DNA from: a virus
Length of the DNA: 56,765 nucleotides
IMG/VR virus record: IMGVR_UViG_3300045988_138309
Direction: 5' to 3' (one strand)
Made by a program: the position numbers and the translations under genes. Below the pieces are notes generated by a model. The model ran no database searches. It was not told where the DNA came from and saw nothing but the letters and a program-made list of their open reading frames with translations. This document shows positions 1 through 56,765 of the stretch, in pieces; the stretch's first letter is position 1; each line of letters starts with the position of its first letter.

Positions 1-55
1 GTGGGGTAGGTGGCGGTGGGGCGGTCGGTGCTGGGGCGGTCGGTGCTGGGGCGGT
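1..55. repeat. Terminal overlap identical to 56711-56765, indicating circular closure of the contig
   Basis: First and last 55 nt compared by eye and found identical. Contains about 2.5 copies of a 15-nt unit GGGGCGGTCGGTGCT. Confidence 0.95.
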
Positions 56-71
56 TCGTGCAGGTGCTCAT
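1..71 (-). CDS. 5' end of the junction-spanning gene (start codon is complement of 69-71). N-terminus MSTCTNRPSTDRPSTDRPTATYP continues into 56710 and downward.
   Basis: The reverse-complement reading frame runs without a stop into the 55909..56481 frame once the 55-nt overlap is collapsed. Total is 873 nt (290 aa). Confidence 0.7.
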   Translation of the reverse strand, partial: MSTCTNRPSTDRPSTDRPTATYP

Positions 72-77
72 GCCCCT

Positions 78-107
78 ACTGTATGCCGGCATACAGTGGG
101 AGTGCAA
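78..107 (-). promoter_or_regulatory. Promoter of the junction gene, apparently leaderless
   Basis: On the minus strand: TTGCAC (102-107), 18-nt spacer, TACAGT (78-83), 6 nt, then ATG at 71. The palindrome GTATGccggCATAC (81-94) overlaps the -10. Confidence 0.55.
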
Positions 108-418
108 GCCCGGGCCAGGCACGGGGGCGGGCTCCAGCCATGACCGTCCTCACAGGCAGGGACGCCCCTTCGTGCACAGGTAGGGCACTCCTATGGGTAG
201 GCCCCTATACATAAGCATGCACGATGGTGGGGGTCGGGGCCCGCCAGCCGCGCGCTGACCGCGAGCGCGAGCCCGTCCACTCATAGGCATGCCTGATGAG
301 GTGGCACGACCACGAAGGCCCGATCGATCGGCCCGAGCAGCCGGGGCCGAGCCCGCACCCATAGGGTTTCTCGATGTTCACGGCCGGATTGATAGGGAGG
401 GGGTGGGCTAGGCCCCCC

Positions 419-467
419 TATAATCTGCACATATAAGCCACCCTCAACCTTTTGTATGGGAGCATAC
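419..467 (+). promoter_or_regulatory. TATAAT box plus operator-like palindrome over the RBS of the first late-region gene
   Basis: TATAAT at 419-424 with no good -35. GTATGggagCATAC at 454-467 contains the GGGAG Shine-Dalgarno for the ATG at 468. Confidence 0.35.
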
Positions 468-983
468 ATGTCACCTTCAACCCCTTCCCCCGCGTCTGCG
501 GGAGCGCCCGGCAGCGCCTCACGGGCGCTGGTCGACGCGGCTCTGCTCGCCGTGGACTCCCTCCTCCTGACGGGCGCGGCGCTGCGCGTCACCCGCTTCG
601 CCACGACCGACGTCCTGGGCGGCTGGGTCCTGTCGGACCCCCTGCACCGGCTGGCCGAGCGCCTGGAGCCGGCCACCCCGCCCCACCCCTTCGGCTACCT
701 CGCCCCGCCCTCGGCGCCGCTGCACCGCCTGGTCTCAGCCCTGGACTGTCCGTTCTGCGTCGGCACCCAGGCCACCCTCGTCATCGGCCTCGGCATGGCT
801 CTGACCTCGTCCCGCGCCCGCCGCCGCTCCGGCCTCGGCCTGGCCCTGCGAGCCGCCTCGGCCTCCCTCGCGGCGGCCTACGTTGTGGGCCACGTCTCCC
901 ACCGGCTCGACACGCCCGCCGCCACGCCGGCACCTGCCCAGCCTCAGCCCGCCCCCGCACCGACAGCGAAGGACTCGAAGTGA
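468..983 (+). CDS. DUF1360-like integral membrane protein
   Basis: LRVTRF..D and CPFCVGTQ motifs flanked by hydrophobic helices. GGGAG lies 5 nt upstream of ATG 468 (the track lists 456). The stop overlaps the portal start (GTGA). Confidence 0.55.
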   Translation: MSPSTPSPASAGAPGSASRALVDAALLAVDSLLLTGAALRVTRFATTDVLGGWVLSDPLHRLAERLEPATPPHPFGYLAPPSAPLHRLVSALDCPFCVGTQATLVIGLGMALTSSRARRRSGLGLALRAASASLAAAYVVGHVSHRLDTPAATPAPAQPQPAPAPTAKDSK

Positions 984-2776
984 CCGTCCAGAACGTCTCC
1001 AGCCTCGACGCCTACCGCTCCCGCGCCCTGGCCCGCCGCGGCGTCATCGTCCAGCAGGCCCCGGCCCCCCGCACCCTGACCGCCGCGGCCTCCCGACCCA
1101 CGGCGGCCGCTGCCCGTTCCCGCACCACGCCCCCGGCCGGCGCCTCGCGCGGCTCAGCGCTCGGCTCGCGCTCGTGGCAGGCGGAGGCGTGGGCGGCCTA
1201 CGACGAGGTCGGTGAGGAGCGGTTCCTGGCCTCGACCCTGGCCGGCCGCCTGTCCCAAGCCCGCCTCTACGTCCAGCACAAGCCCGCCACCGGCCCGCAC
1301 TCGTCCCTCCGCGACGACGAGACGGATGCGACCGACACCGCCGCCGGCCCCACCGCCCAGCTGGCCGAGGCGGTCCTCGCGGCGCTCGGCGCCAGCCAGC
1401 AGGACCTGGGCCAGATGCTGCAGAGGCTCGCGACGAACCTGTTCGTGGCGGGCGAGGGCTGGCTGGTCGGCGTGCCGCGCCATGTCATCGACGAGGTGTC
1501 CCCGTCCGCGGCGCCGGCGGTCACCGCCCCCTCACCCGATCCCTCCCTCACAGATCTCGTGTGGCGCGTTCTGGCCGTCACGGAGGTCTCCTCCGTCGGC
1601 TCCGACGGGCGCACCGTGCGCCTGAACCTGGGCACCGACGGCTCGGCCCCGGTCGAGGTCTCCGCCGACGAGGTCTACATGGTCCGCGTGTGGCGCCCGC
1701 ACCCCGCCCGCTACTGGGAGGCGGACTCGCCCACGAGAGCCTGCCTGCCGATCCTGCGCGAGCTCATTGGCCTGACCCGCCACATCAGCGCCCAGATCGA
1801 CTCCCGGCTGGCCGGCGCCGGCATCCTGGTCGTGCCCTCCTCGGCCTCGGCCGCGCTGGCCTCGGACGCCGCGGACTCCAACGCCTACGGCGCGCCGGAC
1901 CCGTTCGTGGCCGCGCTCATGGACTCGATGCTGCGGCCGATCGAGAACCGGGACGACGCCTCCGCCGTCGTGCCCCTCGTGGTGACCGTGCCGGACGAGG
2001 CGGCGGACAAGATGAGCCACCTCACGTTCTCCTCGGCCCTGGACTCCGGCGCCCGGGACCTGCGGGACGAGGCGATCCGGCGCCTGGCCCTGGCCCAGGA
2101 CGCCCCGCCGGAGCTGCTGCTCGGCTCGGGCGCCATGAACCACTGGGGCGCGTGGCTGACCCGCGAGGACACGGTGACCACGCACATCGAGCCGGTCCTG
2201 GCCCTCATCTGCGACGCGCTGACCAGCCAGTACCTCCGCCCGGTCCTGCTGAGCGCGGGCCTCTCGGAGGATGAGGTGCGCACCCTCTCGGTCGGCTACG
2301 ACGTGTCGGCCCTCGTGGCGAGACCGAACCGCTCGGAGGAGGCACTGAACCTCCACCGCGCCGGTGCCGTGTCGGACGAGGCGCTGCGCGAGGCGTCCGG
2401 ATTCGACGACTCCGACGCCAAGCCCCTGGACGAGCGGGCCCTCATGCAGGCCCTCGCCATGGTCACCAAGCGTCCGGACCTCATGGGCACGCTCGGCATC
2501 GGCCCACTGACCGAGGAGATCCTCAAGGCCTACAAGGGCGACTATTCGGCCCCGTCGGAGGCCCTTCGCGAGCTCGCCCTGCCGCCGACTCCGCCGGCCC
2601 CCGCAGCCTCTCCCGAGGACGGCCCCTCAGCCCCCAAGCCCGGCCAGGACGGCCCCGGCCGCCCGCCGAGTGGCGCCGACGCGGCCGAGCCGGGTAGGGT
2701 GCCCGGTAGCGAGGCGCCGATCTCATCCGGCGACGCTCGCCCGGAGTCATCCACCACGGCCCCTGCCGGGGCCTGA
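980..2776 (+). CDS. Portal protein
   Basis: GTG 980 is preceded by GAAGGA. The sequence WQAEAWAAYDEVGEERF is portal-like. Lies at the head of the morphogenesis block. The first 176 codons of track ORF 452..2776 are out-of-frame overlap with the membrane gene. Confidence 0.7.
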   Translation: MTVQNVSSLDAYRSRALARRGVIVQQAPAPRTLTAAASRPTAAAARSRTTPPAGASRGSALGSRSWQAEAWAAYDEVGEERFLASTLAGRLSQARLYVQHKPATGPHSSLRDDETDATDTAAGPTAQLAEAVLAALGASQQDLGQMLQRLATNLFVAGEGWLVGVPRHVIDEVSPSAAPAVTAPSPDPSLTDLVWRVLAVTEVSSVGSDGRTVRLNLGTDGSAPVEVSADEVYMVRVWRPHPARYWEADSPTRACLPILRELIGLTRHISAQIDSRLAGAGILVVPSSASAALASDAADSNAYGAPDPFVAALMDSMLRPIENRDDASAVVPLVVTVPDEAADKMSHLTFSSALDSGARDLRDEAIRRLALAQDAPPELLLGSGAMNHWGAWLTREDTVTTHIEPVLALICDALTSQYLRPVLLSAGLSEDEVRTLSVGYDVSALVARPNRSEEALNLHRAGAVSDEALREASGFDDSDAKPLDERALMQALAMVTKRPDLMGTLGIGPLTEEILKAYKGDYSAPSEALRELALPPTPPAPAASPEDGPSAPKPGQDGPGRPPSGADAAEPGRVPGSEAPISSGDARPESSTTAPAGA

Positions 2777-2809
2777 CCGCCCACACCGACCATCACCTCA
2801 GGAGAACCC

Positions 2810-3340
2810 ATGGCACCTCACCCGCCCACAGCCGACGCCGCCCGCGCCTACGCGGCGGCGTCGGCCGCTACCTCCCCCGCCCTCTCCCAGCCGCGCCGCA
2901 ACCCCGACGCTCGCCTGACCGCTCACGGCCGGGACGTTGACGCCACGGCGCTGGTCGCCGTCGTTGACGTCCTGGTCGTCAAGGCGCTGGAGGCCGTCGG
3001 CAAGCGGATCGTGCGCGCCGACAGGGCCCGCTTCAACGCGCTCAAGGGCCGCCCGTTCCACGAGGCTCACGTCCTGTGGCCGACGGACATCATCACCGTG
3101 AGCAAGGCCACGAAGGGCGCGTGGGACGTCGTTCCGGCCCTGCTCGACAACCACGGCTGCCCCGGCGTCGAGTCCGGCCGCGTCGTGACCCTGCTGGACG
3201 CCTACGTCTCCCAGGTCGCCACTCACGGCGTCCCGCACCGCCTGGACCGGCTCGTGACAGCTCTGCGCTACGTCCTGCCGGAGAACGCTCTCATCCGCAC
3301 GCCGTCCCTTAACCGGGCGTCCCTTGAGGAGGTGCGATGA
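2810..3340 (+). CDS. Hypothetical protein in the head module
   Basis: AGGAGAA RBS, high GC3, ATGA-type overlap with the next gene. Confidence 0.6.
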
Positions 3341-5712
3341 CTGGCTCCGCCCCGACCTCCCACGACGTCGATCTCCTGGCCGAGGGCCCAGCGGACTGGG
3401 AGTCCCTCGAGTCGGTGTCGGGCTGGCGCGACGCGATCGAGGACCAGTACCTCGACCTGGCCGAGCCGGTCCTGAACGACTTCCTGCGCCGCGTGCGCGC
3501 CCTGGCCGAGGACGCGCTGGACTCTCCGGTCCTGACGGCGGCCGGTGACCGGGTGCCGAACCAGTTCGCATGGACATCTGTTCGAAGTGCATGGCAGGCC
3601 GCCATACGCGACCTCGTCCGCGACGACCGCGGCCGGCGGCGCCTGCCTCAGTACGCGACCGTGCAGCGCATCCTGGAGGACTCCGGCCTGCCGGTCGCCG
3701 TCTACGAGGACGTGCGCGCCCTCCTCAAGCGCGCCGCCTCCGAGGGCTGGGGCGAGCGGAAGACGAAGATCGAGCTCGGCCGGCTGCTCGGCACCTCCCG
3801 CCGCAAGGGCGAGGCCACGACCGCCTACGCCGCCCGTCTGCGCACCCTGGCCCGCACCGCGGCGACGGCGAACGCCGCCCACCGCATGGCGACCTCGGAC
3901 CTGGCCCGCAGGCGTGGCCGACTGCGCTGGGTCACGGTCCACGACAACCGGGTGCGGCCTACTCACGTCGAGGCCGACGGGCAGGTGCAGGACCTCGGGA
4001 CCCCGTTCCACGTCGGGGACTCCCTCCTGCTCTATCCGGGCGACCCTGCAGGGCCTCCGAAGGAGGTGGCTAACTGCCGCTGCATCCTCATCCCGACCGA
4101 CGCACGCCCCGCCGTCAACCAGGCCGTGAACGTCAAGTACTCAGCCGCAGACATCGAAAGGACAGCCATGAAGCTACGCATTGAGGAGACGGCCCGCCGC
4201 GTGGGCGAGTTCTCCGACCTTCGGGCCGGGGACTCGGAGCCCGTCGGCGACACCGTTCCCGACCCCGCCCCGACGCCTGACGCCCCGGACCCCGCCCCCG
4301 ACGGACGCTGGGAGGGCGTCATCGCCCGCGAGGGGGAGATGACCGGCGACGGCCGCCTCATCGAGGACGGCGCCCTGCGCTGGGACGGCCTCCCCATCCC
4401 GCTGCGTGTGGCGTTCAAGGACGTAGGCGGCCACGACGGCGCCGAGGTCTGCGGCCGTATCGAGACCGTCGAGCGCCGCGACAATGGCGACATCTACGCC
4501 ACCGGGACCTTCGACCTAGGCAGTGCCGTAGGGGTCGAGGCGTACCGGCAGGTCAGCGAGCAGATGTCCAATGGCGTCTCCATCGACACGGACGACGTGA
4601 CTTTCAGGATCATGGCGAAGGCAGACATGCCTGAGGCCGACGTTGCAGATTCCGGCAACGACTCGGACGACGAGCCCGGCCCCGATGGCCGGGTCAAGGT
4701 CGCCGCCATGTCGTCCTCGGACGAGCTGATGGTCATCGAGTCGGCCCGCCTGCGCGCCGCCACCCTCGTGGCCGTCCCCGCCTTCGCCACGGCTCGCGTC
4801 TACGCCGCTGGGCAGGCCCCCGGCACCTCGGAGACCCCTGAGCGCGACGAAAACGTCGATTCTGAGACAGAAATGGCTCGCTCAGCAGATGCCTACCCGC
4901 TGAGCCGCGACGCCCTGACCGCTGCGGCTATTCCTACAGCCCCGCCGGAGGCTTGGTTCAAGGACCCGAACCTGACCGGCCCGACAGCCCTCGTGGTCGA
5001 GGACGACGGTCGCGTCTACGGCCACATCGCGGCCTGGGGCACCTGCCACATCGGGCAGGTCGGGAAGTGCGTCGAGCCGCCCACGTCCCCCTCGAACTAC
5101 GCCTACTTCCGCACCGGAGCGCTGCGCACGGCCGAGGGCACGTCCGTTGCTGTGGGGCATCTCACAATGGGGACAGGTCACGCCGGTCCTCGGGACTCCG
5201 CCAACGCCGCCGCCGAGCACTACGACAACACCGGGACCGTCTTCGCCGACGTCACGGCCGGTGAGGACGCCTACGGCATCTGGGTAGCCGGGGCTCTCCG
5301 CCCCGGCATCACCGCCGAGCAGGTCCGGGTGGCCCGCTCCGCCCCGATCTCCGGCGACTGGCGCACGATTCGTGGAGCTCTCGAGCTCGTCGGCGCCCTG
5401 GCGGTCAATGTCCCCGGCTTCCCGGTGCCCCGCCCACAGGGCCTCCTGGCTTCTGGCGAGGTCCGCTCCCTTCAGGCCTCCGGTGTCGTGGCTCACGACG
5501 ACTCCGCCGCCCGGGCTGCGCACCCCTCGAGCCGGATGGCGGGCGACGGCCTCACGCTCGGGGACATCTCCTACCTGAAGCGCCTGGCGGAGTCCGAGCG
5601 CCGGCGCGACCTTCAGCGCGCGACGGCCGCCGACAGGATGCGTGCCCGAGTCGAGCGCGCCGGTACACTGGCCAAGGCGGCGTCCATGGCGCGCCGTCTC
5701 GGATCCATCTGA
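3337..5712 (+). CDS. MuF-like head morphogenesis domain fused to a capsid maturation protease
   Basis: MuF/SPP1 gp7 signature HDNRVRPTH...PGDP...NCRC. The C-terminal part has [10 protein letters not shown]...C..PP, typical of actinophage prohead proteases. Confidence 0.7.
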
Positions 5713-5729
5713 GGAAAGGAACAGAAATC

Positions 5730-5849
5730 ATGGGATGCGGATGTGGACGTACTACAACTCCCCCGGTAGGCACCGAGCCCCGGCCGCTGGCCGATGGCAC
5801 CCTGCCCGGTGATGGCTCCAAGGACTCCTCCCCGATCACCCGCTTCTAG
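5730..5849 (+). CDS. Possible 39-aa small protein (MGCGCGRTTTPPVG...), not in the ORF track
   Basis: GAGGAAAGGA RBS about 10 nt upstream of the ATG. Followed by a strong terminator. Confidence 0.3.
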   Translation: MGCGCGRTTTPPVGTEPRPLADGTLPGDGSKDSSPITRF

Positions 5850-5928
5850 GCGTAGCGCCATCCATCGTCATCGGCTATGATGGTCCCCGTTAGAGGTCTC
5901 ATGGACTCCTGACGCTGGGTGGATCAGG

Positions 5929-5971
5929 CAGAACCCCCGCACCGTTTGCTCATGGCGGTGCGGGGGTTCTG
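5929..5971 (+). terminator. Intrinsic terminator hairpin
   Basis: CAGAACCCCCGCACCG / CGGTGCGGGGGTTCTG 16-bp stem followed by TTCGTCTT. Confidence 0.7.
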
Positions 5972-6100
5972 TTCGTCTTATGAGGGCCATCCCACTCATA
6001 GGTGTATCCTTTAAGCCAACGGCATGGCAGCAGGGCCTCGTGTGTACCCCGCTGGGGACGGGAACCCTGCCCAGCAACGAGACACGAAGGACCCCTCAAC

Positions 6101-7978
6101 ATGCGAAAGCACTTCGATATCACCGTCTTCGCCGACCAGGCCGACGACGCTCCGGTCGAGACCTTCGACCTGGAGATCCCCGAGAACCTGTCCGACCTGA
6201 GCGCCGCCGACCTCGGCGACCTGCGCTCCAAGGCCGTTGACGCCTTCCAGACCCTCTACGCCGGCGGCGAGTTCACCGACGAGGACCTTGCCACCCTCGG
6301 CACCCTGACCGACGGCATCGAGGTCCTGTCCGCTGAGATCAGCGCCCGCGAGCAGGCCGCCGCCGAGCGCGCCGCCAAGGCCGCCGAGATGGCCGCCAAG
6401 GTCGGTGCCGACAAGCCGGCCGACGACTCCAAGCCCGCTCCCGCCGATGACGACGAGGACGACGCCCCCACCGATGACTCGGACGACGCGGACGACACTC
6501 CGGCCGAGAAGAAGGCCGACGCCGCTGAGGACGAGGCCGAGCGACAGGCTGCCGAGAAGAAGGCCAAGGCCGCCGCGGCCGACGTCGAGCCCGAGACCGT
6601 CACCGCTGCCGCCCCTCGCGGCCCCATCAAGCTGTCCGGCATCCGTCGGCACGTTCACACCCCCGCACCTGCGATCACTGAGGAGACCTCCGTGGAGGAC
6701 ACCGCTAAGGCCCGCCTGACCGTGGCCGACGTCCCCGGCTTCGCCGCCGACTCCGACGCTTCCTTCGAGGACCTGGCCGTCGCCCTCGACCGCCGCCTCC
6801 AGGGCTTCAACTCCGGCGCCTACGCCGCCGCCGCTCGCGCCGGCCGCGCCATGAGCGAGCGCCACAGCCTCGCCGTCGTGCGCAAGCACTTCGACGAGCG
6901 CGCCACCGTCTCCTCCCCTGAGAGCGCCGACGCCGCCATGGCCTTCGCCGTCAACGAGAAGAACCTCCCCGGCGGCTCCCTCGTCGCGGCCGGCGGCTGG
7001 TGCGCCCCCTCCGAGACCGTCTACGACCTGCTCGAGGACGAGTCCCGCGACGGCCTGATCTCCCTGCCCGAGATCAACGTCACCCGCGGCGGCATCAAGT
7101 TCACCAAGGGCCCCAAGTTCGCCGACCTCTACGCGGCTCCCTCCTTCAACTTCACCGAGGAGGAGGCGAAGGCCGGCAAGTACGCCCCCACCTCCGCCAC
7201 CGACCCGACCAACAAGGTCGGCCCCAAGCCCGTCTACAGCGTGCCCTGCACCGAGTTCGAGGACGTCCGCCTCTCCGCGGCCGGTCTCCACATCCAGGCC
7301 AACCTGCTCCAGCAGCGCGGCTACCCCGAGCTGGTCGCCCGCACCATCCGCGGTGCCCTCGTCGCTCACGAGCACAAGATGAGCGAGCGGATCATCGCCT
7401 CCATGGAGCGCCAGTCCACTGCCGTCTCCATGGACACCGGCCAGATCGGCGCCGCCGCCCCGATCCTGACCGCCATTGAGCTGCAGGTCGAGCACTACCG
7501 CTACGCTCAGCGCCTCTCCCGCTCCACCACCCTGGAGGCGGTCTTCCCCTACTGGGTCCACGGCGCCATCCGCACCGACCTGTCCCGCCGTCAGGGCGTC
7601 GACCTCACCGACGTCAACGACGCCCGCATCGACGCCTGGTTCAAGGCCCGCGGCGTCAACCCCCAGTTCGTCTACGACTGGCAGGCCCTGACCGGCGCGG
7701 CCGGCGACTTCAAGGTCTGGGGCTCCAGCCTGAAGTTCCTGCTCTACTCGGCGGGTACCTTCGTCAAGGGTGGCCAGGACGTCATCACCCTGGACACCGT
7801 CTACGACTCGACCCTGCTCGGCCAGAACGACTACACCGCCCTGTTCACCGAGGAGGGCTACCTGGTCGCCAAGCGCGGTCACGACGCCCGCGTCGTGACG
7901 GTGCCGATCAACCCGAACGGCGGCACCGGCACCGGCATCAAGCTCCTCGCCAACGGCACGGCTGACCCGGCCAAGTGA
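6101..7978 (+). CDS. Major capsid protein with a long acidic/coiled-coil, scaffold-like N-terminal extension
   Basis: ATG 6101 with GAAGGA RBS. The N-terminal roughly 200 aa are rich in A/E/D/K. The C-terminal part has GGWCAPSE and matches my recollection of actinophage capsid proteins. A strong terminator follows. Confidence 0.6.
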   Translation: MRKHFDITVFADQADDAPVETFDLEIPENLSDLSAADLGDLRSKAVDAFQTLYAGGEFTDEDLATLGTLTDGIEVLSAEISAREQAAAERAAKAAEMAAKVGADKPADDSKPAPADDDEDDAPTDDSDDADDTPAEKKADAAEDEAERQAAEKKAKAAAADVEPETVTAAAPRGPIKLSGIRRHVHTPAPAITEETSVEDTAKARLTVADVPGFAADSDASFEDLAVALDRRLQGFNSGAYAAAARAGRAMSERHSLAVVRKHFDERATVSSPESADAAMAFAVNEKNLPGGSLVAAGGWCAPSETVYDLLEDESRDGLISLPEINVTRGGIKFTKGPKFADLYAAPSFNFTEEEAKAGKYAPTSATDPTNKVGPKPVYSVPCTEFEDVRLSAAGLHIQANLLQQRGYPELVARTIRGALVAHEHKMSERIIASMERQSTAVSMDTGQIGAAAPILTAIELQVEHYRYAQRLSRSTTLEAVFPYWVHGAIRTDLSRRQGVDLTDVNDARIDAWFKARGVNPQFVYDWQALTGAAGDFKVWGSSLKFLLYSAGTFVKGGQDVITLDTVYDSTLLGQNDYTALFTEEGYLVAKRGHDARVVTVPINPNGGTGTGIKLLANGTADPAK

Positions 7979-7985
7979 TGACTCC

Positions 7986-8017
7986 GGGGCGGGCGGCGGC
8001 CAGTCCCCGCCCGCCCC
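7986..8017 (+). terminator. Terminator hairpin after the capsid gene
   Basis: GGGGCGGGCGG / CCGCCCGCCCC 11-bp stem. Confidence 0.6.
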
Positions 8018-8058
8018 GTGACCATCCCTAGCCAATCACCGTCCAGCAAGGAGGACAG

Positions 8059-8898
8059 ATGCCCATCATCGCACCGAAGCAGCGCATCGAGGCGCCGGTC
8101 ACTCAGCGCCTGAAGGGCGGCCTCTTCTCCCGGTTCGCCCCCATCGAGGACTCCTCGATCCGCTGGGAGAACGGCGTCACCTGGGAGGACGTCGCGCGCA
8201 CCGACGTCGGCACCATCGGCCAGTACCAGAAGCCAGGCACCGTCAAGGGCCTGCCCAAGGTCCTGGACAAGCCCAAGGGCGTGACCGTCGAGTCGATGGA
8301 GCCGATCACCGTCTACGCCACGTTCCGCACCACTCCTCTCGACCACTCCCCGGAGGAGGCCGTCGCCATCGCGGCCCAGCGCCTCGCCCAGTACGAGGAG
8401 TACGCGGTCGAGAAGGCGCTGTGGAACGGCGTCGGCGGCGCGGGGCCCGCGCTCAAACGCGCTCAGGAGTGGGCCAACGACGCGGGCGCTCAGCCGGCCG
8501 AGGGCGCTTGGAACGCCGCCGAGAAGTACGCCCACACTCCGGGCGTGGCCCCGACGTTCCACCTCTCACAGCGCCTCGGGTCGATGCTGGCCGGGCGCAT
8601 GTACATCGACACGGACCCGCGGACCGGCGAGTCCTACACCCGCATGGGGACTCCTGTGGTCTTCGGCGACGGGTACGACGACACCCCCCCGATCATCGCG
8701 TCCACCGGGCCGATCCTGATCTACCGCGGGGACGTCTTCACCTCGACCAACGGGGCGGGCGGCTTCGACAAGGGGACGAACGACCTGACGGCTGTCGCCG
8801 AGCGGCAGTACGTCATCGCGTTCAACCCGGACGACGCCTACTTCGTGAAGGTGTCCACGGACCCCGGCACCGGCAAGTACGTGGCCCGCCAGTTCTGA
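8059..8898 (+). CDS. Virion structural protein, capsid-associated or capsid-fold candidate
   Basis: AAGGAGGA RBS. Position in the head module and an EEYAVEKALWNGVGG-type motif reminiscent of HK97-family proteins. Assignment is uncertain. Confidence 0.35.
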   Translation: MPIIAPKQRIEAPVTQRLKGGLFSRFAPIEDSSIRWENGVTWEDVARTDVGTIGQYQKPGTVKGLPKVLDKPKGVTVESMEPITVYATFRTTPLDHSPEEAVAIAAQRLAQYEEYAVEKALWNGVGGAGPALKRAQEWANDAGAQPAEGAWNAAEKYAHTPGVAPTFHLSQRLGSMLAGRMYIDTDPRTGESYTRMGTPVVFGDGYDDTPPIIASTGPILIYRGDVFTSTNGAGGFDKGTNDLTAVAERQYVIAFNPDDAYFVKVSTDPGTGKYVARQF

Positions 8899-8952
8899 GC
8901 CCAGATGACCTACTCACCAACTCCAACACCAACGGGAAGGATGCGCTGAGCC

Positions 8953-9654
8953 ATGGCTAAGACGCACTCATACACACCAGTGCTGGGGAAGCGCATCCGC
9001 GTCACCCCGCTGGACACCTGCGGCAAGTTCGACAAGGCGCAGCACAAGCCGGTGGCTACCTCCGGCTTCGTGTCGGTCAAGCTCGCCGCCGAGGTCGAGG
9101 ACGGCACGGAGATCACGGTCCGCAAGGCCGACGGCTCCCTGTGCGTCAACGAGAAGCAGTCGAACACCTTCAAGTACTTCACGGTCGAGCTCGAGTTCTG
9201 TGGCGTGAACCCCTCCGTCCTGGACATCGTGACCAACGCCACGAAGTACCTGGACCACGCGGGCGACACCGCTGGCTTCAAGGTCGCCTACGGCAAGATC
9301 GAGAAGAAGTTCGCCCTCGAGCTGTGGACCGGCCTGTCCGGCCAGGCGTGTGCCGAGGGCGCTGAGGACGCCAGCGGCTACCTGCTGCTGCCGTTCATCA
9401 CCGCCGGCACGATCGGCGACATCGAGGTCACGGGTGAGGACGCCATCTCGTTCTCCATGACCGGCGCCGTCACCAAGTCCGGCAACGCCTGGGGCACCGG
9501 CCCCTACGATGTGGTCAAGAAGGCCAAGCAGGGCGGAGGCGGCTTCGAGAACGCGAAGCTCCCGACCCCGCTCGACCCGCTCGACCACCTCCTCATGATC
9601 GACACGGCTCTCGCTCCCCCGCCGGACAGCGACCAGCCCGTCACCGTCCCCTGA
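8953..9654 (+). CDS. Putative major tail (tube) protein
   Basis: 233 aa, beta-rich, tail-tube-like pattern. Followed by a nested terminator, as expected for an abundant structural gene. Placement before the neck genes is atypical. Confidence 0.4.
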   Translation: MAKTHSYTPVLGKRIRVTPLDTCGKFDKAQHKPVATSGFVSVKLAAEVEDGTEITVRKADGSLCVNEKQSNTFKYFTVELEFCGVNPSVLDIVTNATKYLDHAGDTAGFKVAYGKIEKKFALELWTGLSGQACAEGAEDASGYLLLPFITAGTIGDIEVTGEDAISFSMTGAVTKSGNAWGTGPYDVVKKAKQGGGGFENAKLPTPLDPLDHLLMIDTALAPPPDSDQPVTVP

Positions 9655-9676
9655 GAAACCCCGTCTCAGAGGCACT

Positions 9677-9716
9677 GACAGCCCCGTAGAGCGCACAAAC
9701 GCCCTGCGGGGCTGTC
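9677..9716 (+). terminator. Terminator hairpin, nested inside a 10-bp outer inverted repeat (9665-9674 / 9741-9750)
   Basis: GACAGCCCCG / CGGGGCTGTC stem extendable to about 13 bp. Confidence 0.55.
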
Positions 9717-9848
9717 GCCGTATAGGTTCCACGTGAACCTGCCTCTGAGGGCCTTAGGCGCCGCCTATAGGTATACTCATCCGTGCGGGCACCGCCTATA
9801 GCCGGCGGCGTAGCCATCCCGCACCACGCACGCGTTGTAGGAGAGGGC

Positions 9849-10706
9849 ATGCAGGACATTGACAGGGGCTACGGCCCGGGAGACTGGCCGGTCTCCTACA
9901 GCGCGTGCGAGGACTTGCGGGAGTACCTGGACGAGGCCGGCAGGCCCGAGCAGCAGCACACCTTCGAGGCCATGGCGACCCAGCTGCTCTGGGAGTGGAC
10001 GGGCCGCCGCTTCGGCACCGACATCGTCGTGATCCGGCCCGAGCCCGCCGACTGCGTGCCGCCGCCCACCTACCAGTTCCAGGACTACCTGCGCAGCTTC
10101 CTCCCGTTCCGTCTGGGAGGCGTCCTGCACGACGTCGTGTGCGGCCTGTGCGGACCCTACTGCACCCACACTCACGGCACCCCGGCCATCCGCCTGCCGG
10201 GCAACGTCCACCGGGTGCACCAGGTCACGGTCAACGGCAAGGTTCTCCCGCTGGGCTCGTACCGGCTCATCAACCACTCCGTGCTCCAGCTCACAGGGCG
10301 CACCTCCCCAGCGGGCCCCGACGTTCCGCCTGTATTCCCCCCGGTACAAGACCTATCCCGGCCGACGACGGAGGAGGGCACCTGGGAGATCCGCTACTCG
10401 CAGGGCGTTCCCGTCCCCGAGGGCGGCCAGGTTGCCGCCGGCGTCCTCGCGCTCGAGCTGGCGAAGGCAGCCTGCATGGATCGCGACTGCGCTCTGCCGG
10501 CGCGCCTCCAGTCGGTCACCCGGCAGGGCGTCACCGTCCAGGTGCAGGACGACTTCGACGAGATGCAGGAGGGCCGCACCGGTATCTGGCTGGTGGACTC
10601 CTGGGTCACCTCGATCCGTAAGCCTCGACAGGCCGCTCGGGCCTACAACCCTGACGACTACGCGCGCCGACAGGCGTCTGGCCGCCGCGGCGGGGTGATC
10701 TGGTGA
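9849..10706 (+). CDS. Head-to-tail adaptor
   Basis: ATG 9849 with GGAGAGGG RBS. The patterns LLWEWTGRRFG and V..V.VNGKVL are typical of actinophage adaptors. Confidence 0.55.
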   Translation: MQDIDRGYGPGDWPVSYSACEDLREYLDEAGRPEQQHTFEAMATQLLWEWTGRRFGTDIVVIRPEPADCVPPPTYQFQDYLRSFLPFRLGGVLHDVVCGLCGPYCTHTHGTPAIRLPGNVHRVHQVTVNGKVLPLGSYRLINHSVLQLTGRTSPAGPDVPPVFPPVQDLSRPTTEEGTWEIRYSQGVPVPEGGQVAAGVLALELAKAACMDRDCALPARLQSVTRQGVTVQVQDDFDEMQEGRTGIWLVDSWVTSIRKPRQAARAYNPDDYARRQASGRRGGVIW

Positions 10707-11239
10707 GCCCCGCGCCGCGCCTGACGCGCCGTAACCGGCAGCCGAGCGAGGACTACGCGGCCCTGTCGGGCCGAGTCGCCTCGCCAGTGCCGTCCATCGT
10801 CCACTCCACCGCGCTCGCCCTGCTCAAGGGCGGCGCCCAGGCCCTGTCCAACGCGGTCTCACAGGCGTACGTCGCTCCGGGCGCGGAGGTGGCCTGGGAC
10901 GAGTGCTGCGCCGGGCACCTCTATGTGCGCACTGTCTCCGTCTCCCCCGTCTTCGGCCCCCGCGCCGCCGACGGCGAGGCCTGCTCGGTACGCTACTGGG
11001 CCGCTACCTTCGCGCTCGGGACGCTGCGCTGCGTCGAGGTCGTGGACGACCGTGGCCGAGGCCCGCGCCCCTTCGACCTGACGGCCGACGCGGCCGTTCT
11101 GCACCAGGACATGGCCGACCTGGGCACGTTCCTCACGTCGTCCACGAACGCGGACTCGATGGAGTGGGACGCTCAGGGTCCCGACGGGGGCTGCGTGGCC
11201 GGTGAGTGGACCTTCACGGTCCGGCTCAGCTGCCCGTGA
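10703..11239 (+). CDS. Head-tail joining (neck) protein
   Basis: GTGA overlap with the upstream gene. The motif PGAEVAWDECCAGHLYV is seen in actinophage neck proteins. Confidence 0.45.
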   Translation: MSPAPRLTRRNRQPSEDYAALSGRVASPVPSIVHSTALALLKGGAQALSNAVSQAYVAPGAEVAWDECCAGHLYVRTVSVSPVFGPRAADGEACSVRYWAATFALGTLRCVEVVDDRGRGPRPFDLTADAAVLHQDMADLGTFLTSSTNADSMEWDAQGPDGGCVAGEWTFTVRLSCP

Positions 11240-11265
11240 CGCCTCTCCCGGGCTAGAGGTGTGAG

Positions 11266-11673
11266 ATGGTTCACGTAAGAGTGCGGTTCAAGGGCCCCAT
11301 CCGGGAGGACAAGGTGGCCCAGATCACTAAACAGGCAGCCTTGAAGGCGGCTAAGCGCACGCAGGGCCGTATCCAGCGCAACATCCGCGCCAAGGGGCGC
11401 GTGAACTCCGGCCGGATGGTGAACTCCGTCACCGTTGAGAGGGTCCCCGGCAAGCACCCGCTCAACCCGACCTTCGAGATCGGGGCGCGCACGCCGTACG
11501 CCGCCTATCAGGAGAAGGGCACCCGACCGCACGGCCCGGTCAGAGCTCAGCGCATGGTCTTCACCCCGAAGGGCTACAGCCAGACCGTCTTCGCGAAGTG
11601 GGTCAAGGGAATCAAGGGTGCGCACTTCGTCCGCGACGCGGTACGGCTTATCAAGCCCTCTGACTTCCATTAG
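11266..11673 (+). CDS. HK97 gp10-like tail completion/neck protein
   Basis: The signature GARTPYAAYQEKGT is characteristic of the HK97 gp10 family. Confidence 0.6.
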   Translation: MVHVRVRFKGPIREDKVAQITKQAALKAAKRTQGRIQRNIRAKGRVNSGRMVNSVTVERVPGKHPLNPTFEIGARTPYAAYQEKGTRPHGPVRAQRMVFTPKGYSQTVFAKWVKGIKGAHFVRDAVRLIKPSDFH

Positions 11674-11682
11674 AATCGCCTC

Positions 11683-11994
11683 ATGGCTACTATCACGATC
11701 CCCGGCAAGACCCGGAAGTCCATCACTGTTGAACTGGTAGGTACCGAGTACAAGGTCCGCCCGCCCAAGACCGCTGTCGCCATATTCCTGTCCCAGGCGC
11801 TCAAGGACGCCGGCGAGGACTCTGAGAAGCTCATCGACGGCCTGGCGAAGTGGTGCCACGTCCTCTTCGGCAAGGAGACCGGCGCCGAGGTCGTCAAGCG
11901 GCTGAAGAGCCCCGCCGACGACCTCGACATCCCCGACCTGACCGACCTCATCTCCGCCGTCATGGAGGAGGCCGGGGAGAACCCCCCTACGTAG
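11683..11994 (+). CDS. Tail assembly chaperone (G-like)
   Basis: Lies immediately upstream of the tape measure gene and overlaps an open -1 frame. Confidence 0.7.
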   Translation: MATITIPGKTRKSITVELVGTEYKVRPPKTAVAIFLSQALKDAGEDSEKLIDGLAKWCHVLFGKETGAEVVKRLKSPADDLDIPDLTDLISAVMEEAGENPPT

Positions 11995-12275
11995 TCCAGC
12001 GCCTTATGGCCTCGGCCCACAAGGAGTGGGACTACATCGACGGGTTCTGCCTCGGGCACGGTATCGACCTGGAGACCCTGCCCCTGAACCGGTTCTGCCA
12101 CGTCATGTGGTGGATCCTCACCCGCAACGCCGAGGACGAGGGCGCTACCGATAAGCTGAAGAGGGACCTGTGGCTCCCGCCCAGGGGCGTCGAGGTCACC
12201 GACCCGCGCAGCCCGTGGTACTCCGGCAACGAGTCATCGGGCTTCGGATCCCTTAAGTCAGCCCTCGGGATGTGA
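11683..12275 (+). CDS. Tail assembly chaperone G-T fusion made by a -1 frameshift at 11982-11988
   Basis: The -1 frame is open from 11850. No RBS precedes the ATG at 12006. The frameshifted junction would read ...GENPPYVVQRLMASAHKEW. Confidence 0.6.
11982..11988 (+). promoter_or_regulatory. Slippery heptamer C CCC CCT for the -1 frameshift
   Basis: X XXY YYZ pattern in the G frame, 4 nt before the G stop codon. Confidence 0.55.
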
Positions 12276-12374
12276 CAGCACATATAGGACACGCCTATGC
12301 GGGCGGTATCATGGCCTCAGACAGGAGTCGGGCCGCGATGCCGCCCGCTCGACGTACGAGCGGGGAGGTAGCCC

Positions 12375-15300
12375 GTGGCAGACAAGATCGGCGAGGTAGT
12401 CGTAGAGGTCGGCGCTGACGCGCGCGACTTCCGCGGCGACGCTGAGCGGGGCATCGAGAAGAGCCTCAAGAAGATCGGCAAGCGGATCGAGCGCGCCGCT
12501 GAGAAGTGGGCCCGCGAGATGCGAGACTCCGTCAAGGACGCGCTTGACGGCCTCGTGCTCCAGGTCAACGCGAGGATCGACCCGAAGGACCTGCGCCGCA
12601 TCGAGACGGCCATTGCCCAGACCAAGGCGTCCCCGGAAGTCGACATCTCAAAGCGCGATCTGGAGGAGATCAAGCAGAAGCTCCGCCAGGCCGACTGGCG
12701 CACTCCGGTCAGGCCGGTCCTCGACGACAACGCCGTGGCCAAGCTGGGCCGTGAGCTGGACGAGATGAAGGCTGCGATCAAGGCCCGCGTCGACCTGGAC
12801 GAGAAGTCGCGCCAGAAGGCCCTCGACGCGATCCGCCGGACTGAGGCCGCCATTGATGCCAAGATCGAGATAGACGGCAAGGACGTCGCCGAGATCAAGG
12901 AGCGCATCGCCAACATCAAGTCGGACATCCGCGTGGATGTCTCCCTTGAGAAGGCCGCGCAGCGCAAGATCAAGGAGCAGATCGCCAAGCTTGACGCGAA
13001 GCTGAAGGCCGAGGCCGAGCTTGACGACGCCTCCAAGAAGAGGCTCCAGGCCGAGCTGAAGAAGCTCGGCGGCGACATCGAGGCCCACGCGCACCTGTCC
13101 GAGGCGTCCAAGCGGAAGCTGAAGCACGAGCTCGACAAGCTCGACGGCACGGCGACCGTCAACGTCGACCTTGACGACGGCAAGGCCCGCTTCGACCTGG
13201 CCCGGCTGACCAAGAAGCCGCGCTACATCGATATCCACGTCCGCCTGGCGAAGGCGTCGCTGGCGAAGGTCGCCGCCGAGCTGAAGGCGCTGGCCGGCGG
13301 GAACATCTTCGGCAACCTGAAGAACTCGCTGAACGACATCTTCACCAACCTGGACACCTTCTCGGTGAAGATGGCCGGGGCGGGCACCGCGATCCTCGGG
13401 CTGGCCTCTGCCGCCGGGGCGGGGCTGGGTACGGTCGCCCAATTCGGGATGAGCATCGCCCACACGCTCCCGGCCCTGCTCGCCATGCCGGGCATCCTCG
13501 GAGCGGCCGCAGCCGGCGTGGGCATCTTCGCCGCCGCCATGTCCGACGCCTCGACCGTCCTGGAGGACCTGGGCCCCTCCTTTGAGGCGCTGCAGGACTC
13601 GATCTCTACGTCGTTCTGGGGCGAGGCTGAGGGGTCGGTCCGGTCCCTCATCGTCAACGGCCTGGAGGCCTTGACGCCCGCCATCTCGGAGGTGGCGGCG
13701 AACATGGGGTCGATGACGTCGGCCGTCGCGTCTGCTGCTCAGGACCACATCCCCGGCTTCCAGGCGTCGCTAGGCTACCTGGCCGAGGCCATGGACATCG
13801 GAGGCGACGGCGCGGGAGCCTTCACCGATGCTCTGCTGAGCCTGGGTGAGGTAGGGGCGAAGTACCTGCCGTCGATAGCCTCGTGGGCCAACGACGTCGC
13901 CTACTCCTTCCAGTCGTGGGTGCAGGCCAAGACCTCCTCCGGGGAGATGGACCAGGCCATCCAGGCTGCCGCCAAGACCTTCGGCACCCTGAAGAACATC
14001 GTCTTCGACCTAGCCGGCATCCTCGGCGGGGTCTTCTCCGCCATGGCCTCTGGCTCCACGCCCCTGAGCGCCATCGCCGACGGGCTCGACAGGGCCAACG
14101 CCGCGGTCAACGGCCCGCTGTGGCAGGGGACTCTGTCCAGCATCTTCAGCGCGATGGGTACGGCTGCGTCCTACGCCTTCCAGGGCGTCGGCTCGCTCGG
14201 CCAGGCGTTCGTTTCCTTGGCCCCCACCCTCTCCACGATCCTGCCCCTCGTGGGCCAGATCATTGAGGTCGGGCTCAACGGGATCTCTACGGCTCTCCAG
14301 AACCCGGCCTTCCAGGGCGGCCTGGAGTCGTTCTTCCAGAACGTGCTGATCGCCGTCCAGGCGCTAGCGCCGGCCATGCCCGCCCTGGGCGAGGCGTTCG
14401 GAGCACTGGCCACCGTCGGCGGGGAGCTGCTTGCGGCCGTCGCCCCGCTGATCGCTCAGCTGGTGGAGCAGCTGGCCCCGGTCATGACCCAGCTGGCCGA
14501 GCTGCTGGCCCCGATCATCGAGCAGCTGGCCGCGGCACTCATGCCGGTCATCCAGGCTCTCGGCCCTGTGCTGTCGGCCTTGTTCGCGGTGCTCGGCCCG
14601 CTAATCAACGACCTGCTAGCGGCGATCGTCCCAGTCATTGGCCCGATCGTGTCGGCACTGACCGCCGCCCTGATCCCGGCGTTCCAGCTGGTGGGGACGG
14701 TGGTTAAGGCCCTCATGCCGATCGTCGTTCCGATCATCACGGGCATCAAGAACACCATCGTCAGCGCGATGCAGGTGATCCAGGGGATCATCAACCTCGT
14801 AATGGGCGTCATCACGGGCAACTGGTCTCAGGCGTGGAACGGGATCAAGCAGATCAGCTCCGGAGTCTGGAACTTCATCAAGGCGCAGTTCACGGGATTC
14901 GGCCAGATTCTGGTCGGCATCGCCAGGGCGGCGTGGAACCTGCTAGGAAGCGTCATCTCCGGCGGATGGAACGCCATCAAGTCCGGAGCCTCGGCCGCGT
15001 GGAACGGGATCACGTCCACCATCTCCTCCGGAGTCAGCCTGGCCGTCAACTTCGTACGGAACCTGCCCAACAGCATCCGGAACATATTCTCCAACGCCGG
15101 TTCCTGGCTGATCAGCGCCGGTAAGAACATCATCAATGGTCTTCTGAACGGTATCTCGTCGATGATCGGGGCGGTCAAGAACAAGCTGAGCAGGCTGACC
15201 AGCATGCTCCCGTCCTGGAAGGGTCCGGCCCCCGTTGACAAGGTTCTGCTCACCCCTGCCGGGGAGATGATCATGCAGGGCCTCATCAACGGCCTGGAGA

Positions 15301-15572
15301 GCCAGTACGGGGCCGTGCGCTCCTCGCTGCAGGGCCTCACCGAGGACCTGACCAAGCCCGCCACGATCGGCCTGAGCGCCGACGTTCAGCCGCTCCCGGC
15401 GCGGGCCTCGGCCGGCCGCCCGAACCCGGCCCCGGAGTCCTCCGGATCGTTTGATAAGGGAAGCCGATCAGGCGCTACAATCAACATCACCAACAACTAT
15501 CCGCAGGCCAAGCCGGACTCCAAGACTCGCGACGAGGTCGCCGAGGGGCTGAGACTGGCCGCGATCATCTGA
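12375..15572 (+). CDS. Tape measure protein
   Basis: 1065 aa. N-terminal coiled-coil repeats, Gly/Ala-rich hydrophobic centre. Follows the chaperone genes. Confidence 0.9.
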   Translation: MADKIGEVVVEVGADARDFRGDAERGIEKSLKKIGKRIERAAEKWAREMRDSVKDALDGLVLQVNARIDPKDLRRIETAIAQTKASPEVDISKRDLEEIKQKLRQADWRTPVRPVLDDNAVAKLGRELDEMKAAIKARVDLDEKSRQKALDAIRRTEAAIDAKIEIDGKDVAEIKERIANIKSDIRVDVSLEKAAQRKIKEQIAKLDAKLKAEAELDDASKKRLQAELKKLGGDIEAHAHLSEASKRKLKHELDKLDGTATVNVDLDDGKARFDLARLTKKPRYIDIHVRLAKASLAKVAAELKALAGGNIFGNLKNSLNDIFTNLDTFSVKMAGAGTAILGLASAAGAGLGTVAQFGMSIAHTLPALLAMPGILGAAAAGVGIFAAAMSDASTVLEDLGPSFEALQDSISTSFWGEAEGSVRSLIVNGLEALTPAISEVAANMGSMTSAVASAAQDHIPGFQASLGYLAEAMDIGGDGAGAFTDALLSLGEVGAKYLPSIASWANDVAYSFQSWVQAKTSSGEMDQAIQAAAKTFGTLKNIVFDLAGILGGVFSAMASGSTPLSAIADGLDRANAAVNGPLWQGTLSSIFSAMGTAASYAFQGVGSLGQAFVSLAPTLSTILPLVGQIIEVGLNGISTALQNPAFQGGLESFFQNVLIAVQALAPAMPALGEAFGALATVGGELLAAVAPLIAQLVEQLAPVMTQLAELLAPIIEQLAAALMPVIQALGPVLSALFAVLGPLINDLLAAIVPVIGPIVSALTAALIPAFQLVGTVVKALMPIVVPIITGIKNTIVSAMQVIQGIINLVMGVITGNWSQAWNGIKQISSGVWNFIKAQFTGFGQILVGIARAAWNLLGSVISGGWNAIKSGASAAWNGITSTISSGVSLAVNFVRNLPNSIRNIFSNAGSWLISAGKNIINGLLNGISSMIGAVKNKLSRLTSMLPSWKGPAPVDKVLLTPAGEMIMQGLINGLESQYGAVRSSLQGLTEDLTKPATIGLSADVQPLPARASAGRPNPAPESSGSFDKGSRSGATINITNNYPQAKPDSKTRDEVAEGLRLAAII

Positions 15573-15588
15573 GGAGGGTCACCCACCC

Positions 15589-16404
15589 ATGGCCATCTAC
15601 TCACTGGACGGCACCGACCTTGACGACGTGCGTCAGCGCTGGGTGCTAGCCGAGGGGACGACTCTGTCGACCCGCGGCGAGCCCTGGAACGCCTCCGTGG
15701 ACATCCCCGGACGGTTCGGCGTGCTGCCGATCGCTCCGAGCGTCCTGAAGTCCGCCACCGTCGCCCTGAAGTTCACCGTGTTCTCCTGGGCCGACGGCCG
15801 AAACGGGAACCGCTGCAAGGAGGGCCTGGAGGTCCTGGAGCGCAACTACCAGGACCTCCTGCGCCGCCTGTACGCCTTCGGACGGCTCCAGACCCTCCAG
15901 TACACGCCTAAGGGCTCCCCCGCGAGGGAGGCCCAGGTCCGGCCCACATCCTCGGTGGAGCCTGCCTTCGACCCGCACTCCGAGACGATAGCGTTCGCGA
16001 TCACCTACGAGATCGTCGCCGGCCTGTGGCGCGGCGTGGCGGACATCGAGGCCCCTCTGACGGACCTGTCGGCGTTCAACGGCTGCGTGATGCCTATCCC
16101 GGACGGGAAGCTGATGCTGGAGCCGTCGTCTACCTCCTGCACCGTCAGGGACAACGTCTCCGGCACCTCGTTCACCTTCAACGGCTCACTGAACGTCGGC
16201 GAGAAGCTGATCGTGGACATCGCCCGGTACCGGGCCTGGAAGAACCCCTCCCAGGAGTGGGAGATCCAGTCGAACGCGCGCAGCGCTGACGGGGAGATCT
16301 CTATGAGTCCCGGAGGCTTCCGGGCTACGCCGAACGCCGACGGCCACATCTCGATGACGCTCACTAACGTGTCCGGCCGCTTCCGCGGAAGGATGGCCTA
16401 CTGA
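15589..16404 (+). CDS. Distal tail protein (minor tail)
   Basis: Position directly after the tape measure gene; size 271 aa. Confidence 0.55.
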   Translation: MAIYSLDGTDLDDVRQRWVLAEGTTLSTRGEPWNASVDIPGRFGVLPIAPSVLKSATVALKFTVFSWADGRNGNRCKEGLEVLERNYQDLLRRLYAFGRLQTLQYTPKGSPAREAQVRPTSSVEPAFDPHSETIAFAITYEIVAGLWRGVADIEAPLTDLSAFNGCVMPIPDGKLMLEPSSTSCTVRDNVSGTSFTFNGSLNVGEKLIVDIARYRAWKNPSQEWEIQSNARSADGEISMSPGGFRATPNADGHISMTLTNVSGRFRGRMAY

Positions 16405-18473
16405 TGCCCCGAAACACCTCCTTTGCGCGTGGCCTGGCCATGCGCTACGTCGCCTACGACCAGGCCACCGGCGCCCGCCTCGGGGTGCTTCCCGACGCCC
16501 TGGCGGGCACGTTCACGTGCCCGCGACAGGCCACGCCATCGCTTACCCTGTCCTACCCGAACGGGGGCATGGGCGTGCGGGGCGAGCTGCTCGACTCCGC
16601 CGTGGAGATCGCCGTTGAGCTCTGCTACGACGGCCAGACCTGGCGCGAGCCTTACAACGCCCGCTTCACCAACCTGTCCTCCGAGTGGAACCTCATTGAC
16701 GACGGCACCGAGCGGCGCCACGCCGACCTCATCCACATCGGGCACCGCCTGGAGGGCGCCCTCGTGTGGGAGGTCCCCTTCGCGGCGATGGACAAGGACG
16801 GGAAGTACCGGTTCCGAGACCGCAACGCCGGGGAGATCCTTCGCACCGTGTGGGACGCCGCCGTCAAGCGGGGCTGGGGTACTGGCCTCACGCTAGACGT
16901 CTCCACGTCGGCCGACTCCGCCGGACAGCGCTGGGCACTGATCACGACTATCGCCTTCGACCCGTCGGTGTCGATCAAGTCGATCCTGGACTCGCTCATG
17001 AACATGGGCATGATCGACTACCGATGGCGAGGCCGCACCCTTCAGGTCTACAACCCGGACGCGGCGCTCAAGCGTGAGAACCTGGACGTCGTGTGGCGAC
17101 TGACAGCGGGGACGAAGTCGGCCCCGGAGAAGCTGGACTGGTCCCAGCTGTGCACCCACGTCCTTGTGAAGGGTGACGAGGGCAAGACCTGGACCTTCCC
17201 CAACCCTGAGGCACCCAAGGACATGCCCCGCACTGAGAAGGTCGTCAGCGCCGGCGGCGTGACTCTGGAGACCACGGCCCGCCGCGTGGCAGACCTCACT
17301 CTGAAGACCGGAGCCACGCCCGCCGCGGAGGTCAAGCGCGAGTGGGAGGCCGACGACCTGCAGTGGCTCCCCTTCGAGGACTACGCCCTGGGCGACTGGA
17401 TCCGCGTGGAGCGGGCCGGTGGTCTGGAGAAGATGCGAGTTACCCAGATCTCCATCTCGGTGACTGAGAACGGCCGCTGCCAGGGTCACACAACGCTGGG
17501 CACGATGCTCGACGACGTCCTGGCTCGCCTGGCCAAGCGCCAGAAAGGCGTCCTGGGGGCGGTCAACTCCGACGGTAAGAACCCTCGGCCGGAGAAGCCG
17601 AAGAGCAAGAACGCCCCCAACCCGCCCCAGGGGCTCGTGGTCACTTCGGACGCCGTCATCGGCGCTGACGGCTACCCTCGCGCCGCAGCCTCACTGAAGT
17701 GGGAGGCGGTGACGACGGACACCCTCGGGGTTGCCGTGGACGTGACCGGATACGAGATCGCCTCCCGGAAGCTGCCGCTGCTGTCGGGCCCGATGAGCAC
17801 GTCCAAGGAGACTACGGGGCAGCTGGACGGGCTCACTCCGGGCGCCCGCTACGCGTTCGCCGTGCGGGCCGTCACGGCCGACACCACGGGCGCGTGGTCG
17901 CGGGAGGTCGAGGCCACCATGGCCTCGGACGTGACCCCTCCGCCGGTGCCGACGGTTCCGGTCCTCACGCAGACCCTGGGCGTGCTCGGGGTCTACTGGG
18001 ACGGTAAGGGTACCGGCGGGGCGGGAATGCCTCTCGACTTCGCAGGCATCGAGGTGTCCGTGCGCAAGCCGGGCGAGCCTCCGATCCGGTTCACGGACAT
18101 GCCGGTGCCGGTGCAGAGGACCAACCTCGCGGGCCTCGAGATCCGGGAGTGGGAGGTCTGCCTCCGGTCCTACGACCGCTCCGGCAACCGGTCCGCGTGG
18201 GGGCCGACGGCGCGCATCACGCTCGAGCAGAGCATCGACGCCGACGCGATCGCCAAGAAGGTTGAGGAGAAGCTGGCCGCCAGCGACGCGGTGCAGCGGG
18301 CGGCGCGCGCCGAGACCCTCAAGGAGATGAACAAGCTCACCGAGGGCATGACCCAGGTGGCCCTCTCCCTCGTGGAGACCGGCCCGTACCCGCCCGACAA
18401 GGGCGTGGTAGACAAGACACAGTGGGTGTCGCCAGACGCCCGCATCTTCGTACTGAAGAAGCAAGGAGACTGA
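16404..18473 (+). CDS. Tail-associated/minor tail protein with FN3-like repeats
   Basis: 689 aa; ATGA-type overlap with the upstream gene. The segment PPQGLVVTSD...WEAVT...GYEI...L.PG..Y.F.VRAV is FN3-like. Confidence 0.6.
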   Translation: MPRNTSFARGLAMRYVAYDQATGARLGVLPDALAGTFTCPRQATPSLTLSYPNGGMGVRGELLDSAVEIAVELCYDGQTWREPYNARFTNLSSEWNLIDDGTERRHADLIHIGHRLEGALVWEVPFAAMDKDGKYRFRDRNAGEILRTVWDAAVKRGWGTGLTLDVSTSADSAGQRWALITTIAFDPSVSIKSILDSLMNMGMIDYRWRGRTLQVYNPDAALKRENLDVVWRLTAGTKSAPEKLDWSQLCTHVLVKGDEGKTWTFPNPEAPKDMPRTEKVVSAGGVTLETTARRVADLTLKTGATPAAEVKREWEADDLQWLPFEDYALGDWIRVERAGGLEKMRVTQISISVTENGRCQGHTTLGTMLDDVLARLAKRQKGVLGAVNSDGKNPRPEKPKSKNAPNPPQGLVVTSDAVIGADGYPRAAASLKWEAVTTDTLGVAVDVTGYEIASRKLPLLSGPMSTSKETTGQLDGLTPGARYAFAVRAVTADTTGAWSREVEATMASDVTPPPVPTVPVLTQTLGVLGVYWDGKGTGGAGMPLDFAGIEVSVRKPGEPPIRFTDMPVPVQRTNLAGLEIREWEVCLRSYDRSGNRSAWGPTARITLEQSIDADAIAKKVEEKLAASDAVQRAARAETLKEMNKLTEGMTQVALSLVETGPYPPDKGVVDKTQWVSPDARIFVLKKQGD

Positions 18474-18477
18474 GACC

Positions 18478-19170
18478 ATGGCCTACACCCCCAGCACCTG
18501 GAAGGACGGCCCGGAGGGCCGCACACCGATCACCGCCGCGGCGCTGACCAAGATCGAGAACGGCCTGGCCACGGCCGCCTCGGTCGCCGACACGGCCAAC
18601 ACGAAGGCCAGCGCTGCGGCCACCAACACCCTGGCCCAGCAGATCCAGCAGCAGGTCCAGAAGATGATGAACTACGTCATCCCGATCGGTGGAGTCATCC
18701 CGTTCTACGGGACGCTGCAGCCCGACGGGTGGCTCCTGTGCAACGGCCAGGCGGTCAGCCGCACCGCCTACTCGGAGCTGTTCGCCGTCATCTCCACCCG
18801 TGGCGGGGGCGGTAACGGTTCGACCACCTTCAACATCCCGGACCTGCGTGGCCTGGTCATCTACGGCCACGGCCACGGCCGTACGCCCAGGCTGGGCGCC
18901 ACCGTCGGCGAGTTCGACCACAAGATCACCGTGGGCGAGATCCCGCCGCACTCGCACAACATCGGCGAGGTCGAGGACTCTGGCCGCCGCTTCCAGGCCC
19001 GCACCTCCGGCCAGGACATCGGTATCGGCTCGAGCGGGTACACGTACCTGACCTCTACCGGTAATAATGCCTCGGGCCGCTCCCCACAGGCGATCGCCGA
19101 GGGCAGCCAGTCGAACATGCAGATCTTCCCTCGCGGCTCGGTCGCCATGTACATCATGCGCGCGAAGTGA
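18478..19170 (+). CDS. Tail fibre protein with a phage tail collar domain
   Basis: IPFYG...PDGWLLCNGQAVSRTAYSELF...FNIPDLRG is the tail-collar signature. Confidence 0.7.
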   Translation: MAYTPSTWKDGPEGRTPITAAALTKIENGLATAASVADTANTKASAAATNTLAQQIQQQVQKMMNYVIPIGGVIPFYGTLQPDGWLLCNGQAVSRTAYSELFAVISTRGGGGNGSTTFNIPDLRGLVIYGHGHGRTPRLGATVGEFDHKITVGEIPPHSHNIGEVEDSGRRFQARTSGQDIGIGSSGYTYLTSTGNNASGRSPQAIAEGSQSNMQIFPRGSVAMYIMRAK

Positions 19171-19176
19171 TGCCGC

Positions 19177-21042
19177 ATGGCTGAGATCAAGGACGAGTAC
19201 ATTCAGTGGCCGGGACCGGCCACGTTCCCCGGCGTCACTACGACGCCGGCCTACGACCGCTACGCGAACGGGAACACCCTCGTCCACTCCCACAAGGGCT
19301 GGGAGTGGCAGGAGGTCGACTCCCCCTACCAGAAGGCCGCCGCGGCGCTGGCGCAGTCAGCCATCGAGACCGCGGTGCAGCGCGCCTCCACGGTGTTCGG
19401 GACGGTCTACTACCAGCGCGGCAACTCCGCCGACAGGCCCGACTTCGACGGCAAGGCGATCGGGGACACGTGCCGCATCCAGGACCCGCAGACCCTGAAC
19501 ATCGTCGCTGAGTGGCGTTGGGACGGCTCTGGCTGGGAGAAGATGCAGGTCTCCGGCGAGCAGGTCAGCAACCTCGACGTCGGCCGCCTGACGGCGGGCT
19601 CCGCGGCGATCAACGAGCTCGCGGCTCGCAAGATCGCCGCGGACACTGGCCAGTTCCTCCAGCTGACCACGGACCAGCTGACCGTGACCGGCAACGCGTC
19701 CTTCGTGGACGCCACGGCCCGGCACGTGTGGGCCAAGATCGTCAGCGCGAACGAGGGCGAGTTCCAGAAGATCCGAGCCGGAATGATCGCCGCCAACGCG
19801 ATCAGCGCCGACAACCTCCAGGTCGGAGCCCTCGACGGCAAGGTCATTACAGGTGCGACTATCCAGTCGGAGCGAGCTTCTAACCGCGGCATCAAGATCT
19901 CCAGCGCCGGCATGCAGGTGTACGCCTCGAACGGCTGGAAGGCCCTGGACATCAATGCCCAGAGCGGGGACATCTCCATCGCAGGGCGTATCTCGCGTCG
20001 CGACACGTGGTCGGAGGTCTGGTTCAATGACATCATCTCCCGCTGGTCCGGCACGGATGAGTATCAGGGCCTCAAGCACGGCTGCGGCCTGTCCTTCAAC
20101 TCTCTGGAGGACGACTGGTGGGAGGGAGCCATCGGAATCCTCAAGGCGTCCACCGGGGACCCGGCCTTGAGGCTGCAGGGGCCACTGCCGAAAAGATCGG
20201 GCAAGGTATCCCCATACATGACCGTCGGCACGTCGGCAATCGCCATGTACACCCCCGCGGGAAACAGCTCGTTCTCCTTTAACAGCCTGGGGGTAAATCT
20301 CCAGACGAAGTCCGTGTACTGGTGGATGAACGATCAGGGGTTCTCCTACGGCACCAAGAGTGACAATACTCCGAGGTTCTACCTTGACCGCACCTACCTG
20401 GATATCAAGCCCTTTAAGAGCACCGCCACCTCGGGGGCCCGCATCTGGGCCGACGGATCGAAGATCGCGATGCAGTTCAACCAGGCCAATCAGGTCTGGA
20501 TCAGCTCCGAGGGGGTGCACCTGACGGGCAACAAGCAGTTTGCCATGCGGGTGCCTAAGGCCACCAAGGCGCGTGGCGGGATGTGGCTTACCCACTCCTG
20601 CACCGAGTCTCCCTACGATGGGCTGGAGTACTGGGAGAACGTGACTCTAGACGAGTCGGGTCACGCTACCTGGACGCTCCCAGACTACGTGCCGCTGATC
20701 GCCTCCGCCAAGGCCCCGTGGGTTGTCTTCGCCAGTGACGGCGCCCGGGCGGAGCTGGACCGCTCCAACCCCGAGGAGTGGCGTGTGAACGTCACCGGCA
20801 CGCCCGGCTCGACCGTCGCCGTCCTCGTGAAGGGGGCTCGCATGATCGACCACGACACCGACGAGTCCGGCGAGCCGATCATGCGGGACTACGCCCGAGA
20901 GTCTATGTGGATCCTGCCCCCGTCCTCCGGGGTCTCTCAGGGCGGGGGCCCGGAGGAGGGCAATATAGCCTACGAAGACCCAGTTACCCTGGGGGGTAAC
21001 TACTACGGCCCCACCCCGAACCCGGCACCGGAATCAAACTGA
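19177..21042 (+). CDS. Minor tail / receptor-binding candidate
   Basis: 621 aa in the tail tip module. Confidence 0.5.
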   Translation: MAEIKDEYIQWPGPATFPGVTTTPAYDRYANGNTLVHSHKGWEWQEVDSPYQKAAAALAQSAIETAVQRASTVFGTVYYQRGNSADRPDFDGKAIGDTCRIQDPQTLNIVAEWRWDGSGWEKMQVSGEQVSNLDVGRLTAGSAAINELAARKIAADTGQFLQLTTDQLTVTGNASFVDATARHVWAKIVSANEGEFQKIRAGMIAANAISADNLQVGALDGKVITGATIQSERASNRGIKISSAGMQVYASNGWKALDINAQSGDISIAGRISRRDTWSEVWFNDIISRWSGTDEYQGLKHGCGLSFNSLEDDWWEGAIGILKASTGDPALRLQGPLPKRSGKVSPYMTVGTSAIAMYTPAGNSSFSFNSLGVNLQTKSVYWWMNDQGFSYGTKSDNTPRFYLDRTYLDIKPFKSTATSGARIWADGSKIAMQFNQANQVWISSEGVHLTGNKQFAMRVPKATKARGGMWLTHSCTESPYDGLEYWENVTLDESGHATWTLPDYVPLIASAKAPWVVFASDGARAELDRSNPEEWRVNVTGTPGSTVAVLVKGARMIDHDTDESGEPIMRDYARESMWILPPSSGVSQGGGPEEGNIAYEDPVTLGGNYYGPTPNPAPESN

Positions 21043-21052
21043 TAGGAGAACC

Positions 21053-21208
21053 ATGGAAGAGCAGAGCAGCCAGGTCGACGCGATCCTCGTTATCGAGGCG
21101 CTGACCCTGGAGATCGCAGCCCTGACACGCCGCGCCGTCATCGCGGAGCAGCGTGTCGCCGTCCTGGAGGCCGAGAAGGCTAAGAACCGAGGCAAGGAGA
21201 GCAAGTGA
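21053..21208 (+). CDS. 51-aa coiled-coil protein, not in the ORF track
   Basis: AGGAGAA RBS before ATG 21053. The stop overlaps the endolysin start (GTGA). Confidence 0.4.
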   Translation: MEEQSSQVDAILVIEALTLEIAALTRRAVIAEQRVAVLEAEKAKNRGKESK

Positions 21209-22938
21209 GCGTAGGATCCGTTACCGCCGAGATCGCTCGGCGCATCTGCGACGAGCAGAACGTCGGCTACAGCCAGCCCGAGCGCCGGTCGTGGTACGCC
21301 GCGGCCGACGCTCACGGGCGCGTCTCCAGTCCGCAGAACGCGGACTGCTCGAGCCTGGCGTGCGGTGCCATCTCGTATGGCATCCACCACACCTACGGAG
21401 TGCCGTGGGGCCACGCCGCCCTCCTGGAGATCAACGACTACTGGACCGGCAACATGCGTGCCGGGATGGAGTCGCACGGCTTCAATGAGGTCAGCTGGTC
21501 CGACGAGAACCTGACTCCGGACGGCGGCTTCCAGATCGGCGACATCATCCTGTCGGCCGCGAACGAGGGCGGTGTCGGCCACGTCGTGATCGCCGTCGAG
21601 GGCGGCGGCGACCCGCTCGTGGCGGAGGCGTGGATCGCTGAGGACGGCTCGATCGCGGGCACCGCGGGGGACCAGACCGGGCAGGAGACGCGGACCGAGC
21701 GCTACAGCGAGCACCCGCACACTCAGCGCGGCGCGTGGACGAGCTGCCACCGTTTCAGTGAGGCGAAGTTCCTCCAGCAGTGGCCCGCCTTCGCCAAGCG
21801 GAAGGCGTCGGCTCCGGCTCCCCGGCCGGCCGCTCCAGCGTCACAGGCTGCCGCGCCACAGCACGCCCACGGCATCGACATCTCCAGCCATCAGGCGGGC
21901 CTGAACGTGGCAGGCATCTGGGCCGACTTCGTCATCGTCAAGGCGACCGAGGACGACGACTACGTGAACCCGTACATGGTCTCCCAGGCCAACGCCACGC
22001 TGGCGGCCTCGAAGCGGCTCGGCTTCTACCACTTCGCCCGCCCGGGTGACGCGGCCGCGCAGGCCCGCTACTTCGTGTCCGCCGTCGGCGCTCTCCGCAG
22101 CAGGGCCACCCTGTGGCTCGACTGGGAGGACAACGCCGTCGCGCAGGGGCCCGGCTGGGCGAAGTCGTTCCTGGACACCGTGAAGTCTCTGACGGGCTCC
22201 ACGCCGGGCATCTACATGAACGGCAGTGCCGTCAACGGCTACGACTGGAGCGCCGCGGCCTCCCAGTACCCGCTGTGGTACGCGGGCGGCCCGGACTACT
22301 CGGACTACGGTCGGCCCTACTCGGACCCCGCAGTGCCGTCGGTCTCCTACTGGGGCCAGCCGCTCATCCACCAGTACACGGAGGATGGAAGCCTGCCCGG
22401 CTACTCGGGCACTCTCGACCTGAACCGGCTGCGCGACCGCTCGGCCTGGGACCGGATGATTAACGGCGGAGCCGTCACCGCCGCGCCAGCGGCATCCGCG
22501 GCATCCTCTTCGACGTCGGCGAGTCCCTACACCGGCAAGAAGAACAGGTCCGACGGGCAGAGCGAGCTCGTGTGTAACGGGAGCTTCGGCGTCGCCACGA
22601 TCGGCCGGCTCCAGCAGGTCATGGGCACCGCGATCGACGGCGTCCTGGACGAGGACGGCTCGCCGGCGGTTGAGCGGCTTCAGGCGTTCCTGAACTCGGC
22701 CGTCCCGGCCGACACGCAGACCGCGCTGAACGAAGCCTCCCGCCTGGCCGAGGACGGCGTGTTAGGGGCGGCCACGTGGCGCACGCTGCAGTTCCTCATC
22801 ATGGCCTGGCACAAGGAGTACCTGCCCGACGGCTGGGACTTCGCTGACTGGGTCGACGGTGAGGCAGGCACTGCCACGATCGGCGCTCTCCAGCGGGCGC
22901 TTAACAACTCCAAGGCCAACTCTCGGAGGCTGTGGTGA
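21205..22938 (+). CDS. Modular endolysin: Cys/His peptidase-like N-terminus, GH25 muramidase, peptidoglycan-binding repeats
   Basis: NADCSSLA...GHVVIAV; GIDISSHQ...FVIVKATE...FYHFARP...LDWED (GH25); C-terminal GVLG..T...LQ repeats. Confidence 0.8.
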   Translation: MSVGSVTAEIARRICDEQNVGYSQPERRSWYAAADAHGRVSSPQNADCSSLACGAISYGIHHTYGVPWGHAALLEINDYWTGNMRAGMESHGFNEVSWSDENLTPDGGFQIGDIILSAANEGGVGHVVIAVEGGGDPLVAEAWIAEDGSIAGTAGDQTGQETRTERYSEHPHTQRGAWTSCHRFSEAKFLQQWPAFAKRKASAPAPRPAAPASQAAAPQHAHGIDISSHQAGLNVAGIWADFVIVKATEDDDYVNPYMVSQANATLAASKRLGFYHFARPGDAAAQARYFVSAVGALRSRATLWLDWEDNAVAQGPGWAKSFLDTVKSLTGSTPGIYMNGSAVNGYDWSAAASQYPLWYAGGPDYSDYGRPYSDPAVPSVSYWGQPLIHQYTEDGSLPGYSGTLDLNRLRDRSAWDRMINGGAVTAAPAASAASSSTSASPYTGKKNRSDGQSELVCNGSFGVATIGRLQQVMGTAIDGVLDEDGSPAVERLQAFLNSAVPADTQTALNEASRLAEDGVLGAATWRTLQFLIMAWHKEYLPDGWDFADWVDGEAGTATIGALQRALNNSKANSRRLW

Positions 22939-22992
22939 GGTCGTGACCTCGTCGTGACCTATAGAAGGCTCACAGACTCATAGGGATACACT

Positions 22993-23024
22993 AAGGGCGG
23001 GGACTCACGAGGGTCCCCGCCCTT
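22993..23024 (+). terminator. Terminator hairpin between endolysin and holin
   Basis: AAGGGCGGGGAC / GTCCCCGCCCTT 12-bp stem. Confidence 0.55.
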
Positions 23025-23043
23025 ACCTATGGAAGGAGAACAT

Positions 23044-23304
23044 GTGAAGTACGCAACCGCGACGTTCTGGGAGGGCCTGGCCGAGCGCGCCATCTCCACC
23101 TTTGCGCAGTCCCTCGTGGGCGCCTTCGGTGTCGGCACCTCGCTCTTCGGCCTGGACTGGAAGGGCGCCCTCGGCATCGCCGGTGCGGCCGCCCTGGCGT
23201 CGGTCCTGAAGTCGTTCTCCCTGCCCGAGGAGACCGACCGAGCCGTGGCCTCGGCCGAGGTGGAGGCCTACAACCCCCGCCACGCCTCCGGCCTGGCCGG
23301 CTGA
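23044..23304 (+). CDS. Holin (r1t-holin-like)
   Basis: GTG 23044 with GGAAGGAG RBS. WEGLAERAISTFAQSLVGA plus two hydrophobic segments. Confidence 0.6.
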   Translation: MKYATATFWEGLAERAISTFAQSLVGAFGVGTSLFGLDWKGALGIAGAAALASVLKSFSLPEETDRAVASAEVEAYNPRHASGLAG

Positions 23305-23313
23305 GGTAGTCCG

Positions 23314-23802
23314 ATGACCTCGGCAGAGTCGTCCCCGTCGGCAATCGTCGCGATGCTGGCCTCCCCGGACGTGATCGCGGCGGGGACGGCTCTGCTGGTT
23401 GCTCTCATCACCTGGCTCAGGGTCACGATCAAACGTCAGCAGCAGCGCCTGGAGGAGAGGATGACGCGGATGAGCGCCCACGTAGTGAGGGCGGCCAATG
23501 CGGCGGAGTCAGCTTCGGAGGGCGTCCACAACAACCACGACTCAAATCTGCGGGACGACCTCGACTCAAAGTTCGGGAAGGTCCTCGACGGCCTGGCCCG
23601 CCTGACCGCGTCGGTCGACGACCTGCGCGAGTCGGACCGGCAGCACGACGCCCGCATGGCCCGCCTGGAGACTCAGATCGAGGGCGTCCGCAATGACGCC
23701 CGTACTGATAGGTCCCACCTATACACGGAGGTCCAGTCATTACATGATCGTATTGATAGGGTAAAGTCTGAGACGAATCCGTTACGTCAGGAGCCCCGAT
23801 GA
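23314..23802 (+). CDS. Membrane-anchored coiled-coil protein in the lysis cassette
   Basis: N-terminal TM helix (AAGTALLVALITWL) followed by a long coiled coil. Confidence 0.5.
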   Translation: MTSAESSPSAIVAMLASPDVIAAGTALLVALITWLRVTIKRQQQRLEERMTRMSAHVVRAANAAESASEGVHNNHDSNLRDDLDSKFGKVLDGLARLTASVDDLRESDRQHDARMARLETQIEGVRNDARTDRSHLYTEVQSLHDRIDRVKSETNPLRQEPR

Positions 23803-24272
23803 CCTCCCCCACCGCAACGATCACCGGCCGCGTAGTAGGCCCTGACGGCCTGGGGCGCCTGGGCCGGATCACCTTCACCCCCGCCAGTCTCGGAGCCCTG
23901 CTGCCCGCACGCGACGTCGTCGCAGGCCGGACGTCGATCCGCATCGACACCGACGGATATCTAGTAGGCCCTTCGGGCCGGTCGGTAACCATCTCCCCCG
24001 GGAACTATGAGATAGATCTCAATATTCCTGGAGACCTCGGAGCCCATGTCCGGACAACCCGAGCCCTGGCCGACAGTGACGTGCTCAACATCGCCGATCT
24101 CCTCACGGCGGCGCCCGCTCCCCCGCCCCCGCAGCCTCCGAGCCCAGACCCCGGCCAGCCGCCCACTCCTCGGGAACATGGTGTCCGCATTGCGGGACAG
24201 CCCGGTATCCTTGAGGCTATAGATAGGTCGGAAGTCATAGACCTAGGCAATGGAGTACTCACCTGGAGGTAG
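23799..24272 (+). CDS. Hypothetical protein
   Basis: ATGA overlap with the upstream gene; high GC3. Confidence 0.5.
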   Translation: MTSPTATITGRVVGPDGLGRLGRITFTPASLGALLPARDVVAGRTSIRIDTDGYLVGPSGRSVTISPGNYEIDLNIPGDLGAHVRTTRALADSDVLNIADLLTAAPAPPPPQPPSPDPGQPPTPREHGVRIAGQPGILEAIDRSEVIDLGNGVLTWR

Positions 24273-24279
24273 GACGGCT

Positions 24280-26292
24280 ATGGCCGATCTCACATGGTAC
24301 AGCCGTGAAGGCGCCGATCAGCGATTCCTGACGAAGACCGAGGCGGCCGGCCTGGCCTCTAAGACCGAGAGCGCTCAGGGCGACGCCGCCCTCGGCAGCA
24401 GGATCGACGCCGTCGAGGCCGTGGCCGGGGCCGCACTCCCCTCGACCACGGCGGCCTCCACCTACGCCACGAAGGCCGAGGTGGAGGCCGTCAAGCAGAC
24501 CATCCCGACGGTTCCCGCCGCGCCCGACCTGTCCGGCTACGCTACCAAGTCCGAGATGCAGGCCGCCGACGGCGCCCTCGGTCAGCGCATCGACAGCGTC
24601 TCCAGCGCCGCCGCCGCCGCGGCCACGAAGGCCGAGCTGGCTCAGTACGCCACCATGGCGACCGTCTCCAGCACCTACGCCACCAAGGAGGCCCTAACCG
24701 GCTACCTCAAGTCCGCCGACGCGGCGGACACCTACGCCACGAAGGAGGCCCTGGCGCAGGCCCAGCTGGGCGGGGGAGGCCAGGCCCCCGACCTGTCGGG
24801 CTTCGCCACCAAGGCAGAGATGCGCCAGGCCGACTCCGCCCTAGGAGCCCGCATCGATCAGGTCAAGGCCACCGCCGACGGCGCCTTGCCGGCCACGGCA
24901 GCAGCCTCTACCTACGCCACCAAGGCGGAAGTGGGGAGCATCCGCACCCTGGCAGAGGCGGCCCTCCCTAAGACGGAGGCCTCCACCAAGTACGCCTCCA
25001 AGGATGACCTGAAGGGCTACCTCACCTCGACGTCGGCGGGGACGACCTACGCCACCAAGTCGGATCTGGCCGGGGTCCGTGCCTCCATTCCCCCGGCCAC
25101 GCCGGCGCCGGACCTGTCCCCCTACCTCCGCTCAGCCGACGCCGCCAGAACTTACGCGGCCAAGACTGCCTTGGCCGACTACGTCACCCGCTCTGACGCC
25201 GATCAGGTGTACGCCACCAACGACAACCTTCAGCGCGAACTGGGGCAGAAGGCCGGCCTGACTGACCTGAACGACGTTACCCGCCGAGTCGACTCCCTCG
25301 GTGCCGCTCTCTCACCCTTCAAGCCTGGCGAGCGCTACTACTCCCCCGTGACGTACTTCTGGCCCGACTACTACGACGACGGCAAGCCAGGCAAGACGTC
25401 GAAGTGGGCGCAGATCCTGAAGTTCGCCGGCTCGCTCGGCATCGTCATCCTCAACCGCAACAGCGGCAACTGGGACGAGTTCAACGTCGACTTCAAGAAG
25501 CAGGCCGAGCTGGCGCTCGCCGCCGGCGCTAAGCGCGCCGTGTTCTACGTCAAGACCCAGTACCTAGCCGCGACCCTCCCGGCAGGCGACCCAGGCCGGG
25601 CCAACGTCCCCAACGTCGACAAGTACACGCCAGACTACATCCTCGGCCAGATCGAGAAGGCGAAGACCCAGTACGGGGATGTCTGTCAGGGCGTGTTCCT
25701 CGACGAGGCGATCAACGGCTGGGGCACCCAGGCAGGCCGCATCCCCGCCTACAAGTCCCTGATCGACAGGATCCGCGCCAAGTACGGCAAGGACTTCCTC
25801 ATCGTCGTCAACTCGGGCTCGAACATCTCCGAGGACATGTGCAAGCTCGACTTCGACGTCTGCATGATGTTCGAGAAGGACGCGACGGCGTTCCTGAACG
25901 AGGACCCCGGTACCCCGATCCTCCCTGACCACATGAAGGCGTACCCCTCCACGCGCTGGTGGGCCGTCGTCCACGGGGTCACCTCGGAGAACTACCGCAG
26001 GGTCTTCGACAAGGCCGACAAGCTCGGTATCGCCCACCTGTACATCACCGACGGGCAGCTGCGTGAGGACCCGCAGCAGGGCGGCCAGTGGGAGCCTGTA
26101 GGCAACCCCTACGCGAACCCGCCATCGGTCCACATTCTTAAGCTCGTGGTTCCGTGGCTGAAGGGCTACCTGCCCCTGAAGCTGGAGGTGGACGAGCTGC
26201 GCTCCCGGCCGGCGGTCCTGTCCCTTGGGAAGCATGAGGCGGTCCCTGCTGGGACGAAGCCTGGAACGATCATCGTCAGGAAGGACGTGTAG
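24280..26292 (+). CDS. Fibre-like protein with YATK(A/S)E repeats and a spherulin-4-like (GH135-like) C-terminal domain
   Basis: ATG 24280 after GGAGGTAGG. At least 10 repeats of the S/TYATKxE type. The C-terminus (VTYFWPDYY...VILNRNSGNW...FLDEA...LYITDG) resembles the spherulation-specific family 4. Confidence 0.55.
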   Translation: MADLTWYSREGADQRFLTKTEAAGLASKTESAQGDAALGSRIDAVEAVAGAALPSTTAASTYATKAEVEAVKQTIPTVPAAPDLSGYATKSEMQAADGALGQRIDSVSSAAAAAATKAELAQYATMATVSSTYATKEALTGYLKSADAADTYATKEALAQAQLGGGGQAPDLSGFATKAEMRQADSALGARIDQVKATADGALPATAAASTYATKAEVGSIRTLAEAALPKTEASTKYASKDDLKGYLTSTSAGTTYATKSDLAGVRASIPPATPAPDLSPYLRSADAARTYAAKTALADYVTRSDADQVYATNDNLQRELGQKAGLTDLNDVTRRVDSLGAALSPFKPGERYYSPVTYFWPDYYDDGKPGKTSKWAQILKFAGSLGIVILNRNSGNWDEFNVDFKKQAELALAAGAKRAVFYVKTQYLAATLPAGDPGRANVPNVDKYTPDYILGQIEKAKTQYGDVCQGVFLDEAINGWGTQAGRIPAYKSLIDRIRAKYGKDFLIVVNSGSNISEDMCKLDFDVCMMFEKDATAFLNEDPGTPILPDHMKAYPSTRWWAVVHGVTSENYRRVFDKADKLGIAHLYITDGQLREDPQQGGQWEPVGNPYANPPSVHILKLVVPWLKGYLPLKLEVDELRSRPAVLSLGKHEAVPAGTKPGTIIVRKDV

Positions 26293-26795
26293 TGGCAGAT
26301 AGCGTACTCCCCGCATTTAGTCAGTGGTGGAGAGGTAACGGGGTCCCGGACGGCGACGGCGCGCTGATTCGGGCCGGCTCATCGTCGACCCTCTTCGACC
26401 AGTACGCGCTCCCCGCAGGCGGCCGGAAGTGGACGGTCGAGTATGAGTACTCGACCGACGCCGAGGCCGTCGTGTGGGTCGTGGTCAACAAGTACACGAC
26501 TGCGAACGTGAAGATCGGGGACGTCGCCATCCATGACCGGAGGCTGCCCGCTGCGCAGAACGCTCGTGTCGTCATCGACTTCGACCTGCCTGCGGCGGTT
26601 GACGCGAAGTGGCTCCCGTCCATCGTCGTGCGCGAGTCGACGGACGTAAAGTTCAACTACGTGAAGGTCTATGAGACGCCGGTGCCGTCTGGCCCGACCA
26701 CGACCGTGTGGACCGGCACCGATGAGGTCGCGGCATCCGTGACCGTGTGGGACGGCACTCGCGAGATCTCCGCATCCCTAGAGATTCAGGCCTGA
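26292..26795 (+). CDS. Hypothetical beta-rich protein, possibly a carbohydrate-binding module
   Basis: GTG start overlaps the upstream stop by 1 nt; high GC3. Confidence 0.45.
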   Translation: MADSVLPAFSQWWRGNGVPDGDGALIRAGSSSTLFDQYALPAGGRKWTVEYEYSTDAEAVVWVVVNKYTTANVKIGDVAIHDRRLPAAQNARVVIDFDLPAAVDAKWLPSIVVRESTDVKFNYVKVYETPVPSGPTTTVWTGTDEVAASVTVWDGTREISASLEIQA

Positions 26796-26806
26796 GGGAG
26801 GAAACC

Positions 26807-27691
26807 ATGGCAGATGAGAAGACCGGATACTGCGGCCCGTCGCAGGTGACGATCAACATTGGCACGAGCGGTGTCAGGATCAATGACGAGGGCAAGCCGC
26901 AGCCGGGCCCGGACCCCGCCCAGTACGTGACCCGGAAGGACTTCCTAGACGCACTGGAGCTGCGGCCCACCCGAGATCAGGTAGAGACCCAGATTGCGGG
27001 CGTCCGCACAGACGCCGCGAATGCTTCCGCAGCCTCGGTTGCGGCTAAGGCTGTCGCGGAGGAGGCTCGGGCACGGGCGACGGCGGCTGACAGCGCGTCG
27101 TCAGAGGCGTCTGCCAAGGTGAACGCCCTCTCGGCCACAGTGGCGGCCACCCCGCGCCTGCTGCGCCTAGACCGCGAGGCTCTCGTGCCTGAAGGCACAC
27201 CTGTCGGCACGATTATCGTGCGCCCGGCTGAGCTCATCAGCAGCGGCGAGAACTCGTTCCCGCCCGTGACCGAGTGGCCCGGCGTCACTGCATCCCCGGC
27301 TGGTGATGGGGTCATCGTTGACAAGGAGCACACCCCGCTCCACCCGGCGCCGGAGCAGATGCGCTCGGCCAAGGGCACCTGGGACATCGAGATCCGCTAC
27401 TCCTACCCCGGATCGGGTGAGGGCGAGGAGGAGGCCTTGGTGCCTCTGCGTATCGGCCGCCTGTGGGCCGCTGAGGACCTGATCGAGGTTCGCCGCGGCG
27501 AGGAGTTCGTGAAGTTCCGAGCGTTCCCTGGAGACAACAAGCTCTACAAGGCGAAGATCACCCCGATGGAGGTCGACAAGCACATCGGCATGTTCAAGTT
27601 CGCCGAGAAATGGGGGCCCTTCATTGAGTCCCACGAGCCCGGCGGCGTGCCTGTCGTAATCCACGACATCAAGGTCACCGAGGCCGCATGA
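26807..27691 (+). CDS. Hypothetical fibre-associated protein
   Basis: ATG 26807 after GAGGGAGGAAA. Shares the motif P.GT..GTIIVR with the C-terminus of 24280..26292. Confidence 0.5.
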   Translation: MADEKTGYCGPSQVTINIGTSGVRINDEGKPQPGPDPAQYVTRKDFLDALELRPTRDQVETQIAGVRTDAANASAASVAAKAVAEEARARATAADSASSEASAKVNALSATVAATPRLLRLDREALVPEGTPVGTIIVRPAELISSGENSFPPVTEWPGVTASPAGDGVIVDKEHTPLHPAPEQMRSAKGTWDIEIRYSYPGSGEGEEEALVPLRIGRLWAAEDLIEVRRGEEFVKFRAFPGDNKLYKAKITPMEVDKHIGMFKFAEKWGPFIESHEPGGVPVVIHDIKVTEAA

Positions 27692-27706
27692 CGGTAGACA
27701 GACTAA

Positions 27707-27736
27707 GGCCCCGCCACTAGCCAGAGTGGCGGGGCC
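27707..27736. terminator. Bidirectional terminator between convergent genes
   Basis: GGCCCCGCCACT / AGTGGCGGGGCC 12-bp stem followed by TTGTTT. A perfect palindrome GTTTCACGTGAAAC (27739-27752) is adjacent. Confidence 0.7.
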
Positions 27737-27752
27737 TTGTTTCACGTGAAAC

Positions 27753-28913
27753 CTACGAGTAGAGCTCCCAGGCGGAGGCGTTCCCGCCTCGAGCCTCGAA
27801 GGTTAAGATGGCCGGCTTGGTGGAGTCCCCGCTGATGTTGGTCCACCAGTCGGATCCCCGGTCTGCCGACGGGCAGGAGATGATCCAGCGAGAGTCACCG
27901 ACCTGGCGCACGCCGAAGTTGTGCCAGTGCCCGTGCACGAGGATCCTGGCGTCGTAGAGGCCACTCCGGCGGCCGAAAGCAAGGTCCCTGAACCAGGTAG
28001 GCACCTTACTCTGGGAGCCCGCCAGATGCCCGTGCGTGAAGCCGATGCGGGTGCCGTCGGCGGCATCCACGGTGACAGCCTCCTCCCACTTCTCAGGGCG
28101 GTGGAAGGTGACGTGCTCGTAGCCCTCCCGGTCCTCGATGATGTCCTCGATGTTCTTCGAGATCATGATGCCGAAGTCGTCATCGGGGGCGTTGGCGCGA
28201 GCGTTCTTGCCGGTCCCGGTCCTCACGGCGCAGTGGTTGGAGGGGACGGCGACGTAGTAGAGGGATGAGCACAGTGGGGCGAACGTTAGCAGGGCCTCGG
28301 CGTAGAGGCGCTGCACGACGCGGATCTGGTCGGTTAGGCTGAGGTCGTTGGTCTGGGCCTGGCTGGCGACGTTCCAGAACCCCTCGGTCGAGTCCCCGAC
28401 GTCGGCGAGAATGATGCGATTGTAGTGGCCTCGGAAGAGGATGTCGTCGGCGATGTCCTTGATCGCCCTGCGCACGAGCCGGACCGTGTCCTCGGTGCCG
28501 CCGCCCTGCCCGGTTTTCCCGGCCTGAACGTCCGCCATGCAGACGACAAGCGTGTCATCCTCGATATTGGCGGACACCTGAGGAATAAGGGGCTCCTGGA
28601 AGACGGGCTCCAGGTCCTCGTAGGAGAGGCGCTTGGCCTCCTCCATCTCCAGGGTGCCGGGGCGGTACTCGATCTTCTCGTAGGAGCCGTCGGCCAGGCG
28701 GACGGTCTTGCCCCGCTTCGTGATGGCGCCGACGGGGAGGTCGAAGAACTCGTCCCGGCTCAGCTCGTCCCGGCCCTTGCGCTTCAGCGCCCGTCTGTGT
28801 CGTCGCACGGTCGCCTCAGAGGTGTTGAACTCCTCGGCCAGGTCGATGTTCGTCTTGCGCTCGCGCTCGGGGAGCGCGTCATTGGCGATGATCGCCTCAT
28901 CCAGCGGGCTCAT
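27753..28913 (-). CDS. N-terminal HTH fused to a calcineurin-like metallophosphoesterase
   Basis: HTH DLAEEFNTSEATVRRHRRAL. Phosphoesterase motifs: ADVGDSTEG, PSNH, THGH, HGHWH. Motif I is atypical (MADVQ). Start chosen at MSPLDEAII with a GGAGA RBS; the track Met at 29015 lies in AT-rich intergenic DNA. Confidence 0.6.
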   Translation of the reverse strand: MSPLDEAIIANDALPERERKTNIDLAEEFNTSEATVRRHRRALKRKGRDELSRDEFFDLPVGAITKRGKTVRLADGSYEKIEYRPGTLEMEEAKRLSYEDLEPVFQEPLIPQVSANIEDDTLVVCMADVQAGKTGQGGGTEDTVRLVRRAIKDIADDILFRGHYNRIILADVGDSTEGFWNVASQAQTNDLSLTDQIRVVQRLYAEALLTFAPLCSSLYYVAVPSNHCAVRTGTGKNARANAPDDDFGIMISKNIEDIIEDREGYEHVTFHRPEKWEEAVTVDAADGTRIGFTHGHLAGSQSKVPTWFRDLAFGRRSGLYDARILVHGHWHNFGVRQVGDSRWIISCPSADRGSDWWTNISGDSTKPAILTFEARGGNASAWELYS

Positions 28914-29041
28914 GGGTCTCCAATCTAGAGGTTGCTGGGAATACTGAGGACAGTTTATCCCCGTCCCCAACCTTTTCCACAAATCCTTGCGCGTATTGAT
29001 ACCTAAGTTACGCAAGTCACATCAGTGAACTTATGCAGATA

Positions 29042-29070
29042 TTGTCCCCGCCTCACCACCGATGTACAGT
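29042..29070 (+). promoter_or_regulatory. Candidate early promoter
   Basis: TTGTCC, 17-nt spacer, TACAGT, located 45 nt upstream of ATG 29115. Confidence 0.35.
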
Positions 29071-29114
29071 CGACGTAGGCCGAGATACGGCCGACCCGGC
29101 AGATAGGTCCCACC

Positions 29115-29615
29115 ATGAAGAACCAGTACGAATACACAATCAACTCAACGGAAGACATCTCCAGAGCGCTGGCCGAGGCCGATCGCGAGGGTTACGACCT
29201 CACCCACTACAACTCAGCGTTCTACCTCCGAGGCACTGCCGGAGAGTCGATCTCCGTGGACGACTCCCTAGCGCACCTCTTCGTCACGACTTACGGCCCC
29301 GCTCCGGTGTGGGTCTCGGGCGAGGGTGAGGTGACGGTTAGAGCTGTGGAGAATGCCGTCGTCTACGCCACGGAAGGCAGCTTGGTAGACGCCTACGACT
29401 CTGCCACCGTCTACGCCTATGACCGCTCTCAGGTAGACGTCAGCATGGAGGCATCCGTGTACGTGGCCTCAGATGACGTGGACGTGAAAGCCTTCGGCAA
29501 CTCCGAGGTGTACCTCCCCAGCGATGGAGTGGCCGGGTCTCAGGCACAGGTGTTCCTGCAGGACTACTCCAATATCACTCGAGGCGTCGACGTGCCTGCG
29601 GTCCTCACCAACTGA
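29115..29615 (+). CDS. Hypothetical protein with short beta-strand repeats
   Basis: Periodic V.A.D.A.VYA repeats; high GC3. Confidence 0.5.
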   Translation: MKNQYEYTINSTEDISRALAEADREGYDLTHYNSAFYLRGTAGESISVDDSLAHLFVTTYGPAPVWVSGEGEVTVRAVENAVVYATEGSLVDAYDSATVYAYDRSQVDVSMEASVYVASDDVDVKAFGNSEVYLPSDGVAGSQAQVFLQDYSNITRGVDVPAVLTN

Positions 29616-29627
29616 TAGGAGAATCCA

Positions 29628-29948
29628 ATGACATCCCTCTCAACCAATCACCTGGCCTTCCCCGGCAACTTCAACCCACTCACCGAGCGCCGCGTGTCTG
29701 CCCAGTCCTGGGCCAACGCCCTGCGCCCCTACCTGCGCTACGTAAGCACCGTGACGAAGGACGACTCCCTAGCCGTCCTGGCGGAGAATGGCCATGACCT
29801 TGTCCTGACCTTCACCCAGTCCGAGGAGAAGCGCGGCCGCTGGCCTCTGTGGACACTGGAGGTCTACTCGCGCTCCACCCGCGTCGAGTACTCGTACCAG
29901 GTCGGCAACCTTCAGGACGTGCTAGTCTCTCTCCTGCACGAGCTCTGA
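29628..29948 (+). CDS. Hypothetical protein
   Basis: AGGAGAA RBS; high GC3. Confidence 0.5.
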   Translation: MTSLSTNHLAFPGNFNPLTERRVSAQSWANALRPYLRYVSTVTKDDSLAVLAENGHDLVLTFTQSEEKRGRWPLWTLEVYSRSTRVEYSYQVGNLQDVLVSLLHEL

Positions 29949-30002
29949 GCCATTACCACCGCCTAGTCAGCGGGCCAGGGCTCGCCAGGCGATGGAGCCG
30001 CA

Positions 30003-30040
30003 CAGAAAACCCCCACGGTCAAGGTCGCGGGGGTTTTCTG
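30003..30040 (+). terminator. Terminator hairpin
   Basis: CAGAAAACCCCC / GGGGGTTTTCTG stem followed by TTG. Confidence 0.6.
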
Positions 30041-30150
30041 TTGCCCAGATCACGCTTGTAAAGTTGTTAGCTCTTTACCCGTCACCTCACAAGATGTAGG
30101 CTGGACCCATCACCCGGCGACGGCTACCGCCGTCCCAGATAGGAGCAGTC

Positions 30151-33100
30151 ATGCGCATCATGGACCTGGAGAAGGTCGTGAGCCAGGCCAGGAAGGCCGC
30201 CCAGGGCTCACACACGCCCTGTGGCCCGATCACGTGGGTCTGGGGCAAAGAGGACCTGAAGGCCCTCGTCAAGGCCGTCCACGCCTCGCAGAAGGTCGTC
30301 ATGGACCTCGAGACCACCGGCCTGGACGAGTACGCGGAGGCCGGCGGCGACACCAACGGCAGCTACCCCGCACGGATCGTCCTGGCCTCCCTGACCCTGC
30401 CCAGTGCCGAGCGCGCGGCGGCCGGTGCCTACAACTGGCGCAGCTTCGACGGCGAGCAGCCGATGACCTACCTAGTGCCTCTCTCGCACCCGGCCAGCCC
30501 CCTGCTCGGCTCGTGGAGGAAGGTCATGGCGATCATCGGCCGCGAGATCAACCGCAGCGGCAAGCCCTTCGTCAACGCGAACATCAAGTTCGACGCCCGG
30601 TGGGTCTTCGCCCAGGCCGGCGTGGACCTGTCCGACCGCATCGAGTGGGACACGACCGTCTCGTCCCAGCTGGTGGACACAGAGGCCCGCACCCGCCTCA
30701 AGATTCGCGCCGCGCGCGACTTCGGTATCGAGGAGTGGGACGACTTCGACCTAAGCACTCCAGGCGCCGCCGAGCAGGTCGACCTGATCCAGCTGGGCGA
30801 GTACGCCGCCCGTGACACCTACTACACCTGGAAGATCGAGGAGAAGCACCGCGACCAGATGTTCCTCGCCGGGGACGAGGAGCCCTTCGACTCCGACGAC
30901 ATCCAGATGGCCCGCCTAGGTAAGGTCGCCACCTACGTCGCCATGCCGACTGTGAAGACTCTCACAAAGGTGGAGCAGCGCGGCTTCCTGCTCGACGTCG
31001 ACTGGGTCCACGCCAAGATCGAGGAGATGGACGCCCTGCGCCTGAAGGCCTGCGAGGACATCCTCGGCCTGTACGGCACCGCCCCGGCGCCTGCGCCGGC
31101 GAAGGACGGCGTCACCACGGCCGCGACGTCGAAGTGGTTCCAGGGCTTCGTGGCCCAGGCCATCGAGGCCGGCGACCTGCGTGTGACGGCCCGCACGGAC
31201 TCCGGAAACGCTCAGTGGAACAAGGCGGTCCTCATCGCCCAGCAGCGTCAAGGCAGCCCCGCCGCCGACGCGTTGCTGCGCCACCGCGACGCGACGAAGA
31301 CGCTAGAGTTCCTGCGCTCGTGGCTGGAGCTCCGTGACCCAAACAACGTGATCCATGCCACATACAACGTGGGATTTGTAAAGACGGGAAGATTAAGTTG
31401 TGCCTCCCCGAATCTTCAACAGTGCCTACACGGTGCTGACGAGGTTCTTACCCGCTCCGGGTGGGTGCGGCTTGACGCTCTCGAGCACGGGGTCGAGATC
31501 ATGCAGGTCTCGGAGACCGGGGAGGGCTCCTGGGTCGTGCCTACCGGTTACGTGGACAAGCCCTACGCGGGAAACATGGTCCGCATGAAGTCGGATTGGA
31601 TCGACGTCCTCATGACCCCGGATCACCGCCTCCTGACCCACACCCGTGGCGGAGCTCCTCGCTGGGAGCGGGCCTCGCAGTGGGTGGGGACTGCCGGAAA
31701 GATCGTTGACCGCAAGTTCATCCGCGCTCTGACCTCCGCCCCAGATGCCCCCGACCTTACGGAATCTGAGCGCCGGGAGGTGCGCATGGCCATCGCCATG
31801 CAGGCCGACGGGTCGAGCTCCCGTAAGTCATGGCAGGCGACCGTCGTTAAAAAGCGGAAGGGGGAGGCCCTGATCGAGATGGGAGGAGAGTACCGCGCAG
31901 GATGGGCACGCCCCTGCTACACCCTCCGGGTCCCTAAAGAGAGCCTGTCCAAGTGGCTTGACCCGGAGAGCAAGAACTTCCGGCCCGAGGCATTCCTCGC
32001 TCTGAACCGGAAGGACTGCGCGTGGGCGCTCGACGAGATTCTTCGCTGGGACGGGGACTCTACTCGGGGGTGCACCTACACCCAGAACCAGGCACGCCGC
32101 CCCTCCGTAGACCTGGCACAGGCGCTGGCCGCAATGTGCGGGCGCTCGACCACTCTCTACCGGAAGCAGGTCGATGGGGTGACCTATCCCACGGCCAACT
32201 TCCACCGCAAGGCGATCCGCTACGCGTCCCGGATGTGGGTCACGGAAGAGCCCTACGACGGGCGGGTTTATTGCGTCTCTGTCCCATCGGGCGCCTTCCT
32301 GGCTCGGAGTGGTGGGACGGTCTGGGTCACCGGCAACTGCTCTGCGTCACTAAAACCTGCCTTCATCCCCCGTCCGGGGCACGTCCTGCTCGACCTCGAC
32401 TACAGCCAGGTCGAGCTGCGGGTGGCGGCGTTCATCTCCCGCTCTCAGCCTATGATCGAGGCATTCCAGCGTGGTGATGATCTTCACAGGCTCCTTGCTG
32501 CGAAGATCGCCGGAAAGGCGCCGGAGGACGTCACCAACCTGGAGCGCAAGCGGGCTAAGGCTGGCAACTTCGGCCTCCTCTACGGCATGAGCCCCGGCGG
32601 CTTCCAGTCCTACGCCGCCACCGCCTATGACGTTTCTCTCACTTTGGCGGAGGCTCAGGCCGTCCACAGCGCGTTCTTCGAGATGTGGGATGGCATGCGC
32701 CAGTGGCACGAGCGCGCCAAGCGCCGGGCCTACGAGCGCGGTTATGTGACATCCCCTATCGGGCGCACGCAGTGGCTGAGCGACCTCTACTCGAAGAGCT
32801 CGTTCAAGTCCTCCCACGCCGAGCGCAACGCCCTGAACAGCCCCGTGCAGGGCTTCGGCTCGGACCTCATGCAGATGGCGGCCGCCTCGATCATGGGGAC
32901 CCTGCCCGGCTACCCGCTGCCCCGAGTAGAGGGGGCGCACGTCGTTGCCACCGTCCACGACGAGATCTGCATCGAGGTGCCGGAGGACCGCTGGCAGGAG
33001 ATCCTGATCGAGTGCAAGCGCCGCATGGAGGACGTGAACACCTTCCTGCGCCCGCTCGACTGCCAGATGGACGTCCCGATCGTGGCCGGCCCCTCGGCCG

Positions 33101-33159
33101 GGACGCGCTGGGGCGTGCACGACCTGCACGACGAGGATGACCCGCTCCCAGCAGTCTGA
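30151..33159 (+). CDS. polA: Family-A DNA polymerase (3'-5' exonuclease plus polymerase) interrupted by an intein
   Basis: Exo I motif MDLETTGL; TGRLSCASPNLQQ; motif A DLDYSQVELRV; motif B KRAKAGNFGLLYG; motif C VHDE. 697 aa without the intein. Confidence 0.9.
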   Translation: MRIMDLEKVVSQARKAAQGSHTPCGPITWVWGKEDLKALVKAVHASQKVVMDLETTGLDEYAEAGGDTNGSYPARIVLASLTLPSAERAAAGAYNWRSFDGEQPMTYLVPLSHPASPLLGSWRKVMAIIGREINRSGKPFVNANIKFDARWVFAQAGVDLSDRIEWDTTVSSQLVDTEARTRLKIRAARDFGIEEWDDFDLSTPGAAEQVDLIQLGEYAARDTYYTWKIEEKHRDQMFLAGDEEPFDSDDIQMARLGKVATYVAMPTVKTLTKVEQRGFLLDVDWVHAKIEEMDALRLKACEDILGLYGTAPAPAPAKDGVTTAATSKWFQGFVAQAIEAGDLRVTARTDSGNAQWNKAVLIAQQRQGSPAADALLRHRDATKTLEFLRSWLELRDPNNVIHATYNVGFVKTGRLSCASPNLQQCLHGADEVLTRSGWVRLDALEHGVEIMQVSETGEGSWVVPTGYVDKPYAGNMVRMKSDWIDVLMTPDHRLLTHTRGGAPRWERASQWVGTAGKIVDRKFIRALTSAPDAPDLTESERREVRMAIAMQADGSSSRKSWQATVVKKRKGEALIEMGGEYRAGWARPCYTLRVPKESLSKWLDPESKNFRPEAFLALNRKDCAWALDEILRWDGDSTRGCTYTQNQARRPSVDLAQALAAMCGRSTTLYRKQVDGVTYPTANFHRKAIRYASRMWVTEEPYDGRVYCVSVPSGAFLARSGGTVWVTGNCSASLKPAFIPRPGHVLLDLDYSQVELRVAAFISRSQPMIEAFQRGDDLHRLLAAKIAGKAPEDVTNLERKRAKAGNFGLLYGMSPGGFQSYAATAYDVSLTLAEAQAVHSAFFEMWDGMRQWHERAKRRAYERGYVTSPIGRTQWLSDLYSKSSFKSSHAERNALNSPVQGFGSDLMQMAAASIMGTLPGYPLPRVEGAHVVATVHDEICIEVPEDRWQEILIECKRRMEDVNTFLRPLDCQMDVPIVAGPSAGTRWGVHDLHDEDDPLPAV
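31423..32337 (+). mobile_element. Class-1 intein (305 aa) with a LAGLIDADG-type homing endonuclease domain
   Basis: Inserted between PNLQQ and motif A. Block A CLHGADEVLT; block B LMTPDH; DOD motifs AIAMQADGSS and ILRWDGDST; blocks F/G VYCVSVPSGAFLA...VWVTGN followed by a +1 Cys. Confidence 0.8.
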
Positions 33160-33161
33160 TT

Positions 33162-33370
33162 GAGACTTACATCTCAAAACCTCAAAACCGGGAATACGTT
33201 GGAAACGCTGGGGAAAGTCCAGTATTCCCACATTCTCGGAGACATGCGTCACACTTTCACCCCACATCCCCTGAGACATACGTCTCAAAACCCGGAAACC
33301 GGGAATACGCAGTGATTGCAACGTTTAAGGCCTATTCCCAAACCACTCAGAGATCTACATCACACTTTTA
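33162..33370 (+). repeat. Two copies of an approximately 111-bp tandem module in an AT-rich intergenic region
   Basis: GAGACTTACATCTCAAAACCTCAAAACCGGGAATACG (33162-33198) matches GAGACATACGTCTCAAAACCCGGAAACCGGGAATACG (33273-33309). Each copy also carries GGGAATAC...(G)TATTCCC and TCACACTTT. Confidence 0.8.
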
Positions 33371-33379
33371 GGAGACACC

Positions 33380-33871
33380 ATGCGCAACGCGCTGCGCACC
33401 TACCCCGCCCGCAAGGCCACTATCCAGGGCCGCCCCGCCGTCCAGGTCCGGGACACGAAGAACGAGATCGAGTACTGGGTCGAGATCACCGACGAGCCGG
33501 ACGCCGGCGGCCGCTACCACGTCGTGAACCTCCTGTGCCGCCCAGACGCGGGCGTTCGCTTCCCCGATAGTGTCCCCCACAGGACCCTCTGTGAAATCGC
33601 CGCAAACGTGCTTGAGAGGGCCGAGAAGCCTGCACGGGGTGGCAACCAGTACCGAGGGGCCCCAGTCGAGACCCTGCGCGCGATGGTCGAGGAGGGCAAG
33701 ACCCGCACCGACATCGCCAAGGAGCTTGGCCGCAGCGTCTACACCGTGGACTCGTGGCTGCGCCGGGCTCGCCGCATCGACCCGACCTTCCCAGGCACGA
33801 TGACGAAGGGCGGGGCGCGACGCCCGGCTCGCAACCGGACCCCCTACCGAAGGGCTCCGAAGGGCGCCTGA
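33380..33871 (+). CDS. HTH DNA-binding protein with a basic C-terminus
   Basis: The segment TRTDIAKELGRSVYTVDSWLRRAR is HTH-like. GGAGACACC RBS. Confidence 0.55.
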   Translation: MRNALRTYPARKATIQGRPAVQVRDTKNEIEYWVEITDEPDAGGRYHVVNLLCRPDAGVRFPDSVPHRTLCEIAANVLERAEKPARGGNQYRGAPVETLRAMVEEGKTRTDIAKELGRSVYTVDSWLRRARRIDPTFPGTMTKGGARRPARNRTPYRRAPKGA

Positions 33872-33885
33872 GCCCCCTCTCCGAA

Positions 33886-33916
33886 GGGCCCCAGCCATCG
33901 CGGCTGGGGCCCTTTT
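33886..33916 (+). terminator. Intrinsic terminator
   Basis: GGGCCCCAGCC / GGCTGGGGCCC stem followed by TTTT. Confidence 0.75.
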
Positions 33917-34217
33917 GCGTGCCCTAGATCACGTCCCCGCCGTCCGTCCACATCCTGAGACAGGTGTCCGCATAGTGAGAAAGTGAGGGCGGTCACGGCG
34001 TTTTAAGCACGGTTGGAAGGGTAACTAATACTTATGTCAAAATGTGTATGCCAAGTTACAAGTTCCCCCGTACTCGGGCGTGTCGCACTACAACTTCCGC
34101 GTGTCGGGCCCCCTTACTGGGATTAATCAGTATGCCTGCATACTATTCCCAGATATGGGTGTGATGAATGTCTAACTTTTAAACCCCGATTCCGTGAACA
34201 AATTCACCAATTGGCTA

Positions 34218-34247
34218 TTGAAATGGCCCCCCTGAAAGTGCTATCAT
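34218..34247 (+). promoter_or_regulatory. Candidate promoter firing into the palindrome and desert
   Basis: TTGAAA, 18-nt spacer, TATCAT, at the edge of the AT-rich patch. Confidence 0.4.
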
Positions 34248-34262
34248 GCGCGCCCGCGCGCG

Positions 34263-34347
34263 CCCACACACACTCGCGCCCCCGGGTCTCCTCCCCCTGA
34301 CGGAGTCAGGGGGGGAGGAGACCCGAGGGGCGCTCGTGTTGTGTGGG
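34263..34347. repeat. 85-bp near-perfect palindrome (about 37 bp of pairing, 3-nt centre)
   Basis: CCCACACACACTCGCGCCCCCGGGTCTCCTCCCCCTGAC gga GTCAGGGGGGGAGGAGACCCGAGGGGCGCTCGTGTTGTGTGGG. Flanked by GCGCGCCCGCGCGCGC on one side and ATATATGTGTATATAT on the other. Confidence 0.85.
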
Positions 34348-35808
34348 TAGTGGAATATATGTGTATATATGAGCCAGGTCACACCTAGTGCCGAGCCCGT
34401 TTCCGCACCCGTTGCCGGTTCCGACCCGACCCCTCGCTCCGCTGCGCTCCGCTTCGGGGTCGGGTCCTTGAACCCCGGTCCGATCCGTGCCCGTCGCTAG
34501 CGCCGGGGAGCCTTCGCCCCTGCGGTGTCCGCGTGAAGGGCGCTGCGGCGCTGGGGCGCCGGTCGCCCACGCGTCCTCGCAGGTTCTTGGCTCCAGGCGG
34601 AGAGGCTTTCCTCGGGTCGCCGTGTTGAGGCTCGCTCCGCTTCGCTGCGCTCGGTCAACACGCCCGCCCCTCGGGCCTCTCTGCGACCTCGAGCGCCGAC
34701 GGCGCCCCGTCGAGATCCTGCGAGCCGGGACCTGAAAGCCGTGCCGCCGCACCTTCGTGCCGGGGATAGGGCCGCACATGCCCCCCAGAGGCCGTGTAAG
34801 CGATTCTGAGGGACTTTTACCTCGCCTCCGCACTCCGGGAGGGGTCCGGCCCTGAAAGGCGCTCAGAATGGCTTAGAACGCTCCTGAGGGATTCCGGCGC
34901 CGGGCCGCCCCGAGCCACGCCCACGCACCTTCGTTCCGGGAGGGGCCGCGCCGCCACCACGAATGTGATGACACTCACCCGAGAAATGGCCGCGTCGATT
35001 TGCATCGGGCCCCCGGATGGTGTTTAATAGACCCATCACCGCCGAGGGAGCGAAACTCCCCGGATTGGCCGCCGCAAGCCGGCGGCGGAAGTCCCTTTCC
35101 GGATGAGGAACTAACCCAAGGCGGTAGAGATACCCAGTCAGCTGGGAGGCTTTGCGAGTACGCGATGGCCTGGACGGACGGGACTCAGACGGGACACGCC
35201 TCCCGGGGTCCTAAGCCAAGTCGACCACCGCTATAAGGCCCGCACGGCCTGGATAACTGGATTCCGCCAATCATCACCACCGGCGTCGGGAAAGGCCTTG
35301 TGTGTTCCCCGTAGCCCCCGGCTCGTAGTTAGGGGTGGGCCGCCAAACGAGTCTCCGAAGTCGGTGAGGGTGTAGGACCGTGGGTTGAAGGCCCCGAGGT
35401 TCGCCGAGAAGCAAGCACAGGTCAGTGCGAGGGGACGGGGACCGGAGGACAACCTGAAACGCGATCCGTGACGCAGTCGACAGGTCCCGGTACGCGGGGA
35501 GAAGCGGCTCTGCAAGGAGCGCCCCGCTGAAACGCTTCCTCGGGAAGGTCCCCGCTAGACGAGCCCTTCGAGTGTGCTGTCACCACCGGCAGACTCGATC
35601 CGGTGAGACTGGCCCGGGAAGTCCCCCGAGCGATGGGAACCGTCTCTACGGGACCGTCCGGCCTGTGGTGGGCCTGGCGGCGACGTACGCGGGAAACTGA
35701 GACCGGATTCACCCGGACGTCTAGTCAACGTCTCATGAGCCTTCGTAATGAATGGACTTCCAGCCGCGGGACGCGGCAACGCCGGCCGGTAACGGCCCCT
35801 GGAACCTC

Positions 35809-35850
35809 TTGAGGTTCCACTACCCTTCGAGTAGTGTATGCGGGGCATAC
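35809..35850 (+). promoter_or_regulatory. Promoter with an overlapping palindromic operator
   Basis: TTGAGG, 17-nt spacer, TAGTGT. GTATGcggggCATAC (35836-35850) covers the -10 and +1. GGAACCTCTTGAGGTTCC (35801-35818) overlaps the -35. Confidence 0.45.
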
Positions 35851-35869
35851 ACCCGACAAAGGAGATGAC

Positions 35870-36214
35870 ATGCCCCGCCCCAGCAAGGACAAGCTCGTTC
35901 CCTACGTGGACGACCGCCCAGACCTCGACCAGCGGTTCGCGCCGTTGGATGCCCCCACATCGATCGACTTCGGCCGGAAGCCGGGAAACCCTTCCAGTCC
36001 TCGAAAGTCGGTGACCTTCACGATGAGGGAGGCTACCTGGGAGAGAGTCGTTCGCCGGGCAGAGCGCCAGGGCCTGCAGCCTAGGATCGTCCTAGCACGC
36101 CTCATGGAGGCGTACGGGAATCGCGAGCTCGACCTCGCACCTCACCCCTCGGGAATCAAGGTGACTCCCCACCGGACCACCTTCACCAATCCAGACAACC
36201 CCTCGAACCGGTGA
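35870..36214 (+). CDS. Small DNA-binding protein candidate (ribbon-helix-helix-like)
   Basis: ATG 35870 after AAAGGAG. The segment KSVTFTMREATWERVVRRAERQGL...IVLARLMEAY is RHH-like. Confidence 0.4.
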   Translation: MPRPSKDKLVPYVDDRPDLDQRFAPLDAPTSIDFGRKPGNPSSPRKSVTFTMREATWERVVRRAERQGLQPRIVLARLMEAYGNRELDLAPHPSGIKVTPHRTTFTNPDNPSNR

Positions 36215-36278
36215 CCGGCTGACTACCGGTCACCGGTTTCAGGGCATCTACCCGCCCGACACCTAGCACCCAGGACCC

Positions 36279-38735
36279 ATGAGCACAACTGAGCAGCACA
36301 ACGCGGCCGTCGTAGAGGCGGCCCTTGACGCGTACCGCAGGGGGCTGACGCCCCTGCCCATCCCACGACACTCCAAGAGCCCGACAATGGCCAGCTGGAC
36401 TAAGCTCCGATGGCCGGACCCCACGACCGACACCGGGGAAGGTGAGGACGCCGTCCGTGCCGCCTTCGAGGAGTACACGGCCGGCGGCTCCACCAACCTC
36501 GGAGTCCTCCTCGGCGAGGCGTCGGGAGACCTCATCGACGTCGACCTGGACCACCCCGCCGCGGCGCGTCTGAAGTCGTACCTGCTGCCCCACACGGCAG
36601 CGGTCCACGGCCGCGAGACGTCCCGCAAGTCGCACTACTGGTACCGCGCCAAGCCGGGCACCCTGCCAGCTACGCGGCGCCTGCGCATCCCCGACAAGTC
36701 GGGCCGCGGCTCGGGCGTGTCGGTAGAGATCCGCGGTAACGGCGCACAGACCATCGTGCCGCCCTCGATCCACCCCGCCACGGCGGAGACCTATGAGTGG
36801 GAGGGTGAGCCGTGGGGCGGCGACGAGGGCCCCGCCGTCGTTGACGGCACCGAGCTCCTCGCGCAGGTGACCCTCCTCGGCCTGTGCGCCGTCCTCCTGG
36901 ACGCCTGGCCCGGGCCCGGCCAGCGCCACGACGCCTACGTCGCGCTTGCTGGCGGTCTCCTTCGTTACGGGGACTCGCAGACCGTGCACCCGTTCTGGGA
37001 GCGCAACGCGGGCCTCGTCATCCGCATCCTCGCTCAGGCCACTCACGACGAGGACGGGCCCGAGCAGCGCGAGCGTGAGGCGATCTACACGACCAAGCGC
37101 CGCCTTCGTGAGGGCGGGGAGGCTGTAGGTTTCACCCGCCTGGCCGAGTACATCGGGGAAGAGAGCGTGAAGGTCCTCGAGCGCCTAGTGCGCGACGCGG
37201 AGGCGGTGGCCGGCTTCGTGCCGGACGTGGCCGGTGACGTGCCAGGATGGCAGCCGCCGTGGGCGAAGCAGTGGGACGGTCTGACCATCGAGCTCGATGA
37301 GGACGCCCCCGCCCCCGCCTTCGTTGACGGGGACGATTCCTCCGAACCGCGGTCCTTGGGGGCCATTCGCCCGGACAACAGGCAGCCGGTGGCCGGAGAT
37401 GAGCCGTACGGGAAGGCTGGGGAGGCTGAGGAGGCCAGCCCGGACGATGACGTCGATGATGCTCGGGAGGACCTGGACCCCCCGGACCCCCTGGACGCTC
37501 GCCCCTCGTCCTGGAGCCCTGTCGACCTGGAGCCCTACCTGACCGGGAAGCTTAAGGTCCCGGCCCCGGAGGTCTGCCGCCGCAACGACGGCGCCTGCCT
37601 GATGTACCGAGGCCGCGTGAACATGCTCTTCGGTAGCAGCGAGTCGGCCAAGTCGTGGATCGCCATGGCGATCTGCCTTCAGGAGATTGAGGCCGGCGGC
37701 CGGGCCCTGTATCTCGACTTCGAGGATGAGCCGGTCCAGACGCTTAACCGCCTCCGCCTGCTGGGCGCCGTGGACGACGACCTTCGGGCTCAGTTCTCCT
37801 ACATCCGCCCCGAGGGGCCGCTGGCCGATATGCAGCGCAACAAGTGGGGTAAGGACCAGCCCACGAAGAGCGGAGAGTTCGCCCAGGACCAGTTCGACAT
37901 GGCGCTTCAGACCCTCGACCCGGACATCATCGTGGCCGACGGTATGACCGCCCTCTACGGCCTGCACGGCCTGGACGCGAACGACGCCGTTAGCACTGAC
38001 GTCATCACGTCTTGGCTGAAGCGTCTGACCCGTAACGGGCGCTCGACCGTCATCATCATCGATCACCAGGCCAAGAGCGCCGAGAAGGGATCCATGCCCA
38101 TCGGCTCGCAGCACAAGGTCGCCATGGTCCAGGGCACCCTGCTTCAGGTGTGGCCGATCAAGCAGCCCATGCCTGGCGACGTCGGTGAGATGGAGCTCGT
38201 CGTACTGAAGGACAGGCCCGGCCAGGTCCGCGCCCATTCCCAGAAGACCGGCGGGCGCGGCAAGGCGCAGGTGGCCGGAGTGGTCACTCTCGACAGCCGC
38301 ACCGAGGGGCGCTCGTCCCTCGTCATCACACCCCCTCGTCGCACCCCTTCCGGAGGCGGCGGCGGGCTGAGAGCAGACGGCGAGGACGTGAACGATGCCG
38401 AGAGGCGGGTTGAGCTGGACTTCACCGACATGTCCAAGGTGATGGAGAAGATGGCTCAGCGGCAGGACGACGAGGACACGGTCATCGGGGCGTTCAAGGG
38501 CGAGATAGGCGCCGAGCTGAGCTCGCGAGCCCTGTACGACCTAGTGGACGCTGACCTCCCGAGGAGCAGAACCAAGTCGGCCCTGGGCCGCCTTATCTCG
38601 CGAGGTTGGATCATGGCCGTAAGAGGCCGGGGAGGCAACCAGTACACGCTGGCCGCTGTGGGCGAGGACGGTACCGAGGAGCGGGACCTAGATGCCGCCG
38701 AGAACGGGAAGGAGAGTGAGGACGCCGGTGCGTGA
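36279..38735 (+). CDS. Bifunctional primase-polymerase (PrimPol) plus RecA-fold replicative helicase/ATPase
   Basis: N-terminus: GLTPLPI...K.P...W, DVDLD, SHYWY, VEIRGNG.QTIVPPSIHP. C-terminus: Walker-A-like GSSESAKS and IIIDHQAK. Confidence 0.8.
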   Translation: MSTTEQHNAAVVEAALDAYRRGLTPLPIPRHSKSPTMASWTKLRWPDPTTDTGEGEDAVRAAFEEYTAGGSTNLGVLLGEASGDLIDVDLDHPAAARLKSYLLPHTAAVHGRETSRKSHYWYRAKPGTLPATRRLRIPDKSGRGSGVSVEIRGNGAQTIVPPSIHPATAETYEWEGEPWGGDEGPAVVDGTELLAQVTLLGLCAVLLDAWPGPGQRHDAYVALAGGLLRYGDSQTVHPFWERNAGLVIRILAQATHDEDGPEQREREAIYTTKRRLREGGEAVGFTRLAEYIGEESVKVLERLVRDAEAVAGFVPDVAGDVPGWQPPWAKQWDGLTIELDEDAPAPAFVDGDDSSEPRSLGAIRPDNRQPVAGDEPYGKAGEAEEASPDDDVDDAREDLDPPDPLDARPSSWSPVDLEPYLTGKLKVPAPEVCRRNDGACLMYRGRVNMLFGSSESAKSWIAMAICLQEIEAGGRALYLDFEDEPVQTLNRLRLLGAVDDDLRAQFSYIRPEGPLADMQRNKWGKDQPTKSGEFAQDQFDMALQTLDPDIIVADGMTALYGLHGLDANDAVSTDVITSWLKRLTRNGRSTVIIIDHQAKSAEKGSMPIGSQHKVAMVQGTLLQVWPIKQPMPGDVGEMELVVLKDRPGQVRAHSQKTGGRGKAQVAGVVTLDSRTEGRSSLVITPPRRTPSGGGGGLRADGEDVNDAERRVELDFTDMSKVMEKMAQRQDDEDTVIGAFKGEIGAELSSRALYDLVDADLPRSRTKSALGRLISRGWIMAVRGRGGNQYTLAAVGEDGTEERDLDAAENGKESEDAGA

Positions 38736-39057
38736 CTTCTACAAGCTGCCCCTCCTGACGCCGGAGGAGGCGTTCGAGAGGGCTTGGGATGATCATCGTG
38801 AGCGCCCGCTCTTCGATCTCGGCTATCGGGTGCGCAACCCTGCCGCCTGGAAGACCATCGAGTCGCTGCTGCGGCAGTATGACGTGCGGACGATCGCCAT
38901 AGCGTCCTTCGGCCTGAAGAGCCCGGATGACGCCCTTGACGTTCTCTCCATGCTGTCGGACCGCGGGTGGCTGGTAGGGCAGACATCGGCAAATGTTTAC
39001 GTCGGCGGTGAGCGCAGAACCATCCAGGCCTTCAAGGCCGAGCATCTCGGAGACTAG
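38692..39057 (+). CDS. Hypothetical protein (start uncertain; GTG 38716 or 38728 are also possible)
   Basis: Overlaps the end of the primase gene in another frame; high GC3. Confidence 0.45.
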   Translation: MPPRTGRRVRTPVRDFYKLPLLTPEEAFERAWDDHRERPLFDLGYRVRNPAAWKTIESLLRQYDVRTIAIASFGLKSPDDALDVLSMLSDRGWLVGQTSANVYVGGERRTIQAFKAEHLGD

Positions 39058-39086
39058 CCAGTAAATCGGCCACATTCCAACGGAAT

Positions 39087-39116
39087 CTACCCCAGTGACT
39101 CAAGTCACTGGGGTAG
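39087..39116 (+). terminator. Terminator hairpin
   Basis: CTACCCCAGTGACT / AGTCACTGGGGTAG 14-nt arms. Confidence 0.6.
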
Positions 39117-39130
39117 ACCTTTACCGGGGC

Positions 39131-39160
39131 TTGCATTGTGGCATACGCGCTGCGTAGTCT
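39131..39160 (+). promoter_or_regulatory. Member of the conserved promoter family
   Basis: gGGCTTGCAT, 18-nt spacer, TAGTCT. Confidence 0.5.
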
Positions 39161-39205
39161 TGAGCCATCAAAGGAACGACCGCTGCGGCGGGAAGGAGAA
39201 CTGAA

Positions 39206-39421
39206 ATGGCACGCAAAGGCTCCATGCGAGCGCAGCGCAAGCGCTGGGCGCAATGGGAGGCGTACCGCAACGATATGTACGTGACCTACGAGAAGGCCCT
39301 CGCCCGCGCCTACCGGGAGTACGACCTCACCGGCGTCCTGGAGGACCCGCGGACCGGAGACCGGTACTGCCCTTCCTGCGAGAAGCCCGAGCAGTACTGC
39401 GACTGCGGGACCGCAGCCTGA
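39206..39421 (+). CDS. Small Cys-containing protein (possible zinc ribbon)
   Basis: GGAAGGAG RBS; contains CPSC...CDC. Confidence 0.5.
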   Translation: MARKGSMRAQRKRWAQWEAYRNDMYVTYEKALARAYREYDLTGVLEDPRTGDRYCPSCEKPEQYCDCGTAA

Positions 39422-39479
39422 GACCGATACCTGCCCATAACTGACACCTATCAATCCGCACCACCCAGAAGGAGAAACC

Positions 39480-39779
39480 GTGAGCCCTAAGGCCGGAACC
39501 TACTCCCTGACCTCGCCCAACGCCGTCCACGCTAACCACGCCCTGAACCACGCCTACTGGGCCGTAGGCGCCACCCTCTTCGTCATGGTCCTTCACACCT
39601 GGATCCCGTCCGGTGAGCTCCTCGACCTTCTCTGGGGTGCCTGGGTGCTGTTCGAGTTCTCGCAGATCGTCCGCTACGGAATCAAGGCCATCAAGGCCGG
39701 CATACGGGACCGCAGGGTCCTGACCTTCTCGATCCGTGAGGGTGCTCTCGTCTCGATCCCGGAGGACGCGGCCCAGTGA
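39480..39779 (+). CDS. Small membrane protein with two predicted TM helices
   Basis: GTG start after GAAGGAGAAA; two hydrophobic segments. Confidence 0.5.
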   Translation: MSPKAGTYSLTSPNAVHANHALNHAYWAVGATLFVMVLHTWIPSGELLDLLWGAWVLFEFSQIVRYGIKAIKAGIRDRRVLTFSIREGALVSIPEDAAQ

Positions 39780-39837
39780 GAACGGTTCTGAAAGTTCTGG
39801 CATCAATCATCAAGACCTATAGAAGGAGGAGGACGCA

Positions 39838-40140
39838 GTGAGCCGGCACATCGTCAGCGCTGAGGAGATCATGCGCCGCGTGAAGGCGTCCCCTACCGGG
39901 GACGTCCGGGACGCCGACATCGCGGCCGTCAAGGGCAAGAAGCCCATCTCGTACGTCCCCAGCCGGCGTGTCGGCCGCGAGAGGACCAAGGCCGAGCTCG
40001 TCGGCGAGTACATCCGCTACCTGACCGACATCCACGATCGCCGCCAGGACCTGCTGAGGATCTCGGAGGAGAAGCGACAGGCGCACATCCTCGCCGAGGC
40101 TGAGAAGGCTGCGGCCCAGCATCTGGAGGAGGGCTCATGA
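39838..40140 (+). CDS. Hypothetical protein
   Basis: GTG start after GAAGGAGGAGG; high GC3. Confidence 0.5.
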   Translation: MSRHIVSAEEIMRRVKASPTGDVRDADIAAVKGKKPISYVPSRRVGRERTKAELVGEYIRYLTDIHDRRQDLLRISEEKRQAHILAEAEKAAAQHLEEGS

Positions 40141-40721
40141 GCTCGGAAACGTCTCTACTTGCGAGCGCCTTGGACGACTACGAGACGATGCAGGGCATCG
40201 GCGATCAGATCAAGATCCGGCGTCTCGGCGATATCTGCTGCCAGAGCGAGTACGTCCTGCACTGCTCGCGGTGGTGGCTGGTGCGCGAGGCAGCAGACTC
40301 CTCGGAGGGTCTGGAGGCTTTCATCTTGGAGATCGCGGGGCCCCGGGATCCTAAGAATCCGGAGACTGACATCCTCACCGGTCGGGCGGATGACCTTGTC
40401 ATCTACGCCGGGGCCGGCGCCGGGCTTCAGTTCCAGAGCGGAGTTCTACAGGGCGTGCTGTGGCCCGACTCGGACCTCATCTACGTAAGGAGCGCCCGTC
40501 GTAGGTCTATGTGGAGCGGAATCGATGAAATGGTCTCCGGGCTGTTCTCTCGACGGTACGACAGCGACGGGGATGCGTACTACGCCCCGGTCGACCCAGA
40601 GTCCCAGCCCAAGGTTCAGGCGCACTGGATCCTCGACCCCGAGTACGACCTGATCTTGGATTGGGAGCTGGTGGACGTGTCGAGGCTTCTGGAGGAGCTC
40701 GGAGGAGACGGGCGCGGTTAA
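40137..40721 (+). CDS. Hypothetical protein, paralog A
   Basis: Shares C..WW, LQF..G, WPD.DLIYV and GLFSRRYD..GD..YAPV.PE motifs with 40786..41337. Confidence 0.6.
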   Translation: MSSETSLLASALDDYETMQGIGDQIKIRRLGDICCQSEYVLHCSRWWLVREAADSSEGLEAFILEIAGPRDPKNPETDILTGRADDLVIYAGAGAGLQFQSGVLQGVLWPDSDLIYVRSARRRSMWSGIDEMVSGLFSRRYDSDGDAYYAPVDPESQPKVQAHWILDPEYDLILDWELVDVSRLLEELGGDGRG

Positions 40722-40785
40722 GAACGATACTCATTTAGCACCATCAAAAGACTTAGAGACAGAAGCATAGGAGAGAGGAAATCTC

Positions 40786-41337
40786 ATGAGCAGCTCCGAG
40801 TACGTATCCGACAGTCAGCTGATTGCCCTGAGCAAAAGCATCTTCCTGAGGCGCGGGAGCGATATCGTCGCCGACGCGATCATCTACCACGGTGACTGCT
40901 GGTGGAAGGTCCTCGGGAACGGGGCCACGGCGGAGAGCGAGATCCTGTACGTCGAGAAGGCCGGCAGCACCGAGTACGACGTCGAGGAGGTAAAGATCCC
41001 CATCGACGACGCCAAGACGTACCTGACCGTCCTGGAGGGCTCTCCGCTCCAGTTCCGCGGCGGGGACCTCATCCCAACCGAGTGGCCCGACAAGGACCTG
41101 ATCTACGTGGACAAGGCGCTCCGCAAGGCCGTGTCGAAGCGGGACGGCGTCTTCGAGGAGGACGAGGTTCACGGGCTGTTCTCTCGACGGTACGACGCCA
41201 ATGGAGACTGCTCCTACGCGCCGGTCGAGCCCGAGGACCAGGGCATCGACAGGAACTGGCTGCTGGTGGAGCACCTGGACCTCATCCTGGAGTGGCGACC
41301 GGTGAATATCGCCTCGGTCCTGAGCGAGGCGGTCTGA
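40786..41337 (+). CDS. Hypothetical protein, paralog B
   Basis: Tandem paralog of 40137..40721. Confidence 0.6.
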   Translation: MSSSEYVSDSQLIALSKSIFLRRGSDIVADAIIYHGDCWWKVLGNGATAESEILYVEKAGSTEYDVEEVKIPIDDAKTYLTVLEGSPLQFRGGDLIPTEWPDKDLIYVDKALRKAVSKRDGVFEEDEVHGLFSRRYDANGDCSYAPVEPEDQGIDRNWLLVEHLDLILEWRPVNIASVLSEAV

Positions 41338-43008
41338 GTGACGGCGTTCCAGTTCGGAGGGCCGCCGCGCTTCGCCCACCAGAAGCGCGGGCTGGCGAAG
41401 CTCATCGCCTGCGACGGCGTCGGTGCTCTCCTCATGGAGCCTGGCACCGGGAAGACCGCGGTCACGCTGGACTACTGCTCACTGCTGGCGCTGTCCTCGC
41501 CCCGGCGCGAGGCCCGTGTTCTCGTGATCGGCCCGCTCGCCGCCGTCGACCAGTGGGCACTACAGGCGCCGAAGTGGGTCGGCCCTCAGGTCAACGTCTG
41601 GGCCGAGGCCCTCGGTGGCTCGGTCATGCAGCGCGTCGAGGCCCTCCAGTCCCGCGGAGGCAAGATGCCCAGGAAGATCACCGGCGGCAAGGGTCGCGGG
41701 GCCAGTGACAGCGTCCGCGCACTCCACGCCAATCGGGCCTGGGCGCTGGCCGCTCGGCGAGACGGCGTCGAGCTGGACCGTGAGGTGGCGGCCAAGGCCG
41801 GCCCGGACGTGCTTGGCGACGCCAAGCCCCGCCTGGTGATTGAGGCGATCAACCTGGACACGCTCTCCCAGCGCCGCCAGGTCGGGTCCAAGACGATGGC
41901 CGACGTCGTGCTGGGCGCCGTCATGGACTTCGACCCCGACCTCGTAGTGATCGACGAGATGCACAAGATCAAGTCGGTCGCCTCCAACGCGTCCCGCCTG
42001 GCGGGACGGATCGGCTCACGGGTTGAACGCCGGATCGGCCTGACAGGGACTGTCATTCCCCACAGCCCGCTCGACGTCTACGGCCAGTGGAGGTTCCTCG
42101 ACCCGAAGGCCTTCGGCCGGGTGCAGCCGAACGGTGAGCGCCGCGTGGCGACTTTCAAGCACTTCAAGGAGGACTACGCCGAGATGGGCGGGTACATGGG
42201 GCACGAGGTCGTCGGCTTCAAGAATCTAGACCGCCTGGAGGAGATCATGGGCGAGCGCTCATCGGTCGCCATCAAGGAGGAGTGCCTGGACCTGCCCGAC
42301 GCCGTCGACACCGTCCTCCCCGTCGCACTGAGCCCTAAGGAGCTGAAGGCCTACGAGGACATGCGCACCAGGCTTCAGGTCGAGTTCCGCGAGGAGGACG
42401 ACGTCCGGGAGTCCGTCGACGGCGGGGACGCCGCTACCGCAGCCAGCCGGCTGGTCCGCATGACCCGCCTTCGTCAGATCACGGCAGGCCACCTGCCGGA
42501 CGACGAGGGCCAGGTCCGCGAGATCGGAAGGTCCAAGGCGAAGACCATCGCCTCCCTGATCCACGACACGCTGGAGGACGAGCAGCGCATCGTCGTCTTC
42601 GGCAGCTTCACTCACGAGCTGAAGGCCCTGGAGGAGGAGATCGCCGACAAGCGGACCACGGTCCTGAGGATCGACGGCTCCACGAAGCCTGAGGACCGCC
42701 TTGCCATGCGGCAGCGTTTTGGATCGGACGACCCGGCTCGGCTCGTCATCGTCGCCCAGATCAAGACCCTCTCGGTCGCGGTGAACGAGCTGGTCACGGC
42801 CCAGAACGCCATCTTCGCCTCGCTGCCGTGGCAGCGGGACGACATCGTGCAGGCCCGCGACCGACTCAACCGCCTCGGCCAGAAGAGCGCGACCACGTTC
42901 TGGTACGCGCTTGCACCTGGCACCGTGGACGACCTAGTCTTCCAGGCCTATCAGGACCGAACGGACCTGGAGAAAACCCTTATGGACCACATCTACAACG
43001 ATAGGTAA
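41338..43008 (+). CDS. SNF2-family helicase/translocase
   Basis: EPGTGKT (motif I), VIDEMHKIKS (motif II), GLTGT, and a C-terminal helicase domain (QARDRLNR). Confidence 0.8.
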   Translation: MTAFQFGGPPRFAHQKRGLAKLIACDGVGALLMEPGTGKTAVTLDYCSLLALSSPRREARVLVIGPLAAVDQWALQAPKWVGPQVNVWAEALGGSVMQRVEALQSRGGKMPRKITGGKGRGASDSVRALHANRAWALAARRDGVELDREVAAKAGPDVLGDAKPRLVIEAINLDTLSQRRQVGSKTMADVVLGAVMDFDPDLVVIDEMHKIKSVASNASRLAGRIGSRVERRIGLTGTVIPHSPLDVYGQWRFLDPKAFGRVQPNGERRVATFKHFKEDYAEMGGYMGHEVVGFKNLDRLEEIMGERSSVAIKEECLDLPDAVDTVLPVALSPKELKAYEDMRTRLQVEFREEDDVRESVDGGDAATAASRLVRMTRLRQITAGHLPDDEGQVREIGRSKAKTIASLIHDTLEDEQRIVVFGSFTHELKALEEEIADKRTTVLRIDGSTKPEDRLAMRQRFGSDDPARLVIVAQIKTLSVAVNELVTAQNAIFASLPWQRDDIVQARDRLNRLGQKSATTFWYALAPGTVDDLVFQAYQDRTDLEKTLMDHIYNDR

Positions 43009-43013
43009 GACCA

Positions 43014-44198
43014 GTGAGTACCTCCCGACGTCCCGAGGAGGACGTCATCACGGCCGAGAAGGCCACATACTCCTCACTCACTCTGCACCGCCGCTGCCCT
43101 CAGGCGTGGAAGTATCGCTACATCGACGGCCTGCGTCGCGCCCGGTCCGAGGTCACGCCGGCCCTGGACTTCGGGTCGTGGTTCCACGCCACGCGTGCTG
43201 CCGACCGCCTGGCCAAGGGCCGTGCCGAGGGGACCTTGAAGGTCGAGCTCGAGTCGATTCAGACCACGGATACCGGACCGACTTTCCCCGGCACAGTCTC
43301 ACCGGATGAGATCATCTCAGCCTCTCAGGACTACTGGGACCGGCTCGGGGAGGCGGCTCGGGAGACCTGGCTGGAGTGGCTGGGTCAGCCCCTGCCCCAG
43401 CGCCTCGCCCACGTCTACGCCGAGTGGTGCGAGCGCTGGGCCGAGGACTCCGCGAACGAGGCCGTCATCGCCGTCGAGCAGCGCTGGGAGCGGGAGATCC
43501 CCGGCACCGGCGTCACGCTATGGGGCTACGCGGACGAGGTCTACCAGGACCGTAAGCGCGGCATCGTCGTGGTGCGGGACTGCAAGACGTCCGGCACGCT
43601 CGGCCAGGTCACGAGCCTGGACGAGATGATGGACAGCCAGGTCCAGCTCTATGCGTGGGGCCTCGGTCCCCTGTGCGACGAGTGGGACGTGCCCCGCCCC
43701 CGCGCCGTCGCCTTCGACCGAGTGAGGTCCAGGGCGCCGAAGACACCCAAGATCACGAAGGCCGGCAAGCTCTCGGCGTCGGTCAAGGACTACGACCTGA
43801 GGACGTACCTGGAGTGGTGCGCCGACGGCATCCCCTTCGAGGGGATGAAGAAAGACGGCAGCGCCGCGGGAGTCTACACGGCCGAGGAGGCCGAGATCGA
43901 GCGGCTTGCCTCGCAGCAGGTGGTCTCGCAGTGGCTTGCCCGCCACCTGACTCCAGTCAGCCCGTACCTCGTTCGCTCGCACCTCCAGGCTGCGGCCGAC
44001 ACGTGCTCGGACATCTCCCGGACGCGGGTCCGTGCAGACCGCCGCGGGGAGGCGCCGCGTAACTTCGGGAAGGCCGCTTGCCAGTTCTGCGAGTTCGCCG
44101 ACCTGTGCCGCGCTCAGATGGTCGGCGGATCGGGCGGCGAGTACGCACCGGAGGAGTACGGGCTCCGCTACCGTGACCCGTCTAACAGCGGCAGGTAG
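43014..44198 (+). CDS. PD-(D/E)xK exonuclease of Cas4/RecB type with an Fe-S cysteine cluster
   Basis: N-terminal HRRCPQAWKYRY; core GYADEV...VVVRDCKT; C-terminal CQFCEFADLC. Confidence 0.7.
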   Translation: MSTSRRPEEDVITAEKATYSSLTLHRRCPQAWKYRYIDGLRRARSEVTPALDFGSWFHATRAADRLAKGRAEGTLKVELESIQTTDTGPTFPGTVSPDEIISASQDYWDRLGEAARETWLEWLGQPLPQRLAHVYAEWCERWAEDSANEAVIAVEQRWEREIPGTGVTLWGYADEVYQDRKRGIVVVRDCKTSGTLGQVTSLDEMMDSQVQLYAWGLGPLCDEWDVPRPRAVAFDRVRSRAPKTPKITKAGKLSASVKDYDLRTYLEWCADGIPFEGMKKDGSAAGVYTAEEAEIERLASQQVVSQWLARHLTPVSPYLVRSHLQAAADTCSDISRTRVRADRRGEAPRNFGKAACQFCEFADLCRAQMVGGSGGEYAPEEYGLRYRDPSNSGR

Positions 44199-44208
44199 CC
44201 TTCTAGGC

Positions 44209-44238
44209 TTGCACTGCCCGCCGGCATACACCTACAGT
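44209..44238 (+). promoter_or_regulatory. Member of the conserved promoter family
   Basis: aGGCTTGCAC, 18-nt spacer, TACAGT. A CATAC half-site lies in the spacer. Confidence 0.5.
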
Positions 44239-44271
44239 TAAGTCATCCACCCAATAGCGGAAGGAAATTCA

Positions 44272-45132
44272 ATGACCAGTTTCGCCGGCGTCAACATCGT
44301 TGACGTTGAGGAGGAGGCGGCCGACTATGGTCGGTGGCTGATCCTCGGGGCACCCGGTTCTGGAAAATCGAGCCTGGCCTCGACCGTCGCCACGATGGGC
44401 AAGACATTGTTCATCGACCTGCCCGGTGAGAAGGGCACCCAGAGCTTCAAGAACGCGCCCTACGCTAAGAACATCGACGTGGTCCGGCCGGAGAGCGTCA
44501 CAGCCCTGGACGACATCTTCTGGAGCCTGGACAAGGGCGGGCACGGTTACAAGGCCGTCATCATCGACAGCCTCACCGCCCTCCAGAAGATGACGATGCG
44601 CTACCTCACCGGTTTCTCGGAGACGGCGGTGCGTGAGATCAAGCAGGGCACCGCCCCGGCCGACCAGCGCACGTGGGGCCAGGCCCTCGACATCATGACC
44701 GACACGGCCGTCTTTTGGTACGGCCTGGCCGACGGCAACCGCCCCGAGCCGATGCACGTCGTCATGACGGCCCAGGTCAAGATGGTCGAGGACGAGATCA
44801 ACGGCGGCGTACGCCGCTCCCCCGACGTCCAGCGCGGCGCCCAGTCGATCATCCGCGCCACGCCGAACTACATCATCTACGCCGACGTCGAGGAGGACCT
44901 TGACAACCCCGGCCGCGACGACGGCCCCTCGTTGAAGCACATCGTGCGCTTCGGCACCGACCCGGAGTACGGGACCAAGGCCCGCATCCCCTACAACTTG
45001 CGGGGTAAGATCCCGCCCGTCCTCGGGCGCGACCACCCCGTGACTCTGGAGAAGCTCTCCCGCTTCCTCGGAGTGGGCGGAGTCCCGGAGCGCAAGCCCG
45101 CCGCCAGCAAGTCGGCCAAGGTCGACAACTGA
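44272..45132 (+). CDS. Sak4-like RecA-fold ATPase (recombination)
   Basis: Walker A GAPGSGKSS and Walker B VIIDS. Adjacent to a DUF669-like gene. Confidence 0.65.
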   Translation: MTSFAGVNIVDVEEEAADYGRWLILGAPGSGKSSLASTVATMGKTLFIDLPGEKGTQSFKNAPYAKNIDVVRPESVTALDDIFWSLDKGGHGYKAVIIDSLTALQKMTMRYLTGFSETAVREIKQGTAPADQRTWGQALDIMTDTAVFWYGLADGNRPEPMHVVMTAQVKMVEDEINGGVRRSPDVQRGAQSIIRATPNYIIYADVEEDLDNPGRDDGPSLKHIVRFGTDPEYGTKARIPYNLRGKIPPVLGRDHPVTLEKLSRFLGVGGVPERKPAASKSAKVDN

Positions 45133-45164
45133 CCCAGTAACCCAACCTCACAGGAGAAACACCC

Positions 45165-45701
45165 ATGGCTCTGACCTTCGACTTCACCAACTACAAGGAC
45201 ACCTCCACCGCCCACGTCGCCCCCGGCACCTACCACGCCGAGGTCTCCGACTTTGAAGAGACGACCTCCAAGGCCGGCAACACGATGTTCGTCATCTACC
45301 TGGAGATCACGGAGGGCCCGCACGCCGGGCAGCAGATCATCGATCGCCTCCCGCAGACGGAGAAGGCCATGTTCCGCTCGGCCGCGTTCCTCCAGGCTCT
45401 CGGAGTCAAGATCGCCAAGAAGAAGATCGCCCTGAACCCGCGCAGCCTGGTCGGCCGCCCGGTCGACATCGTCGTGGAGGATGGCGAGCCCTACAACGGC
45501 CGCGTCAAGTCCGAGGTGCGCGAGTACCTCCGCGCCGCCAAGCCGGCCAAGGCTGAGCCCGAGACCGACCCCCTGGCCGGCGAGGACGAGACCGAGGAGG
45601 CCTCTCCGGTCGCCGAGGAGCCCGCTAAGGCCGCGCCGGCCGAGGAGGACGCCGTCGAGCTCGACGTGGACGCTCTGGACATCGACGACCTGGACCTCTG
45701 A
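45165..45701 (+). CDS. DUF669-like ssDNA-binding candidate with an acidic tail
   Basis: The N-terminal pattern GTYHAEV...SKAGN.M..I.LEI and the acidic C-terminus ending DIDDLDL are typical of phage SSB-like partners of Sak4. Confidence 0.5.
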   Translation: MALTFDFTNYKDTSTAHVAPGTYHAEVSDFEETTSKAGNTMFVIYLEITEGPHAGQQIIDRLPQTEKAMFRSAAFLQALGVKIAKKKIALNPRSLVGRPVDIVVEDGEPYNGRVKSEVREYLRAAKPAKAEPETDPLAGEDETEEASPVAEEPAKAAPAEEDAVELDVDALDIDDLDL

Positions 45702-45713
45702 GTCCTTAAGCAC

Positions 45714-45739
45714 GGCGGCCCCGCTACGGCGGGGCCGCC
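45714..45739 (+). terminator. Terminator hairpin
   Basis: GGCGGCCCCGC / GCGGGGCCGCC stem. Confidence 0.6.
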
Positions 45740-45761
45740 CCATATCTGAGAAAGGAGTGAC

Positions 45762-46145
45762 ATGGCTAGCAAGGAGAGCGGCGTCGTGGACGCCATCCGG
45801 CGCCGCATCGCTCAGGTCTGGCCGTCCTCGGTCACCTGGAAGATGCACGGCTCGGTCTACATGGAGGCCGGCATCCCTGACGTGCTGTGCTGCGTCGAGG
45901 GTCGCTTGATCTTCCTGGAGGTCAAGCACCAGAAGCCGGGCGAGTCGCGCGGCCACGCGCTGGCCCGCACATCGGTAGAGCAGGTACGCCAGATTCGCCG
46001 GGTGCGCGCCGCCGGTGGGGCCGCCTGCACCGTCCTGGACGCCGACGAGGCCGAGTGGGCTGTGCGTGAGGCCCTGACCGGCTCCACCCTGTCGAGCATG
46101 TACCCCGTCGTCGGGGCCGGAGGTGATCTCAGTGGCGAGGGCTAG
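45762..46145 (+). CDS. VRR-NUC domain nuclease
   Basis: GIPDVLC...LIFLEVK is a PD-(D/E)xK signature of the VRR-NUC type. Confidence 0.65.
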   Translation: MASKESGVVDAIRRRIAQVWPSSVTWKMHGSVYMEAGIPDVLCCVEGRLIFLEVKHQKPGESRGHALARTSVEQVRQIRRVRAAGGAACTVLDADEAEWAVREALTGSTLSSMYPVVGAGGDLSGEG

Positions 46146-46146
46146 G

Positions 46147-46536
46147 ATGACGGCGACCGAGTTCGACTTCGTGCGCCAGCTGGAGTGGGAGAAGATGACT
46201 CCGGCCCAGCTGAAGTCCGCTCGCGAGACCTGGAGGACCGGCGCCGTCTACCAGGACGAGGTGAACCCGCGGGTCTGGTGGGTCCGTTCCTACTCGGCCC
46301 GGAACTCCGGGGAGGTCCGGGACGGGTCTGGCAAGAAGTTCCACCACGTGGTTCTTAAGTCGGATCACGGGTACCCGAGGTTCACGTGCACCTGCAAGCA
46401 CGGGCAGAACTCGCGCTGGGCCTCGTGCTGGCACGCCAAGACCGTGGCCCGCATCTACAGGATCATGGTCGACCAGAGGAAGCAGCAGGAGAAGGAGGAT
46501 CTGCTCCGTGAGTACCGCAGCAAGAGAGGTAATTGA
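46147..46536 (+). CDS. SWIM zinc-finger protein
   Basis: FTCTCKHGQNSRWASCWH matches the CxCxnCxH pattern. ATG 46147 follows GAGGG. Confidence 0.6.
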   Translation: MTATEFDFVRQLEWEKMTPAQLKSARETWRTGAVYQDEVNPRVWWVRSYSARNSGEVRDGSGKKFHHVVLKSDHGYPRFTCTCKHGQNSRWASCWHAKTVARIYRIMVDQRKQQEKEDLLREYRSKRGN

Positions 46537-46774
46537 TGATATCCCGGAGCAGCCTGAGCGCGGGTTGGCCGACGCCGGAGACTCCCTCATGGTCGCCGGA
46601 GACACCATCCTCTCAATCACGGCCGCCTGCGCCGGTATCCGTATCAGGATGGTCCGCGAGCAGGGCTGGAGCCCAGAGTTCGCCGAGCAGTTCGCCCAGG
46701 ACCTTGCCCGCGCCCTCGTGAACCAGTCCCTGGCCCCGGCCCAGGACTGGCACTCAGCGCTGGAGGGGCTGTGA
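46508..46774 (+). CDS. Hypothetical protein (start uncertain)
   Basis: High GC3. The stop overlaps the terS start. Confidence 0.4.
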   Translation: MSTAAREVIDDIPEQPERGLADAGDSLMVAGDTILSITAACAGIRIRMVREQGWSPEFAEQFAQDLARALVNQSLAPAQDWHSALEGL

Positions 46775-47367
46775 CTACCGCGAAGCCGCCGGCGCCCCGC
46801 AAGCCTGCCCCTCTGGACTACACCCGACCGATCTGGAAGCGTCAGGACGGCGAGACCGAGGCCGCCTACGCGTCGTTCAAGATCTATCGGGACATGGAGC
46901 GCCGTCGGGTGCGGGACGCGCCCAATGGGAACTCCTACTCGGCCCGGTGGTCATGGAAGGAGCGCGTCGAGGCGTGGGACAAGCACATGGCCGACAACGA
47001 GGCCAACGAGCTCGTCCGCTACCGGATCGCCATGGGGGACCGCCACCGGGCCCTCGGCCGCAAGGCGCTGGAGAAGGCCGAGATGTGGCTCGACAGCCTC
47101 ACCAAGGACCGGATCGCCAGGATGAGCGCGAACGGCATCGTCCAGATGATGGACGTCGCGGCGCGAATCGAGCGGGAGGCGGCCGGCGCCGGGGCCGAGT
47201 CGGCCAAGGTGCAGATCGAGGTCTCCTCGAACCTGGCCGAGATGACGGCGTCGGCCACGACGTCGAGGATCGAGCAGCTGGTCGCTGAGGTCGAGCGTCG
47301 CAAGCGTGAGCAAGGCCTCATAGACGTCGGCCCGGCGGACGTTGAGGTGATAGATCCCGAGCAGTAG
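46771..47367 (+). CDS. terS: Terminase small subunit
   Basis: The pattern EAAYASFKIYRDM...R...SYSARWSWKERVEAWD is typical of small terminases. Lies upstream of terL. Confidence 0.65.
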   Translation: MTTAKPPAPRKPAPLDYTRPIWKRQDGETEAAYASFKIYRDMERRRVRDAPNGNSYSARWSWKERVEAWDKHMADNEANELVRYRIAMGDRHRALGRKALEKAEMWLDSLTKDRIARMSANGIVQMMDVAARIEREAAGAGAESAKVQIEVSSNLAEMTASATTSRIEQLVAEVERRKREQGLIDVGPADVEVIDPEQ

Positions 47368-47388
47368 AGTGGGCTCGGGACATTGGGG

Positions 47389-47428
47389 CAGAATACCGCC
47401 ACCCTCGGCATGGGGTGGCGGTATTCTG
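47389..47428 (+). other. 16-bp-stem hairpin between terS and terL
   Basis: CAGAATACCGCCACCC / GGGTGGCGGTATTCTG. Confidence 0.8.
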
Positions 47429-47467
47429 TATCTATATGAAAGTCCGCCTCAGCGATAGGAGACACCT

Positions 47468-49159
47468 ATGCCCCGCGTGAAGAAACCGATGGAGCCGTGG
47501 GAGATGACTCCGGCCCAGCTGGAGGAGGAGTTGGAGGCCCTCATCAAGCGCCAGGCGTGGCTGGAGAACCAGCCGAAGTGCGCCCGCCCGTCGTGCGACG
47601 GCAAGCCTCACGCCGGGGCGCCGTACCCCCATGACCCGACCTACCGCCAGGCCTCCAGCCCAGTGGAGAGCGCGCAGCAGCTCGATGAGGCCTATGCCGG
47701 CCGGCCCCACATCCAGTACCTCTCCGACCGCCTGACTGAGGCCGTGCGCGCCGTCGAGGCCGGCGAGAATCGCTACATGACGATCTCCATGCCGCCGCGC
47801 ATGGGCAAGTCCACGCTGACCTCGATCAACCTGCCGATCTGGCTGCTGCGTCAGCATCCGGACTGGAAGATCGGCCTCATCTCCCACTCGCCGCAGCTCG
47901 CCACGGCTTGGGGCCGCCAGGTCCGGCGCTTCGTCGAGGAGGACGGCGAGAAGTGGGGACTCAAGATCGCGTCCGACGCCGGCGCCGTGAGCGAGTGGCA
48001 GACGACTCGTGGCGGCGGAATCGTGTCTAGGTCGGCACCCGGCCAGTCGATCACGGGTCTCGGCTTCAAGGTCATGCTGATGGACGACGTCGTGAAGGAC
48101 TTCGCCGACGCTCACAGTGAGTCCAAGCGTGAGGCCATCTGGGACTGGTGGCAGGCCAACGCCGTGACGCGTCTGGAGCCGCCGTTCCTCTGCATCGCTA
48201 TCGCCACCCGCTGGCACGAGGACGACTTCATTGGCCGCCTCCTGAACCCGGCCAAGAACCCCGACGCCGATAAGTGGGAGAACGTGATCTTCCCGGCCAT
48301 CGCCGAGGAGGACGACCCGCTCGGGCGAGAGCCGGGCGACCCGCTCTACAGCCCCCTCGTCGAGGAGACTCGTGAGGAGGCGCTGGAGCGCTGGGACTCC
48401 CTGAAGCGCTCGGTCGGCTCGTACATGTGGGAGGCCTTGTACCAGCAGCACCCAACTCCGGCGGACGGATCGATCTTCAACCTCGGCTGGCTGCGGTTCT
48501 GGACGACCGACCCGTCCAAGGTCAAGGACGGCGACGACTCGGTCATCCTCCTGCCCCGCGAGCGGTTGGAGCGCGGTCAGTGGCTCGACTCGTGGGACCT
48601 CACCTTCAAGGGCAGCTCGACGTCGGACTACGCCGTCGGCCAGCGCTGGTGTAGGCAAGGTCCCGACCGGTTCCTGATCGCACAGCAGCGCGGCCAGTGG
48701 TCCTTCACCCAGACGCTGGAGAAGATGCTGCGCTGGTGCAATGCCGGTGACCTAGATGACAAGGCCTCCCCAGGAGGGTCGTCCGTTCATCAGCGCCTCG
48801 TGGAGGACGCCGCCAACGGTACGGCGGCCATCGACGTGCTGCGCAAGAAAGTCGCCGGCATCAAGCCGGTCAAGCCCCGCTCGTCCAAGGAGGTCCGGGC
48901 ACGCGCCGTGACGCCGGAGATCGAGTCCGGCAACGTCTATCTGCCTCACCCCTCCGACCCTGGCAACGGCTGGGTGAACGAGCTCATCTCCGAGATGCGG
49001 GCGTTCCCGTCGGGCCGCCACGACGACCAGGTGGATGCGCTGAGCATGGGGCTGCTCGGCCTACGTGACGCGGGGCAGGCATCCCTGTTCGTCCCGCGGG
49101 GGACGATCCGGCGCGCTGTGAGCGGTCTCTCACTGGCTGGCACGGTTCCGCGGTTCTGA
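47468..49159 (+). CDS. terL: Terminase large subunit
   Basis: Walker A region PPRMGKST; WHEDDFIGRL; nuclease motif GRHDDQVDALSM. Confidence 0.9.
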   Translation: MPRVKKPMEPWEMTPAQLEEELEALIKRQAWLENQPKCARPSCDGKPHAGAPYPHDPTYRQASSPVESAQQLDEAYAGRPHIQYLSDRLTEAVRAVEAGENRYMTISMPPRMGKSTLTSINLPIWLLRQHPDWKIGLISHSPQLATAWGRQVRRFVEEDGEKWGLKIASDAGAVSEWQTTRGGGIVSRSAPGQSITGLGFKVMLMDDVVKDFADAHSESKREAIWDWWQANAVTRLEPPFLCIAIATRWHEDDFIGRLLNPAKNPDADKWENVIFPAIAEEDDPLGREPGDPLYSPLVEETREEALERWDSLKRSVGSYMWEALYQQHPTPADGSIFNLGWLRFWTTDPSKVKDGDDSVILLPRERLERGQWLDSWDLTFKGSSTSDYAVGQRWCRQGPDRFLIAQQRGQWSFTQTLEKMLRWCNAGDLDDKASPGGSSVHQRLVEDAANGTAAIDVLRKKVAGIKPVKPRSSKEVRARAVTPEIESGNVYLPHPSDPGNGWVNELISEMRAFPSGRHDDQVDALSMGLLGLRDAGQASLFVPRGTIRRAVSGLSLAGTVPRF

Positions 49160-49163
49160 CGGC

Positions 49164-49208
49164 TTGCATCTCCTGAGGGGTGGACGTATGATTACATACG
49201 TCCACCCC
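49164..49208 (+). promoter_or_regulatory. Promoter embedded in a 14-bp-stem hairpin directly after terL
   Basis: GGCTTGCAT, 17-nt spacer, TATGAT. Hairpin GGGGTGGACGTATG atta CATACGTCCACCCC (49177-49208) contains GTATGattaCATAC. Confidence 0.5.
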
Positions 49209-49227
49209 AGTTACGTTAGGAGATCAA

Positions 49228-49713
49228 ATGAATCGGCATGAACTGATCACCCGTGCCCGGATGGTCCAGGTGTGGGAGGAGGGGTGCGGGAGCTTCCCCT
49301 CGGAGCGGACTTCCTGGCCGAAGTCCGGGCCGGACTATCACCTCTCCTGGATGCTGCACCATGCCTCCCGGCTCATTGACCGGAATGCCGTAGAGCCGGA
49401 GATTGTACGGGGGTGGTTGTGGAAGATATCTAACGCCGCCTCCCGATTGCTGCCTGAGGGCTCCGACGTCCCCGTCCTCGCCCTGGAGGAGTACTCCCGA
49501 GCCGCGCGGAAGCACCCCGGCATGACTCTGGAGTGCGACGGCCACACCGACGCCACGCGCCTGTTCGCCCTCGTGGAGGAGATCGGTGAGGTCGCGGCGT
49601 GCCTGACCTACGACAACGACGCCGAGACCGGCCATGGGTCGGACCTAGAGTCCGAGGTGATCCAGGTCATCGCCCTGGCCCTGGCCTGGGCTACCCGCTA
49701 CCTGGACGACTGA
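49228..49713 (+). CDS. MazG-like nucleotide pyrophosphohydrolase
   Basis: LVEEIGEVAA ... ESEVIQVIALAL matches the EExxE...E/D helical pattern. Confidence 0.55.
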   Translation: MNRHELITRARMVQVWEEGCGSFPSERTSWPKSGPDYHLSWMLHHASRLIDRNAVEPEIVRGWLWKISNAASRLLPEGSDVPVLALEEYSRAARKHPGMTLECDGHTDATRLFALVEEIGEVAACLTYDNDAETGHGSDLESEVIQVIALALAWATRYLDD

Positions 49714-49730
49714 ACCTATAGGAGATATCT

Positions 49731-50219
49731 ATGACATCCATCAACGACGTTGCAGACCTGCCCAAGCTCCTGGAGGCGTGGGCCAGCGGCAAGGGATACC
49801 GAGAGTCCTTCGGGATCGACGCCGAGCGCTCGATGGCCGAGGACCTGCGCAAGCTGCTCTCTCTGACCGTCCAGCAGGCGAAGGCCCTGGAGGACTCTCA
49901 GGAGCGTGCCAACGCCTTGGAGCAACGCCTCCCGACCTCTCAGACCGACGACCTGGAGCCTGAGTTCAGGGTTGAGTCTATGCCCGCCGATCCTCTAGAA
50001 GAGGCTGCACGACTCGACCGCAAGGCTCGTCGGGACGCTAAGCTCGCTCGCGCCGCCCTTCAGCAGGAGGTCCTGGCCGCCTACTCACGCGGCGTGTCGA
50101 AGTCGGCTCTGAGCACGGTCTCCGGCATGACCCGGCAGACCGTGGACAAGGTCCTCGGCCAGTGGAAGCGCAAGCCGCCGAAGATCGACGACGGTGAGAC
50201 GCCTATAACACTGATCTGA
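49731..50219 (+). CDS. Coiled-coil protein with a C-terminal HTH
   Basis: The C-terminus GVSKSALSTVSGMTRQTVDKVL is HTH-like. Confidence 0.45.
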   Translation: MTSINDVADLPKLLEAWASGKGYRESFGIDAERSMAEDLRKLLSLTVQQAKALEDSQERANALEQRLPTSQTDDLEPEFRVESMPADPLEEAARLDRKARRDAKLARAALQQEVLAAYSRGVSKSALSTVSGMTRQTVDKVLGQWKRKPPKIDDGETPITLI

Positions 50220-50230
50220 TCTCTGCGGGC

Positions 50231-50259
50231 TTGCTCTGGGACGTATGACGGCATACACT
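50231..50259 (+). promoter_or_regulatory. Member of the conserved promoter family, with operator
   Basis: GGCTTGCTC, 17-nt spacer, TACACT. GTATGacggCATAC at 50243-50256. Confidence 0.5.
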
Positions 50260-50298
50260 TAGGGCAAGCCCGCACCGGCAACTACCTAGCGAGGAAAC

Positions 50299-50571
50299 AT
50301 GAGCACCGAGACCTCACCGACCAAGACAACCTGGACCCGCGTCTTCCAGCACCCTCAGGCGCGAATCAAGCCGCTCGATGCGGGCACCCTGCACGAGGCC
50401 AAGACGTGCCTCGTCTACGAGGACGGCTCCGCCGTCGCCCAGCTGAAGCGTTGCGGGCAGCGCTGCTGGGGCGTCTACCCGACAGGCATGACGATCCCCG
50501 TTGCGTTCGGAGCCTCCGCCCTGGAGGCCGTGACGGCGTGGATGAGCGCCCGGGATGGGGGCGAGCGATGA
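50299..50571 (+). CDS. Hypothetical protein
   Basis: GAGGAAAC RBS; high GC3. Confidence 0.5.
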   Translation: MSTETSPTKTTWTRVFQHPQARIKPLDAGTLHEAKTCLVYEDGSAVAQLKRCGQRCWGVYPTGMTIPVAFGASALEAVTAWMSARDGGER

Positions 50572-50804
50572 GCGCCCCGTCCAGTATCCTAGAGAAGCTG
50601 CGGGACTACGAGTACGAGAAGAACGGTTGTGGGGGAGCGGTCGGCGACATTTACGCCCTCATCCACCGCATCGCCGACCCTGAGGAGGAGATCGAGGACC
50701 TGAGAGTCGAGGCTCGCGAGTCAGGCGTCTGGCGGGGCCGCTACTACGCACTTCTGAAGGAGTGCGAGTCCTCCCGACCGCCTAGTCAGGAGGTGGCCAG
50801 GTGA
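50568..50804 (+). CDS. Hypothetical protein
   Basis: ATGA overlap with the upstream gene. Start taken at the internal ATG of track ORF 50406..50804. Confidence 0.45.
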   Translation: MSAPSSILEKLRDYEYEKNGCGGAVGDIYALIHRIADPEEEIEDLRVEARESGVWRGRYYALLKECESSRPPSQEVAR

Positions 50805-50941
50805 CCTCCTCACTGCTGGCCACGACCGTGGCCCTTACCGCCGGCCTACAAATCTTCGCGCTCGGAGAGCACGTCCGGAAGCGCCGAGAGCGACGCCCAC
50901 GCAGCCGCCGCGCAGCATTCACCCGAAAGGACGCGCTATGA
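50801..50941 (+). CDS. 46-aa membrane/basic protein, not in the ORF track
   Basis: GTGA and ATGA overlaps with both neighbouring genes. Hydrophobic LLATTVALTAGLQIFAL followed by an Arg-rich tail. Confidence 0.35.
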   Translation: MTSSLLATTVALTAGLQIFALGEHVRKRRERRPRSRRAAFTRKDAL

Positions 50942-51708
50942 GTAAATACGTATTTTTCGACCGCCGGGCTAAAGACGCCGACGCCCTAAAGGCCGCCTAT
51001 CGCGGAGCCCTGGTCGAGGGTGGGGGCAGCATCCTCCTGGAGGGCGGGGCCTTCGTCATCGACCGGAAGGACTTTCCGAACCTGAATCCATCCGTTGAGC
51101 TATACCTCGGGGACGGCGCCTGGCTGGAGGTCCGGGACGGGCTCACTCCCAACGTCCATCTCACGCTCCCTGAGGAGTACGTTGAGGCCCTGGACAAGGA
51201 CCCCATCGGACCAGAGCAGTCTCGCCGCCTCTACTGGTCCGCGCCCATCCCTCCGCACGGCCTGGACGACCCGACCCAGAATCCCTACGGCTACGGTGAC
51301 GTCACTCTGTACGTCCCGGAGAGCCTGGAGCCCTCCTACCGCGGGAAGGGGTTCTCTGAGTGGGGCACGCCTAGCCGCCGCTACCTGGAGATCTGGGAGG
51401 GCTACGAGCCCGCCCAGGGCGCGGATGCGGAGGGGCCGGCTGGGGAGTCCGAGGCCGTCGAGTCCCCGAATCACTACACATGGCTCGGGCAGTCGCTCGC
51501 CGCGCTCGGCCTGAGCGACGCGGCCAACGTCGAGTCGTGGGACGTGCTCGACGCGGCCTTCCCCTCGGACCCACTGCTGTGGAACTGCGGCAAGTACCTA
51601 CTGAGGCAGGGCCGCAAGGGAGGCGAGGAGAAGCGTCTTGAGGATCTGCGCAAGGCTCGCCAGTACCTAGACCGACAGATCACTCGGCTGAGTCGGGGAG
51701 GTGAGTAG
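50938..51708 (+). CDS. DUF3310-like protein
   Basis: The C-terminal pattern SPNHY...WNCGKYLLR.GRKG...EDLRKARQYL matches the DUF3310 pattern. Confidence 0.55.
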   Translation: MSKYVFFDRRAKDADALKAAYRGALVEGGGSILLEGGAFVIDRKDFPNLNPSVELYLGDGAWLEVRDGLTPNVHLTLPEEYVEALDKDPIGPEQSRRLYWSAPIPPHGLDDPTQNPYGYGDVTLYVPESLEPSYRGKGFSEWGTPSRRYLEIWEGYEPAQGADAEGPAGESEAVESPNHYTWLGQSLAALGLSDAANVESWDVLDAAFPSDPLLWNCGKYLLRQGRKGGEEKRLEDLRKARQYLDRQITRLSRGGE

Positions 51709-51711
51709 GCA

Positions 51712-51972
51712 ATGCCCGAGGTCATCCCGGTTGGAGCCTCCGGAAAGATCGACGTGATCGATGCGGGAGACCTGCGGGCCGGCATGGTCTTGCTCGACTC
51801 TACGTATCTCACCTACAACACCATCTCTGAGATTCGGCGCATCTACAAGGACGGCGGGCGGGGAGGCCACTATGAGTACCGCCTGAAGGGCGAGAGCAGG
51901 TTTCTGCCTCCGAGCATCCTCCCTCTCGGATGTGCCGTGGTGGTGGTGACAGAGCTCACTGGAATGCAGTGA
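51712..51972 (+). CDS. Hypothetical protein
   Basis: High GC3; GGGGAGGTGAG upstream. Confidence 0.45.
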   Translation: MPEVIPVGASGKIDVIDAGDLRAGMVLLDSTYLTYNTISEIRRIYKDGGRGGHYEYRLKGESRFLPPSILPLGCAVVVVTELTGMQ

Positions 51973-51981
51973 TAGTCGGGA

Positions 51982-52007
51982 TAGCGCCGTCCTTAGGGGC
52001 GGCGCTA
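51982..52007 (+). terminator. Terminator hairpin
   Basis: TAGCGCCGTCC / GGGCGGCGCTA stem with one G-T pair. Confidence 0.45.
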
Positions 52008-52057
52008 GCCTTATCTTGTAACCAGCCAACCGATCCACTCACAAAAAGGAACATGAT

Positions 52058-52654
52058 ATGGGCTACACCGAGATCGCCCGGGCACGGGCAACCGCTGAGA
52101 CCCTCGCCGGAAAGATGGACCGGATCGCCGCCGAGCTGCTGGACGTCCTGCGCGACGTCCTCGGCCCCGAGCGGCGCCTGCCGAGGCCGCGAGCCGCCTA
52201 CGCCCGCTACGGGGACCACTCCGTCACCGTGCGTGACGGCGAGAACGGCCGCGTCGAGGTGACCGCGCACCTGACCGGCTCCGGCACCGTGCGGGAGTAC
52301 TCGGCCCGCCTCACTCACGGCGACAGTGACAGCCGGCCGTGGGCCGCCGTCGGGCCGCTCCGCATGGACTGCTCGGAGGATCCCGAGGAGCACCCCACCC
52401 TCACCTACGTCCTCCCCCTCGTCGTTCGCCTGGAGGTGGGGGCGGGGCGCCTGGAGGACGCTCGGAAGGCCCTCGAGGCCGTCGGCCACGCTGTCGAGGA
52501 GTGCGGCCCCAACATCGTCCTGCGCGAGCCATGCGCGTGGGGGACGCGGAACGTAGCCACCGTCGAGCTCGACCCGGACAACGGCTTGCTACGCGTCCAC
52601 GGCCAGGGCGCTGAGCGGGTGCGGGAGATCCTGTACCAGGCCAAGATCTTCTAA
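52058..52654 (+). CDS. Hypothetical protein
   Basis: AAAGGAACA RBS-like sequence; high GC3. Confidence 0.5.
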   Translation: MGYTEIARARATAETLAGKMDRIAAELLDVLRDVLGPERRLPRPRAAYARYGDHSVTVRDGENGRVEVTAHLTGSGTVREYSARLTHGDSDSRPWAAVGPLRMDCSEDPEEHPTLTYVLPLVVRLEVGAGRLEDARKALEAVGHAVEECGPNIVLREPCAWGTRNVATVELDPDNGLLRVHGQGAERVREILYQAKIF

Positions 52655-52690
52655 AGTGACGCACGTCACTGAATACGCCCCGCTAGCGGC

Positions 52691-52720
52691 TTGCTGGCGG
52701 GGCGTATGCGTGCATACGCT
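52691..52720 (+). promoter_or_regulatory. Promoter plus operator driving a leaderless gene
   Basis: GGCTTGCTG, 18-nt spacer, TACGCT, 6 nt, then ATG 52727. GTATGcgtgCATAC at 52704-52717. Confidence 0.55.
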
Positions 52721-52726
52721 AGAGCC

Positions 52727-53197
52727 ATGAGAACGAACCGCCCCGCCCGCCAGACCGCCCGCCCCGCCCACCGCGCACCCCGCCCCACCCTTGCCTCGAT
52801 GTTCGTAGCCGCCACCGCAGCGGCGGCCATCGCCATCCTCGTTACCGTCGCCGTGGTCGCCCTGGCCTGCTACCTGGCCGGCACCTCGTCAGCCACCGCC
52901 CTCCGAGGCGGCCACTCCTCGCAGGCCTCGACCGTCTCGGCCTCCCCGCTGATCGCCCCTACTGCCGGTCGAGGGGCGGACTCCGCCACCTGCAGGCACG
53001 CTCCGCGCTCGCCCCGCTGCATGCGGGAGGGAGGCACCGCCGCCGTCGTGCGCGACCACGGTGTGGCCCGCCCGGCCGATGGCGGCGACGACCAGACCGT
53101 CCTGCTGGGCGGGGAGGACGTCCGGCCGGCCGAGGTGCCCAGCCGCGTGCCCGGCCGCGGCGGGTGGGTGAGCGAGCTCGGCCCGTCGCGGGCCTGA
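52727..53197 (+). CDS. Single-pass membrane protein, apparently leaderless
   Basis: TM helix MFVAATAAAAIAILVTVAVVALACYL. No Shine-Dalgarno. The ATG lies 7 nt after the -10. Confidence 0.5.
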   Translation: MRTNRPARQTARPAHRAPRPTLASMFVAATAAAAIAILVTVAVVALACYLAGTSSATALRGGHSSQASTVSASPLIAPTAGRGADSATCRHAPRSPRCMREGGTAAVVRDHGVARPADGGDDQTVLLGGEDVRPAEVPSRVPGRGGWVSELGPSRA

Positions 53198-53228
53198 CCT
53201 GCAAAGACGCCCCGATTCGGACGAGGAC

Positions 53229-53258
53229 TTGCACCCAGATCGTATGCCGGCATACGCT
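53229..53258 (+). promoter_or_regulatory. Promoter plus operator driving a leaderless gene
   Basis: ACTTGCAC, 18-nt spacer, TACGCT, 6 nt, then ATG 53265. GTATGccggCATAC at 53242-53255. Confidence 0.55.
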
Positions 53259-53264
53259 GTAGCC

Positions 53265-53621
53265 ATGATCGATTCACGCACCGCCCAGCAGCCCACCGAC
53301 CACCCCACCGCCCAGGAGCCCACTGTGACCCAGACCACTACCCCCACCGCCCCCACCGCCGACCAGCTGACCGACCAGATGAAAGTGATCGCCGCCACCG
53401 CCTCCGCCACCCTCGACCTGACCCGGGTCGATGAGTGGCGCACCGGCCGAATCGGCCTCATCAAGGAGCACAGCCCGCTCCAGGCCCGCATGAGGGTCGA
53501 GGACGGCCAGGTCGTGGCCCGCCTGACCGGCCGCGAGCGCGGCGGCCTCGAGGTGGCCGGGGGCATGGCCGATGTGCTGGACGCCCTCGCGCAGCACTTC
53601 GAGGCGCCCCTGCCCTCCTGA
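53265..53621 (+). CDS. Hypothetical 118-aa protein, apparently leaderless
   Basis: Same promoter-to-ATG geometry as 52727; high GC3. Confidence 0.5.
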   Translation: MIDSRTAQQPTDHPTAQEPTVTQTTTPTAPTADQLTDQMKVIAATASATLDLTRVDEWRTGRIGLIKEHSPLQARMRVEDGQVVARLTGRERGGLEVAGGMADVLDALAQHFEAPLPS

Positions 53622-53652
53622 CCGGGCGGCCGCCGGGAGGCGGCTTGCAGCA

Positions 53653-53684
53653 GGCCCCGCTCACCTGAGGAGGTGGGCGGGGCC
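53653..53684 (+). terminator. Intrinsic terminator
   Basis: GGCCCCGCTCACC / GGTGGGCGGGGCC stem followed by GTTTC. Confidence 0.6.
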
Positions 53685-53916
53685 GTTTCATGCCCGTGAA
53701 GGGGTCTAGGAGCCTGACTGACGGACTTTCAGGGCCGGGCAGGGCCGTCATACGGGTGGGGAGGTTCTAGGCCGTCAGAGAGGCTCTCACGGCCTCACAG
53801 GCGGCGGTCCCTCCGTAGGAGGGACGCGAGGTGCAGGGCAGCGGCCGCCCCGCTCGGGAGAGGCGGCCGAGCGGGGCGCGGCCTCTGAGGCCGCCAGAGC
53901 CCCTGAGACGGCCGAA

Positions 53917-53948
53917 CGCCCCGGTACCTAGGTGCAGGTACCGGGGCG
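53917..53948 (-). terminator. Terminator hairpin after the reverse-strand gene, nested in a 14-bp outer inverted repeat (53900-53913 / 53958-53971)
   Basis: CGCCCCGGTACC / GGTACCGGGGCG stem. Confidence 0.55.
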
Positions 53949-53972
53949 CGGGTGCTAGGCCGTCTCAGGGGC

Positions 53973-54509
53973 TTACAGGGCCGTGGAGAGGCGCTGCAGG
54001 GCGAGCCGGGCCGAGGGGGCGTGGGCCGCGGCCAGCGCGTAGCGGTCCTGCCAGCGGGTGAGCTGGTGCGGGTGCACGGCCCGAAGGGGGCTGTCCGGGG
54101 CCGGGCGCCGCCCGGCCGGGACGTCGTCCCAGGAGATCGGGACCGCGAACCACGTCCGTACGGACAGGCCGCCGTCGGCCAGCAGCTCCTCGGGGATCCC
54201 GTCGAGGGCGTGAGGGTCCTCTCGACGGACCGTGGACGCGGGGGCGGCGGCCCAGGCCGGGACCTGCTCGATCCGGGCGATGGAGTGGCCGCCGATCTCG
54301 CCCCACGTCCGGACCCGCCCCTCGCCCTGGACTTTGTAGGCGGGGGACGGGGAGGCCACGACGCTGACCGGCTGCCCGGCCAGAGGGTGCGGAGAGCCGT
54401 TAGGCAGGGTGGCCGGGTGCAGGGCCGGCTCGTCGTCGAAGGCGTGGTCGATGACTCGGTAGGTGGTTCGAGGGCTGTCGGTCTGGCTGAGGGAGTAGCG
54501 GTTGCTCAT
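53973..54509 (-). CDS. Hypothetical 178-aa protein, apparently leaderless
   Basis: Start MSNRYSLSQ at complement 54507-54509, 7 nt downstream of the -10. No Shine-Dalgarno. Confidence 0.5.
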   Translation of the reverse strand: MSNRYSLSQTDSPRTTYRVIDHAFDDEPALHPATLPNGSPHPLAGQPVSVVASPSPAYKVQGEGRVRTWGEIGGHSIARIEQVPAWAAAPASTVRREDPHALDGIPEELLADGGLSVRTWFAVPISWDDVPAGRRPAPDSPLRAVHPHQLTRWQDRYALAAAHAPSARLALQRLSTAL

Positions 54510-54516
54510 GGGTAGC

Positions 54517-54545
54517 AGTATGCACGCATACGCCGTCAGCTGCAA
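54517..54545 (-). promoter_or_regulatory. Promoter plus operator for the reverse-strand leaderless gene
   Basis: On the minus strand: GGCTTGCAG, 17-nt spacer, CATACT, 7 nt, then ATG. GTATGcacgCATAC at 54518-54531. Confidence 0.5.
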
Positions 54546-54586
54546 GCCGTCGAGGCGGGTCTGAGGGAGCTTGGGCCGGCTGCGCG

Positions 54587-55197
54587 AACCTGGGAGAAAC
54601 CTGGGAACGTAGTGTGGCGCCAGCCACAGGTCCTTATTGTATCTATGGCTTCCCCTCCCCTACGGGGAGGGGAAGCCTATTAGAGAATATGTAACTTAGC
54701 ATACAACCGCGCCATTCCAACGGAAAGTACGTATGCCCTGCATACATTAGGTACCGGCAAGTGTATGCTAAGTTACGTGTGACCCAGATCTCATGCAACC
54801 AGGCATACGTCACTTTGAGAAATTAATTTGAGTGACGGCATTCACATACCTGGAGGTACAGCGGGGGAGAAACCTGGGAGAACCCTGAGAAACCTGGGAG
54901 AACCCTGGGAACCGCTACGGCCCTGAGAGGGTCCGAGCTGGGCGGGCGGGTCCGGCCGAGCGGGGTCGGGCAGCCCTCTCGGAGAGGTCGGGAACCTGTA
55001 CCGGACCGGCCCGGGGCGTCTACGTACCGCCCCGCCGCCGGCGGTCGGACCGAGGAGAACGGAGCAGAGAGGCAGGCCGGACGGAAAGCGGCGCAGCGCT
55101 GGCGGGGCTGGCGGAATACCGCGGAAAACTGGGACGATGTATGCCGTCATAACGGACTTTTCGTTGCAATCCCAACGGTCGAGAAAACCTGGGACGG
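54587..55197 (+). repeat. Iteron-like AACC(C)TGGGA repeats, including a perfect 20-bp tandem duplication at 54867-54906
   Basis: Copies at about 54587, 54598, 54871, 54881, 54891, 54901, 55125 and 55185. All are in one orientation with local spacing of 10-11 bp. Confidence 0.75.
54691..54776. promoter_or_regulatory. Composite operator: two inverted 14-mers flanking a central palindrome
   Basis: GTAACTTAGCATAC (54691-54704), GTATGccctgCATAC (54731-54745) and GTATGCTAAGTTAC (54763-54776), in an AT-rich patch. Confidence 0.5.
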
Positions 55198-55363
55198 AAT
55201 TAGGCATGCCGTGGACCGTCCCCGCACCCACACCCGTTGGCTAGGCTAGCCGTGGCCGTGGTCACACAAGATGGCTGGATAGGCGGTGCCGGTCCGGTGC
55301 CGCTTGCCCCCGGCCGCCGCGCAGCGCGGCGGCCGCGGCTGCGCGCGAGCGCCCTCGGCGCCA

Positions 55364-55572
55364 GTGCATGACACGGTGCACCCTCATCGCTACGGCGCCT
55401 GCGCTCCGCTGCGCTCCGCGGCGCGGGCGCCTGGGCGATGAGTGCGCAGCGATGTCATACACGCGCCGTCGGGCACTCGCCCCTCGGTCGTACGGGCCCT
55501 GGCGGAGGCGTGCATGCCAGGGTGCACCCGCCTGCGCCTAGGGGCTCCGGCGGGTGCAGCCATGGCATACAC
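55364..55572. repeat. Two related long imperfect hairpins (55364-55462 and 55509-55572)
   Basis: Arms GTGCATGmCA..GGTGCACCC pair with ..TGkCATACAC. The apex of the first hairpin carries the 18-mer CGCTCCGCTGCGCTCCGC. Confidence 0.7.
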
Positions 55573-55687
55573 GCCCCGGCAGGGGAGGGCTGTGCGGGGC
55601 GGCTCACCTCGAGGCGGGGTGTCGATCGGGCTGGCGCCCTCTCGAACCGCCTCGGGCTCGGGGTGCCCGCTACGCCCTCAGGTCCGG

Positions 55688-55840
55688 TCAGCCGGAGAGG
55701 CTGAACGGGTTGGAGAGCAGCCCTCCCAGGCAGAGCCCGGCCGACAGGAGGGCGACCGTGAGCATGAGGAGGAACAGGCGGTCAGAGACGCTGTGAGCGG
55801 CCCTGGGGCGGCGATGGCGGGGGCGGTCGGGGGTAGGCAT
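55688..55840 (-). CDS. 50-aa membrane protein, not in the ORF track
   Basis: AAGGAGACC RBS. MPTPDRPRHRRPRAAHSVSDRLFLLMLTVALLSAGLCLGGLLSNPFSLSG. Lies directly downstream of the junction gene. Confidence 0.45.
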   Translation of the reverse strand: MPTPDRPRHRRPRAAHSVSDRLFLLMLTVALLSAGLCLGGLLSNPFSLSG

Positions 55841-55908
55841 GCCAGGTCTCCTTAGAGTGCGTGAGAGGGGCTGTCAGGGGTAGGCGACGGGACGGCTGGG
55901 CGGGCGGC

Positions 55909-56765
55909 CTAGCGGCGGGTCAGGCCGCTCATCGAGCCGTCGTGCTCGAGGAGGACGGCTCGCCGGGAGTCGGAGGAGACGTGGGCCAGGCAGGGCAGGG
56001 GGGTGTCCGGCGCGGTCGTGCAGCGGGGCAGGTCGAGAGGGGAGGCGGACGGGTCGGTGCGGTCGTAGGGGGCGTGGGTGTCGGAGGTGACCCAGGTGGA
56101 GGCGACCGTAGTGGCCGGGGCGGGGGACTTGGAGGCCGGGGAGGGCTGAGTGGAGGGGGAGGGTCTGGTAACGCGCGTTAGCGCCGGTCGGGTGGAGGGA
56201 GATGGGGCCCCTGAGGGGGTGGAAGCGGGGGTATGTGGGGATGAGGGGAGCTGCTCGGGGACGGGGGTGCCGGATCCGGCGGGGCGGCACTCGCTCTGGG
56301 CGCGGTCCCGGTCGCTCACGACCAGGGCGTGGCAGTAGGCCCGAGCGGTGCGGTGGGCGTTGATGGCGGCCACGTTGCAGGCGCCGATGATCGCGGCCAC
56401 GAGGGCGGCGCCGATGGCGAGCTGCATGAGGGAGGGGTGCCACGCCATGGAGGGGCGGCGCAGGATGCCGGGGCGGCCCATGTCCTGGAGCGGGGTCTCC
56501 TGCCCGGGCTGGGAGGGGGCCTGCTCGGGCCGGGCGCCCTGCGCGCCGGGGCGGCTCGGGCGGAGGATCGAGCGTCGGGCGGGGAGGGGGAACGCGGCGG
56601 TAGGGGCCGCGTCGGCCCGGCTGAGGCGGGGGCCGTCGGCCGGGTCGGCCGGGTCGAGGTATCGGCTGGGGCGGGGGTCGACCCGCCACCCTTCGGGCAG
56701 GGGGTAGCCGGTGGGGTAGGTGGCGGTGGGGCGGTCGGTGCTGGGGCGGTCGGTGCTGGGGCGGT
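55909..56765 (-). CDS. Remainder of the junction-spanning gene: Pro/Ser/Thr-rich single-pass membrane protein, function unknown
   Basis: TM helix LMQLAIGAALVAAIIGACNVAAI with high GC3 in this frame. The competing 271-aa frame (55874..56689) is R/P-rich shadow sequence. The frame stays open upstream of the listed Met at 56481. Confidence 0.7.
   Translation of the reverse strand, partial: RPSTDRPSTDRPTATYPTGYPLPEGWRVDPRPSRYLDPADPADGPRLSRADAAPTAAFPLPARRSILRPSRPGAQGARPEQAPSQPGQETPLQDMGRPGILRRPSMAWHPSLMQLAIGAALVAAIIGACNVAAINAHRTARAYCHALVVSDRDRAQSECRPAGSGTPVPEQLPSSPHTPASTPSGAPSPSTRPALTRVTRPSPSTQPSPASKSPAPATTVASTWVTSDTHAPYDRTDPSASPLDLPRCTTAPDTPLPCLAHVSSDSRRAVLLEHDGSMSGLTRR
56711..56765. repeat. Second copy of the 55-nt terminal overlap
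   Basis: Identical to 1-55. Confidence 0.95.

What the first reader, a model, noticed from the sequence alone, without database searches (positions are those of the whole stretch)
34218..34380. Promoter firing into an 85-bp near-perfect palindrome flanked by alternating GC and AT tracts
TTGAAA, 18-nt spacer, TATCAT (34218-34247) points into GCGCGCCCGCGCGCGC. Next comes a palindrome with about 37 bp of pairing and a 3-nt centre (34263-34347), then ATATATGTGTATATAT. As DNA it is cruciform-capable and origin-like. As RNA it would be a very stable hairpin of about 40 bp at the 5' end of a transcript. Palindromes of this length are otherwise known as protelomerase or initiator targets. No protelomerase-like gene is present.
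Basis: partly seen in the sequence, partly recalled or inferred. Interest (0 to 1): 0.65.

Follow-up and report, generated by a model that had tools for sequence, protein, structure and literature searches.

The report
Conserved promoter-fed giant hairpin in phage
An unusually stable 85-base hairpin sits directly behind a conserved promoter in every known relative of this ~57-kb high-GC phage. It opens a 1.5-kb gene-free but conserved and base-paired stretch beside the replication genes, so it is most likely the capped start of a long structured RNA, or else the hairpin where replication begins.

Summary
The hairpin is the most stable 110-nt window in the genome. The window is a complete ~57-kb tailed-phage genome from a family known only from metagenomes.

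- **Conservation.** The hairpin sits at the same site in every relative with intact sequence (41 distinct variants). Its base is fixed, including a small internal mismatch. The apex varies from about 17 to 37 bp and is fully compensated.
- **Promoter.** The -35 is conserved, the 17-18-nt spacer varies in sequence, and the -10 is mostly TG-extended. The predicted start lies at the hairpin base.
- **Downstream.** About 1.45 kb is non-coding yet more conserved than synonymous sites. It carries abundant compensatory pairing, including nested long-range helices. Rfam has no match.

Best reading (0.45): the hairpin is the 5'-terminal stem-loop of a long structured RNA or leader ahead of the primase-helicase operon.

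Main rival (0.3): a DNA-level origin hairpin for the PrimPol-helicase. The pRN1 plasmid is a precedent, and I found iterons, DnaA boxes and a 44-bp-arm palindrome beside the homologous gene in Microbacterium phages. However, this phage's comparable iterons lie 20 kb away.

Telomere and packaging roles are unlikely.

The parts
33884..33920 (+). Intrinsic terminator (13-bp perfect stem followed by TTTT) that closes the upstream DNA polymerase / HTH gene block.
   Evidence: Inverted repeat I5; sequence; local z -4.1.
33990..34217 (.). Low-GC (46-51%) regulatory zone with four motif types. TGTATGCCAAGTTAC lies at 34044. GCGTGTCG occurs twice, at 34078 and 34099. The operator-like palindrome GTATGCCTGCATAC lies at 34130-34143. 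GTGAACAAATTCAC lies at 34194-34207, just upstream of the -35.
   Evidence: Composition. Motif positions. Conservation across loci. The same motifs recur in the 54.7-kb zone.
34218..34247 (+). Sigma-70-type promoter: TTGAAA, 18 nt, TG-extended TATCAT.
   Evidence: Scan. In 30 distinct relatives the -35 is TTGCAA, TTGCAT, TTGAAA or TTGCTA. The spacer is mostly 17-18 nt and varies in sequence. The -10 is TAnnnn, mostly with TGn upstream.
34248..34263 (+). Alternating GC tract forming a mini-hairpin. The predicted transcription start falls inside it. It is absent from the distant clade, where the start abuts the long hairpin.
34262..34348 (.). The long imperfect palindrome or hairpin. It has an 11-bp base of CA/TG repeats, a 2x2 mismatch (TC/CT), a ~26-bp GC-rich upper stem and a GGA loop.
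   Evidence: Fold. Most stable window in the genome. 41 distinct variants in relatives. 97.5% of cells paired, 8 pairs changed on both sides, 0 of 500 shuffles as good.
34355..34370 (.). Conserved AT-rich element ATATATGTGTATATAT. As RNA it would be an AU-rich single-stranded or weak-hairpin segment. As DNA it is a candidate unwinding element.
   Evidence: Unique in the window. AT-rich in all clades inside a 65-75% GC context.
34391..34426 (+). Six in-phase CCGNNN hexamers: CCGAGC CCGTTT CCGCAC CCGTTG CCGGTT CCGACC.
   Evidence: Only one other place in the genome reaches this score, and it lies inside the major head protein gene. Close relatives have 6-7 copies, distant clades 3-6.
34423..34466 (+). 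11-bp hairpin displaying a (CGCTN)4 pentamer-repeat loop.
   Evidence: 6 of 11 pairs covary. The same 18-nt loop sequence recurs at 55402, with a variant at 34633, all on the + strand.
34501..34599 (+). Nested multi-helix domain: three stacked long-range helices separated by internal loops, enclosing two invariant hairpins.
   Evidence: 27 pairs, 99.2% of cells paired, 7 pairs changed on both sides, 0 of 500 shuffles as good, slid controls 0-1 (alignment A5, 42 sequences).
34614..34670 (+). Second hairpin with a pentamer-repeat loop (GTGTTGA...TCAACAC).
34782..34893 (+). Most sequence-conserved block of the non-coding stretch, called 'element A' here. A paralogue lies on the minus strand at about 53690-53806.
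   Evidence: Conservation. Paralogue with compensated helices. Covariation among orthologues is not significant.
34894..35808 (+). Remainder of the non-coding, conserved, base-paired stretch.
   Evidence: No GC3 signal. No 3-periodic substitution, and indels are mostly not multiples of 3. Helices with compensatory change, for example 35133-35146, 35538-35632 and 35716-35732. Global test.
35809..35850 (+). Second promoter, TTGAGG-17-TAGTGT. The operator-like palindrome GTATGCGGGGCATAC (35836-35850) overlaps the -10 and the start site.
   Evidence: The hexamers are conserved in Dulem virus 38 while the spacer varies.
35870..36214 (+). 114-aa ORF with a good Shine-Dalgarno sequence. It has a beta-alpha-alpha core (residues 46-81), so it is possibly a ribbon-helix-helix regulator. 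This is not confirmed.
36279..38735 (+). PrimPol (archaeo-eukaryotic primase) fused to a RecA-like P-loop (AAA_25) helicase domain.
   Evidence: Pfam Prim-Pol 1.8e-18 and AAA_25 3.4e-9. PHROG DNA primase.

Best explanation
A host-type, probably regulated, promoter at 34218-34247 starts transcription at the foot of the palindrome. The palindrome is therefore made as the 5'-terminal stem-loop of a long transcript, with 27-38 pairs in the window's clade and about 17-21 in the distant clades.

That transcript runs through about 1.45-1.55 kb of non-coding, extensively base-paired sequence towards the operon of the small ORF and the PrimPol-helicase. It is either a stand-alone structured RNA or a very long leader.

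**Inferred role of the hairpin.** It seals the 5' end against 5'-end-dependent decay by RNase E and RNase J, both found in Actinobacteria. Because it is long double-stranded RNA with a conserved internal loop, it may also be an RNase III processing site.

**Shown here:**
- The promoter architecture is conserved.
- The hairpin is conserved and its changes are compensated.
- The downstream stretch is non-coding, constrained and paired.

**Inferred only:** that the region is transcribed at all, where the 3' end lies, and what the RNA does. Its position between the family A DNA polymerase and the primase-helicase suggests a link to replication.
For: **Promoter.** In 30 distinct relatives the -35 is kept (TTGCAA, TTGCAT, TTGAAA or TTGCTA). 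The spacer is mostly 17-18 nt but its sequence drifts freely. The -10 begins TA (CA in a minority) and usually has TGn upstream. This is the classic comparative signature of a promoter. A conserved GTGA-N6-TCAC palindrome and a GTATGC..GCATAC operator lie upstream.

**Position.** In the distant clade only 5-7 nt separate the -10 from the hairpin base, so the RNA would begin flush with the stem.

**Hairpin.**
- There are 41 distinct variants. The stem ranges from about 17 to 38 bp and the loop is GGA, GAA, GTA or TCC.
- Pairing holds throughout: 97.5% of cells are paired, 8 pairs changed on both sides, and 0 of 500 shuffles did as well.
- The distance between the two conserved base halves varies from 19 to 52 nt. 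This argues for a folded form and against a duplex site bound by a dimer.

**Downstream 1.45 kb.**
- There is no GC3 bias and no 3-periodic substitution. Indel lengths modulo 3 are 404, 149 and 65 for remainders 1, 2 and 0.
- Other gene callers also find no genes there.
- Identity to relatives is 77-88%, against about 70% at third codon positions of PrimPol.
- Of 271 predicted pairs, 97.0% of cells are canonical, against 93.1% in shuffles. 68 pairs changed on both sides, against 34.8 +/- 3.0 in shuffles (maximum 43) and 16-26 in slid controls.
- The nested long-range domain at 34507-34594 has 7 compensated pairs.

**Shared motifs.** All three (CGCTN)n loop motifs lie on the + strand. Element A and its minus-strand paralogue are each in the sense orientation relative to local transcription.
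Against: - There is no transcript evidence of any kind.
- The strand could not be determined. In helices found on both strands, G-U counts are 25 against 20 for A-C. In the stronger helices the counts are 17 against 9. A palindrome is uninformative on this point in any case.
- Outside the hairpin, local folding energy is not exceptional.
- 5' stabiliser hairpins, as I recall them, are much shorter than 27-38 bp.
- The last base of the -10 is often not T, so the promoter may be weak or dependent on an activator.
- The RNA reading does not require the conserved AT-rich element, the alternating purine-pyrimidine tracts or the CCG hexamers. All three fit an origin at least as well.
- Palindrome arms can stay complementary through DNA-level template switching. 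One variant has a flipped loop and another has a 'repaired' mismatch. Compensation in the hairpin itself is therefore weak evidence for RNA.
- No Rfam family matches.
Confidence: 0.45

Rival explanations
1. The palindrome acts at the DNA level as the core of a replication origin. Transcription from the adjacent promoter, or negative supercoiling, opens the AT-rich element. The GC-rich palindrome then extrudes as a hairpin on each strand. The neighbouring PrimPol-helicase assembles or primes on it, possibly at its GTG-rich 3' arm.
For: **Precedent in pRN1.** Its minimal replicon is a repressor gene, a PrimPol-helicase gene, a promoter and one ~100-nt stem-loop. The stem-loop is essential, can be moved, and depends on structure. 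The authors report similar stem-loops beside homologous phage genes (PMC4234260).

**Precedent in RSF1010.** Its archaeo-eukaryotic-type primase RepB' primes on ssiA and ssiB, which lie on complementary strands and each contain a hairpin. Earlier in vivo work suggested a GTG triplet as the start site (PMC8567376).

**Found here.** Microbacterium phages Hendrix, Leaf and Rasputia have a PrimPol 46-52% identical to this one. In the ~370-420-bp gap just 3' of that gene they carry:
- a palindrome with 43-44-nt arms in Leaf and Rasputia and a comparable long imperfect hairpin in Hendrix, with GTGTGGGG/CCCCACAC at its apex;
- tandem iteron-like repeats;
- DnaA-box matches (TTATCCAC / GTGGATAA).

**In the window.**
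- The palindrome lies inside the replication module.
- It is the most stable hairpin in the genome.
- A conserved AT-rich 16-mer and a CCG-hexamer array flank it.
- Its fixed base with a variable apex suits recognition of an extruded form.

Promoter-activated origins are known from established work on T4, T7, lambda and ColE1.
Against: - The iterons that resemble the Microbacterium-phage ones (GAGAAMCCTGRGA, five exact copies) are confined to 54594-54910. That is 20 kb away, beside another AT-rich zone, and they are conserved across clades. The classical origin candidate is therefore elsewhere.
- No DnaA box lies near the palindrome. The window has 8 matches at up to one mismatch, against 6.9 expected, and none falls in 33.9-35.9 kb.
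- In pRN1 and the Microbacterium phages the hairpin lies 3' of the gene. Here it lies 1.9 kb 5' of it.
- This reading does not explain why the promoter start is flush with the stem.
- It also does not explain 1.45 kb of compensated single-strand folding downstream.
Confidence: 0.3
2. The hairpin is a cis-acting RNA control element, not a stabiliser. It could be a promoter-proximal attenuator or pause site, or a processive-antitermination element like the HK022 put RNAs. Either would decide whether RNA polymerase reads through the hairpin-rich 1.5 kb to reach the primase-helicase operon.
For: - The hairpin lies immediately behind a conserved promoter.
- Many GC-rich hairpins downstream could act as U-tract-less terminators.
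- The right arm (34318-34341) is 88% complementary over 24 nt to 34656-34679, which offers an alternative pairing.
- The second promoter carries an operator, which suggests layered control of the replication genes.
Against: - No U-tract follows the stem, and the scan found no terminator-like site in 33000-37000.
- As I recall them, put RNAs are two short stem-loops with specific bulges, not one 27-38-bp stem.
- The alternative pairing is extensive only in the long-stem class. The downstream segment is invariant whichever class is present.
- The replication operon has its own promoter.
Confidence: 0.1
3. The palindrome has no function of its own. It is a self-maintaining DNA palindrome, kept symmetrical by intrastrand template switching or gene conversion, that happens to sit in a tolerant non-coding region.
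For: - One variant has the loop flipped (TCC in place of GGA). Another has the mismatch converted to perfect pairing. The apex changes length in symmetrical blocks. All are hallmarks of DNA-level palindrome dynamics.
- The long-form insert resembles a nearby sequence at 34664-34680.
Against: - It is retained at the same site in all clades, including ones whose PrimPol is only 72-75% identical.
- The base sequence, the internal mismatch (40 of 41 variants), the spacing to the promoter and the AT-rich flank are all conserved.
- Long palindromes are normally unstable and tend to be lost unless selected (established knowledge).
Confidence: 0.05
4. The palindrome is a telomere-resolution site for a protelomerase, or a packaging or terminus site.
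For: The length and the CA/TG plus CG composition loosely recall the telRL site of phage N15 (recalled from memory).
Against: - None of the ORFs scanned is a protelomerase or a tyrosine recombinase. The 680-aa ORF of unknown function carries a Spherulin4 domain.
- The centre of the palindrome is an asymmetric 3-nt loop, and the stem carries conserved mismatches.
- In about 15 independent near-complete contigs the PrimPol gene starts 34-41 kb from one contig end. Ends therefore cluster at the window's own ends and not at the palindrome. There are two exceptions.
- The terminase genes lie at 46.8-49.2 kb.
Confidence: 0.02

Closest known systems
5'-terminal stabilising stem-loops of bacterial RNAs (for example the ompA 5' UTR hairpin), which protect against 5'-end-dependent RNase E and RNase J
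   Same: The stem-loop begins within a few nucleotides of the predicted start. Stability and position are conserved, while the apex sequence is not.
   Different: This stem is 3-5 times longer than typical examples. It has a sequence-conserved base and internal loop. It heads a 1.5-kb non-coding RNA and not an mRNA. No RNA data exist. The comparison rests on my own knowledge and was not tested.
The pRN1 stem-loop origin, with the orf56 repressor and the orf904 PrimPol-helicase (PMC4234260)
   Same: A large structure-dependent stem-loop lies in a non-coding region beside a PrimPol-helicase gene, which is preceded by a small gene. The stem is rich in GTG/CAC. Sequence conservation in the stem is low but the structure is kept.
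   Different: The pRN1 helicase is superfamily 3, whereas here the helicase domain is RecA-like (AAA_25). The pRN1 stem-loop lies 3' of the gene and has a 58-nt loop, whereas here it lies 1.9 kb 5' and has a 3-nt loop. Here a promoter fires into it. The regulator fold of the small ORF was not confirmed.
The non-coding gap 3' of PrimPol in Microbacterium phages Hendrix, Leaf and Rasputia (Rogerhendrixvirus). Its features were observed here and are not annotated in the records.
   Same: The PrimPol-helicase is homologous (46-52% identity) and the order DNA polymerase, small genes, PrimPol is the same. A palindrome with 43-44-nt arms carries a GTGTG/CACAC plus G/C-run core. The iteron unit GAGAAnnCWG resembles the window's iterons.
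   Different: In those phages the palindrome, iterons and DnaA boxes are contiguous within ~400 bp downstream of the gene. Their palindrome stem is AT-rich. They have no 1.5-kb structured non-coding block. In the window the iterons and the palindrome lie 20 kb apart.
The ssiA and ssiB sites of RSF1010, used by the RepB' primase and RepA helicase (PMC8567376)
   Same: An archaeo-eukaryotic-type primase acts on hairpins presented on both strands by inverted repeats, starting near GTG. As I recall, the plasmid's RepA helicase is also a RecA-like P-loop enzyme.
   Different: The ssi hairpins are about 10 bp within 40-nt sites and are two separate sites. They are exposed by an iteron-binding initiator, RepC. 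No RepC homologue or adjacent iterons occur here.
Transcript-primed or transcription-activated origins: ColE1 RNA II with DNA polymerase I, T4 ori(uvsY) and ori(34), and the mitochondrial light-strand promoter with CSBII and OriL
   Same: A promoter fires into a structured region with G-runs, followed by an easily unwound segment. The replicon encodes or uses a family A polymerase. The long structured RNA lies upstream of the replication functions.
   Different: No RNase H site, no persistent-hybrid motif and no antisense regulator has been demonstrated here. The minus-strand promoter-like site at 34382-34354 is not conserved in the distant clade. This is analogy only.

Membership tests
Sigma-70-type bacterial promoter | -35 and -10 hexamers at 16-19-nt spacing, conserved across relatives while the spacer sequence varies | tested here: met
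   The -35 (TTGCAA-like) is kept in all 30 distinct sequences. The spacer is mostly 17-18 nt with variable sequence. The -10 begins TA (CA in a minority) and mostly has TGn upstream.
Sigma-70-type bacterial promoter | The invariant A at position 2 and T at position 6 of the -10 | tested here: inconclusive
   A2 is conserved. T6 is present in the window (TATCAT) but is C or G in many relatives. The promoter may depend on the extended -10 or on an activator.
Sigma-70-type bacterial promoter | An experimentally mapped transcription start | not testable with these tools
   No transcript data are available.
5'-terminal protective RNA stem-loop | The stem begins within about 0-4 nt of the 5' end | tested here: inconclusive
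   The predicted start is flush with the stem in the distant clade and about 8-10 nt upstream in the window's clade. There the 5' CGC can pair beyond the stem. The start is predicted, not mapped.
5'-terminal protective RNA stem-loop | Pairing conserved irrespective of sequence | tested here: met
5'-terminal protective RNA stem-loop | Removal shortens the RNA half-life | not testable with these tools
   An experiment is needed.
pRN1-type replicon (PrimPol-helicase plus stem-loop origin) | A replication protein with an N-terminal archaeo-eukaryotic prim-pol domain | tested here: met
   Pfam Prim-Pol, E 1.8e-18, residues 15-178.
pRN1-type replicon (PrimPol-helicase plus stem-loop origin) | A superfamily 3 helicase and a winged-helix domain | tested here: not met
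   The C-terminal half matches AAA_25 and RadB-like RecA-type P-loop models. No D5 or superfamily 3 model matched. The winged helix was not tested.
pRN1-type replicon (PrimPol-helicase plus stem-loop origin) | A large conserved stem-loop in non-coding DNA next to the replication gene | tested here: inconclusive
   A large conserved stem-loop exists, but it lies 1.9 kb upstream and not immediately downstream. Homologous Microbacterium phages do have one immediately downstream.
pRN1-type replicon (PrimPol-helicase plus stem-loop origin) | A small CopG / ribbon-helix-helix repressor gene preceding the replication gene | tested here: inconclusive
   A 114-aa ORF precedes PrimPol. The single-sequence model shows a beta-alpha-alpha core but has a mean pLDDT of 60. 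No Pfam hit and no fold match were found.
pRN1-type replicon (PrimPol-helicase plus stem-loop origin) | [quoted passage not shown] | not testable with these tools
   An experiment is needed.
Iteron / DnaA-box origin | Tandem iterons and/or DnaA boxes next to an AT-rich element | tested here: not met
   None occur at the palindrome. Iterons are confined to 54594-54910. No DnaA-box match falls in 33.9-35.9 kb. The CCG hexamers at 34391-34426 are a different kind of repeat.
Protelomerase target (telRL-type) | A protelomerase gene in the genome | tested here: not met
   None of the ORFs scanned matches a protelomerase or a tyrosine recombinase.
Protelomerase target (telRL-type) | A perfectly two-fold-symmetric centre | tested here: not met
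   The centre is a 3-nt asymmetric loop (GGA, GAA, GTA or TCC). Mismatches are conserved.
Known structured RNA family (Rfam 15) | A covariance-model match at the gathering score | tested here: not met
   No hits in the whole window. With the E-value threshold on 33800-36300 the only hits are far-sub-threshold microRNA-precursor matches to the hairpin and other weak hits.
Intrinsic terminator | A GC-rich stem followed directly by a U-tract | tested here: not met
   The stem is followed by TAGTGGAATATAT. The scan found no terminator-like site in the region.

The most novel reading that the evidence does not exclude
The promoter and hairpin mark the start of a previously undescribed ~1.5-kb structured non-coding RNA that belongs to the phage's replication machinery. 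It could be a ColE1-RNA-II-like or mitochondrial-type pre-primer or R-loop RNA for the phage's family A polymerase and PrimPol-helicase. It could equally be a scaffold RNA. It shares modules with two further non-coding regions of the same genome: the (CGCTN)n loops, and element A with its minus-strand paralogue. That would make it a new class of large phage RNA and the first transcript-dependent origin described in an actinobacterial phage.
Probability: 0.2. Interest if true: 0.8.

Novelty: new variant of a known kind. Interest (0 to 1): 0.55.

Why it matters
Tailed phages rarely spend 3% of a 57-kb genome on conserved sequence that codes for nothing. Here that sequence sits between the polymerase and the primase-helicase and begins with a promoter and the genome's strongest hairpin.

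If it is RNA, it is a large structured phage RNA with no Rfam relative. It would join the small set of large bacterial and phage RNAs of unknown function.

If it is DNA, it extends the pRN1 idea that PrimPol-helicases start replication on a big stem-loop to a whole family of abundant phages known only from metagenomes, several of them human-associated. Together with the clear iteron, DnaA-box and palindrome arrangement seen in Microbacterium phages, it offers a testable origin model for actinobacteriophages, whose origins are, to my knowledge, largely unmapped.

Either way the element is a defined, compact target for experiment. It also breaks or corrupts assemblies at this site (poly-C runs, N gaps), which matters for curating these genomes.

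Tried and rejected
- **Rfam.** The gathering threshold on the whole window and the E-value threshold on 33.8-36.3 kb gave nothing meaningful.
- **tRNA and tmRNA.** The only call is a permuted 'tmRNA*' at 55519-56003, in a different non-coding region. It is probably a false positive.
- **Coding potential of 33.95-35.8 kb.** Rejected on GC3, substitution periodicity, indel lengths and third-party gene calls.
- **Strand assignment from G-U against A-C mismatches.** Inconclusive: 25 against 20, and 17 against 9.
- **Local folding z-scores.** Unremarkable beyond the hairpin, so 'exceptionally stable throughout' is not claimed.
- **Covariation in the most conserved block, element A.** Not significant among orthologues: 79.9% paired against 79.3% in shuffles. 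RNAalifold on a MAFFT alignment of that block was also weak.
- **Aligning the distant clade by sequence in 34385-34700.** The alignment was unreliable and was not used for pair counts.
- **Minus-strand promoter-like site at 34382-34354.** It lies in an AT-rich element and is not conserved in the distant clade, so it was given little weight.
- **DnaA boxes.** Not enriched, and none is near the palindrome.
- **Host or prophage search in 185,579 species genomes.** No PrimPol relative was found. Two pattern hits are at the level expected by chance.
- **Protelomerase.** Not found.
- **Sequence search of PrimPol against PDB chains.** Only spurious antibody hits.
- **Fold of the 114-aa ORF.** A low-confidence model with no structural match, so the ribbon-helix-helix idea is unconfirmed.
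- **Literature search on Actinomyces phages.** Unproductive.
- **Metatranscriptome evidence.** None was identifiable among the contigs that encode the small ORF.


Full report
**What the window is.** The 56,765-bp window is a complete or near-complete genome of a tailed phage with 66% GC.
- Structural genes: portal, head, tape-measure, tail and endolysin genes occupy 0.4-23 kb.
- Replication module:
  - a minus-strand exonuclease at 27753-29015;
  - a family A DNA polymerase at 30151-33159;
  - an HTH protein at 33380-33871;
  - a PrimPol-helicase at 36279-38735;
  - an SNF2 helicase, a second exonuclease, Sak4 and SSB.
- The terminase genes lie at 46.8-49.2 kb.
- A regulatory region with genes on both strands lies at 52-56.7 kb.
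- The closest database phage is Dulem virus 38, from lemur saliva, with a PrimPol 81% identical.
- IMG/VR and public metagenomes hold roughly a hundred contigs of the same family.
- No relative was found in 185,579 species-representative bacterial and archaeal genomes.

**Check of the observation.**
- The promoter-like site TTGAAA-18-TATCAT has a TG extension and matches 10 of 12 positions. The scan found 2 such sites in 4 kb, against 0.4 expected.
- The long hairpin at 34262-34348 has 38 predicted pairs and a GGA loop.
- The 146-nt segment folds at -90.0 kcal/mol (z -6.7) on the + strand and -91.8 (z -7.6) on the - strand. No shuffle did as well.
- It is the most stable of 3,777 overlapping 110-nt windows in the genome. 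A second large hairpin cluster at 53866-53975 comes close.

**The hairpin in relatives.**
- It lies at the syntenic site in every relative whose sequence is intact. I collected 41 distinct versions from 91 occurrences.
- Three contigs that seemed to lack it have poly-C runs or an N gap at exactly that spot. These are sequencing or assembly failures caused by the hairpin.
- There are three size classes, with stems of about 17-21, 27 and 37 bp.
- The base is conserved in all clades: CCCACACAC(AC)TCGCG on one arm and CGCTCGTGTGTGGG on the other. It includes a 2x2 to 3x3 internal mismatch in 40 of 41 versions.
- The upper stem is replaced in blocks with full compensation. Examples are TCCTTCCCCC, TCCTTGCCCCC, TCCTGTCCCCC, CCCCCGGGTCTCC and CCCCTGTGTCTCC, each with its complement.
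- The loop is GGA, GAA, GTA or, once, the flipped TCC.
- On a 25-sequence alignment 97.5% of cells pair and 8 pairs changed on both sides. No shuffle of 500 did as well, and slid controls pair only 38-62% of cells.
- The two conserved base halves lie 19-52 nt apart in the duplex. Conservation therefore makes most sense for a folded form: an RNA hairpin, a single-stranded DNA hairpin or a cruciform.
- Palindrome arms can also be homogenised by DNA template switching. The flipped loop and one 'repaired' mismatch show this happens. Compensation in the hairpin therefore does not by itself distinguish RNA from DNA.

**The promoter.**
- Across 30 distinct upstream sequences the -35 is kept as TTGCAA, TTGCAT, TTGAAA or TTGCTA.
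- The spacer is mostly 17-18 nt but its sequence drifts.
- The -10 begins TA (CA in a minority) and usually has TGn upstream. This pattern indicates a real promoter.
- The last base of the -10 is often C or G, so the promoter may need the extended -10 or an activator.
- A conserved GTGA-N6-TCAC palindrome abuts the -35.
- The 300-bp low-GC zone upstream holds one of seven copies of an operator-like palindrome, GTATGC-N2-3-GCATAC.
  - At least four of those copies overlap promoters that I read as TTGCNN, a 17-18-nt spacer, a TAnnnT-type -10 (TACGCT, TACAGT or CATACT) and an ATG 6-7 nt downstream, that is, leaderless starts.
  - One copy overlaps a second promoter, TTGAGG-17-TAGTGT at 35809-35837. 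That promoter serves a 114-aa ORF and the PrimPol gene.
- In the distant clade the -10 lies 5-7 nt from the hairpin base, so a transcript would begin flush with the stem. In the window's clade a 14-16-nt GC mini-hairpin intervenes.

**What lies downstream.**
- From 33950 to about 35800 there is no codon-position GC bias. Flanking genes show 0.8-0.98 GC at third positions.
- Substitutions show no 3-periodicity. Indel lengths modulo 3 are 404, 149 and 65 for remainders 1, 2 and 0.
- Independent gene callers leave the interval empty.
- The stretch is nonetheless 77-88% identical among close relatives, whose PrimPol third codon positions are only about 70% identical.
- It carries many compensated helices:
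  - An 11-bp hairpin at 34423-34466 has 6 covarying pairs.
  - A nested three-helix long-range domain at 34507-34594 has 7 pairs changed on both sides, 99.2% pairing and 0 of 500 shuffles as good.
  - Further helices extend out to 35777.
- Over all 271 predicted pairs downstream of the hairpin, 68 show changes on both sides. Shuffles give 34.8 +/- 3.0 (maximum 43) and slid controls give 16-26.
- Three caveats apply:
  - The structure was predicted from the same alignment.
  - The sequences are related to one another.
  - The most sequence-conserved block, element A at 34782-34893, shows no significant covariation among orthologues.
- Irregular nested helices of this kind point to a single-stranded fold and not a cruciform.
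- The strand could not be determined from wobble pairs.
- Local folding energies beyond the hairpin are ordinary.
- Rfam has no match.
- Microbacterium phages have the same order of DNA polymerase, small genes and PrimPol, but lack this block.

**Evidence for an origin.**
- The pRN1 plasmid replicates with a repressor gene, a PrimPol-helicase gene, a promoter and one essential, movable, structure-dependent ~100-nt stem-loop. Its authors noted similar stem-loops beside homologous phage genes (PMC4234260).
- RSF1010's archaeo-eukaryotic-type primase primes on ssiA and ssiB, hairpin-containing sites on complementary strands, and earlier in vivo work suggested a GTG start (PMC8567376).
- I examined the Microbacterium phages Hendrix, Leaf and Rasputia, whose PrimPol is 46-52% identical to this one. 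In the ~370-420-bp gap just 3' of that gene they carry, as shown:
  - tandem iteron-like repeats;
  - one or two DnaA-box matches (TTATCCAC / GTGGATAA);
  - a large imperfect palindrome (43-44-nt arms in Leaf and Rasputia) with GTGTGGGG/CCCCACAC at the apex.
- A giant hairpin therefore travels with this PrimPol lineage.
- In the window the hairpin is followed by a conserved AT-rich 16-mer and six in-phase CCGNNN hexamers. That periodicity is matched only once elsewhere in the genome, inside a gene.

**Evidence against an origin at this site.**
- The repeats that resemble the Microbacterium-phage iterons (GAGAAMCCTGRGA, five exact copies) are confined to 54594-54910. They lie beside another AT-rich operator zone and are conserved even in the distant clade.
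- There is no DnaA box near the palindrome.
- The origin reading explains neither the flush spacing between promoter and stem nor the 1.45 kb of folded sequence.

**Related modules elsewhere in the genome.**
- Two other stretches lack coding signal and fold strongly:
  - 53625-53950;
  - 54550-55700.
- They share motifs with the region studied here:
  - An 18-nt (CGCTN)n sequence is displayed in hairpin loops at 34435, 34633 (a variant) and 55402, always on the + strand.
  - TGTATGC(C/T)AAGTTAC occurs in both AT-rich zones.
  - Element A has a paralogue on the minus strand at about 53690-53806. Its helices are compensated (TAAGC/GCTTA against GAGCC/GGCTC, and CTGAG/CTCAG against CTGAC/GTCAG) and it shares the apical sequence CCGGCCCTGAAAG.
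- That paralogue lies 3' of a minus-strand leaderless gene. Both copies are therefore in the sense orientation relative to local transcription. This is a modest point in favour of RNA.

**Other readings.**
- A telomere or packaging role is unlikely:
  - No protelomerase or tyrosine recombinase appears among the ORFs scanned. The 680-aa ORF of unknown function carries a Spherulin4 domain.
  - The centre of the palindrome is asymmetric.
  - In about 15 independent near-complete contigs the PrimPol gene starts 34-41 kb from one end. Ends therefore cluster at the window's own ends, with two exceptions.
- The stem is not followed by a U-tract, so it is not a canonical terminator.

**Verdict.**
- The best-supported mechanism (0.45) is a promoter-driven long structured RNA or leader whose 5' end is the hairpin, which protects or processes that end.
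- The main rival (0.3) is a DNA-level origin hairpin for the PrimPol-helicase, possibly activated by the same promoter. The two readings can coexist, as in transcript-primed origins.
- Each ingredient has precedents, so I rate the finding a new variant of a known kind.
- The 1.5-kb structured non-coding block and its sister modules are the part most likely to be new.

Noticed in passing
window 30151-33159 (about aa 423-738): The family A DNA polymerase is 1,002 aa long. Its middle ~315 aa match only unrelated PHROG families (PhoH, thymidylate synthase, ribonucleotide reductase). Close relatives encode a 697-aa polymerase. This looks like an intein insertion.
   Followed up: partly
window 81, 34130, 35836, 52704, 53242, 54518, 54731: There are seven copies of the palindrome GTATGC-N2-3-GCATAC. 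At least four overlap promoters of the form TTGCNN, a 17-18-nt spacer, a TAnnnT-type -10 and an ATG 6-7 nt downstream, that is, leaderless starts on either strand. One more overlaps the second promoter at 35809-35837. This looks like the operator set of one phage regulator.
   Followed up: partly
window 54594-54910 (weaker copies near 55126 and 55183): Five exact tandem or near-tandem iterons GAGAA(A/C)CCTG(G/A)GA lie next to a 46-48% GC zone. They are conserved in relatives, including the distant clade, and resemble the iterons beside PrimPol in Microbacterium phages. This is a second, classical origin candidate.
   Followed up: partly
window 53625-53950 and 54550-55700: Two more stretches lack coding signal. 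The first holds three strong hairpins (-116 kcal/mol over 151 nt, z -8.3). The second holds a ~27-bp imperfect palindrome at about 55506-55577. ARAGORN's permuted 'tmRNA*' call at 55519-56003 falls in the second and is probably spurious.
   Followed up: partly
window 34435-34452, 34633-34652, 55402-55419: The same (CGCTN)3-4 pentamer-repeat sequence (CGCTCCGCTGCGCTCCGC) is displayed in the loop of a hairpin in three places, always on the + strand. The repeats at 34433 and 34631 also coincide with a recurrent assembly break point in metagenome contigs.
   Followed up: partly
window 34782-34893 (+) and about 53690-53806 (-): These are paralogous ~110-nt elements with compensated helices and a shared apical sequence, CCGGCCCTGAAAG. 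Each is in the sense orientation relative to local transcription.
   Followed up: partly
L059 8340-8708, L060 8322-8728, L166 3834-4256 (Microbacterium phages Hendrix, Leaf, Rasputia): The unannotated gap 3' of the PrimPol gene holds tandem iteron-like repeats (GGATTCTCNNGAATTCTCAGAG), one or two DnaA-box matches, and a large imperfect palindrome (43-44-nt arms in Leaf and Rasputia). This is a textbook-looking origin that the records do not annotate.
   Followed up: partly
L012 about 4006-4075, L016 about 4000-4055, L028 about 4018: Public contigs carry long poly-C/poly-G runs or NN exactly where the hairpin should be. The hairpin defeats sequencing or assembly at this site.
   Followed up: yes
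window 34318-34341 against 34656-34679: The right arm of the palindrome is 88% complementary over 24 nt to a segment 314 nt downstream. The extra segment of the long-stem class (CCCCCGGGTCTCC) resembles that downstream sequence (CCCCTCGGGCCTC). This suggests an origin by template switching, or possibly an alternative pairing.
   Followed up: no
window 1-80, and contig ends of L009-L056: In about 15 independent near-complete contigs PrimPol starts 34-41 kb from one contig end, which implies fixed genome ends at the window's ends. The left end carries three copies of GGGGCGGT(C/T)GGTGC.
   Followed up: partly
window 33380-33871: The 163-aa protein immediately upstream of the regulatory zone matches sigma-70 region 4 and HTH_23 and gives a weak ECF-sigma hit. 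It could be the regulator, or a sigma-like factor, acting on the promoter studied here.
   Followed up: no
window 36200-36244: A 19-bp inverted repeat (89% complementary) followed by TTT lies between the 114-aa ORF and PrimPol. It may be an attenuator or terminator within the operon.
   Followed up: no
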